39,499 nucleotides of DNA. It comes from Verrucomicrobiota bacterium. GTDB lineage: Bacteria; Verrucomicrobiota; Verrucomicrobiia; Limisphaerales; SXQI01. How positions within the stretch are numbered: the first letter of the stretch is position 1; the number at the start of each line of letters is the position of its first letter. The translations under genes and the position numbers were made by a program. Below are positions 1 through 39,499 of the stretch, one piece after another. The stretch lies in assembly GCA_008933045.1 (NCBI GenBank), contig WBXJ01000002.1, positions 1 through 39,499 on the forward strand. The letters run 5' to 3'. The notes under the pieces were generated by a model. That model was not told where the DNA came from. It was given only the letters and a program-made list of their open reading frames with translations, and did not search any database.

Positions 1-981
1 GAATATCGCATCCCATGGTTTTTGAACCTGCCAATATTCACTTGGATATGGGTTCGGGGCCGTTGCAAGAATTGTAAGAACCCGATTTCGATTCGATATC
101 TTCTCGTGGAGGTATTGACGGGTCTCCTTTTTTTGGGAACTTGGTTGCGTTATGGAGATATTTACTGGCAGGTCGCGATTGTGATGAGTGTGGTGTTAGC
201 GGGTTTGGTAGCAGCTACTTTTATCGACTACGAACATTACATTATTCCTGACGAAATCACTCTCGGTGGAATAGGGGCAGGCTTTCTCGCCACCGTAGTG
301 GTTCCCGCGATTCAGCATACCTCAGACCGAGCTGGTGCGATGAGAATTAGTTTCTACGGTATCGTTGTTGGCGGCGGAATTGTTTATGGGATGTTACGTT
401 TGGGTAAGCTTCTTTTCGGTCGTCAACGGTTTGCATTCCCACCCAATTCTCCGCTGATTTTTGGCGAAACCGGCATCACGCTCCCTGATCAAGTGGTGCT
501 TTATGAAGAGATTTTCTACAGAGCTAGTGACCGCATCACGGTGCGTGCCAAAACAGTGGAACTTCCGGACATCTGCTACTGGAATAAAGATGTGAGTCTC
601 ACAGTTTCGGAACTTAGAATTGGGGACCTGATTCTACAACCTTCCGAAGTCCCGCAAATGATCGTTACAACGGATGAACTGATCATCCCACGTGAGGCCA
701 TGGGACTTGGGGACGTCAAGTTTATGGCAGCCATTGGTGCGTTTCTTGGCCCCGCCGCAACGGTTTTATGTTTAATGCTCAGTGCAGTCTTCGGCTCCTT
801 GGTCGCTGTGAGCACCGTCCTTTTAGGTAAGCGAGAATGGTCCGCAAAGGTTCAGTATGGACCCTACATAGCACTCGCTGCTGTGGTTTGGGTTTTTATA
901 CCTCTCAGTTGGCAAGCCACATGGACTCTCTACCTTTACGAAGCGATGTTTATCGTTCTTCCTAAAACGTGGGGACAATGA
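1..981 (+). CDS. pilD: Prepilin (type IV leader) peptidase/N-methyltransferase, peptidase A24 family; 5' end cut by the window edge
   Basis: Frame 1 is open from nt 1 (EYRIPWFLNLPIF...), so the track's TTG at 22 is not the true start. RGRCKNCKNPISIRYLLVEVLTG is the Cys-knuckle typical of the PilD N-domain. Two aspartyl motifs are present: FID(226-228)YEHYIIPDE and GLGD(712-714)VKFMAAIGAFLG. The hydrophobic profile is multi-TM. Confidence 0.85.
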   Translation, partial: EYRIPWFLNLPIFTWIWVRGRCKNCKNPISIRYLLVEVLTGLLFLGTWLRYGDIYWQVAIVMSVVLAGLVAATFIDYEHYIIPDEITLGGIGAGFLATVVVPAIQHTSDRAGAMRISFYGIVVGGGIVYGMLRLGKLLFGRQRFAFPPNSPLIFGETGITLPDQVVLYEEIFYRASDRITVRAKTVELPDICYWNKDVSLTVSELRIGDLILQPSEVPQMIVTTDELIIPREAMGLGDVKFMAAIGAFLGPAATVLCLMLSAVFGSLVAVSTVLLGKREWSAKVQYGPYIALAAVVWVFIPLSWQATWTLYLYEAMFIVLPKTWGQ

Positions 982-1069
982 TCACCCATCTCTGCGATGT
1001 CGCCACACCACAACCTTTCGGTCGCAAGGGTGTCTAACTTGATGTAATCTTTCACCAGTGATTCTTGCC

Positions 1070-2464
1070 ATGCCTCTGATGCGAATAATGATCGCGGTTA
1101 GTTTCGCTCTGCTGTTGGTATTTCGTGCAATGGCAGGGGAGCCTCTTGCACTGCCCACAGGGCGTATTTTTTGGCACAAAGAAACACGAAAAATTGACGC
1201 CAATGTGTCCGGCCTCAGTCTTTCAAAAGTTCTCGCAAAGCTCTCGCGAGCTACAGGTTGGAAAGTTTACTTGCAACCCGGAACGGATCGTCCTCTGCGA
1301 GTAAAGTTTAATGGGTTGGATCGCGGTGCCGCCTTGCGACTCATGCTGGGGGATTTAAATTATGCCGTTGTGCCTGCCTTGACTGGGGGCACAGAAATCC
1401 GCATTTATCAGAACAATCCCGCCGCAGCGACAGAGTTGGTAGTGGACAAGAATGATCGCTCCCCATCGAAGGATTGGTTGGCACGCGAATTGGTCGTGAG
1501 TTTGGCACCTAATTCAAAGCTTTCCATCGATGAGTTGGCTAAGAAACTTCAAGGAACCATCGTCGCTCGCTCGGATCAAATGAAGTCTTACCGACTCCGA
1601 TTTGATTCGGAAGAAAGTGCCGCAAAGGCCCGGGAACTGATCGAAGAAATGGACGGTGTCCGCGCGGACAACAATTACGCTTATCACCGACCAGATCAAA
1701 CAGCAGGCGTAGGCTTGGACGGTCGTGGAGACTTTACAATTTCACCCACAACGACCAGCGATGGATGTAACGTGGTGGTTGCGATGTTGGATACCGCCGT
1801 CCAATCGTTGCCTGCGAATCAGGCACCGTTCCTCTTGAAGCCTCTGAGCGTTGCTGGTGAAGCCACTGTCGATTCGAGTAAGCCAACGCATGGGACGGCT
1901 ATGGCGCAATCCATTTTGAACGGGCTGAATTCTGTTACCCGTCCAGGCACTGGCTCTACGGTGCGAGTCCTGCCTATCGACGTCTATGGAAATAATGAGG
2001 CGACGTCGAGCTACGAACTCGCCAAAGGAATGTATGCGGCGGTGGCGAATGGGGCTTCGATCGTCAATATTAGTTCAGGAGGAACCGGGGACAGTGCTTT
2101 ACTGAATGACATCATTGATTACGCTCGCAGCCAAGGCACAATCGTATTTGCCGCTGCCGGCAACGCGCCTACTACCGACCCCGTTTTTCCGGCTGCAAAT
2201 CCGAATGTGATCGCGGTGACCGCCAGTGATACTCAAGGGCAGGTGGCTGCTTATGCCAATCGAGGCGAGTTCGTTGACCTGATGGCGCCAGGAACAAGTC
2301 GCATTAAATTCAACGGTCAAAGTTATTTGGTTACCGGCACGTCCCCCGCAACAGCTATGATGAGTGGCATGGCCGCGGGCATCGATGATTGCGCGAAAGG
2401 GGCCGATGCGAACGCAATTCGTACGTGGTTGGAACGCAGTTATTCGTTTCGAGGGCAGAAATAG
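1070..2464 (+). CDS. Secreted subtilisin-like serine protease (peptidase S8) with N-terminal STN-like and I9-propeptide-like regions
   Basis: ATG 1070 gives the signal peptide MPLMRIMIAVSFALLLVFRAMAG; the track start at 1058 is GTG. Subtilase triad motifs are VVAMLDTAV (Asp), HGTAMAQSI (His) and GTSPATAMMSG (Ser). Confidence 0.85.
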   Translation: MPLMRIMIAVSFALLLVFRAMAGEPLALPTGRIFWHKETRKIDANVSGLSLSKVLAKLSRATGWKVYLQPGTDRPLRVKFNGLDRGAALRLMLGDLNYAVVPALTGGTEIRIYQNNPAAATELVVDKNDRSPSKDWLARELVVSLAPNSKLSIDELAKKLQGTIVARSDQMKSYRLRFDSEESAAKARELIEEMDGVRADNNYAYHRPDQTAGVGLDGRGDFTISPTTTSDGCNVVVAMLDTAVQSLPANQAPFLLKPLSVAGEATVDSSKPTHGTAMAQSILNGLNSVTRPGTGSTVRVLPIDVYGNNEATSSYELAKGMYAAVANGASIVNISSGGTGDSALLNDIIDYARSQGTIVFAAAGNAPTTDPVFPAANPNVIAVTASDTQGQVAAYANRGEFVDLMAPGTSRIKFNGQSYLVTGTSPATAMMSGMAAGIDDCAKGADANAIRTWLERSYSFRGQK

Positions 2465-5281
2465 TCAACTGTTGCGACTGGTTTTTGAGTTCTTGGGAAC
2501 GCCTGTTTTCATGTCCACAAGTGCTCGAGCCGTCGCAACCATATCTATCTGTTCAGGAGCCTTATCAGGCCGCAGGCGGACAATTCGTGGGAAACGCATC
2601 GCTAACCCACTTTCATGACGGGTTGATATCTGGATCAGGTCAAAGGCCATCTCCACCACAATGGTTGGCTTTACGGCAAGGTATCGGCCTATTTGGGATA
2701 GTGTCTCTTTTAAAAAGTGCTGGGTCAGCCTAGCGATTTCTAAATCTGTGAGGCCAATAAAAGTTTTCCCAATGGTCTTCAACTCACCCGAAAGCTCGTC
2801 ACGTAATGCAACCGTATAGACACTCAACATCATATTCCGTTTGCCGTGCCCGTACTCAACACCTACCACCACACAATCGAGAGTAGTAAAGTTTTTCTTA
2901 TATTTGAGCCAAGACATCCCTCGTCGGCCCGGAGTGTAAATGCTTGAGGGGTCCTTGATCATCAATCCCTCATTGCCGCTCTCCTTGGCGGCGGTAAATG
3001 CATTTTCGATCTGTTCTGCACTTCGGACAGAGGAGATTTGCGAGAGTCGAAACGCGTGCTGAGCCAACTCGCCAAGGGCTTGGCGTCGAGCCCAGAGGGG
3101 TTCCCTCAACAAGTTTTTTGAATCGAGCCAGAGGAGATCGAACGCCATGAATTGAGTAGGAATCTCCTCGCTCAAAAAAAGGTCTACTTCACGTCGCCCA
3201 AGGCGTTTTTGCAGGTCATGGTAAGGAAGCACGGTTTCACCGCGCATTGCGATAATCTCACCGTCAATAATCAAGTTCTGAGGTAAGGTTCTTACCCGAT
3301 CCGCGATCTCCATAAATGCGCCAGTGATCGCCTTGAGATCCCGGGAGTAAATCTCGACGTGTGATCCCACTTTGTGAATTTGTGCACGGACTCCGTCGTA
3401 TTTTTGCTCGCTCCATCCCTCCGCCGGAGACACGGTCCAGAGAGGCAAGGGGGCGTCAATTTCGCGTTCGGACTGCCAACCGGAAATTCGTGACCAAATA
3501 TCGCCAGGAGTTTCCTCCGGGGAAGCCAGCATGTACCTGACGGGACGAAATGGCACAAGAGTCACAGAATCCAATTGTCCACTTTGAGAGAGTGTTGCCG
3601 TTTGTCCAATGTCTCCCAAAAGAAGATGCGAACTCTTCACTGATTCGAGCGAGCAACCAAACGCACGCGCCAAGCTCTCCTCCACCAAGCCTTCCTTCAA
3701 CCCGATACGCAAGTCACCTGTGAGGATTTTTACCAGAAATTTAGCCGCGAGTGGCGATGATTCGAGAAACGCTTTTCGCAACAAAGGAGCTTTTCCCGTG
3801 GGACCTTTTGCTGCGTGCAATTGTAAAAACAGCTCATGAATGCGAGTCAGGGATGGGAACTGCTCGGGACGCATCGTGATTGAAAGAATTTCCAGCGCAC
3901 ACTCACCCAACTCACTATGCTTGAGGTAGATTTGGCCAAACTGCGAATGGTCAATTTCTCCGACGAAACACAAGGCGTCACGAATGATCGCCCAGCCTAA
4001 TTGTAGCGTCCGATTTTGAGACGAAACAAACGGAGTTCCAGTGAACCATGTGGCAGCATGGCTTAACTGTTCGGAGGGCAATTGTTGAAAGTAGTCAGCG
4101 AGGATCTGTGTCTTTTCACTTTTTTTGGTAGTTACAGAGATTTGCGTGCAGGTGCGAACGAACATTTCAAACGAAGTAACGCTTGGAACGTTGGAGTCAG
4201 AGTTTTGAGGGGTTGCGGATTGTTCAAGTGGTGTACGTCGATTCGGTTGAGTAGGAATAATTTGGATCCCGAGATTGAGTTGGTTCGGTTCGCTGAGGGG
4301 TTGAGCATCATATCCCATCTCCCTTAACGTGCTCGCAAAGTCTGCTGCAAACCCGTGAATCGTGTAGACTTTTTTAGGGTTCACCTGTTGAACCATCTGT
4401 AGCAGTTCGGAAAAATCGGCATGGTCACTGAGCGGAAATGCAACGTCGGCATTAAGTCTGTGACTGGATTCCGGATCGAGCGCGGAGCCCGAAAGCAGTG
4501 CAGTACGGATTTTGCCAAGGTTCTTGATGTGAGTGGAAGCAGTAAAACTTGTGGGACAGATGAGGACATGACCACATACGCTCTCAGCGTTGAGTGGATG
4601 ATGTTGTGGAAAGGCTAGACCCGATCGCCCGTAAATCTGTGTTCGCTGTTGCACAGTGTCCTCCAGCATCATCGGTAACGCGGCACTGGCCAATGCCTGA
4701 AAAACATCCACATTCTTCCCAAGAGAATCTCCCAACAGGATCGGGATTTCACTATTCTCCAAAGTTTCCTGACAAAACCGGACAATATTTTGAATGACTT
4801 CAGCTCTGGGTGGAAACCGATACACGGGCCGACCGTAGATCGTTTCTAAAATCAAAATATCCGCCGGCCTTGGTTGACACCATTCTCCTGTAACCGCTGT
4901 GGTCATCTTGAAATCACCAGTATATAGCAGCGATTTCCTTCCATCAAACAGCCAGGCCATGGTCGTGCCAAAAATAGGACCCGCTGAAAGTAGTGTGATC
5001 TCGTAAGGGAATGGACTGTTCTGTGGGGCGAACGATTGATCGAAAGGCAATACATGTTGTTGGCATGCATTGGAGACCCCAGCGCGGGTAAGAAGCGCGG
5101 TCGGTTCGGTTAGAATCAATTCTCGATGGTTCTCGAAACGATCCGCTTGACTGATAAAAACGTGCTCCGAACCTCGTTTGATCTCACGCGGATCGAGCCA
5201 CAGATTGAGATGTGGCAAATGGACACCGCCGTGTTGAAAATGGAGGTCGAAAGCTGGCATCAAGGTCGGATCAACCGCCAA
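2465..5281 (-). CDS. Fusion protein: N-terminal MBL/beta-CASP ligase-associated-exonuclease-like domain (degenerate metal motifs) plus C-terminal ATP-dependent DNA ligase (DNA-binding, adenylation and OB domains)
   Basis: N-half has beta-CASP landmarks: [43 protein letters not shown]-half has ligase motifs: [11 protein letters not shown] (Lys codon 3401-3403), [43 protein letters not shown]. The start could instead be Met8 (5260), which would remove the 11-nt overlap with cysK. Confidence 0.8.
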
Positions 5282-6254
5282 CCTCAGCCTTCGCCTCCGC
5301 AGCTAGCGCGGTGCTCAAATAACGTTCACCCGTGGAACACGCCACGGTGACGATCATTTTTCCACGATTTTCGGGACGCTTTGCCACCTCGATTGCTGCC
5401 CACACGTTGGCCCCACTGGAAATGCCAACAAGGATGCCCTCCTCCTTAGCCAAACGTCGGGCCATCGCGAATGCGTCATCATTGCTGACCTGCACGCATT
5501 CGATGATCTGAGGTTCTCCCTTACTATTGTTAAGGTGTAAATTCTTAGGCACAAACCCCGCGCCAGTGCCTTGGATTTTGTGCGGACCCGGTTTGACAGT
5601 TTGTCCCGTGAGGGTCTGCGTAATCACTGGAGAATCTTGGGGCTCCACCGCAATCGACTGAAAGGAAGGACGCAAGGGCTTGATCACTTCTGTTACCCCA
5701 GTGATCGTTCCTCCAGTACCTACCGCAGAGATAAAGAAATCGACTTGACCCGCTGTGTCCTCCCAGATCTCGAGTGCGGTTGTGCGTCGGTGAATTTCTG
5801 GATTTGAATCATTTTCAAATTGTTGAGGCACCCATGAATTGGGCGTCTCCTGTTGGATTTGGAGGGCACGGTTGATGGCCCCGCGCATCCCTTCGCTTCC
5901 CGGAGTGAGAATAAGTTTGGCGCCGAGCATCGCCAACAGAGTTCGACGTTCCAGAGACATCGTCTCCGGCATGGTCAGGATGAGTTTATAACCTCGTGCC
6001 GCAGCGACAAACGCCAGTGCGATGCCCGTATTGCCACTGGTGGGTTCGACGATGACGGTATCCTGATTGATGAGACCTCGCTTCTCAGCATCATCGATCA
6101 TTGCCATGCCAATTCGATCCTTCACACTGCCCAGCGGATTAAAAAATTCGCACTTGAGCAGAATCGTTGCGTCAACACCGGCGCAAACCTTGTTCAGTCT
6201 CACCAGCGGAGTGCGTCCGACAGTTTCAACGATATTGTTGTAGATGCGTCCCAT
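5271..6254 (-). CDS. cysK: Cysteine synthase A (O-acetylserine sulfhydrylase), PLP-dependent
   Basis: [23 protein letters not shown]-terminus, PLP-lysine motif GSVKDR, and [19 protein letters not shown]. The track ORF extends to 6335; I place the start at ATG 6254, which gives the canonical N-terminus. Confidence 0.85.
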
Positions 6255-6422
6255 AAGATATTCAGCGTGGTTGATCGTGGTGCTAACTCCCCTAAATTGT
6301 TTGCAACCCATGACATTGGGCAAGCCAAAAGTCATGTTTTTTGGACGAAATCGAAAATTTACCGATGAATGCGTCTATGGTTTAAGCTTGCATGACAACG
6401 TTCTCTGGCAAAAATCCTGTCA

Positions 6423-8120
6423 ATGAAATCACCTCGAACCCCAAAGAAATCAAGCTATGTGATCGGTGTTGATTTTGGAACTCTCTCCGCACGGGCAGTT
6501 TTGGTAAATGTGGCTAACGGTGAAGTTTGCGCATCGGCAGTGGAGGCTTATCCGCACGGTGTGATGGAGGATCAACTTGGTGTGGATGGGAAAGCACTTC
6601 CACCTCAGACTGCTTTACAGGATCCTTCAGATTACCTCTACGCGTTGAAAAAAACGATCCGCAAAGTCATTCGACAATCAAAAGTATTATCGAATGATGT
6701 TGTAGGTTTAGGAACCGATTTCACTTGTAGCACAGTGCTTCCTACCGACGGGGCAGGGGAACCCCTCTGCACGAAAGAGGAATTTCGCCGTGAACCCCAT
6801 GCGTATGTTAAGCTCTGGAAGCACCATGCTTCGCAACCTGAAGCCGATGCCATTAATGCGTTGGCGGCTCAGCGCAAGGAAGATTTTATCGGTGCTTATG
6901 GAGGACGGTATTCCAGCGAATGGCTTTTTGCTAAGGTGCTTGAAACCGTGCGCAAAGCCCCCCGAGTGCATCAGGTCGCCGCACGCTGGATTGAGGCGGG
7001 AGATTGGATTGTTTGGCAGTTGACCGGGTGTGAGAATCGCGGTGTTTCAGCCTCTGGTTTCAAGGCAATGCGGGTTGTCGATCGAACAGGCACAAATCAT
7101 GCCGATTACCCGAGCTCAGAGTTTTTTGCCGCGCTTCATCCTGCATTGGCGGATGTCGTCGAATCCCACTTAACGGCACCTCATTTGGCTCCCGGCAAAT
7201 GCGCAGGACATCTCACCCCTCCATTTGCCAAATGCTTAGGGTTGCCCGCAGGTCTTCCTGTTGCGGTGGGGAACATCGACGCTCATGCGGCCATCCCAGC
7301 CTGCGGAGTCGGGGAGCCTGGGCGGATGGTGATGATTATGGGGACCTCCAGTTGCCATCTGCTCCTAGCCAAACAAGGCCGCAGGATCCCCGGTGTTTGC
7401 GGAGTGGTGCGCGAGGGTGTCATGCCAGGACTTTGGGCCTACGAAGCCGGTCAGGCAGGGGTAGGGGATATGCTTTCTTGGTTCGTTGAAAATTCGTTAC
7501 CAGCCGAGGTTTTTACTGCAGCCCGTCGCCATACGTCAGGCGTTCACGGGGTCTTGAGCGACCGAGCCGCCCAGCTCAAGGTGGGCCAATCTGGCTTGCT
7601 AGCACTGGATTGGTGGAACGGAAATCGTTCTGTTTTGATGGACGCGGATCTTAGCGGACTTCTGGTTGGGTTGACGATTCAAACAAAACCTCATGAAATC
7701 TATCGCGCTTTGGTTGAAGGCATGGCGTTCGGTACCCGAAAAATCATCGAAGCATTTACGTCCCAAAAAATTGCAGTCCGTGAAGTAGTGGCCTGTGGCG
7801 GGCTAGCTTCCAAGAACCCGTTCATCCTACAGGTTTACGCGGATGTTATTGGACGCCCGATTTATTTAGCCGCGGCAACCGAGGCCAGCGCGTTAGGTGC
7901 AGCCATTTTCGGAGCGGTCAGTGCAGGGATCTACCCCAACTTCAAGTCGGCCATTCAAACCATGACTCAGCCTCCCATCAAAGTGTTTACACCCGACCCT
8001 CAACGACATCGTCAGTATGAGTTGCTCTATAAGGAATATAGACGACTGCACGACTTCTTTGGAGCCACGACAGACTCCACGATGAAACGGTTACGTGCCA
8101 TGCAACGAGCTGCCATATGA
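6423..8120 (+). CDS. araB: Ribulokinase-like FGGY carbohydrate kinase
   Basis: FGGY N-terminal motif VIGVDFGTLSARAVLV. Length of 565 aa and a C-terminal YELLYKEYRRLHDFFG tail, as in AraB-type ribulokinases. Confidence 0.7.
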   Translation: MKSPRTPKKSSYVIGVDFGTLSARAVLVNVANGEVCASAVEAYPHGVMEDQLGVDGKALPPQTALQDPSDYLYALKKTIRKVIRQSKVLSNDVVGLGTDFTCSTVLPTDGAGEPLCTKEEFRREPHAYVKLWKHHASQPEADAINALAAQRKEDFIGAYGGRYSSEWLFAKVLETVRKAPRVHQVAARWIEAGDWIVWQLTGCENRGVSASGFKAMRVVDRTGTNHADYPSSEFFAALHPALADVVESHLTAPHLAPGKCAGHLTPPFAKCLGLPAGLPVAVGNIDAHAAIPACGVGEPGRMVMIMGTSSCHLLLAKQGRRIPGVCGVVREGVMPGLWAYEAGQAGVGDMLSWFVENSLPAEVFTAARRHTSGVHGVLSDRAAQLKVGQSGLLALDWWNGNRSVLMDADLSGLLVGLTIQTKPHEIYRALVEGMAFGTRKIIEAFTSQKIAVREVVACGGLASKNPFILQVYADVIGRPIYLAAATEASALGAAIFGAVSAGIYPNFKSAIQTMTQPPIKVFTPDPQRHRQYELLYKEYRRLHDFFGATTDSTMKRLRAMQRAAI

Positions 8121-8656
8121 GGGAAGACATCGTCATCCGTGCAGCCGAGCAGAAGGATTTACCTGGAATTCTTCGCATCTACAACGAAGCGGTTCTGAAT
8201 ACAACGGCGACCTATGATTATGAGCCTCGCACTCTGGAACATCGACAGCTCTGGTTTGAAGATCATTTACGAATCAATTTCCCTATCTACGTTGCAGAAT
8301 CTACGGACGGAGAGATCCTTGGTTGGAGTTCCTTGAGTCGTTATCATGATCGCCAAGGCTTTCAGTTTACCGCAGAGAATTCAGTTTATGTCGCCACCAA
8401 TTGTCGGGGCCAAGGGATAGGTTTTTCCCTACTCAATCCCCTGATTGCTGCGGCGAAGTTACTAAACCTGCACGCGATTATTGCGGCGGTCGATGCCGAG
8501 AACCGAGTGAGTATTCGTTTGCACGAACGGCTGGGGTTTAAAGTTGTCGCTCATTTTCCACAAGTTGGATTTAAATTTGGACGATGGTTGGACATGATTT
8601 ACCTTCAGATCCTGCTTCCAGAAGTGAACCCGACAAACAATGAACCAATCGGCTAG
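8117..8656 (+). CDS. GNAT N-acetyltransferase, phosphinothricin/methionine-sulfoximine acetyltransferase-like
   Basis: IRAAEQKDLPGILRIYNEAVLNTTATYDYEPRTLEHRQLWF is a PAT-type N-terminus. The acetyl-CoA loop is RGQGIGFSLL. ATGA overlap with the araB stop (8117-8120). Confidence 0.8.
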   Translation: MREDIVIRAAEQKDLPGILRIYNEAVLNTTATYDYEPRTLEHRQLWFEDHLRINFPIYVAESTDGEILGWSSLSRYHDRQGFQFTAENSVYVATNCRGQGIGFSLLNPLIAAAKLLNLHAIIAAVDAENRVSIRLHERLGFKVVAHFPQVGFKFGRWLDMIYLQILLPEVNPTNNEPIG

Positions 8657-9522
8657 GCAGTTCCGTAGGGTGCCGAACGCATCCCGAGAAACTGACGAAT
8701 CCAGATACTTCCGACCAATCGCAATTTTTGCGCTTTGCTCAGCTTTGCGGCGGGGTAATCAAAAACGTTGAACTCCTGCGTCTCGATTTTCATCAGCACT
8801 TTCCAATAAACCGATCCCATCAGTTCTGCGGTGCTCATCGCCGTGCGATCTTCCTCCGGTAGCAAAAGTCGAGCCTGCGCATAAAACTCGTAGGCACGAT
8901 CTGCCATCCATCGCGCACAGTCGCGGTATTGAGGCGTGTATCTTTCGTTCAGAATATCCTCCGTGCTGACTCCGAAGGCTCTCAACTGTTCCAACGGAAT
9001 GTAAATGCGGCCCATTTCGGCATCCTTCCGGACGTCCCGTAAGATGTTTGTCAGTTGTAAGGCTTTACCTAAGCAAATCGCATACTCACGGCTTTTGTGG
9101 TTTTGATATCCAAAGATTTCGATACTTAACAATCCGACAACCGAGGCTACACGGTAACAGTAGGTTTCGAGTTGAGAAAAAGTTTCATACCGGTTCGTGT
9201 CTAAATCCATCTCAACACCACGAATCAACTCGTCAAATAATTCATATTTTAAATTGTAGGTTCGGATAATGACCGCCAGCTCCTTTGTAACCGCAAACTG
9301 AGGCGCAGCCTCCTGATAAGCAGCCTGAATATCATGACGCCAGTCCGTGAGTTGTCGACGACGTTGTTCGACAGGAACAGATTCATCATCAGCCACATCG
9401 TCCACCTCTCGACAGAACGCATAAAGCGCACACATCCCCGCACGTTTCGCTTTAGGGAGCAGCACAAACGCTAAGGCCAAATTTGAGGCACTCTTGCGAG
9501 TGATCGTCTCACTGATTTGCAT
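8653..9522 (-). CDS. Squalene/phytoene synthase family protein (HpnD- or CrtB-like head-to-head prenyl synthase)
   Basis: First Asp-rich motif is YAFCREVDDVADD. Also ILRDVRKDAEMGRIYIP and an SQS_PSY-type helical layout; 289 aa. Confidence 0.8.
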   Translation of the reverse strand: MQISETITRKSASNLALAFVLLPKAKRAGMCALYAFCREVDDVADDESVPVEQRRRQLTDWRHDIQAAYQEAAPQFAVTKELAVIIRTYNLKYELFDELIRGVEMDLDTNRYETFSQLETYCYRVASVVGLLSIEIFGYQNHKSREYAICLGKALQLTNILRDVRKDAEMGRIYIPLEQLRAFGVSTEDILNERYTPQYRDCARWMADRAYEFYAQARLLLPEEDRTAMSTAELMGSVYWKVLMKIETQEFNVFDYPAAKLSKAQKLRLVGSIWIRQFLGMRSAPYGTA

Positions 9523-9544
9523 CTTGCCCGAACGAGAGAACCGG

Positions 9545-9907
9545 TTAACTCAATTCCTGTGAATCACCAACACGCGCTGGAGGTAATCCGCCTGTATCCG
9601 CTAAGGTGGGGTTGCGGCTCCGATGAGATCGGCGCGGTTCCCGCCTTTTCTTGCGGCGACGTCCTGATTCCGCCTGCTCTTCGGCTGTCAGCTTTTTTGA
9701 TGAGGGATAAACTCGATCGGGTTCACGTCGCGGCTTTCGAATAAACACGGCCCACGCGACGAGAATGATCACAATAAACAACACCCCGCCACCAATCAGC
9801 ACGGTATCTTTAAATAGCAACCCAGGGACGAGGTTTGTGCCTTTGCTCACCGCGCCCGGTAACTCGATTTCTGCCAAAATTGGGATCAGGTTCATTGCGT
9901 CGCTCAT
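9545..9907 (-). CDS. Small single-pass membrane protein with an Arg/Lys-rich C-terminal tail (hypothetical)
   Basis: ATGA overlap with the stop of the upstream response regulator (9904-9907). One clear TM helix (VLIGGGVLFIVIILVAWAVFI) is followed by RKPRREP...GRRRKKRREPRRSHRSR. I recognise no family. Confidence 0.5.
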   Translation of the reverse strand: MSDAMNLIPILAEIELPGAVSKGTNLVPGLLFKDTVLIGGGVLFIVIILVAWAVFIRKPRREPDRVYPSSKKLTAEEQAESGRRRKKRREPRRSHRSRNPTLADTGGLPPARVGDSQELS

Positions 9908-11328
9908 AAACTGGCTTCTTTTGTAGTAAAATTTGGGTCCTCGTCTGAACCAAGGCTGATATTCAGACGCTGCATTCTGTAGCGAAGCGCGTGCCGACTA
10001 ATCTGAAGTTGATCGGCCGTGCGGGTGAGGCTGAAGTGGTTTTGTTCGAGGATGTTCGCGATCAGGTCGTGCTCATAGTTAGAGATGATTTCGTTTAACG
10101 AACCGGTGACGACCTGCGTTCCTGCGGGTTCAGATTTTCTGAGCCGAGTCTCAAGGTGAAAATCGGGCAGATTTGACGACTGAACTTCTTTGGTGTTCTC
10201 CAAAATGACCGCACGTTCGATGACGTTTCTCAGCTCCCGTACATTTCCGGGCCAGTGATGGGACATCAACTCTTGCTGCGCTCCTTTCGAAAACCCTTCG
10301 ATATTTCGGTTCATCGACAATCTGAAGTGCTTCAAAAAATGCTCCGCCAACAGCAGCACGTCGGTGCCGCGTTCGCGCAATGCCGGTGGACGGAACTGGA
10401 CGACGTTCAGTCGATGAAAGAGGTCCTCTCGGAACTGGTTCATCTGGATAGCCGCAACAATGTCGCGATTGGTCGCCGCAATCAGACGAACATCGACTCT
10501 CAGCTCCTGGTTTCCTCCAACACGAGTAAAGGTTCCATCTTCCAAAAATCGTAAAAGTTTCGCTTGTAAGGGGCGGCTCATGTCACCTATTTCATCGAGA
10601 AAAATAGTTCCCCCATCCGCCTCCTCGACACGCCCGTTTTTCTGCCGAAGTGCCCCCGTGAAGGCTCCCTTCTCATGGCCGAACAGTTCGCTTTCTAGAA
10701 GAAGCTCCGGGATCGCGGCGCAATTGATGCGAACATAGTTCGCCGATGCCCGTTTACTGAGAGTATGGAGCGCACCTGCAATCAGCTCCTTACCAGTCCC
10801 ACTTTCGCCGAGGATTAGAACCGTCGCATTCGTAGGTGCTACTGTTTGGATCAGTTGCCGTAACTCAAGAATCTTGGGTGCAACTCCGATCAATTGTTCC
10901 AGACGGTAAGCTTCTCCCGCACGGGCTTTAAGGGAAGCGTTCTCAGATAACAACCGATGGCGTTCTGCACATCGCGCAACGGCGTGCAAAAGTTCCTCCG
11001 GCGCGAATGGTTTTGCCAAATAATCAATTGCTCCTGCTTTGATCGCCTCCACAGCCAGCTTGGGAGTCGCATAGGCCGTGATCATGAGGATCGGGATGTG
11101 AGGAAATCTCTGCCGCGCAAGCCCAAGAAACTCATAACCGCTCATGCCGCCGAGACGTGCATCCGTAATCACCATGAAGAACTCCTGCTCAACGATCATC
11201 TTCAACGCCTGTTCTGCAGAATCAGCCGCGCGATATTGGTAGCCTTCTCCGTTCATGATGGCTTCTAACGAAAGACGCATGTTCTTTTCGTCATCCACGA
11301 CCAAGAGCGGTGGCAGGGTTGGTTTCAT
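9904..11328 (-). CDS. Sigma-54-dependent response regulator (NtrC family bacterial enhancer-binding protein)
   Basis: REC domain (VITDARLGGMSG). AAA+ domain with Walker A GESGTGKE, GAFTGA loop (HEKGAFTGA) and Walker B IFLDEIGD. C-terminal Fis-type HTH (LTRTADQLQISRHALRYRMQRL). Confidence 0.9.
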   Translation of the reverse strand: MKPTLPPLLVVDDEKNMRLSLEAIMNGEGYQYRAADSAEQALKMIVEQEFFMVITDARLGGMSGYEFLGLARQRFPHIPILMITAYATPKLAVEAIKAGAIDYLAKPFAPEELLHAVARCAERHRLLSENASLKARAGEAYRLEQLIGVAPKILELRQLIQTVAPTNATVLILGESGTGKELIAGALHTLSKRASANYVRINCAAIPELLLESELFGHEKGAFTGALRQKNGRVEEADGGTIFLDEIGDMSRPLQAKLLRFLEDGTFTRVGGNQELRVDVRLIAATNRDIVAAIQMNQFREDLFHRLNVVQFRPPALRERGTDVLLLAEHFLKHFRLSMNRNIEGFSKGAQQELMSHHWPGNVRELRNVIERAVILENTKEVQSSNLPDFHLETRLRKSEPAGTQVVTGSLNEIISNYEHDLIANILEQNHFSLTRTADQLQISRHALRYRMQRLNISLGSDEDPNFTTKEASL

Positions 11329-12818
11329 TTTCTGAATTTAATTACTGTTTTTGAAGGTAACTTCACAGTAAAAAGTGTGCCTTCGCCTTCTGTGGATCGC
11401 ACTTCAACTTTGCCGTTATACATCTCGGTGTTGTGCTTCACAATTGACAGGCCAAGACCTGAACCTTTTTCCTTTGTAGTAAAGTAGGCTTCAAAGATCC
11501 TTGTTACTTTGTCAGGAGGAATCCCCGGTCCATTATCCTGAACATCAATTCGAAGTGAGTAATGATCATCAACCTTGATGCTGATCCATATCTTGCCGGC
11601 TCCGTTCAACGCTTCCCGGGCGTTTTGTAGGATATTGACCAGAATTTCGGAAAAATGCACCCGTTGCGCGAGTAATGCCGGCAGATCATTCGCATAATCC
11701 CGAAACAGTTCTGTCTCGTATCGTGCACCGTCCGGGAAAACTTGACCAATTGCAGTCTCCATTTCCTGAACCACATCCAATTTTTCCACTCGACCTTCGT
11801 TCAGCCGTGCATAACCCATGAGTTCGGTCAAAATCCGATCCGACCGATCAACTTCTTCTCGGATAATTTGGATTTGTTGAGTAATTGTTTTTCCTTCCTT
11901 CACGGTACGTTGCAAGGTGAAGGCTGCATTGTTGATAATTCCTAGCGGATTTTTGAGTTGGTGCGCGATTTCGGCGGCTAATCGACCCGTGGCGTGGAGT
12001 TGCTCTTGTCGCAATGCAGATTCCCGCGCTTCCTCCTCGATTCGTCGTTGGCGTTCCTTTAGAAGTTGCAGGCCGTAACAGCACGCAGCCACGAGAAGCA
12101 GTAAAAAAGTTCTGAGCAAAAACGGTTCCGCATTAATTTCTTGGGGTCCTTGTTCAAGAGCGGTGCGCACTGTTTTGTCTAATAAACCCACCTCGACCCG
12201 TCTCATGACAATTTCCATGGTACCCCCAAGAACAAAGCATGCACTTGTCAGCAGATTGAGTGAAATTTGAGGTAAAGTTTCTGGATGACTGATGGAGTTG
12301 CGAAGTATTAACCCGAGAAAAACCCAGAACAAAATACTTCCAGATCCTCCAGTCACCACCGTCAGGGCCGCTAAAAAAAGCGCGTCTAAAAGACTGCTGC
12401 AATACGCCGTATTTCGCACCCACATTAAGGGCAGATGCTTCATCCTGATCAGCAGAAAAGCCACTGCGGCGTTCAGGAGAACGTAAAAAATAAACAAGGA
12501 TCGAACCGTGGAAAACACAAAATCCTGGGGCAGGATTTGGTTATAAGCTGGTTTGAGTCGAGTAACATTGTCGAACCAGTTGGAGAAGTAGAAATAATAA
12601 AACAGAACCTGAATCACCACGCATTTGACGGGCAAGGCAACATTCCGCTCCACATAACGCAACACCGCTTCATGCTGTTTAGGATCGGGGTGGGGTAGGG
12701 TGAGGGCTTTTAGCTTGGCCCAGGAGGTTTGATTGATGGAAGCTCTGGGCAAAATAAAGTTGTTCCTCAACTTGTTAAAAGTGCGATGCAACGCCCCGTG
12801 ATCTCTTCCACAGGCCAT
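11325..12818 (-). CDS. Membrane sensor histidine kinase (NtrB/AtoS-type H-box)
   Basis: H-box LAAEIAHQLKNPLGII. ATPase boxes ILVNILQNAREAL, VQDNGPGIP and GSGLGLSIV. Several TM helices in the N-half. ATGA overlap with the regulator (11325-11328). The start is uncertain: ATG 12818 overlaps coaC by 52 nt, whereas TTG 12770 would give a TTGA overlap with the coaC stop. Confidence 0.8.
   Translation of the reverse strand: MACGRDHGALHRTFNKLRNNFILPRASINQTSWAKLKALTLPHPDPKQHEAVLRYVERNVALPVKCVVIQVLFYYFYFSNWFDNVTRLKPAYNQILPQDFVFSTVRSLFIFYVLLNAAVAFLLIRMKHLPLMWVRNTAYCSSLLDALFLAALTVVTGGSGSILFWVFLGLILRNSISHPETLPQISLNLLTSACFVLGGTMEIVMRRVEVGLLDKTVRTALEQGPQEINAEPFLLRTFLLLLVAACCYGLQLLKERQRRIEEEARESALRQEQLHATGRLAAEIAHQLKNPLGIINNAAFTLQRTVKEGKTITQQIQIIREEVDRSDRILTELMGYARLNEGRVEKLDVVQEMETAIGQVFPDGARYETELFRDYANDLPALLAQRVHFSEILVNILQNAREALNGAGKIWISIKVDDHYSLRIDVQDNGPGIPPDKVTRIFEAYFTTKEKGSGLGLSIVKHNTEMYNGKVEVRSTEGEGTLFTVKLPSKTVIKFRK
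12687..12706 (+). other. Canonical G-quadruplex-forming motif (four G-runs, loops of 1-3 nt)
   Basis: GGGGTGGGGTAGGGTGAGGG read directly. It lies on the + strand, which is the template strand of the histidine-kinase gene, about 110 nt from that gene's 5' end. Confidence 0.5.
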
Positions 12819-13330
12819 AAGCGGCCCAACCCTTCATATCCGCACGATAACAGACCTTCCTCGGGCCCAATGAATTCCGCACCACGGTTTTTGAGATTCA
12901 ACACATGCCCTTGCGTAGCGGGGTGCAACCACATCTTTCCGTTCATGGCCGGAGCCAATAACACTTTGGCTTCTGGGTTCAGAGCCAACGCGATACACGA
13001 AAGGGCATCATCGGCTAGACCCAAGGAAATCTTTGCCAATAAATTCGCAGTCACTGGAGCAACTAGGAACAATGATGCCTCGTCCGCGAGACGGATGTGG
13101 GCCGGTTTCCAACCTTCCTCCTCATCATACAGATCGGTCACAACCGGTTGACGAGTCACCGTCTTAAAAGTTAACGGCGAGACAAATTTTTGAGCATCTG
13201 ATGTGAGCACCACTTGCACACGAAATCCTGCCTTGGTAAGTTGGCTGGCTAGATCCACCGCTTTGTAAGCAGCGATGGAACCGGAGACTCCCAATACGAT
13301 CAGACGTGGCTCGTTCATGTCATTAGGCAC
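12767..13330 (-). CDS. coaC: Phosphopantothenoylcysteine decarboxylase, stand-alone CoaC flavoprotein (no CoaB half)
   Basis: HFCD/Dfp N-domain motifs: LGVSGSIAAYKAVDLASQL, APVTANLLAKI, LLAPAMNGKMW, LSCGYEGLGRL. The protein ends after 187 aa. Confidence 0.8.
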   Translation of the reverse strand: MPNDMNEPRLIVLGVSGSIAAYKAVDLASQLTKAGFRVQVVLTSDAQKFVSPLTFKTVTRQPVVTDLYDEEEGWKPAHIRLADEASLFLVAPVTANLLAKISLGLADDALSCIALALNPEAKVLLAPAMNGKMWLHPATQGHVLNLKNRGAEFIGPEEGLLSCGYEGLGRLWPVEEITGRCIALLTS

Positions 13331-13351
13331 AAATTAACTTCTGGATTCAGA

Positions 13352-13978
13352 TTAATTGTAAGAGGGCAACTCAGTCCGATGCTGACGCAGTTTCTCTGCC
13401 AAAATGATAGAGGTCATACGACTCAAATCCTCCGCGATCGTGCCGCTGAGCAGAATGTAGTCGAAGTGTTTAGATTGAGTGATCTCTTGGCGAGCGACAC
13501 TCAATCGTTTTTGGATGATAGCTGGGCTATCTTGATTTCGCCTAGTCAATCGTTCTTCCAACACAGAGATTGACTGAGGTGCCAAGAAAACGGCTAGCAA
13601 GGAGGATCCTAATTCTTCATCCTCAGCAGCCTGCTGTTTGATTGTTGCGACTCCCTGCACATCCACACTCAGGAGCACGTCGTTTCCTCGCCGCAACTTC
13701 CCCAACACCTCAGATTTCAAAGTGCCGTAGCTATTGCCATATACGGTCGCGTGTTCCAAAAAATGCCCGGCCTGAACCCTCTTGAGAAACGTAGAGGCAT
13801 CCAGGAAAAAATAATCAATCCCGTCCTTTTCTCCGTTACGAGGCTCCCGAGTCGTGCAGGTGATCGCTCGCACAATATTGGGATCATGCTCCAACAATTG
13901 CCCACAGAGCGTTGTCTTACCGCCACCGGAAGGTGCGGAAATGACAATCAATAAACCTGAACTCGGGGAAGGATGCAT
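13352..13978 (-). CDS. gmk: Guanylate kinase
   Basis: P-loop ISAPSGGGKTTL, TTREPRNGEKDGIDYFF, and the conserved position after yicC. Confidence 0.9.
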   Translation of the reverse strand: MHPSPSSGLLIVISAPSGGGKTTLCGQLLEHDPNIVRAITCTTREPRNGEKDGIDYFFLDASTFLKRVQAGHFLEHATVYGNSYGTLKSEVLGKLRRGNDVLLSVDVQGVATIKQQAAEDEELGSSLLAVFLAPQSISVLEERLTRRNQDSPAIIQKRLSVARQEITQSKHFDYILLSGTIAEDLSRMTSIILAEKLRQHRTELPSYN

Positions 13979-13986
13979 ACTTTGGG

Positions 13987-14868
13987 TTATTCGAGGTTTT
14001 GCACTTGTTCACGAAATTTCTCCAACTCGGCTTTCAGACCAACGACCTCTTTTGCGATTGAACTTTCCGAGGCCTTGGAGCCGATCGTGTTAATCTCTCG
14101 ATTGATCTCTTGCGCCAGAAAATCCAACGTCCGTCCCACGGGTTCCTCACTCCGTGCACATTCATCAAACTGCTTGAAGTGACTATCAAGTCGAGTCAAC
14201 TCCTCAGAAATGTCTGATCGATCAGCAAAGTAGACGACTTCCTTCAGTAGTCGTTCATCCGTTGCGGAAGGCAGGTTGAGGCCAGCCTCAAAAATTCGTT
14301 TGCGCAACGCCTCACGGTATTTGATTACCATCTCAGGTGCCGCTTTACGAACTCTCGTCACAGCCTTACGCATCGTCGAGACCCGTTGCTTCAGATCCTT
14401 TGCTAAATGCTGACCTTCCTTGGTGCGCATTTTGATCAGACCTTCTAAAGCCTGACGCAAGGAATCATTGATTGCTGGCCACGCTCGCTCGGCCATCTCC
14501 GAGGCATCCTGCACCTGCAACACACCAGGAATCCGTACTAACGTATCCAACGACAATTCCCCAGAAATCTTGAGTTCGTGGGCTAGCTCCTTCAATCCTT
14601 TGGCATAAGTTTTTGCCAAGCGAAAGTTGATATGGGATTTGGCCGAAGCACCCGAGTCCTCGGTATGAACCAGAATCTTCACGGTGATCCGACCGCGGGC
14701 CGTGCATCGAGAAACCTCACTACGAGCTTGGGTCTCGAGTGACTCGAGTTCACGCGGTAAATAAACCGCAATCTCACTTTGCTTGCGGTTCACAGAACTG
14801 ATTTCGCAGGACGCCTTGAACGCACCCTGAGTGGCTTGACCTCGGCCATAGCCCGTCATTGACTTCAT
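13987..14868 (-). CDS. yicC: YicC family stress-induced protein (putative endoribonuclease)
   Basis: MKSMTGYGRG N-terminus and the C-terminal LAQEINREINTIGSKA motif; 293 aa. Confidence 0.85.
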   Translation of the reverse strand: MKSMTGYGRGQATQGAFKASCEISSVNRKQSEIAVYLPRELESLETQARSEVSRCTARGRITVKILVHTEDSGASAKSHINFRLAKTYAKGLKELAHELKISGELSLDTLVRIPGVLQVQDASEMAERAWPAINDSLRQALEGLIKMRTKEGQHLAKDLKQRVSTMRKAVTRVRKAAPEMVIKYREALRKRIFEAGLNLPSATDERLLKEVVYFADRSDISEELTRLDSHFKQFDECARSEEPVGRTLDFLAQEINREINTIGSKASESSIAKEVVGLKAELEKFREQVQNLE

Positions 14869-14944
14869 ACTTTTAAACTATGAGGAAAGCCGCGCCGCGC
14901 CGCAATCCCAACCGTTCCCGAACATTGTCACACAAATCGTAGAA

Positions 14945-16231
14945 CTATCTAGAATCCTCGAGATCCGGCAGAAAGAACGCCGCAAAAATGGCTGGAACGA
15001 ATAAGAAACCCGTGGCTAATAAGGCGAGTCTGAAATCACCCACTTGTGAAACGAGCCCAAAAATAATCGTGCCTAAAGCGGCAAAAATACGGCCGATATT
15101 GTAGCAAAATCCTGCGCCGGTCGTTCGGAGCAGGGTAGGGAATAGCGGCGGAAGGTACATCGTGAATAGGCCGAATACCCCCGAGAAAAAACCGACCGAT
15201 GGAACCCATCGCGTGAGTGAATCGTAGGTTCTTGGAATCCCATAGGTCACGAGGATCGCTGTCAGAAAACCAACGAACATGAAGATAATGGCTCCCCGAT
15301 ACCCGATGCGTTTGGCCAACCATCCGGCAAAAAAATTACCGGCAATTGAAGTCGCGATGATCAGAAAGAAAACACTGCTAACCAATTTTTCACGATCCAC
15401 AGAAAGCCATTGCGCTACATCAGGCAAGTTTCTGATGTGCTGCGAGTTCCAAAACATAATAGCCCACCAAGCGGTCAAGGAGGATGCACAGACCGCGATC
15501 GTCAGAAGTGTTGTTCGTCGGACAGAACCCCGAAATAAATCGCCGATCCCAGGGACAATGCCACCAGCAGCAGCCTTTGCCTTATGCCATTCCTCAGGCT
15601 CGCGCACGGCTTTGCGAATCCACAAAACGAGGAACGCAGGAAGTATTCCAACCAAGAAAACGTATCGGGGAGGTTTATCCGCCAACACAAAGGTTGTGGC
15701 GCACGCGAGCAAAACTCCTAAGTTTACCCCGGTTTGTAATACAGCTGCGATCCAAGGCCGCCATCGTTTCGGCCAAGTCTCTGACAACAATGACGAACCC
15801 ACAGCCCATTCACCACCAATTCCCAATGCCGCCAGAAACCGAAATATCATGAGTTGCCACCAAGTTTGGGCAAAAAATGATAACCCAGTAAAAATCGCGT
15901 AGGTTAAAATCGTCAAACTCAGAGCGCGACTACGTCCCATTAAATCGCCAATCCGACCGAAGAATGCACCTCCTAACGCCCAGCCCACAAGAAACGCGGC
16001 TTGGATATAAGAACTGTAACGTTTGACATGTGGATCACTGGTGCTACTGGCGAGAATCAACTCCATCACAAAAGGTGCCGCCACCAATGTGTAAAGGTGC
16101 ATATCAAGACCATCGAACAGCCAACCGAGCCAAGCAGCCAATCCTGAGCGCTTTTGCTGGGAGGTCAGATCCGACCATGTCTCGTTCTTGGTTCGTGATT
16201 TTTCGTTCAGATTCGTGTTTTCGCTCAGCAT
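14945..16231 (-). CDS. MFS transporter
   Basis: About 12 hydrophobic segments and an MFS motif-A-like GRIGDLMGRSRAL between TM2 and TM3. Substrate is not inferable. Confidence 0.8.
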   Translation of the reverse strand: MLSENTNLNEKSRTKNETWSDLTSQQKRSGLAAWLGWLFDGLDMHLYTLVAAPFVMELILASSTSDPHVKRYSSYIQAAFLVGWALGGAFFGRIGDLMGRSRALSLTILTYAIFTGLSFFAQTWWQLMIFRFLAALGIGGEWAVGSSLLSETWPKRWRPWIAAVLQTGVNLGVLLACATTFVLADKPPRYVFLVGILPAFLVLWIRKAVREPEEWHKAKAAAGGIVPGIGDLFRGSVRRTTLLTIAVCASSLTAWWAIMFWNSQHIRNLPDVAQWLSVDREKLVSSVFFLIIATSIAGNFFAGWLAKRIGYRGAIIFMFVGFLTAILVTYGIPRTYDSLTRWVPSVGFFSGVFGLFTMYLPPLFPTLLRTTGAGFCYNIGRIFAALGTIIFGLVSQVGDFRLALLATGFLFVPAIFAAFFLPDLEDSR

Positions 16232-16418
16232 AGGTTGTCACACATGCGAACGGCGACGGTGTAAAAGTCACAAACATCCGCTGGTATCGGTGGGACTCTA
16301 GGTAGGAACAAACAAAAGTGCAAATCACGAAAGAGGGTTCCAAAAGCGAAGATCTGTAATAGATATAACAAATATTGTGCGAATAAAAAAGCAAAGGGTG
16401 GTGAACGACGAAAACTGA

Positions 16419-17591
16419 TCAACGGTAGCCCCAGCCAAAACGATCCGTCAGCGGCCAATACACAAACCAACATTTGCCGATCACATTCGCTTGCGGCACA
16501 TCGCCCCAACCTCTGGAGTCGTAGGAATTTAATGTGTTGTCGCCCATCGCCATGTAGCGATCAGTTCCGACGCGAAACTCTACGGTCTGGTTTTCAAATA
16601 ACGGAGCCAATCCAAACCGCTTGTATTGCGTGGCGACTTGATTATTGATGTGTCCAAGGTAGGGATTCTGGGTTCCCGGAGTGCTGAACGTATAAACTGA
16701 CTCAAAATGGCGTATGGAAGCATCCAAGCGACGACCATCGACCACCAAGTGACGATCATTCCCAATGCGGAGCTTTTCGCCCGGTAGTCCAACCAACCGT
16801 TTGATGTAAAGTTGGTCTTGCGGAAGGTCTGGAATGCCCCGCGTCTTGAAGACAAATATCTCGCCACGTTCCGGACGTCGAAAATTGTAGGTCAATCGAT
16901 CCACTAGCAAATGGTCACCACTGTTTAACTTGAGTTTCACAATGTCCTCGCCTTTGTGATAAAACTGGCCCGGGTGCAGCATTGCTCGTTTGTCTAAATC
17001 ATCAGGCACGAACCAAAGTCGCAATGACTGATTTGCAAAAGAAACGGTCTGAATTTTAATGAACGGAAACACCGTTCGAGGAGCAGAAACAGAGGTAATC
17101 TCACCATCCGTGGGAGCGACAAGATGGTAATAGCAAGAACCACTGACGATAAACTCCTTGATCCGTCCGAACCATGAAGGAACCTCCACGCCAGGCGGAT
17201 CACTTCGTAAATCTTGATGCGTGATTCCAAACAGAGTGGGCTGCATGGATCCTGTAGGAATCTTGGTCAGTTGGAGAAAGAATGTCGTGAACGCCAAGAT
17301 CACAGTGACGGCTAAGCCAATCTCACGAATCTGTTCCCGCATTTGTCCACCAGGAAACGGCTTGAGAACCGAGTTTGCAATCGCTTCGAGACGCTGCATT
17401 GCCGGTTCGATTTGCTTCAGCGGCAAGGTTGCAATCTCTCGATCGAAAGCCTCGACGGCACTTTGAAGCTCTAAGCAACGGGATGGATCTAATAGATCCT
17501 TTTGCTCGGAAATCAAACGCCGAACCTGACGACGCATCTCGCAAGCATGTCGAACGGTTCCTGAGGTTAACCATCGCCAGATCATAACCAT
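16419..17591 (-). CDS. lepB: Signal peptidase I, long form (paralog 2)
   Basis: Ser box IPTGSMQPTL, Lys box YIKRLVGLPGE, GDNTLNSYDSRGWG. I place the start at ATG 17591 (MVMIWRWL...), which shares 1 nt with the upstream TAA (TAATG). This parallels the MLRWIF start of paralog 1. The track start is 17630. Confidence 0.8.
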   Translation of the reverse strand: MVMIWRWLTSGTVRHACEMRRQVRRLISEQKDLLDPSRCLELQSAVEAFDREIATLPLKQIEPAMQRLEAIANSVLKPFPGGQMREQIREIGLAVTVILAFTTFFLQLTKIPTGSMQPTLFGITHQDLRSDPPGVEVPSWFGRIKEFIVSGSCYYHLVAPTDGEITSVSAPRTVFPFIKIQTVSFANQSLRLWFVPDDLDKRAMLHPGQFYHKGEDIVKLKLNSGDHLLVDRLTYNFRRPERGEIFVFKTRGIPDLPQDQLYIKRLVGLPGEKLRIGNDRHLVVDGRRLDASIRHFESVYTFSTPGTQNPYLGHINNQVATQYKRFGLAPLFENQTVEFRVGTDRYMAMGDNTLNSYDSRGWGDVPQANVIGKCWFVYWPLTDRFGWGYR

Positions 17592-18775
17592 TAACGGACT
17601 CCCCAACCAAATCGCTCGGTGATGGGCCAAAATACAAACGCATGACGACCCACCGCTTTTTCTCTAGGAAAATCACCCCAATAGCGAGAATCGTAGCTGC
17701 TCATGGTGTTATCACCGCAGACAAAAAGATGGTTGGTTCGGACAGTAAATTTCGCATTCCCATCCACAAAATGAGGTGCGTAATGCGGAATCTCAGGTCT
17801 CCCAAACTGGCGACCCACTTTGTCGTTCACGTGGCCAGAAAAAAGATCCTCTTTAGGCGGTGCCTTGAAAGAATAAATATTCTCAAAATGAGGCGTGGAC
17901 GCATCCAGCCGTTTTCCATCAATGACAACGTGCCGATCGTCTCCGACTTGAATTGTTTCTCCGCTCAATCCGATCAACCGTTTGATGTAGTGCGTGTTTT
18001 GGGTAATATTCGGAATCCCAGTTGATTCAAAAATAATAATATCCCCGCGTGCTGGAGATCGAACGTTGTAGGCCACGCGATCCACAAACAAACGATCTCC
18101 ACTCGTCACCTTCAACTTGATGATGTCGTCACCTTTCTTGAATTTCTGTCCAACCGTTAACCCAGAACGATTGTAAGGAGGTGCAAACAAGCCATCCGGA
18201 GGCATCCAAACCGTGTGTATTTTTGAACCAACTTTAAATTGTTGGCGGTTGATAAAAGGTAAAAACTGCTTTGGTTCCGCTGCCCCTTCAAAATTACCAT
18301 CCTCCTCTGCCACGATGTGGTAGTAAGATTCTCCTTTGACCAAGAATTTGAAAACTTTTCCTAGAATAGACGGATAAGCAGCCTCCGTTCCTCTTAAATC
18401 TTGGTGAGTAATACCATACAACGTGGGTTGCATCGATCCCGTTGGAATCGCCATCGGTTGTAGGAAAAATGTTCGGATCGCTAAAGCAACAATCAATGCC
18501 ACCAAAGCGACATCGACATTCTCCCGCACATCGGGATTGGGGTAAATCTTGAAGTATTTATCTGCGACTAACGACAACTCCTTGCGTGCGGAAGCGATGC
18601 TGTTTTTTGTGGATTTTCCATCCTTCAGCACCTGCTTAAACTCGATGATGGCAGTTTCAATTTTTTGTCGGTTGACGACCGTTAAAATATCATCCTGAGC
18701 GCGAAGGTGCTTCTCAATGCGCTTGAGAAGCTCATAACCCTCGCGAACTGATTTTGAAAAAATCCAGCGTAGCAT
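17591..18775 (-). CDS. lepB: Signal peptidase I, long form (paralog 1)
   Basis: Ser box IPTGSMQPTL (Ser114), Lys box HYIKRLIGLSGE (Lys265), GDNTMSSYDSRYWG. It lies 18 nt downstream of lepA, the classic lepA-lepB arrangement. Confidence 0.85.
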   Translation of the reverse strand: MLRWIFSKSVREGYELLKRIEKHLRAQDDILTVVNRQKIETAIIEFKQVLKDGKSTKNSIASARKELSLVADKYFKIYPNPDVRENVDVALVALIVALAIRTFFLQPMAIPTGSMQPTLYGITHQDLRGTEAAYPSILGKVFKFLVKGESYYHIVAEEDGNFEGAAEPKQFLPFINRQQFKVGSKIHTVWMPPDGLFAPPYNRSGLTVGQKFKKGDDIIKLKVTSGDRLFVDRVAYNVRSPARGDIIIFESTGIPNITQNTHYIKRLIGLSGETIQVGDDRHVVIDGKRLDASTPHFENIYSFKAPPKEDLFSGHVNDKVGRQFGRPEIPHYAPHFVDGNAKFTVRTNHLFVCGDNTMSSYDSRYWGDFPREKAVGRHAFVFWPITERFGWGVR

Positions 18776-18793
18776 GTTCTCCCCTGCCCTCTT

Positions 18794-20584
18794 TTAGGCT
18801 TTGAGCACTTCGATAAACGCTTCCTGCGGAATTTGTACAGTTCCAAAAGCTTTCATCCGTTTTTTACCTTCCTTTTGCTTCTCCAACAGTTTTCGTTTTC
18901 GAGAAATATCGCCGCCGTAACATTTAGCGGTAACATCTTTTCGCATCGCAGTGACCGTCTCTCGAGCCACAAACTTCCCGCCTACTGCTGCCTGAATAGC
19001 GACCGCATATTGTTGTTTAGGAATAACCTCCTTCAACTTCGCCGCCAAGGCCCGACCTCGGAATTCCGCTTTATCGCGATGGACAATACAGGAAAACGCA
19101 TCCACAGGCTCAGCGTTAACGAGAATATCTAACTTCACCATGTCCGATTCGCGAGGTTCATCATGTTCATAATCCATGGAACCAAATCCTCGTGTGATAC
19201 TCTTGATGCGGTCATGGAAATCGATGAGAATTTCGTTCAATGGCATCCGACTCGATAACATCACCCGTCGTTGGTCGAGCGTTTCGGTGCTTTCGATGAC
19301 CCCGCGCTTTTCAGAGATCAACGCCATCATGTCACCGATGTTATCATTGGGGCAGATCACGAACGCTGTGACCATGGGTTCTTCAATCTTCTCGATAAAA
19401 TTTACTTCCGGCATGAACGCCGGATTATCCACTTCCTTCATCGTGCCGTCCGTCAAATACACGCGGTAAATCACGCTTGGATAAGTCGCGATAATGTCCA
19501 TGTTGTATTCTCGACGCAACCGCTCCTGAACGATCTCCAGATGCAACAATCCAAGAAAACCGCAGCGGAAACCGAAACCTAGCGCGACGGAACTTTCCGA
19601 TTGGTAGACAAAAGCGGAATCATTCAATTGAAGCTTCGCAAGGTTACTCTTCAGGTGTTCATAATCCGCTGTGTTGATCGGATAAATGCCACTGAATACC
19701 ATGGGATGAATTTCCTTGAACCCAGGAAGCGCAGGAGACGGATTGCGCCAGTCGGTTAAGGTATCACCCATCTTCACATCTTTAGGGCTTTTAATATTGG
19801 CCGTGATGTAGCCGGTCTCTCCCAGAGTAAGGCGGTCTCGAATATAAGGCTTAGGATTAAAACTACCCACCTCCTTAATCTCCACGTTCTTTCCCGAATG
19901 CAGCAACTTGATCGTCATCCCTGCTTTCAGCTCCCCGTTGAACACCCGAACATGTGTCACGACACCTTTATACGTATCAAAATACGAATCAAACACCAGG
20001 GCTTGAACCGATTTTTCACCTGTGGGAACTGGTGCCGGCACTCGTTCGACAATCGCTTCCAAAATCTCCTCAATTCCAATCCCTTCCTTGGCCGATGCAA
20101 GGATTGAGGTGTCCCCAGGAATTGCTAAAATTTCCTCTAATTGTGCCTTAGTTTGGGCAACATTCGCATGAGGTAGATCGATCTTGTTGATCACCGGAAT
20201 GATCGTCAGATTCTGCTTCATCGCTAAATGGACATTCGCAACCGTCTGCGCCTCCACACCCTGAGCAGCATCAATAATCAGTAGCGCACCTTCACAAGCA
20301 CTGAGGCTTCGAGAAACTTCATAAGCAAAATCAACATGCCCCGGAGTATCAATGAGGTTTAGCTCATAGGTCTCACCGTTCTTGGCCTTGTAGAGCATCG
20401 TCACTGGATGGGCTTTGATCGTGATGCCGCGCTCCCGTTCTAAATCCATGGAGTCCAATAATTGATCCTGCATTTCCCGTGTGGCGATCGTGCCTGTGAA
20501 ATGCAGTAACCGATCGGAAAGAGTCGTCTTCCCATGATCAATGTGCGCGATGATACTGAAATTCCGTATATACTTTGGATCCAT
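18794..20584 (-). CDS. lepA: Translation elongation factor 4 (LepA/EF4)
   Basis: MDPKYIRNFSIIAHIDHGKTTLSDR (G1), DTPGHVDF (G3), NKIDL (G4) and a LepA-specific C-terminal domain. The start is moved from the track's 20668 to ATG 20584, which gives the canonical N-terminus. Confidence 0.95.
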   Translation of the reverse strand: MDPKYIRNFSIIAHIDHGKTTLSDRLLHFTGTIATREMQDQLLDSMDLERERGITIKAHPVTMLYKAKNGETYELNLIDTPGHVDFAYEVSRSLSACEGALLIIDAAQGVEAQTVANVHLAMKQNLTIIPVINKIDLPHANVAQTKAQLEEILAIPGDTSILASAKEGIGIEEILEAIVERVPAPVPTGEKSVQALVFDSYFDTYKGVVTHVRVFNGELKAGMTIKLLHSGKNVEIKEVGSFNPKPYIRDRLTLGETGYITANIKSPKDVKMGDTLTDWRNPSPALPGFKEIHPMVFSGIYPINTADYEHLKSNLAKLQLNDSAFVYQSESSVALGFGFRCGFLGLLHLEIVQERLRREYNMDIIATYPSVIYRVYLTDGTMKEVDNPAFMPEVNFIEKIEEPMVTAFVICPNDNIGDMMALISEKRGVIESTETLDQRRVMLSSRMPLNEILIDFHDRIKSITRGFGSMDYEHDEPRESDMVKLDILVNAEPVDAFSCIVHRDKAEFRGRALAAKLKEVIPKQQYAVAIQAAVGGKFVARETVTAMRKDVTAKCYGGDISRKRKLLEKQKEGKKRMKAFGTVQIPQEAFIEVLKA

Positions 20585-20657
20585 GTCAATTCTACTAGAC
20601 TGGTCTGAATATCGGCGTACAAACTCTTTCGGGAATCGGCAAGTGCTCCACCCACTC

Positions 20658-20698
20658 CATGACGTCAAGGTCTCAGACCTTCAGCAACATAACGTCAA
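20658..20698. promoter_or_regulatory. Repeat/palindrome cluster in the lepA / AsnB-like divergent region (candidate operator or enhancer site)
   Basis: Direct repeat CAT[G/A]ACGTCAA at 20658-20668 and 20688-20698, 30 nt apart. The first copy contains the palindrome TGACGTCA (20660-20667). Between the repeats lies a perfect 15-nt palindrome AAGGTCTCAGACCTT (20667-20681). Confidence 0.3.
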
Positions 20699-20811
20699 AC
20701 ACTGGGAAGAAAAGGGAAATACAGAACCACACCCCGCAACTCACAGGGTCTTTTTCTCTGAGATCTTAAATTGTTGAAGTGCAGTGGTTTGATTTTCTGC
20801 TAAACAAATCT

Positions 20812-20826
20812 TGGTAGTTTTCTTGC
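20812..20826 (+). promoter_or_regulatory. Candidate sigma-54 (-24/-12) promoter in front of the AsnB-like/radical SAM/halogenase-like operon
   Basis: TGGTAGTTTTCTTGC compared with consensus TGGCACGNNNNTTGC. The GG (20813-14) and GC (20825-26) have the correct 12-nt register, 46 nt upstream of ATG 20872. This is a motif match only. Confidence 0.3.
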
Positions 20827-20871
20827 GCTAATTCGTTTGCGAAATCTCGCTGGGCGGGCTTTATTGTATTG

Positions 20872-22191
20872 ATGCACCACTATGTTGAGCGCGTTGTGGA
20901 TCTCACTGATCCAGACACGAACGAGATTTACAATCTGACCTTGGATCAGGCTCGTGAGCGAGTTTTGAACGGTCGTCCGGAGGAGGTGCGTGGTATTGAT
21001 GGCTCTTTCGCATTAGTGGCGCGTGAGGGTAAGCGGGTGCGGATGGCAAGGTCTTTGGATCGACCGTTGCGTTACTTTTTGGCGAAGCGGCATGAGGGCC
21101 CCGCGTTGGTGGTGGCAGATCGTATGGATACCATCCGCGCTTGGTTGGAGCAGGAAGGGTTTGGGAATCAATTTCATCCGAGTTACACGCGGATGGTGCC
21201 GGCGCATTATGTGGTGGAGATTCAGCTCTTGGGTTGCCCGGATCCAGACCCTGTTTACACTCGTTTTTTTGATCCTCAACGGGATCAGCAGCCTCGGGAT
21301 CTCGCGGAGGTGGGTCGCCGTTATATTGGTGCTTTAGCTGAGGAGATTCAAAAATGGTTAAGTCGGGTTCCTAGCCACGAACCGATTGGGGTTTGTTTTT
21401 CTGGCGGGATTGATAGCGGCGCGGTTTTTTTAACGACTTATCATGTGATGCAGCGGCTTGGGATGAGTCCTAGCCGATTGAAAGCGTTTACCCTCAGTTT
21501 TAGTGAGGGGCCGGACTTGCAGCAGGCTCGCCAATTTCTAGATCAGGTCGGGCTAGGAATGTTCTTGGAACCTATTGAGGCGGACTGCTCGGATCTTAAT
21601 GTGGAGGAAACGCTCCGCATCGTAGAGGACTACAAGCCTTTGGATATTCAATCTGCCAGCATGGCAATCACCCTCTGCCGAAATCTTCGCGCGCGCTATC
21701 CTGATTGGAAATATATTGTGGACGGCGATGGGGGTGATGAGAATCTCAAGGATTATCCGATCGAGGAGAATCCCGAGCTAACCATCCGCAGCGTGGTGCA
21801 TAACCAGATGCTTTATCAAGAGGGATGGGGGGTCGGACGAATTAAGCATTCGTTAACGTATTCTGGGGGACTGAGTCGATCCTACACGCGCACTTATGCT
21901 CCGGCGCGTCATTTTGGGTTTAATGGATTCAGCCCGTTCACCCGCCCCAACGTGATCGAGGTTGCTGAGGGTGTCCCGTTTGTGGATCTGACCGAGTATT
22001 CGGTGGATCGTCTCTACGCGTTGAAGGGTCAGATCGTGGCGCAAGGCGTCAAATCGTTGACCGGTTTGGACATGCCCGTGTTCACGAAACGAAGGTTCCA
22101 ACACGGTGCGATGTCGATGGAAACGATGCGCCGCCATGTGCCCGATCAAGAGGCGCAGTTGCGAAAAGCATTTCTCGCCCTCTATGCCTAA
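20872..22191 (+). CDS. Asparagine-synthetase-B-like adenylating enzyme lacking the N-terminal Cys nucleophile
   Basis: PP-loop VCFSGGIDSGAV (SGGIDS = 21400-21417). Also DGDGGDENLKDYP and GFNGFSPFTRPNVIEVAEGVPF, as in the AsnB synthetase domain. The N-terminus is MHHY (no Cys2) and the N-domain is short (~150 aa), retaining only GIDGSFALVAREGKRV...RPLRYF. Confidence 0.75.
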   Translation: MHHYVERVVDLTDPDTNEIYNLTLDQARERVLNGRPEEVRGIDGSFALVAREGKRVRMARSLDRPLRYFLAKRHEGPALVVADRMDTIRAWLEQEGFGNQFHPSYTRMVPAHYVVEIQLLGCPDPDPVYTRFFDPQRDQQPRDLAEVGRRYIGALAEEIQKWLSRVPSHEPIGVCFSGGIDSGAVFLTTYHVMQRLGMSPSRLKAFTLSFSEGPDLQQARQFLDQVGLGMFLEPIEADCSDLNVEETLRIVEDYKPLDIQSASMAITLCRNLRARYPDWKYIVDGDGGDENLKDYPIEENPELTIRSVVHNQMLYQEGWGVGRIKHSLTYSGGLSRSYTRTYAPARHFGFNGFSPFTRPNVIEVAEGVPFVDLTEYSVDRLYALKGQIVAQGVKSLTGLDMPVFTKRRFQHGAMSMETMRRHVPDQEAQLRKAFLALYA

Positions 22192-23191
22192 CCACGGGTC
22201 GGAGGCTCCATCTGGCGAACTTGACTGGCTTCCCTATCCTGAATCTGCAGCGCAACGAACTCGTTGGATCACGAGGCTGCGTCCGGAACGTGCTCTGACA
22301 AATTTCGAGCAACCCGTTGCCATGTTTGTCGAGAACGAGCGAAACGCTACGGGTCAAATTGAGCCGGTGCTCACCGTGATTTTGACGAGTCGGGAATGCG
22401 GTTGGCACTGTTTGATGTGCGATCTCTGGAAGCATACCGCAACCTCCACACCTCCTGTCGGATCGATTCCGAGTCAGATTGAGCATGCGCTGCTCCAGTT
22501 TCCTGGGATCAAATCCATCAAGTTGTATAATAGTGGGAGTTTTTTTGATCCCAAAGCCATCGCGCCCCAAGAGGATCGGCGGATCGCGGAATTGCTGAAT
22601 GGATTCAGCCGAGTCATCGTGGAAAGTCACCCACGCCTTGTCGGTGAGCGAGCACGTCGTTTTCGTGATCAACTTGCTGGGCAATTGGAAATCGCTGTCG
22701 GCCTAGAGACCGTCGATGAACCCACTCTGGAAAAGCTCAATAAACGCGTTACGTTGGCGGATTTTGAGAAGATGGCTCTTTGGATGCAGGCAGAACGAAT
22801 CGATTTGCGAACCTTTATCGTTGTGCGGGCTCCGTTTCAAACCGAGGAGAGCGGAGCGTCTTGGGCCTGTCGCTCGATCGATTTTGCGTTCGATAATTTA
22901 GGAGCCACCGTCGCTTCTCTGATTCCGACACGGGGAGGAAATGGGGCGTTGGAAGCACTCAGTCAACAAGGATTGTTCTCACCTCCAAGACTCGAAACGT
23001 TGGAAGCTGTCACGGCATATGGCGTGCAACGAGGGGGTGGCCGTGTCTTTGCTGATCTGTGGAACCTAGACTCCCTAGCGGTCTGTCCTGCTTGCTTTCC
23101 CGCTCGTCGAAATCGTCTCGAGATCATCAATCACACTCAGCGCATTCCGGAAGGAATTCCATGTTCGCACTGCAGTTTGCCCTCTTCATGA
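22184..23191 (+). CDS. Radical SAM protein, TIGR01210/RaSEA-like (Elp3-related) family
   Basis: CX3CX2C cluster ECGWHCLMCD (22397-22420). IKLYNSGSFFDPKAI, VESHPRLV and EIAVGLETVDEPTLEKLNKR motifs recall the TIGR01210 family (from memory). The start is placed at ATG 22184, which overlaps the upstream stop (ATGCCTAA). The track start is 22106. Confidence 0.7.
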   Translation: MPNHGSEAPSGELDWLPYPESAAQRTRWITRLRPERALTNFEQPVAMFVENERNATGQIEPVLTVILTSRECGWHCLMCDLWKHTATSTPPVGSIPSQIEHALLQFPGIKSIKLYNSGSFFDPKAIAPQEDRRIAELLNGFSRVIVESHPRLVGERARRFRDQLAGQLEIAVGLETVDEPTLEKLNKRVTLADFEKMALWMQAERIDLRTFIVVRAPFQTEESGASWACRSIDFAFDNLGATVASLIPTRGGNGALEALSQQGLFSPPRLETLEAVTAYGVQRGGGRVFADLWNLDSLAVCPACFPARRNRLEIINHTQRIPEGIPCSHCSLPSS

Positions 23192-24759
23192 TCGCGCCGC
23201 AATTATCGCTCTGGTTTGACACCACGATTATCGGATCAGGTTTTGGTGCGTCGATTCTAGCCATGATCCTGCGACGCGCTGGACAGAAGGTATTACTCGT
23301 GGAAAAATACCGGCATCCCAAATTTGCCATCGGCGAATCCTCCACACCGTTAGCAAATCTGTTATTGGAAGAAATTGCATACGATTCAAATCTTCCCAAC
23401 CTCCGGAATTTGACGGAATGGGGACGGTGGCAAACTCATTGTCCTCAATTGCCTTGCGGCCTGAAGCGCGGGTTTTCGTTCTACCAGCATGAAGCCGGGT
23501 TTCCGCTGAAGCCAAGCGATCGTGCAACTCAACTCCTTGTCGCAGCAAGTCCGAATGACCACGTTGCCGATACGCACTGGTATCGCCCAGCGTTCGATGA
23601 GTTCTTAGTAAAGGAAGCGCAATCGCACGGTGTCGATTATCAACCCGACACAACGTTGAAAAGTCTGACTCGCGCCGGTGAATCTTGGGACCTGATGCTG
23701 CAATCGCTCGGGAGCAGCCACGCCGTTCGCACGAAGTTTATCGTCGATGCCACTGGCCCGAGGGGATGTCTAACTCGGCACTTTCATATTCCTCATTCAC
23801 AACCGGCGGACATGCCGAAAACTCAAACTCTGTTCGCTCATTTTACAGGAGTTCGCCGACTCGAAGATTGCGACCATGGCTTTGCGAACCCCACTCCCCC
23901 CTACCCTGTGGATGATTCCGCCGTCCATCACCTGATCGACGGAGGATGGGTCTGGGTTTTACGCTTTAACAATGGGGTGACGAGTGTGGGAGTTGTGTTG
24001 GAGGATGATGCAGCGAACCAGATCGGGCTTCGAGAGTTGGAGAGCGGTTGGCAAACCCTCCTCAAACTTTACCCAAGCTTACAAGCCTCGCTTGGAACTG
24101 CTCAACGCACCACTAACTGGCACTACATCGCTCAGGTTGCCTCCAGAGCCGAGACGGTTTTCGGTGAGGGTTGGGCACTCCTGCCTTCGGCTGTCGGTTT
24201 TATTGATCCAATGCTTTCCACAGGGTTTGCATTAACATTACTAGGTGTTCGACGGCTTGCCACAATACTCACTCAGACTGCCTGCGGACTTCCCCAACAA
24301 GACGCACTTCAGAATTATAAAACCATCACACTGCTCGAGTTAGACCACACCGCAGAATTGATCGGAGCACTTTACGCTAACCTGAAGAATTTGGAAAACT
24401 TTCGTGACCTGACCCTCCTCTATTTTGCTGCTGCGAGTTACGCTGAAACTGTTCGACGATTAGGTCATCCGGAAAAGGCACAGAGTTTCCTGCTCGCATC
24501 CGATCCACGGTTTGGCCCAGCAGCACGCGGAATATGCCAAGCAGCCAAGCTCAATCCTCATCGAAGCGTTCAAGCACAAGTCCACAGACTTATCGAGGCG
24601 ATCGACATCGCGGGCTTAACAAACCGAGGTGCCAATAATTGGTATCCAGTAAGAGCGGATGACCTACTCAATAGCGCAACGAAAGTAGGAGCCAGCCGAC
24701 CCGAAATTCGCGCAATGCTAAAACTCCTTAACGTTGACTTCGACGGTCTGAGCGGCTAA
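23188..24759 (+). CDS. FAD-dependent halogenase-like flavoprotein (Trp_halogenase/PF04820-like)
   Basis: Rossmann IIGSGFGASILAMIL...LLVEK, PKFAIGESSTP, GGWVWVLRF (WxWxIP-like, Pro replaced by Arg) and GFIDPMLSTGFAL. The start is placed at ATG 23188, giving an ATGA overlap with the radical SAM stop; ATG 23161 is also possible. Confidence 0.7.
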   Translation: MIAPQLSLWFDTTIIGSGFGASILAMILRRAGQKVLLVEKYRHPKFAIGESSTPLANLLLEEIAYDSNLPNLRNLTEWGRWQTHCPQLPCGLKRGFSFYQHEAGFPLKPSDRATQLLVAASPNDHVADTHWYRPAFDEFLVKEAQSHGVDYQPDTTLKSLTRAGESWDLMLQSLGSSHAVRTKFIVDATGPRGCLTRHFHIPHSQPADMPKTQTLFAHFTGVRRLEDCDHGFANPTPPYPVDDSAVHHLIDGGWVWVLRFNNGVTSVGVVLEDDAANQIGLRELESGWQTLLKLYPSLQASLGTAQRTTNWHYIAQVASRAETVFGEGWALLPSAVGFIDPMLSTGFALTLLGVRRLATILTQTACGLPQQDALQNYKTITLLELDHTAELIGALYANLKNLENFRDLTLLYFAAASYAETVRRLGHPEKAQSFLLASDPRFGPAARGICQAAKLNPHRSVQAQVHRLIEAIDIAGLTNRGANNWYPVRADDLLNSATKVGASRPEIRAMLKLLNVDFDGLSG

Positions 24760-24803
24760 CAAGAAACCATCCACTTGGATTTGAATGCGCTGTTCCTAGT
24801 ATC

Positions 24804-27800
24804 ATGAAAAGCTTGTTTTGCTATTTGTTTGCTTGGTCGCTGTTTTGCGGAGCTGTGCGTCCTTGTTTTGGTGCCGAAATATTCGGAAACGGATCGAGTT
24901 GGCGATTTTTTAAAGGCACAGCGGCACCCTCTGCGCCCGATGCGACGGCTTGGCGAACATCTGGCTTCGACGACACTGCCTGGCTGACTGGTGTTGCAAG
25001 CTTCTATTACGGCGATCCATTTTCGGGCACGTTGCTCGACGATATGTACGGTCGCTACAGCACGGTGTTTTTAAGAAAACGATTTGATGTTTTCAATCCG
25101 GCAGAGATTCAATCTCTGACTTTAAACGCAGCGTGTGACGATGGTTTTATTTGTTGGATTAATGGTAAAGAGGTGACTCGCTTTAATGTCGGTGCGGGAG
25201 AGATCTCATTCGACGGACTTGCAACAACACCAGTGAATCCCGATCCCGCAGTTTTTAACGATTATCCCATCACCGACCCTCGCAGCGTTTTGGTGGCAGG
25301 CTCGAACCTACTTGCGATTCAATTGCTCAACACTTCGTTGACCAGCAGCGATATTGTCTGGGATGCGTCCCTGTCGTTTACGGGGGATATGGAGGCTCCT
25401 GTGATCTCGAGCGTGATCCCTCCGGCGGGATCGTCCTTAAAAGAGTTTTTTGCTGTGGAGATTCTTTTTAGTGAAGCCGTGACCGGTGTAGACGCAGGCG
25501 ACCTCTTAATAAACGGGGTCGGCGCAACCAATGTTGTACAGGTGACCCCAGGTCAATTTGTTTTTTCTTTTCCTAAGCAACCTACGGGTGCTGTCTCGGT
25601 TGCATTTCTTGAAAACCATGGGATTACGGATACTGCCGCAATCCCGCATCCCTTCAAGCAGTCAGGTTGGAGTTACACTGTCGATCCTACGCTGGTTGTT
25701 GCCGGATTATTCATCACTGAGTTCATGGCTGAGAATAATGGGGTGCTACGCGATGAGGATGGAGATAAATCAGATTGGATCGAGTTGTTCAACTCTTCCA
25801 ACCGAACAATTTCGTTGCTCGGTTGGGGTTTGACTGATGATGCGTTGGATTTACGGAAATGGACCTTTCCTCCGACTTCCATCGCAGCGGGAGCGAGGCT
25901 CGTCGTTTTTGCATCCGGAAAAGATCGCACCAATGCTGCGGCGCGACTTCATACAAACTTTAAGCTGGATGATCGCGGAGAATTCCTAGCGCTCGTCAAT
26001 CCTGCGGGCGAAAGTGAATCCGCGTTCTCGCCGACCTTCCCTGTTCAGAGGAAAAACTTCAGCTACGGACGAGCCACCGGTGCTCTCAACGTGACGGGGT
26101 ATTTCCCCTCACCGACCCCCGGCACAGCGAACTCAACCAGCGGAATTGGCTTTGCCCCCGATGTGAAATTCTCGGCGAACGGAGGTGCCTATCTGACTAA
26201 TTTTAACCTCTCCATTTCTCTGAAAGTGCCACTGACCGGTGCCGAGATTCGCTATACCACGAATGGCACAATGCCGTTAAGCACGTCGCTGCTCTACACG
26301 AATTCGCTTTTTATCAGCAATTCGATTCAACTTCGGGCTCGAGCCTTTGCTCTGGGAGTTTTGCCAGGAGATCCACACACTGAGTTTTATCTCAAACTGG
26401 AAGGAAGCACACCGACGTTTAATTCCACTCTGCCCGTGCTCGTGTTGCATAATTTCGGCAAATCGACACCGCCCGCTACAGGCCAGCAAGATGCCTACCT
26501 GCAGGTTTACGAACCGGTTCAAGGTATCGCCTCCTTCACCAATGCCCCGACGTTAAGTCGCCGTGTAGGGATCGGCGCACGAGGCTCCAGCACCTTGGGT
26601 TTACCCAAAGTCAGCTTGAATCTAGAGCTGCGCGATGAATTTGGTGCCGATGATAAACACACACTTCTTGGTTTGCCTGAGGATTCAGACTGGGTGCTTT
26701 ATGCTCCAAACAGTTTTGAGCCGGTGTTGATCCACAATCCGTTCATGCACCAACTCAGCCGTGATATCGGTCGATACTCCTCACGGACGCGTTTTGTAGA
26801 ATTATTTTTAGTAAAAGATACGATGGCTGGCAGTCTCCGCTACCCCACGACCTACAATGGGATCTACGTGCTCGAGGAACGAGTTCGCCGCAGCAAAGAC
26901 CGAGTCGATATCGACAAGTTGGAGCCCGAAAATCTCACCGCCCCCTCTGTTACTGGAGGGTTCATTCTTAAAGTAGATCGCACTGGCCCCGGTGAAGGTG
27001 GAATCTACGGAGCCAGTCAATCGATGGTTTTTGTCGAACCTGACGAGACAGAAATTGAAGCACCCGTGCGTGCGCCGCAACTGCAGTATTTACGCGATTT
27101 CTTCACAAGGTACGGGAGCGCACTTTATGGAGCTAATTGGAAGGATCCCACGAACGGTTACAGGGCTTATTTTGATGTCGAGGCTGGCATTGATCATCAC
27201 CTACTAAATGTACTCTCGTTCAACGTCGATGCCCTGCGTTTGAGTACCTATTTTTATAAGCCTCGCAATGGGAAAATCACCTTCGGACCATTGTGGGATT
27301 TTGATCGGGCCCTTGGATCCATGGATGGACGCGATGCGAATCCGAAAGCGTGGACAAGCAGTGGCGGGACGGATTACTTCAATGAGACTTCACAAATGTG
27401 GTGGGGGAAAATGTTCACGGACATCGATTTCTACCAACAATGGATTGACCGCTACCAACAGCTTCGATCATCGCATTTTTCGACAACAAATCTTTACCGA
27501 CTCGTCGAAGAATTAACCACTGAGGTGCGCAAATCACAACCGCGTGAACAAACTAAATGGGGAGTGGCACCGCGGGGAGGTTATCAAGGTGAAATCAATT
27601 TGATGAAGACTTGGCTTTCTAATCGTGTCATTTTTATGGACAGTCAATGCCTTGTCCGTCCGACTAATACCACCCCTTCCGGCAAGTTCTTGAACTCGAT
27701 TTCGGTAACGCTCAAAGGGCCTACCAACGCGACTATTTACTACACACTCGATGGCACCGACCCTCGATTGGCGGGAGGAAATGTTCATCCGAACGCGTTG

Positions 27801-29852
27801 ATCGCTACGAATATTCCGTTGGTTATTTCTACCAATTCTCGATTGATCGCTCGTCTGAATAATAATGCGTTTAAGGCGAACACGGGAACGTTGAATCCCC
27901 CCTTGGTCTCCAAATGGTCTGGGGTAACGGAAGCCAGTTATTACAATACCACTCCGCCGCTATTGCTGACGGAGATCATGTATCACCCCGAATCGCCCTC
28001 ACAGGATTCCACGAATAGCGCGACTGATTTTGAATTCTTAGAATTCAAGAATATCTCATCATCATCGCTGAATCTTGTCGGTTTTAAACTATCCGGAGGT
28101 GTTCAGTTTAACTTTACCCCGAGTAGCCTAGTCACGAACTTGGCGTCGGGTGCGAGGGTCTTAATCGTTAAAAACAGGGCGTCATTTTTATCAAGATATG
28201 GCACGACTAACCTGATCGCGGGCGAGTTTACCGGTAACCTTGGAAACGGATCCAATCGCTTAATTATCAACGGACCACTCGGAGAGCCTATCAGCGATGT
28301 GACCTACGAGAGTCGTTGGTTGCCGCTTTCGGATGGTTTTGGTTTCTCGCTCACGCTAGGTGATGAATCTGTTGCCCAAGACTTGATCGGTGCTGAAGCA
28401 CAATGGAGATTAAGTAGTTTACCGGGCGGATCTCCAGGGAACGTTGACCTTGCACCGAAAACTATCCCAAGAGTCTGGATCAACGAAGTGCTCACCCATA
28501 CCGACCCACCGTTGCTTGACGTGGTGGAGTTTTTGAATGGGGAGGATCAAACTATCGACATCACCGGATGGTGGTTAAGCGATGATTATCGTGATCCTAA
28601 GAAATACAAATTGCCTCAAGGTAGCGTGCTAAGTGCGAACGGATACTCGGTCGTTGACGAGAATTCGTTTCGAGGAGGAACCACAGGATTCTCTTTCAGT
28701 GCCATGGGTGATTCCGCACATCTTTTTAGCGCGGACGCCGCTGGTGAACTCACAGGCTACCATCACGGATTCAGTTTCGGAGCAGCCTTCAACGGGTTCA
28801 GTTTCGGGCGATTTGTCAGTAGCGATGGAATTGAACATTTTGTTACTCAGGAAAAACGCACATTAGGTCAACTCAACTCGGCACCGCTCGTGGGGCCCCT
28901 CGCCATTACGGAAATCCACTTTAATCCACTTTCCATTACCACGAATAACAACACGTTGGATGAATTCATAGAAGTGCGAAATATTTCGACTTTCACTGTG
29001 CCACTCTGGGATCGACTACACGAAACCAATAGTTGGCATCTGCGTGGGGGAGTTGACTTTGACTTTCCTCGATCTCTAGAGATTCCTCCCGGAGGTTTCG
29101 TTCTCGTGGTGGGGTTTAATCCTGTCGTTGATATCGGAACGATTTCAAGTTTTCGGGCCAAATTTCAAGTTCCAGTAACCGTCCCTGTGCTCGGTCCTTG
29201 GAATGGTAATTTGGAAAACTCGGGCGAATCTATCGAATTGAAGCAGCCCGACGAACCGGTTCAGTCGTCCCTTCTCGACGAGCAGGAGGTGCCTTACGTG
29301 TCGGTTGAAAAAATACGATATCTGCCCGTCTCGCCTTGGCCAACGACGGCTTCAGGCACAGGAAAATCGCTTCAACGGGTAGCCATCCGAGCCTTTGGCG
29401 ATGATCCAACCAATTGGCAATCCGCAACCCCCACAGCGGGCAAACTGAACCCCGCGACGGATGTCGATGATTTTGATCGTGACGGTTTGCCCGATGCTTG
29501 GGAAGACACGTTCGGATTAGACACGCTTTCGAACCTAGGCGACGCAGGTGCGACCGGGGATCCTGATCAGGATGGCCAGTCGAACCTAGAGGAATACATC
29601 GCCGGAACTGATCCAAAAAATCCAGCAAGCAATCTGTCGATGAAGGCGGAGTTTGGTTCCAATGGAATTACTTTAACTGTGTCTGGTTTACCTAGTCGCA
29701 GTTACACGTTCTGGGTTCGTGAATCTCTCGATGTTGGGGAGTGGAAACTTCTCACCCATTTTCCAACTCTCGTAGACTCGAAGATTCTGCCCTTCACAGT
29801 GCAAAACGAATTTGAATCGCGATTCTATCGAGTCAGTGTTGTGCGCGACTAA
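24804..29852 (+). CDS. Giant secreted CotH kinase-family protein with four lamin-tail (LTD) domains and C-terminal TSP3-like calcium-binding repeats
   Basis: Signal peptide MKSLFCYLFAWSLFCGAVRPCFGA.
- N-terminal jelly-roll (WRFFKG...DDTAW...LRKRFDV...DDGFICWINGKEV)
- Ig-like domain
- LTD1 ~25700-26075 (ITEFMAENN...DWIELFN)
- CotH ~26430-27645 (RTRFVELFL...YNGIYVLEERVRRSKDRVDI)
- LTD2 ~27960-28440
- LTD3 ~28473-28885
- LTD4 ~28900-29440
- DxDxDG-type repeats at 29460-29625. Confidence 0.8.
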   Translation: MKSLFCYLFAWSLFCGAVRPCFGAEIFGNGSSWRFFKGTAAPSAPDATAWRTSGFDDTAWLTGVASFYYGDPFSGTLLDDMYGRYSTVFLRKRFDVFNPAEIQSLTLNAACDDGFICWINGKEVTRFNVGAGEISFDGLATTPVNPDPAVFNDYPITDPRSVLVAGSNLLAIQLLNTSLTSSDIVWDASLSFTGDMEAPVISSVIPPAGSSLKEFFAVEILFSEAVTGVDAGDLLINGVGATNVVQVTPGQFVFSFPKQPTGAVSVAFLENHGITDTAAIPHPFKQSGWSYTVDPTLVVAGLFITEFMAENNGVLRDEDGDKSDWIELFNSSNRTISLLGWGLTDDALDLRKWTFPPTSIAAGARLVVFASGKDRTNAAARLHTNFKLDDRGEFLALVNPAGESESAFSPTFPVQRKNFSYGRATGALNVTGYFPSPTPGTANSTSGIGFAPDVKFSANGGAYLTNFNLSISLKVPLTGAEIRYTTNGTMPLSTSLLYTNSLFISNSIQLRARAFALGVLPGDPHTEFYLKLEGSTPTFNSTLPVLVLHNFGKSTPPATGQQDAYLQVYEPVQGIASFTNAPTLSRRVGIGARGSSTLGLPKVSLNLELRDEFGADDKHTLLGLPEDSDWVLYAPNSFEPVLIHNPFMHQLSRDIGRYSSRTRFVELFLVKDTMAGSLRYPTTYNGIYVLEERVRRSKDRVDIDKLEPENLTAPSVTGGFILKVDRTGPGEGGIYGASQSMVFVEPDETEIEAPVRAPQLQYLRDFFTRYGSALYGANWKDPTNGYRAYFDVEAGIDHHLLNVLSFNVDALRLSTYFYKPRNGKITFGPLWDFDRALGSMDGRDANPKAWTSSGGTDYFNETSQMWWGKMFTDIDFYQQWIDRYQQLRSSHFSTTNLYRLVEELTTEVRKSQPREQTKWGVAPRGGYQGEINLMKTWLSNRVIFMDSQCLVRPTNTTPSGKFLNSISVTLKGPTNATIYYTLDGTDPRLAGGNVHPNALIATNIPLVISTNSRLIARLNNNAFKANTGTLNPPLVSKWSGVTEASYYNTTPPLLLTEIMYHPESPSQDSTNSATDFEFLEFKNISSSSLNLVGFKLSGGVQFNFTPSSLVTNLASGARVLIVKNRASFLSRYGTTNLIAGEFTGNLGNGSNRLIINGPLGEPISDVTYESRWLPLSDGFGFSLTLGDESVAQDLIGAEAQWRLSSLPGGSPGNVDLAPKTIPRVWINEVLTHTDPPLLDVVEFLNGEDQTIDITGWWLSDDYRDPKKYKLPQGSVLSANGYSVVDENSFRGGTTGFSFSAMGDSAHLFSADAAGELTGYHHGFSFGAAFNGFSFGRFVSSDGIEHFVTQEKRTLGQLNSAPLVGPLAITEIHFNPLSITTNNNTLDEFIEVRNISTFTVPLWDRLHETNSWHLRGGVDFDFPRSLEIPPGGFVLVVGFNPVVDIGTISSFRAKFQVPVTVPVLGPWNGNLENSGESIELKQPDEPVQSSLLDEQEVPYVSVEKIRYLPVSPWPTTASGTGKSLQRVAIRAFGDDPTNWQSATPTAGKLNPATDVDDFDRDGLPDAWEDTFGLDTLSNLGDAGATGDPDQDGQSNLEEYIAGTDPKNPASNLSMKAEFGSNGITLTVSGLPSRSYTFWVRESLDVGEWKLLTHFPTLVDSKILPFTVQNEFESRFYRVSVVRD

Positions 29853-29869
29853 ACCGTTATAAGTCAGTC

Positions 29870-30589
29870 CTAATACTTACTATGCCATTCCGGGAGTCCA
29901 TAACGTTCCGAGACCAATTTTTCTACCATTTCCAACGGCGGCGGATCCATCGGTTGATCCGCTGACCACACGTTCCGGATCGCCGCTTTGAGGTTTACCT
30001 CATTCACCGGAAGATTCGTTACAAAATCTGCGTGGCTTCGCGCTTGCCGATAATCCGGCATGGACGAAGGCATGTTCAAAATGTCGTGAATCATCTGGAG
30101 ATCAAAGTTGAGCAAAAAACAACCGTGAAATAACAGGTGACGACGGCGACGACGTTGCGCGTTACCTGAGAATTTTCGCCCTTGCCAGATGAGATCCGTG
30201 TGACCCTGAACCTCGATCGAGGAACCTAGCGCGTTTTCGACCGCTTGGCGTTGGCGATCCATTATATAACGGTTCGAGTCGCTAATTGAACTCAGGGCAA
30301 CGTGCATATCCTCCGGAAGAACGAGGGTATAATTGAGACAGCCTGGCCCCTGCACCACCGTCCCACCGCCACTGCAGCGTCTTAATATCGGAATGCCGCG
30401 CTGCTTACACTGGTCCAGATTCACCTCACGAGCTTGATGGTTGGCGTAACCCAACACGACAAAATATTCGGGCGACTCCCAGAACCGGAGCACCCCAGTC
30501 GACTCTGTAGCTTCACACCAATCCAGCAACGCCTCATCAATCGCAAGGTCATGCGCCGGATCGCCAAACGTTAAATTAAACCATTGCAC
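29870..30589 (-). CDS. Biotin/lipoate A/B protein ligase family protein (LplA/LipM-like)
   Basis: RRCSGGGTVVQGPGCLNYTLVL and GRKFSGNAQRR motifs of the BPL_LplA_LipB catalytic domain; 239 aa, no C-terminal LplA accessory domain. Confidence 0.75.
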   Translation of the reverse strand: MQWFNLTFGDPAHDLAIDEALLDWCEATESTGVLRFWESPEYFVVLGYANHQAREVNLDQCKQRGIPILRRCSGGGTVVQGPGCLNYTLVLPEDMHVALSSISDSNRYIMDRQRQAVENALGSSIEVQGHTDLIWQGRKFSGNAQRRRRRHLLFHGCFLLNFDLQMIHDILNMPSSMPDYRQARSHADFVTNLPVNEVNLKAAIRNVWSADQPMDPPPLEMVEKLVSERYGLPEWHSKY

Positions 30590-30624
30590 GAGAGATCATT
30601 TGCAAAATCGCCAGAACACTCGGG

Positions 30625-32328
30625 TCAAGGTGGTGTGCCTTTGGTGAGTAGTGCTTTCCATTTGGCGGATTGTTCCGGTTTTTTAAGGATTTCAGCCAGT
30701 GTCGAGAGTTGACTGTAAATCGCCGCTGGATCTGCAAAGTCGGGAAACGCTTTTAATAATTCTTGGAGTAGTTCGTAACTCTCGTTCTCACGTTGCAAGC
30801 CATTGAGAATTGGAACTACTCGAAACGTGATTCGCACACGTTGTTGTGGTGATGGACTCTTTTTCAATGCTTCCAAATAAGAGGTGATTGCCTCCGGAAT
30901 TTGTTTCTCATCAAAGGATATATCCCCCACCTTTTCCAACATCACCGCACTCGTGGCAAACCCCTGTTGGCTGGTTAAAAAACCTCGCACCTCATCCGGC
31001 GAAGTTTTCAACTTGAGGGAACGATTAGCTACCACGACATTGCCCCAATCAGCCTTCTTATTTTTCTCAATCAAAAGTCGCTGATGCAACTTGCCACCAT
31101 TTTGAGCGAAGGGACGATAGAGGGGATCTCCCAGCACAATAATTTGCCACGAAAGCCATGCCTGACTCGCCAACGCTGCCTCTCCTAATGTAAAACCACC
31201 AAAAATCCACCGGCTTAGAAATACAGAAATATCAGGTGTACCAGCCAAAAAAGGTTCTTCAGTGCAACCCATCGTCGCGGTGGCTCCTCGGGCTAATAAT
31301 GGGCCAGCCCAAAAGTCATGATCGCTCCGAAGCACATTCGCACTCGATGAGTGCAGATGGTAGGCAAATGCGCCTGGGACAAATTCGACTTGAGCACGAG
31401 CAAACGGGCCGTCGTATTTTCCTGAATACCAACCCCCATAAATCGCACAATCGCTTAATGGAAATGTTGCTGGAAAAACTTCGGATGTGGAATCGACCCA
31501 TGTATCAAAACCATAGTTTCGAGTGAGGTCCGCACATTGCTTAAACATCTCGTCCCCTTGTTTGTAAGCACCTTCCGTTAGGCCACGTGAATCGAAATAA
31601 GCTCGTCCCCAAAGCCCATCCTGTTCTGCTAGAAGTGATTTTTCGACCATTCCCCGTGCGATAGCTGCACTCGGCCCATCTAACCTCGCTACAATGATTA
31701 TCCCATTGGTGGAATGTAATTGTGCGATATTAGTCGCTGCATAAGTCGGGTTATTGAAAGGGCCAGTGAGTATTAGTTTCTTGTCAGCTAACGGAAGCAA
31801 TGAGAGTTCGCTATCCACCGAGGCCCCGTTCTTCCGCAACGGTTCTGGAAGAGTTAAACCTCCAGCCTCTTGCAACGAAGGATCATCTGCCACCTTCACT
31901 GGGACGCCATAACACAACACCAGATAGCGAAACGCAGCCTCTCCTACTGTTGTTCCCGTCGCGTCCTTTCCTTTGGCGGACGTCTTGAAGTTGAGCAGGT
32001 GGTTTTTCGCCAGAAACTTCAGTAATGGCTTCTGCAATTCTTCGTTGAAATCTTTACGCGTGATCTCTTCATTTTTGGAGAGGTTGAAGCCTACAATTTG
32101 CTGGCGAGGAACTAGCCGTTTCTCGGCATAGAACTCAGCTAATTGCTTAGATTCAGGCATTTGTGAGTTATAAACCACCACAACTGACCGACCAAGAACT
32201 GCCGGGTCGTTTGAATCCTCCGCCTGCAAATCAGAAGCAACGTATAAAAAAAACACAACCAAACCGGGGTTGACAAGCCAGCTCCAACGGTTGAAAGAAA
32301 TCCAGCAGAACAATTTGCTCATAATCAT
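30625..32328 (-). CDS. Secreted or anchored hypothetical protein, TIGR03790-like, with a helical TPR-like C-terminus
   Basis: N-terminal signal/anchor. VVVVYNSQMPESKQLAEFYAEKR opening and the GATATMGCTEEPF...WQIIVLGDPLYRPF core match my memory of the TIGR03790 family. Function is unknown. Confidence 0.55.
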   Translation of the reverse strand: MIMSKLFCWISFNRWSWLVNPGLVVFFLYVASDLQAEDSNDPAVLGRSVVVVYNSQMPESKQLAEFYAEKRLVPRQQIVGFNLSKNEEITRKDFNEELQKPLLKFLAKNHLLNFKTSAKGKDATGTTVGEAAFRYLVLCYGVPVKVADDPSLQEAGGLTLPEPLRKNGASVDSELSLLPLADKKLILTGPFNNPTYAATNIAQLHSTNGIIIVARLDGPSAAIARGMVEKSLLAEQDGLWGRAYFDSRGLTEGAYKQGDEMFKQCADLTRNYGFDTWVDSTSEVFPATFPLSDCAIYGGWYSGKYDGPFARAQVEFVPGAFAYHLHSSSANVLRSDHDFWAGPLLARGATATMGCTEEPFLAGTPDISVFLSRWIFGGFTLGEAALASQAWLSWQIIVLGDPLYRPFAQNGGKLHQRLLIEKNKKADWGNVVVANRSLKLKTSPDEVRGFLTSQQGFATSAVMLEKVGDISFDEKQIPEAITSYLEALKKSPSPQQRVRITFRVVPILNGLQRENESYELLQELLKAFPDFADPAAIYSQLSTLAEILKKPEQSAKWKALLTKGTPP

Positions 32329-32449
32329 GTCTAAAGTCTCTGGATAAACGATCGTTGGATCAAACTAATTCAAGGAGTTAGAGGCGAAGCTTGATGGGAA
32401 GAGTTTCTGTGTGATTGCAGTTTGGCTAAGGACACGTTAAATCAATCTC

Positions 32450-33511
32450 ATGCGTTTCATCGGCAGTGTTATCGAGAAATTACAGCGACACCCCAAACGG
32501 ATTGTTTTTCCTGAGGGAACGGAGCCGCGCGTAATCCAAGCCGCTCGCCAATTCTATTCGTTGCGTTGTGGAGTGCCGATTCTGTTAGGCGAACGCCCGA
32601 AGATCAAGGAGGCTGCCGAACGCCTAAACGTTTCCCTCGAAGGGATTCGTATTATCAACCCTGCCGAAAGTGAAGAGTTGGATAATTTCGCTAAACGATT
32701 TGAATTGGTGCGACGCATTAAGGGCATCAAGGAACATGAAGCTCGGGAGACGATGTTCAAACCGAATTATTTTGGTGCGATGATGGTTGCGATGCATCAG
32801 GCGGATGGGTTGGTCTCCGGAACGAATCTGAACAGCGGGAGCGTCCTTCGACCGTTATTTCAAATCATCAAGGTAGCACCCCAGGCAGTCACGGCCTCGA
32901 GTTGCATGATTATGGAAGTGGAGGATACTCGATTCGGTTTGGGGGGCGTCTTGTTTATGGCGGACTGCGGTGTGATTCCAGATCCCACTGTGGATCAGTT
33001 GGCAGATATTGCGGTCTCGACGGCTCAACTCGCGCGACAATTGATGGGTATCGTTCCGAAGGTCGCCTTGCTTTCATTTTCTACCAAAGGCAGTGCTACC
33101 CATCCCTCAATCGGCAAGGTGCAAGCTGCGACGGCGTTAGCTCGCGCCAAAGCAGCTCAGAAAGGAGTCGAGGCAGAATTCGATGGAGAGTTGCAGGTAG
33201 ATGCAGCTCTGGTTCCCGAGATTGCTTCGAGGAAAACTCTCGATAGTAAAGTCGCCGGTCATGCTAATGTCTTAGTGTTTCCTGATCTGAACTCAGGCAA
33301 CATCGGCAGCAAACTGATCCAGCATGTCGCACGTGCGAATGCGTACGGTCAAATCATTCTAGGTCTCGATCGGCCGGCTGCCGATGTCTCGCGCGGTTCC
33401 AACGCTCACGATATCCTTGGAGTTGCTGCCATCGTTGGCTTGCAGTCGATTGCTTACAAAGCTCTCTATTCAGATCCTTCCTATCATCTCCCCGGTGAAT
33501 TTATTGAATGA
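32450..33511 (+). CDS. pta: Phosphate acetyltransferase, catalytic PTA_PTB domain only
   Basis: RIVFPEGTEPRVIQAA, ADGLVSG, CMIMEV...MADCGVIPDP and VLVFPDLNSGNIGSKL motifs; 353 aa. Confidence 0.9.
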   Translation: MRFIGSVIEKLQRHPKRIVFPEGTEPRVIQAARQFYSLRCGVPILLGERPKIKEAAERLNVSLEGIRIINPAESEELDNFAKRFELVRRIKGIKEHEARETMFKPNYFGAMMVAMHQADGLVSGTNLNSGSVLRPLFQIIKVAPQAVTASSCMIMEVEDTRFGLGGVLFMADCGVIPDPTVDQLADIAVSTAQLARQLMGIVPKVALLSFSTKGSATHPSIGKVQAATALARAKAAQKGVEAEFDGELQVDAALVPEIASRKTLDSKVAGHANVLVFPDLNSGNIGSKLIQHVARANAYGQIILGLDRPAADVSRGSNAHDILGVAAIVGLQSIAYKALYSDPSYHLPGEFIE

Positions 33512-34602
33512 ACGTAACTATTCCTCGTGTTTTCATTGCGGCAACCCGTCAAAATGACGGGAAGACCACGACGTCGTTGGGTCTCATTGCGGCACTACAG
33601 AAACACTATTCTCGTGTGGGTTACATCAAGCCTGTCGGCCAGAGGTTTGTAGAAGTTGCAGAACAAAAAATCGACGAGGATACCGTCTTGATGGATAGCA
33701 TCTACCAACTTAATTGTCCGTTGGTGGACATGAGCCCAATCGCGATCGAGCCTGATTTTACTCGTAAATATCTACAATCGGCCAACTACGATGCCTTGGT
33801 CAAACGCATTCACTCGGCCTTTGATCGTGTAGCTTGGGAAAAAGATTTTGTTCTGTGCGAAGGCTCGGGTCATGCGGGCGTCGGTTCCGTGTTCGATCTT
33901 TCAAATGCTCGTGTTGCGAAGCTTCTGGGAGCGAAGGTAATTATCGTTACTCAAGGAGGCATTGGAAAACCCATCGATGAGGTCTGCTTGAATCAGGCAC
34001 TCTTCGAAAAAGAAGGGGTTGAGGTGATGGGGGTGATCATCAATAAGGTTCATCTAGAGAAGCTCGATTTTATTACGGAGTTTGCGCGACGCGGGTTGAA
34101 ACGCAAAGGCCTCGAACTCTTGGGGGTGATTCCCTACAAGCAGATTCTTTCGAATCCAACGATGGAAATCATCCGGGACGAACTCGCTGCCGAAGTCCTG
34201 AATCGGCCTCAGCGGATTAGTAATCTGGTTGAAGAGGTTGTCGTGGGAGCCATGGGAGTTCACAACACGATGAGTTCCTTTCGTCCTGGCGTCATGATTA
34301 TCACACCAGGTGATCGTGAAGATATCATTCTTGCCGCTGCTGGCACGGTGATTAACCAACCCCGAAATGGCCTAGCTGGGATCGTTCTCACGGGTGGCGT
34401 CAGGCCGAATACAGAGGTGCTCAAGTTGATTCAAGAGATGCCATTCCCAGTACTCCTTGCAGATCAAGGCAGTTACATTGTTGCCTCTACCGTGCATGAC
34501 CTGATCGTCAAAACGCGTTCTACAGACTTGGAGAAAATTTCTATTATTCGCGACCTCATCGCGGAACACGTTGACGTTAACAAAATCCTGACCTCGCTCT
34601 GA
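33508..34602 (+). CDS. Stand-alone BioD/CobQ-like P-loop plus DRTGG domain protein, homologous to the N-terminal regulatory region of long (class II) Pta
   Basis: IAATRQNDGKTTTSLGL P-loop, VLCEGSGHAGVG, GVIINKV, then the DRTGG-type segment MIITPGDREDIILAA...GIVLTGG...FPVLLAD. ATGA overlap with the pta stop (33508-33511). Confidence 0.75.
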   Translation: MNVTIPRVFIAATRQNDGKTTTSLGLIAALQKHYSRVGYIKPVGQRFVEVAEQKIDEDTVLMDSIYQLNCPLVDMSPIAIEPDFTRKYLQSANYDALVKRIHSAFDRVAWEKDFVLCEGSGHAGVGSVFDLSNARVAKLLGAKVIIVTQGGIGKPIDEVCLNQALFEKEGVEVMGVIINKVHLEKLDFITEFARRGLKRKGLELLGVIPYKQILSNPTMEIIRDELAAEVLNRPQRISNLVEEVVVGAMGVHNTMSSFRPGVMIITPGDREDIILAAAGTVINQPRNGLAGIVLTGGVRPNTEVLKLIQEMPFPVLLADQGSYIVASTVHDLIVKTRSTDLEKISIIRDLIAEHVDVNKILTSL

Positions 34603-34603
34603 C

Positions 34604-35707
34604 ATGTCACTGCCCTTCGCGCTGAATTCTCACCTTCAAACATTAGATGTTTACCAACCTGGCCGACCCATTCAAGAAGTGGCTCGCGAACACGGTCTTG
34701 CTCCCAGCGACGTGATCAAGCTGGCTTCCAACGAAAATCCTCTCGGGCCCTCCCCTAAAGCACTCGCGGCAATGCGTGACGTCCTGGAGAACTTGCATCT
34801 TTATCCCGATGGAAGTGCTTTTTACCTGAAGCAAAAGTTGGCCGAAAAACTTGGACTCGAAACTTCTCAGATCATTCTAGGCAACGGTTCCAACGAGATC
34901 ATCGAATTCGTTGGGCACGCGTTGCTCACTGAGGGTGATGAGGTAGTTGTGTCCCAATATGGCTTTGCAGTCTATCCATTGGTGACTGCTTTGTTTGGGG
35001 CAAGATTAGTGGAAGTTCCCGCTCTCAATTTTGGCCATGATTTACCGGCTATGTTGCGTGCGGTTACTCCAAAAACTCGGGTGATGTTTGTGGCTAATCC
35101 GAATAATCCGACCGGGACAATGGCTCCGCGCGAGGATGTGGTAAATCTTCTCAACCAAATTCCACCGCACGTGCTCCTCGTCATGGATGAGGCATATATC
35201 GAATATCTGAGAGATTCAGTAGACCTACTCCCATTGGTTCGGCAGGGACTCAAACCGAATCTCCTGCTGATGCGAACTTTTTCAAAGGTTTTCGGACTCG
35301 CTGGCCTTCGCCTAGGTTATGGGATCGGGCACCCGGATTTGGTGGCTGCTTTTGAAAAAGTTAGGCAACCGTTTAATATCAATTCGATCGCTCAGGCCGG
35401 CGCATTAGCCGCGCTTGATGATGAGCAACATCTGCAACAAACTCTTGAGAACAATGCGCGAGGTTTGGCTTTTTTTGAGAACGAGTTTTTTCAAATGAAG
35501 CTCTCTTATGTCCCTTCTCACGCCAATTTTATTCTCGTGCGCGTAGGCCCCGGGCAGCAGGTTTTTAACTCGCTACAAAAACTGGGAGTCATCACTCGAC
35601 CGATGGGAGGCTACAGCCTGCCTGAATTCATTCGTATTTCCGTCGGTAACCCTCAAGAAAACGCGCGATGCATGCAAGCTCTACGCGCTGTGATGACGAC
35701 TCTCTAA
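34604..35707 (+). CDS. hisC: Histidinol-phosphate aminotransferase
   Basis: KLASNENPLGPSP, ANPNNPTG, DEAYIEY and TFSKVFGLAGLRLGY (PLP lysine). It starts 1 nt after the preceding stop. Confidence 0.9.
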   Translation: MSLPFALNSHLQTLDVYQPGRPIQEVAREHGLAPSDVIKLASNENPLGPSPKALAAMRDVLENLHLYPDGSAFYLKQKLAEKLGLETSQIILGNGSNEIIEFVGHALLTEGDEVVVSQYGFAVYPLVTALFGARLVEVPALNFGHDLPAMLRAVTPKTRVMFVANPNNPTGTMAPREDVVNLLNQIPPHVLLVMDEAYIEYLRDSVDLLPLVRQGLKPNLLLMRTFSKVFGLAGLRLGYGIGHPDLVAAFEKVRQPFNINSIAQAGALAALDDEQHLQQTLENNARGLAFFENEFFQMKLSYVPSHANFILVRVGPGQQVFNSLQKLGVITRPMGGYSLPEFIRISVGNPQENARCMQALRAVMTTL

Positions 35708-35783
35708 AACTAGCAACCTCTCTTGCCAGATTTGCGGGTTGAGCAGATAATGATACAAGCAATAACAGCTGACCAAGTTTGAC

Positions 35784-37106
35784 GTGAAGCCAACAGATCT
35801 TCGAGGAATCCTACAATACATCCCCCGCTTTCGGGAGAAGACGTTTATTATCAGCGTCGACGGGGAGATTGTCACCAGTGAGAACTTCACTAACATCCTG
35901 CTTGATGTGGCGGTGTTGCGATCGCTGAACATTCGTGTCGTGTTGGTTCATGGAGCTGCGGCTCAGATCAAGCTGCTCGCGGCAGAGTTGGGCACCCAAG
36001 CTTCCAATCTTGATGGAGCAGGCGTGACCACTGCGGACACCTTGCAACTAGCCCTAACGGCAGCAAACCGGCTGACCCACGAGATTTTAGAAGGTCTGGC
36101 TGCAAATGACCTTCGTGCTGTCTCTACCAATGCCATCACCGCGCACCCCCTCGGAATCAAGCAGGGCATCGATCACCTCTTCACAGGTAAGGTGGAGCGG
36201 GTTGATACCGAGATGCTCCTCTCACTTCTCACCCAAGGCATCACCCCTGTGATCCCGCCTTTGGGATTTGACGGCGACGGTCGCACATATCGGGTGAACT
36301 CCGATTCTGTTGCAGTTTCTTTGGCGGATGCGTTGCACGCGAACAAGCTCATTTTCATCACGACTCAGGACGGATTAATCCGCAATGGGCAGTTGATTCA
36401 TCAACTCCTCGTCGCTGACTTGGAGGTCATGCTGAACAACCACCGTTCAGAATTCCCAGCAGAAATGTGGTCCAAAGCGGTGCATGCCGCCGCCGCTTGT
36501 AAACAGGGAGTTCCTAGAGTTCACATCATCAATGGCCGTGTGGATGAAGGGTTGTTGGCAGAAGTTTTTTCCAATGAGGGAATCGGGACGCTCATCTACG
36601 CCAACGAATATGAACAAGTCCGCCGCGCACTAAAGAAAGATGTGCGTAGCATTCTCCAACTCACCCAAGGTTCAGTAGCGACCGAGGAATTGATGAAACG
36701 GACACGCCAAGATGTGCAACAACATCTCGGAGATTATTACTTGTTTGAGATCGATAAGAACCCCGTCGCCTGCGTCGCGCTCCACGTCTATCCTGATTCT
36801 CGTCAGGGAGAATTGGCCTGCTTATTCGTCAAATCTACGCATGAGAATCAGGGCATTGGACGCAAGATGATTCAATTCGTCGAAGGCAAAGCCAAAGAAT
36901 TAGGTTTAGAGGAATTGATCACCCTATCAACCCAAGCCTTTAATTATTTCCAAAGCAAAGGCGGGTTTGTCGAAGGTAAGCCAGATCGACTGCCCCAAGC
37001 TCGCCGCGAAAAATACGAAACCAGCGGAAGAAACTCCAAAGTCCTTTTCAAGCGCGTGGGTGCCGATCCTTCAAAAAGTGCGAACTCCGCCATGTTCGCT
37101 AAGTGA
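35784..37106 (+). CDS. argA: Amino-acid N-acetyltransferase (N-acetylglutamate synthase; AAK plus GNAT domains)
   Basis: GTG start. LQYIPRFREKTFIISVDGE and VVLVHGAAAQI form the amino-acid kinase fold. The C-terminal GNAT has QGIGRKMIQFVEGKAKELG; 440 aa. Confidence 0.85.
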   Translation: MKPTDLRGILQYIPRFREKTFIISVDGEIVTSENFTNILLDVAVLRSLNIRVVLVHGAAAQIKLLAAELGTQASNLDGAGVTTADTLQLALTAANRLTHEILEGLAANDLRAVSTNAITAHPLGIKQGIDHLFTGKVERVDTEMLLSLLTQGITPVIPPLGFDGDGRTYRVNSDSVAVSLADALHANKLIFITTQDGLIRNGQLIHQLLVADLEVMLNNHRSEFPAEMWSKAVHAAAACKQGVPRVHIINGRVDEGLLAEVFSNEGIGTLIYANEYEQVRRALKKDVRSILQLTQGSVATEELMKRTRQDVQQHLGDYYLFEIDKNPVACVALHVYPDSRQGELACLFVKSTHENQGIGRKMIQFVEGKAKELGLEELITLSTQAFNYFQSKGGFVEGKPDRLPQARREKYETSGRNSKVLFKRVGADPSKSANSAMFAK

Positions 37107-37127
37107 CCAACGGCAAATCTCGGAAAC

Positions 37128-38114
37128 TTAGCGGCCTCCGACTGGATCGCTTTTCTTTTCCTTGATGAATGCTTCGAATTTTTCCGCCACCTTTGCTTGA
37201 GCCGTGTCGCCTTCGTGCAGGATAATTCGATAAGTAAATGTAATCGATTCGCCAGCCGAAACTTTGAGGTCACCTGAGCCGGCGGGTTTACCCTCGAAAT
37301 CATGCAACCCAAACGGGTTAGCACCAAAGAGGCCATAATCACGAACGTGCCACCAAGTGGGGTACCTCGGATTTGTCGGATGATCAAACATGGCGGCACC
37401 CACAATGTGACCATCAACAGGTCCATAATAATCGCACCACTTCGCCCGTTTACCCCAAGTCGCTCCATCAAGCACCCCTTCGCTATTACGAATGTGGCCC
37501 TGCGCTACCTTTCCCTTCACGCGCATAGTTTCTGCCAGACGTAGAGACATCATCCCTTCCTTTGTGTCCCCAAAAGTTAGATCACCTTCCGAAGCGCGGA
37601 GAGTTATTTCAAAGTCCAGCATGCGTTCCTCTGTGCCCGTTCGATAAATACGAATTGTTCGCACATCCGAACAAATCTTTTTTCCTTCCAACGTTACCCA
37701 TTGATTTGAGGACTTAATCACACCCACCTTCTTGCCGGACTGAACCGTGATGAAATCCTCATGAATAGTCTTCCCTGCCTTGGAGCCTTCCGACCAAAAA
37801 TCCACGCCATTAATGCTCCCAAAAGCAAACCACAGCGAGCGATGATGAGGATGATCATGCTCCTCATTAGGCATATCCTTCATCGGCCAGTGCCGAGTCA
37901 TGTGCAGTTGCTTTGGCCCCAGCAAAGGATAAAGGTAAGGTCGAGGAGTATTTTTGAAATGATAAGCACTGAACGGGGCACCATCAATGGTGATCCGAAG
38001 TTGTCCTTCCTCCCGTATGATCTCAACACCCTCCTTGTCCTGCGCCAAAATCGGCAAGGTGAACAAGCACAAGGCAACCTTAAAAAACACAATCAATCGT
38101 GGGTTCATCCCCAA
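37128..38114 (-). CDS. DUF6807/PmoA-family protein (secreted, function unknown)
   Basis: Signal peptide MGMNPRLIVFFKVALCLFTLPILA. PRPYLYPLLGP and HDHPHHRSLWFAFGSINGVDFWSE motifs are those I associate with the PmoA-named DUF6807 family common in PVC bacteria. Confidence 0.65.
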   Translation of the reverse strand: MGMNPRLIVFFKVALCLFTLPILAQDKEGVEIIREEGQLRITIDGAPFSAYHFKNTPRPYLYPLLGPKQLHMTRHWPMKDMPNEEHDHPHHRSLWFAFGSINGVDFWSEGSKAGKTIHEDFITVQSGKKVGVIKSSNQWVTLEGKKICSDVRTIRIYRTGTEERMLDFEITLRASEGDLTFGDTKEGMMSLRLAETMRVKGKVAQGHIRNSEGVLDGATWGKRAKWCDYYGPVDGHIVGAAMFDHPTNPRYPTWWHVRDYGLFGANPFGLHDFEGKPAGSGDLKVSAGESITFTYRIILHEGDTAQAKVAEKFEAFIKEKKSDPVGGR

Positions 38115-38692
38115 ACACTAAATGTTTAACCCAGCAGAAAAAAGACAAATCATGATGCTTCAACTTCGCGGGGGCGCAACTCACGTTGTCGAGGTAGGAA
38201 CCTATTTTTGCCACCAACCGCAGCTCGCCCCCTCCTCGTTCTATCCCACTGCCGAAGCTGGGAAAATCACATCAACAAAAACCAAACCAAAAACCACTTA
38301 CACAGATTTCTTTACAAACCCTGTCTCATTTTTAACTCGTTAGAAACGTCCCCTTTTCCATTCTCATTCCCTGTGTTTTTGTTTCTTGTTTCCTTGGTCT
38401 AGTTCTCCCCCCAATCGTCTTCCGTCCTTTCGTTTTTCCAACGCCTGTTCTCCCGCCCCTGTCTGCCTCACGGCACCTCGCTCATCCTTGGGACGTCTGG
38501 GGACTTCGATTTCCTCCAATGCCCCTTCCCTGCCCGCTCAAGGCGATGACGTTGAGCGAAGGGAAACATGCCTTGAAAATCACCTATCAGGGCAAAACAA
38601 GAAATTGGCCAACTCGTTGATCGGAATTGATTATCTGACTTTCCGCCAGACCGATTGAATACGCACACTCCAACTTTCCAGTGTTTCCGTTA

Positions 38693-38721
38693 TTGAAGCA
38701 TTGATCTCAAACCACTATATT
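38693..38721 (+). promoter_or_regulatory. Candidate sigma-70-type promoter for the 38753 ORF
   Basis: TTGAAG (38693-38698), a 17-nt spacer, then TATATT (38716-38721), 32 nt upstream of the ATG. Confidence 0.35.
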
Positions 38722-38752
38722 ATTACCCATCCTTTGGAAGAAATCGAATAAG

Positions 38753-39499
38753 ATGCAAAGACGAACTTTTGTTCGGATCGTCGGACAGGCGTGCACGGCC
38801 GTCGGTTTCGCGCCGGGCACGATCAGCACTGCCGCAGGAGAGAACGTCCAGGTGCCTTCGCTTTCACCGGGCCAGCGTGGATCCGATGCAGCTGAGTCGG
38901 ACTGGGAGACGGTTTCCGCTCAGTTGGATCGTGCCTCATCCACCTATACCGAACCCTGGGACGACGTTAGTTGCAGAACTCTGATGAAGGGCGGTTACTT
39001 GGGCAACGGAGATTTCGGAGTCCATTTGGGGGGAACGAAGCATTCTCTAATATACTATCTGGGGAAGAACGGCTTTCATGCAGGGAACGATGTGGCTGGG
39101 TTTCGGTCCGGCGAGGAGAATGCTCCCGGGCCGTATAAGCAGCACATCCTGAATCTGGCCCGATTGACTATCGAAGCCACATCAGGCGATGGACCGGGGA
39201 CTGCCTACAGCGTCACGCAAGACCTTAAGAGCGCCGAAGTCCGGAGCGACAACACCATGGCTGGTTCGCCTGTTCAGACAAAGGCCTATCTGTCCGCTTC
39301 CCGCAACGTGCTGGTGGTGGAGTTGTCCACGAACGGCGGCGCCGATGTTCCGCTGCACGCAACCCTTTCGGTCATCGGCAACGCCTATGTCAACAAAAAG
39401 GCGGGCACCGTGGGTCTGGTGGCGTGGGTCACCAAGGAACCCCACGCGGACGCCGCGCCATTCCATGTCAAAGGCGCGGTAGCCGCAAAAGTGTTGGGC
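38753..39499 (+). CDS. Tat-signal secreted protein, 3'-truncated by the window edge; possibly a glycoside-hydrolase N-terminal beta-sandwich (GH95-like)
   Basis: This ORF is not in the supplied track because it has no stop in the window. I translated ATG 38753 by hand: MQRRTFVRIVGQACTAVGFAPGTISTAAG...YLGNGDFGVHLGG...LKSAEVRSDNTMAGSPVQTKAYLSASRNVLVVELS... It stays open for 249 codons to nt 39499. The twin-arginine motif is QRRTFV. The function call is weak. Confidence 0.6.
   Translation, partial: MQRRTFVRIVGQACTAVGFAPGTISTAAGENVQVPSLSPGQRGSDAAESDWETVSAQLDRASSTYTEPWDDVSCRTLMKGGYLGNGDFGVHLGGTKHSLIYYLGKNGFHAGNDVAGFRSGEENAPGPYKQHILNLARLTIEATSGDGPGTAYSVTQDLKSAEVRSDNTMAGSPVQTKAYLSASRNVLVVELSTNGGADVPLHATLSVIGNAYVNKKAGTVGLVAWVTKEPHADAAPFHVKGAVAAKVLG

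Follow-up and report, generated by a model that had tools for sequence, protein, structure and literature searches.

In Euryarchaeota, archaeosine synthase is formed by two proteins, ArcS and RaSEA. The nitrogen donor of ArcS is lysine rather than NH4+, Asn or Gln, and ArcS is active only in complex with RaSEA, which then turns preQ0-Lys into archaeosine (PMC11298593). AsnB-like enzymes perform amidation, lactam formation and nitrile formation, and one of them, PesC, is able to use free ammonia (PMC13060819). In ammosamide biosynthesis, AsnB-type amidation is combined with a small-molecule halogenase (PMC12715798).

The window (the whole 39.5-kb stretch of DNA analysed) carries three adjacent genes, g1, g2 and g3, none of which is an orthologue of a characterised enzyme. 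The initial annotation had assigned them to AsnB-like, TIGR01210-type and PF04820 proteins; these calls were right as nearest relatives, and none of the products reaches a curated equivalog cut-off in NCBIfam. The annotation could name no pathway, and none matching the cluster, nor any description of the triad or its product, was found in NCBIfam, PADLOC, Rfam or the open-access literature. Its view of the locus as an uncharacterised tailoring or biosynthetic module is supported overall. The features of the region are as follows:

18794-20668, minus strand: lepA, the flank upstream of g1
20669-20871, plus strand: intergenic region between the divergent lepA and g1, presumed promoter and 5' leader of the operon
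20872-22191, plus strand: g1, 439-aa AsnB-like PP-loop adenylating enzyme
22184-23191, plus strand: g2, 335-aa radical-SAM enzyme of a bacterial sister family of archaeal RaSEA
23188-24759, plus strand: g3, 523-aa flavin-dependent halogenase-like protein (532 aa if the start is at 23161)
24804-29852: 1682-aa CotH/LTD protein, the flank downstream of g3

The coordinates and start/stop overlaps claimed for the three ORFs were confirmed base for base, and every motif claimed was found in the sequence or the translations. At the g1/g2 junction, ATGCCTAA (22184-22191) forms an 8-nt overlap between the g2 ATG at 22184 and the g1 stop TAA at 22189-22191, while g2 and g3 overlap by 4 nt (ATGA), with the g3 ATG at 23188 and the g2 stop TGA at 23189-23191. 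An alternative in-frame ATG of g3 at 23161 is the start used by gene callers in near-identical contigs and gives the 532-aa product; with either start, g3 overlaps g2. A gap of 203 nt precedes the triad and one of 44 nt follows it. The upstream gap (20669-20871) had no Rfam match even at E<=1, and a consensus scan of it found no sigma-70-like promoter. Within the window, no NRPS/PKS, precursor peptide, RRE or exporter adjoins the operon, and it does lie, as annotated, between lepA and a giant CotH protein. These two neighbours are incidental; the recurrent neighbours in other genomes are FG-GAP/ASPIC proteins.

The neighbourhood of the three families, whose conservation the initial annotation had proposed to examine, is conserved across phyla. 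A pattern scan of a species-representative genome set confirmed at least 588 stretches, the best 80 of which come from Acidobacteriota, Verrucomicrobiota, Armatimonadota, Bacteroidota and Methylomirabilota. The triad is kept in the same order in hundreds of bacterial species, mostly from soil, in several phyla. Order and strand were the same (g1-g2-g3) in 79 of the 88 loci fetched, and even a distant triad, with a radical-SAM protein sharing only 33% identity with g2, has this order. An in-frame start codon that would give a 4-nt overlap with the preceding stop exists at 39 of 74 g1/g2 junctions and 52 of 75 g2/g3 junctions, counts that lean towards overlap because the script took the candidate start nearest the stop. 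On the basis of the 8-nt and 4-nt overlaps, the overlap junctions of homologous loci, the conserved order, the number of stretches and the distant triad, g1-g2-g3 is one translationally coupled operon of cytoplasmic enzymes.

The radical-SAM motif CX3CX2C of g2 is encoded at 22397-22420 (C-GWH-C-LM-C, residues C72/C76/C79), and further cysteines are invariant (C301, C304, C327) or nearly so (C330). The translation also contains NSGSFFDP and GLETVD. The best NCBIfam match is TIGR01210 (86.1 bits, E 2.5e-24, below the cut-off of 212 bits), the next family having an E of 0.005; RaSEA is the sole clear named relative of g2 in this profile search. The kinship, based on motifs in the initial annotation, proved stronger than claimed: g2 is 35% identical over 281 residues (E 3e-60) to the archaeal protein P0390, whose gene is followed by an ArcS-like DUF5591 gene. 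RaSEA-type proteins and g2 are homologous over nearly the whole length of g2 and share CX3CX2C, the NSGSFFD and GLE motifs and a C-terminal CxxC, as well as a tight pairing with a second enzyme for nitrogen transfer without glutamine or a glutaminase. The AlphaFold model of g2 (pLDDT 90.8) has Elp3, MiaB/RimO and TsrM as nearest solved folds, with TM about 0.45 in the structure search.

QueC is a PP-loop ATPase, as is g1. Together with the RaSEA kinship and the identity to the ArcS-linked archaeal homologue, this could indicate a bacterial, archaeosine-like 7-deazaguanine modification of tRNA or DNA in which g2 is a true RaSEA. Such a pathway is nevertheless highly improbable. Besides the g2 score below the curated cut-off, TGT, ArcS (DUF5591/PUA) and QueC/D/E do not recur around the triad in 83 loci and are missing from the window, no preQ1 riboswitch was found with Rfam, and no known deazaguanine pathway involves a PltM-like halogenase. 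Unlike the archaeal system, the triad has no tRNA-guanine transglycosylase or preQ0 context around it, pairs g2 with an ATP-dependent AsnB-like enzyme instead of the TGT-like ArcS, includes a third, halogenase-like gene and occurs in bacterial hosts, mostly from soil.

The g1 protein begins MHHY and therefore has no Cys2 glutaminase nucleophile; Cys2 is also absent from the family consensus, MHQY. The AsnB PP-loop SGGIDS is kept (TCTGGCGGGATTGATAGC, 21400-21417), as the initial annotation had noted, and the translation contains DGDGGDENLKDYP. PF00733 matches only residues 165-303 (E 4.9e-14), the synthetase half of AsnB, and NCBIfam gives TIGR01536 at 43.7 bits (cut-off 267). Among PDB sequences, only asparagine synthetases matched at E<=1, over about 130 residues; the PP-loop aligns with that of ASNS, and the acidic DGDGGDE of g1 with SGEGSDE of ASNS. 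Residues 1-165, which the initial annotation had read as a shortened AsnB N-domain, matched no Pfam family even at E<=10. The AlphaFold model is poor (mean pLDDT 59) and unreliable over these N-terminal ~165 residues; its confidently modelled part gave Foldseek matches to ASNS, carbapenam synthetase (CarA), beta-lactam synthetase (beta-LS) and TsnB9. With AsnB-superfamily members that lack glutaminase activity or have altered chemistry (beta-lactam and carbapenam synthetases, lasso cyclases, TsrC/ScdTA, PesC, TsnB9), g1 shares the PP-loop adenylation domain and the missing Cys nucleophile, but it differs from them in the restricted reach of its sequence matches and in its N-terminal region. 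Identity is 61-74% to most homologues from other phyla and 47-49% in Chthonomonadales and Armatimonadaceae, a cross-phylum conservation far above that usual for secondary-metabolite enzymes.

Lasso cyclases are AsnB-like enzymes that lack a glutaminase, as are TsrC, ScdTA and PesC, which amidate peptides or form nitriles (PMC13060819), and RiPP tailoring commonly involves radical-SAM enzymes and halogenases (PMC12715798, PMC13060819). The triad might accordingly be read as a RiPP cluster, either lasso-like or of C-terminal-amidation type, whose precursor peptide is encoded at another genomic site; in one locus (L058) a transglutaminase-like gene lies directly upstream. This is improbable, as the gaps in the window leave no space for a precursor ORF, a screen of ORFs of at least 90 aa revealed no small co-directional gene, RRE, protease or exporter that recurs, the PDB matches of g1 stop at asparagine synthetases, and 61-74% identity across phyla is atypical of RiPP enzymes.

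The g3 protein matches PF04820 with 55.7 bits (cut-off 21) and carries GSGFGAS, PKFAIGESSTP, the catalytic-Lys motif CGLKRGFSF, GGWVWVLRF and FIDPMLSTG. Its top PDB matches, over about 350 residues, are PltM (6bzt, E 1e-41) and CtcP (7v0b, E 1.6e-34), phenolic flavin-dependent halogenases of phloroglucinol and tetracycline, respectively. GxGxxG, GES..P, the catalytic Lys and FxDPxxSxG are all kept; GLKRGFSF aligns with GIKLGFSF of PltM, and GGWVWVLRF with EGWLWVIPF. Motif counts in 70 g3 homologues showed the catalytic-Lys motif in 58, and WxWxIP replaced by WxWxL[R/Q/H/N] in most of those checked, so g3 may not halogenate. The Pro-to-Arg change pointed out by the initial annotation is present, and it is family-wide rather than specific to the window. 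In contrast to PltM and CtcP, g3 has no polyketide or NRPS context and no adjacent flavin reductase.

Taken together, these features suggest that g1 and g2 carry out an ArcS/RaSEA-like amine-relay amidation and that g3 halogenates the same substrate, a reading to which we give a probability of roughly 35%. The g1-g2 pair would act jointly as the bacterial counterpart of ArcS/RaSEA. With an AsnB adenylation site and no glutaminase to supply ammonia, g1 would convert a substrate carboxylate to an acyl-AMP and then couple it to a carrier amino acid through an amine, which, purely by analogy with ArcS, might be the epsilon-amine of lysine. The 5'-deoxyadenosyl radical of g2 would then cut off the carrier skeleton, leaving a primary amide or amidine on the substrate. 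As a PltM/CtcP-type, FADH2-dependent enzyme with a catalytic Lys, g3 would chlorinate, or possibly hydroxylate, an electron-rich ring of the same molecule. A small aromatic acid is the likeliest candidate substrate, and the product would then be a halogenated aromatic amide or amidine. The relay is favoured by RaSEA being the only named relative of g2, by the 35% identity to the ArcS-linked homologue, by the lysine-dependent, RaSEA-bound action of ArcS and by the ASNS-aligned motifs and missing Cys2 of g1, and halogenation by the PltM/CtcP matches and the widespread, aligned Lys motif. The breadth of AsnB-like chemistry and the pairing of amidation with a halogenase in ammosamide biosynthesis also speak for the reading. 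That g1-g2 is the core pair is indicated by g1 lying directly upstream of g2 in the distant lineages L171, L172 and L173 and by a pair without g3 in L043.

Several observations run against the relay. ArcS is not AsnB-type and its substrate is a nitrile, not a carboxylate, and an AsnB-like domain could simply take free ammonia, as PesC can. Four full-flank Verrucomicrobiota/Armatimonadota loci (L014, L057, L058, L085) have g2-g3 without g1 within 10 kb, and one lineage has a radical-SAM domain with neither g1 nor g3 nearby. The altered WxWxIP and the poor g1 model also count against relay and halogenation combined, as does the neighbour survey, in which no flavin reductase, transporter or regulator was consistently linked to the operon.

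A survey of 83 non-redundant loci, reaching 10 kb from the triad, showed FG-GAP/ASPIC paralogues in 49 of them and a 290-aa RnfD-like membrane protein in 42. This suggests another, rather unlikely but credible, explanation, in which a secreted FG-GAP/UnbV_ASPIC (CRTAC1-like) beta-propeller, or another protein destined for export, would be matured by the triad while still in the cytoplasm. A carboxylate of the protein would be amidated or cross-linked by g1, g2 would perform radical chemistry on a Lys-linked residue, and g3 would oxidise or halogenate Trp or Tyr. The logic would resemble that of QhpD (radical SAM) and QhpG (flavoprotein) on a quinohemoprotein amine dehydrogenase subunit, or of anSME on sulfatases. 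QhpD/QhpG (and LodB/GoxB) maturation likewise involves a radical-SAM enzyme and a halogenase-fold flavoprotein, and it shows the genomic linkage to exported proteins that the triad has in many genomes. The NCBIfam match of g3 to QhpG (74.8 bits), with weaker ones to LodB and GoxB, and the unusually high cross-phylum conservation of g1 point the same way; the QhpG score is, however, far below the cut-off of 240, g2 is not SPASM-type, and the triad has no small substrate subunit or dedicated protease or exporter. Free small molecules are the substrates of PltM and CtcP, to which g3 is by far the most closely related.

The distribution of the neighbours bears on both sides. Within the best 80 of at least 588 loci, FG-GAP/ASPIC genes are near the triad in 43 of 56 Acidobacteriota loci and in 4 from other phyla, in varied arrangements, but in only one of nine Verrucomicrobiota loci, and none was found in the 39.5-kb window; one phylum supplies the bulk of the association, which may in part be due to inheritance of gene order. 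A reverse search, starting from the membrane protein, gave 18 loci with flanks of 7 kb or more on both sides, 9 of which carry the triad; the triad is absent from half of the FG-GAP modules. Under the amine-relay and halogenation reading, secreted FG-GAP/ASPIC beta-propellers are in many genomes probably served by the product or have it attached to them. One operon contains the triad, FG-GAP/ASPIC and RnfD-like membrane protein genes together (L063), and in L043 FG-GAP genes are in the same operon as g1 and g2. Finally, an 896-aa ORF, seen in one lineage in two independent samples, joins a radical-SAM domain, a lipobox/TM-like segment and an FG-GAP/ASPIC domain, which fits the protein-maturation explanation.

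The operon on contig WBXJ01000002.1 consists of three overlapping open reading frames, hereafter the triad, encoding cytoplasmic enzymes from the AsnB-like, radical-SAM and halogenase-like families:

20872-22191, plus strand: g1, AsnB-like ORF, 439 aa
22184-23191, plus strand: g2, radical-SAM ORF, 335 aa
23188-24759, plus strand: g3, halogenase-like ORF, 523 aa

The stop of g1 and the start of g2 share the sequence ATGCCTAA (22184-22191), and the stop of g2 and the start of g3 share ATGA (23188-23191). An alternative in-frame ATG at 23161, which is the start picked by gene callers in near-identical contigs, would give a 532-aa g3 product. All the motifs that the initial annotation had placed in these ORFs are present where it had placed them, for example SGGIDS at 21400-21417 and C-x3-C-x2-C at 22397-22420. 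The window annotation also bears out the flanks it had described, lepA on one side and a giant CotH protein on the other. The upstream flank is formed by lepA and two signal-peptidase-I paralogues on the opposite strand, the downstream flank by a 1682-aa CotH/lamin-tail-domain protein starting 44 nt after g3, and the remaining window genes are housekeeping. Several of the surrounding features were recorded:

2465-5281, minus strand: fusion of an RMMBL (metallo-beta-lactamase RNA-specificity) region with a complete ATP-dependent DNA ligase (N, adenylation and C domains), 938 aa
16419-18775, minus strand: two tandem signal-peptidase-I (Peptidase_S26) paralogues, 403 and 394 aa, directly downstream of lepA
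24804-29852, plus strand: giant secreted protein, 1682 aa, with lamin-tail domains, a CotH kinase-like domain and CHB_HEX_C/Fn3_assoc modules
30625-32328, minus strand: ORF without Pfam match, 567 aa, likewise predicted as a gene in related contigs

The two signal-peptidase-I paralogues have long N-terminal extensions that are alike. The CotH protein may be co-transcribed with the triad, given the 44-nt gap and the common strand. As functional partners, lepA and CotH were both rejected because they adjoin the triad only in near-identical contigs. The GC content across 21001-24000 is 0.53-0.54, compared with ~0.45-0.51 in the adjacent 10 kb, a small rise that stays within the range of the window elsewhere. 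A promoter and terminator scan gave hits no more frequent than in shuffled sequence, and an Rfam search upstream of the operon detected no riboswitch or leader, either in the window or at five further loci. In a Blastocatellia locus (L045), two copies of the Acido-Lenti-1 small RNA (RF01687; 5851-5895, minus strand, and 5992-6036, plus strand; ~39 bits each, gathering score 37) lie on opposite strands, ~100 nt apart and ~3 kb upstream of the triad.

Homologues are numerous in the database, more than 8,000 for g1 and more than 6,333 for g2. When a set with one genome per species was scanned for the pattern, at least 588 stretches were confirmed, and the best 80 loci, ranked by similarity to a Verrucomicrobial query, were kept. 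Cultured carriers include Granulicella sp. L46 (L075), Acidobacteriaceae bacterium KBS 96 (L019) and Acidobacterium sp. S8 (L027). These best 80 of at least 588 are mostly from Acidobacteriota, and also from Verrucomicrobiota, Armatimonadota, Bacteroidota and Methylomirabilota. The initial annotation had treated the three genes as one module, and gene-neighbourhood co-occurrence upheld this: the order g1-g2-g3 on one strand was found in 79 of the 88 loci fetched. Chance adjacency of three unrelated genes was rejected on the strength of this conserved synteny. Nine loci depart from it, five of them located at contig ends or close to these. L014, L057, L058 and L085, all with full flanks, carry g2-g3 without g1 within 10 kb. 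L043 carries g1-g2 without g3. At 39 of 74 g1/g2 junctions and 52 of 75 g2/g3 junctions, a start codon is placed so that it could overlap the preceding stop by 4 nt. Among neighbouring ORFs, which were called crudely and only from 90 aa upwards, no fourth gene consistently co-directional with the triad was found. An apparent g1-g2 fusion in another locus (L029) was discounted, its ORF holding half of g1 only, in a frameshift-like manner.

A profile search against 1.84 billion cluster representatives returned 559 clusters at E<=1e-30. A Planctomycete-like genome bears the full triad, with g1 and g2 homologues 58% and 33% identical, respectively, and in two further distant members g1 lies directly upstream of g2. 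Considering this conservation, g1-g2 is an old core pair and g3 a frequent third partner. Across phyla, identity to the window g1 is 61-74% for the majority of loci, with 47-49% in Chthonomonadales and Armatimonadaceae, whereas in the same operons it is 48-54% for g2 and 41-50% for g3. The high identity of g1 is therefore not accounted for by recent horizontal transfer; the GC content of the triad is only slightly raised (0.53 vs ~0.49).

The predicted protein of g1 scored 53.2 bits against the Asn_synthase family PF00733 (cut-off 21), the match being confined to residues 165-303 (E 4.9e-14), and has the SGGxDS PP-loop as SGGIDS. Against glutamine-hydrolysing AsnB it reached 43.7 bits for TIGR01536 (cut-off 267) and 21.1 bits for PRK09431 (cut-off 499), and its scores are well short of all NCBIfam AsnB cut-offs. 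The absence of the Cys2 glutaminase nucleophile, first noted from the sequence alone, is a trait of the family: the window g1 opens with MHHY, against MHQY in the family consensus. Its first ~165 residues matched no Pfam family even at E<=10, and Pfam searches with the isolated N-domain and C-terminal pieces gave no match, so the shortened N-domain read here by the initial annotation is at most a candidate glutaminase remnant. Long stretches of g1 are invariant across homologues. Its sequence relatives in the PDB are asparagine synthetases only, over ~130 residues including the PP-loop, with the acidic motif DGDGGDE aligned to SGEGSDE; no match to beta-LS or CarA was obtained at E<=1. The AlphaFold model has a mean pLDDT of 59 (below 50 in the N-domain and residues 287-338), and the confidently modelled part of this mediocre model resembles ASNS, carbapenam synthetase, beta-lactam synthetase and TsnB9 at the level of fold (TM ~0.4). 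Since the likeness is at fold level only, and the pathway genes of beta-lactam synthetase, carbapenam synthetase or lasso cyclase (clavulanate or carbapenem genes; lasso B protein, RRE and precursor) are neither present in the window nor recurrent among the triad neighbours, membership of g1 in that group is not supported.

The same neighbourhood data bear on the idea that the triad is a RiPP cluster with a remotely encoded precursor. No precursor, RRE or protease was found. The intergenic gaps measure 203 nt and 44 nt, and clustering of ORFs of at least 90 aa gave no recurrent co-directional neighbour family. The window likewise contains no NRPS/PKS, precursor peptide, RRE or adjacent exporter, as had been stated initially. 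We regard a RiPP cluster as improbable.

Membership of g2 in the radical SAM superfamily is indicated by the invariant CX3CX2C cysteines C72, C76 and C79; four further cysteines are conserved at the C-terminus. The score against PF04055 was slightly under the cut-off (23.8 vs 29.5 bits). The AlphaFold model (pLDDT 90.8) matches Elp3, MiaB, TsrM and viperin, with Elp3, MiaB/RimO and TsrM as fold neighbours at TM ~0.45, and PDB sequence searches, profile search included, returned no relative. The sole clear named relative is RaSEA, the archaeal radical-SAM partner of ArcS in archaeosine formation: g2 scored 86.1 bits (E 2.5e-24) against the RaSEA family TIGR01210, below its curated cut-off of 212, and the second-best family had an E-value of 0.005. 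An archaeal g2 homologue (P0390) was found in an archaeal-type contig, with a Vut_1 family gene before it and a DUF5591 gene matching ArcS after it. It scored 168.7 bits against TIGR01210 and is 35% identical to the window g2 over 281 residues (E 3e-60), a distance similar to that separating the most distant bacterial triad members from g2. Genes for ArcS, DUF5591, TGT or Que were found neither in the window nor recurring among the neighbours of 83 loci. The bacterial g2 family is thus, judged by sequence, a genuine sister of RaSEA; given the score below the curated cut-off and the lack of recurrent ArcS, TGT or Que genes nearby, it is distinct from RaSEA itself. One could also propose from the RaSEA relationship that the triad performs a deazaguanine modification of nucleic acids, but supporting context is missing and this appears very improbable.

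The predicted protein of g3 scored 55.7 bits against PF04820 (cut-off 21) and has the GxGxxG FAD motif as GSGFGAS. Its nearest relatives are the phenolic halogenases PltM (E 1e-41) and CtcP (E 1.6e-34); QhpG, the flavoprotein of the QhpD/QhpG maturation pair, gave 74.8 bits, below the cut-off of 240. The g3 segment GLKRGFSF aligns with GIKLGFSF of PltM, whose lysine is the catalytic residue. Among 70 g3 homologues, the GxGxxG-type FAD motif is present in 64, IGES..P in 67, the catalytic-Lys motif CG.K.G[FY].F (CG[LIV]KRGF[TS]F) in 58, and FxDPxxSxG and GGWxWxxxF in 66 each. The WxWxIP motif is absent: the window g3 reads WVWVLR, and the variants listed for its homologues have WxWxL followed by R, Q, H or N in the Pro position. 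The Pro-to-Arg change pointed out by the initial annotation is thus a family trait, as IP occurs in none of the listed variants. With this altered motif, g3 may either halogenate or hydroxylate. In the window no flavin reductase adjoins g3. Homologues of g3 may make up part of the halogenase-like genes counted in soil metagenomes, their key motif differing from that of proven halogenases.

In archaeosine formation, ArcS uses lysine and not NH4+, Asn or Gln as nitrogen donor, is active solely in complex with RaSEA, and yields preQ0-Lys that RaSEA converts to archaeosine (PMC11298593). AsnB-like enzymes are known to catalyze amidation, lactam formation and nitrile formation (PMC13060819), and in ammosamide biosynthesis AsnB-type amidation occurs together with a small-molecule halogenase (PMC12715798). 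By analogy, g1 and g2 could be an ATP-driven counterpart of ArcS/RaSEA, with g3 modifying the same substrate; we give this mechanism as a whole a probability of roughly 0.35. In such a scheme g1, lacking the glutaminase, would adenylate a carboxylate and join it to a carrier amine, possibly lysine as for ArcS. The carrier would then be removed by radical chemistry of g2, leaving an amide or amidine, and g3 would halogenate or oxidise an electron-rich ring of the same substrate.

The enzyme superfamilies involved are well known. The novelty lies in the partnership between an AsnB-like enzyme devoid of a glutaminase and a sister of RaSEA, in the breadth of this pairing, and in the link to FG-GAP/ASPIC proteins treated below. 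No description of the triad was found in curated families, PADLOC models (which gave no defence-system match), Rfam elements or open-access literature, and none of g1, g2 and g3 has a characterised orthologue. At least several hundred species-level genomes carry the operon and metagenomes contain thousands of its proteins, with the dominant soil phyla as the main source. A bacterial, mesophilic RaSEA sister with a wholly different partner makes the generality of carrier-amine-plus-radical-trimming chemistry open to testing.

Soil Acidobacteriota and related phyla are rich in FG-GAP/UnbV_ASPIC (CRTAC1-like) beta-propeller proteins, to which the libraries searched assign no function. In neighbour clustering, paralogues of these secreted proteins, including a 1,200-aa TPR-bearing member, were found near the triad in 49 of 83 non-redundant loci, and a membrane protein of 290 aa assigned to NQR2/RnfD/RnfE (30.5 bits, cut-off 27.7) in 42 of 83. 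Conversely, of 18 metagenomic loci that were recovered with the membrane protein and extend 7 kb or more to each side, 9 have the triad. Among the best 80 genome-scan loci, FG-GAP/ASPIC genes are nearby in 43 of 56 from Acidobacteriota, where the module is usually on the opposite strand to the triad, downstream convergent or upstream. Elsewhere they occur, in differing arrangements, in two Armatimonadota (L038 and L055), one Bacteroidota (L043) and one Verrucomicrobiota locus (L078). In a Bryobacteraceae locus (L063), the triad, FG-GAP/ASPIC and membrane protein genes form one overlapping operon. In a Bacteroidetes groundwater MAG (L043:2352-13391), g1-g2 lie inside a co-directional operon with three FG-GAP/ASPIC genes and a TPR protein; a 693-aa multihaem cytochrome c takes the place of g3 and no halogenase-like gene is present. 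Furthermore, one ORF of 896 aa, recovered from two independent sequencing runs (L168:8142-10832 and L169:8136-10826), carries a g2-type radical-SAM domain resembling RaSEA together with a lipobox/TM-like segment (LLARLLVIALFGC) and a domain of FG-GAP/UnbV_ASPIC type. Its flanks are housekeeping genes (CTP synthase and a CTP_transf_3 cytidylyltransferase), with no AsnB-like or halogenase-like gene nearby. No FG-GAP gene lies in the window, and among the 9 Verrucomicrobiota loci just 1 has FG-GAP/ASPIC; the link with the triad is suggestive and not universal.

These associations might mean that the triad matures exported FG-GAP/ASPIC proteins, as QhpD and QhpG mature their substrate. This is the main rival of the ArcS/RaSEA-like mechanism and is possible, if unlikely. 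A combination of both ideas is more doubtful: g1/g2 would perform an ATP-driven amino-acid-relay nitrogen transfer, the AsnB-like ligase adding a carrier amine and the RaSEA-like radical enzyme trimming the carrier off, and with g3 would provide a new modification or cofactor on or for the secreted FG-GAP/ASPIC proteins. The link, including the single-ORF fusion, offers a first experimental handle on this very large secreted bacterial family.

A highly conserved four-gene module, which adjoins the triad about half the time, encodes a TPR+FG-GAP protein (~1,200 aa), an FG-GAP/ASPIC protein (~600 aa), an RnfD-like membrane protein (~290 aa) in which the motif FFMITDPxTT is invariant, and a further FG-GAP/ASPIC protein (~640 aa), without curated family match. 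It is found in Granulicella sp. L46 (L075:12513-20732) and also in L004, L019, L063, L078 and L089-L167. An SsuA/NMT1-type ABC transporter (substrate-binding protein, permease and ATPase) is recurrent beside the triad (L019:12533-16527, L051, L063, L087 and L038), its ATPase family occurring in 14 of 83 non-redundant loci, and in some loci a small heavy-metal-associated (HMA) protein lies next to it. These neighbours might point to transport of a small molecule or to a connection with metals.
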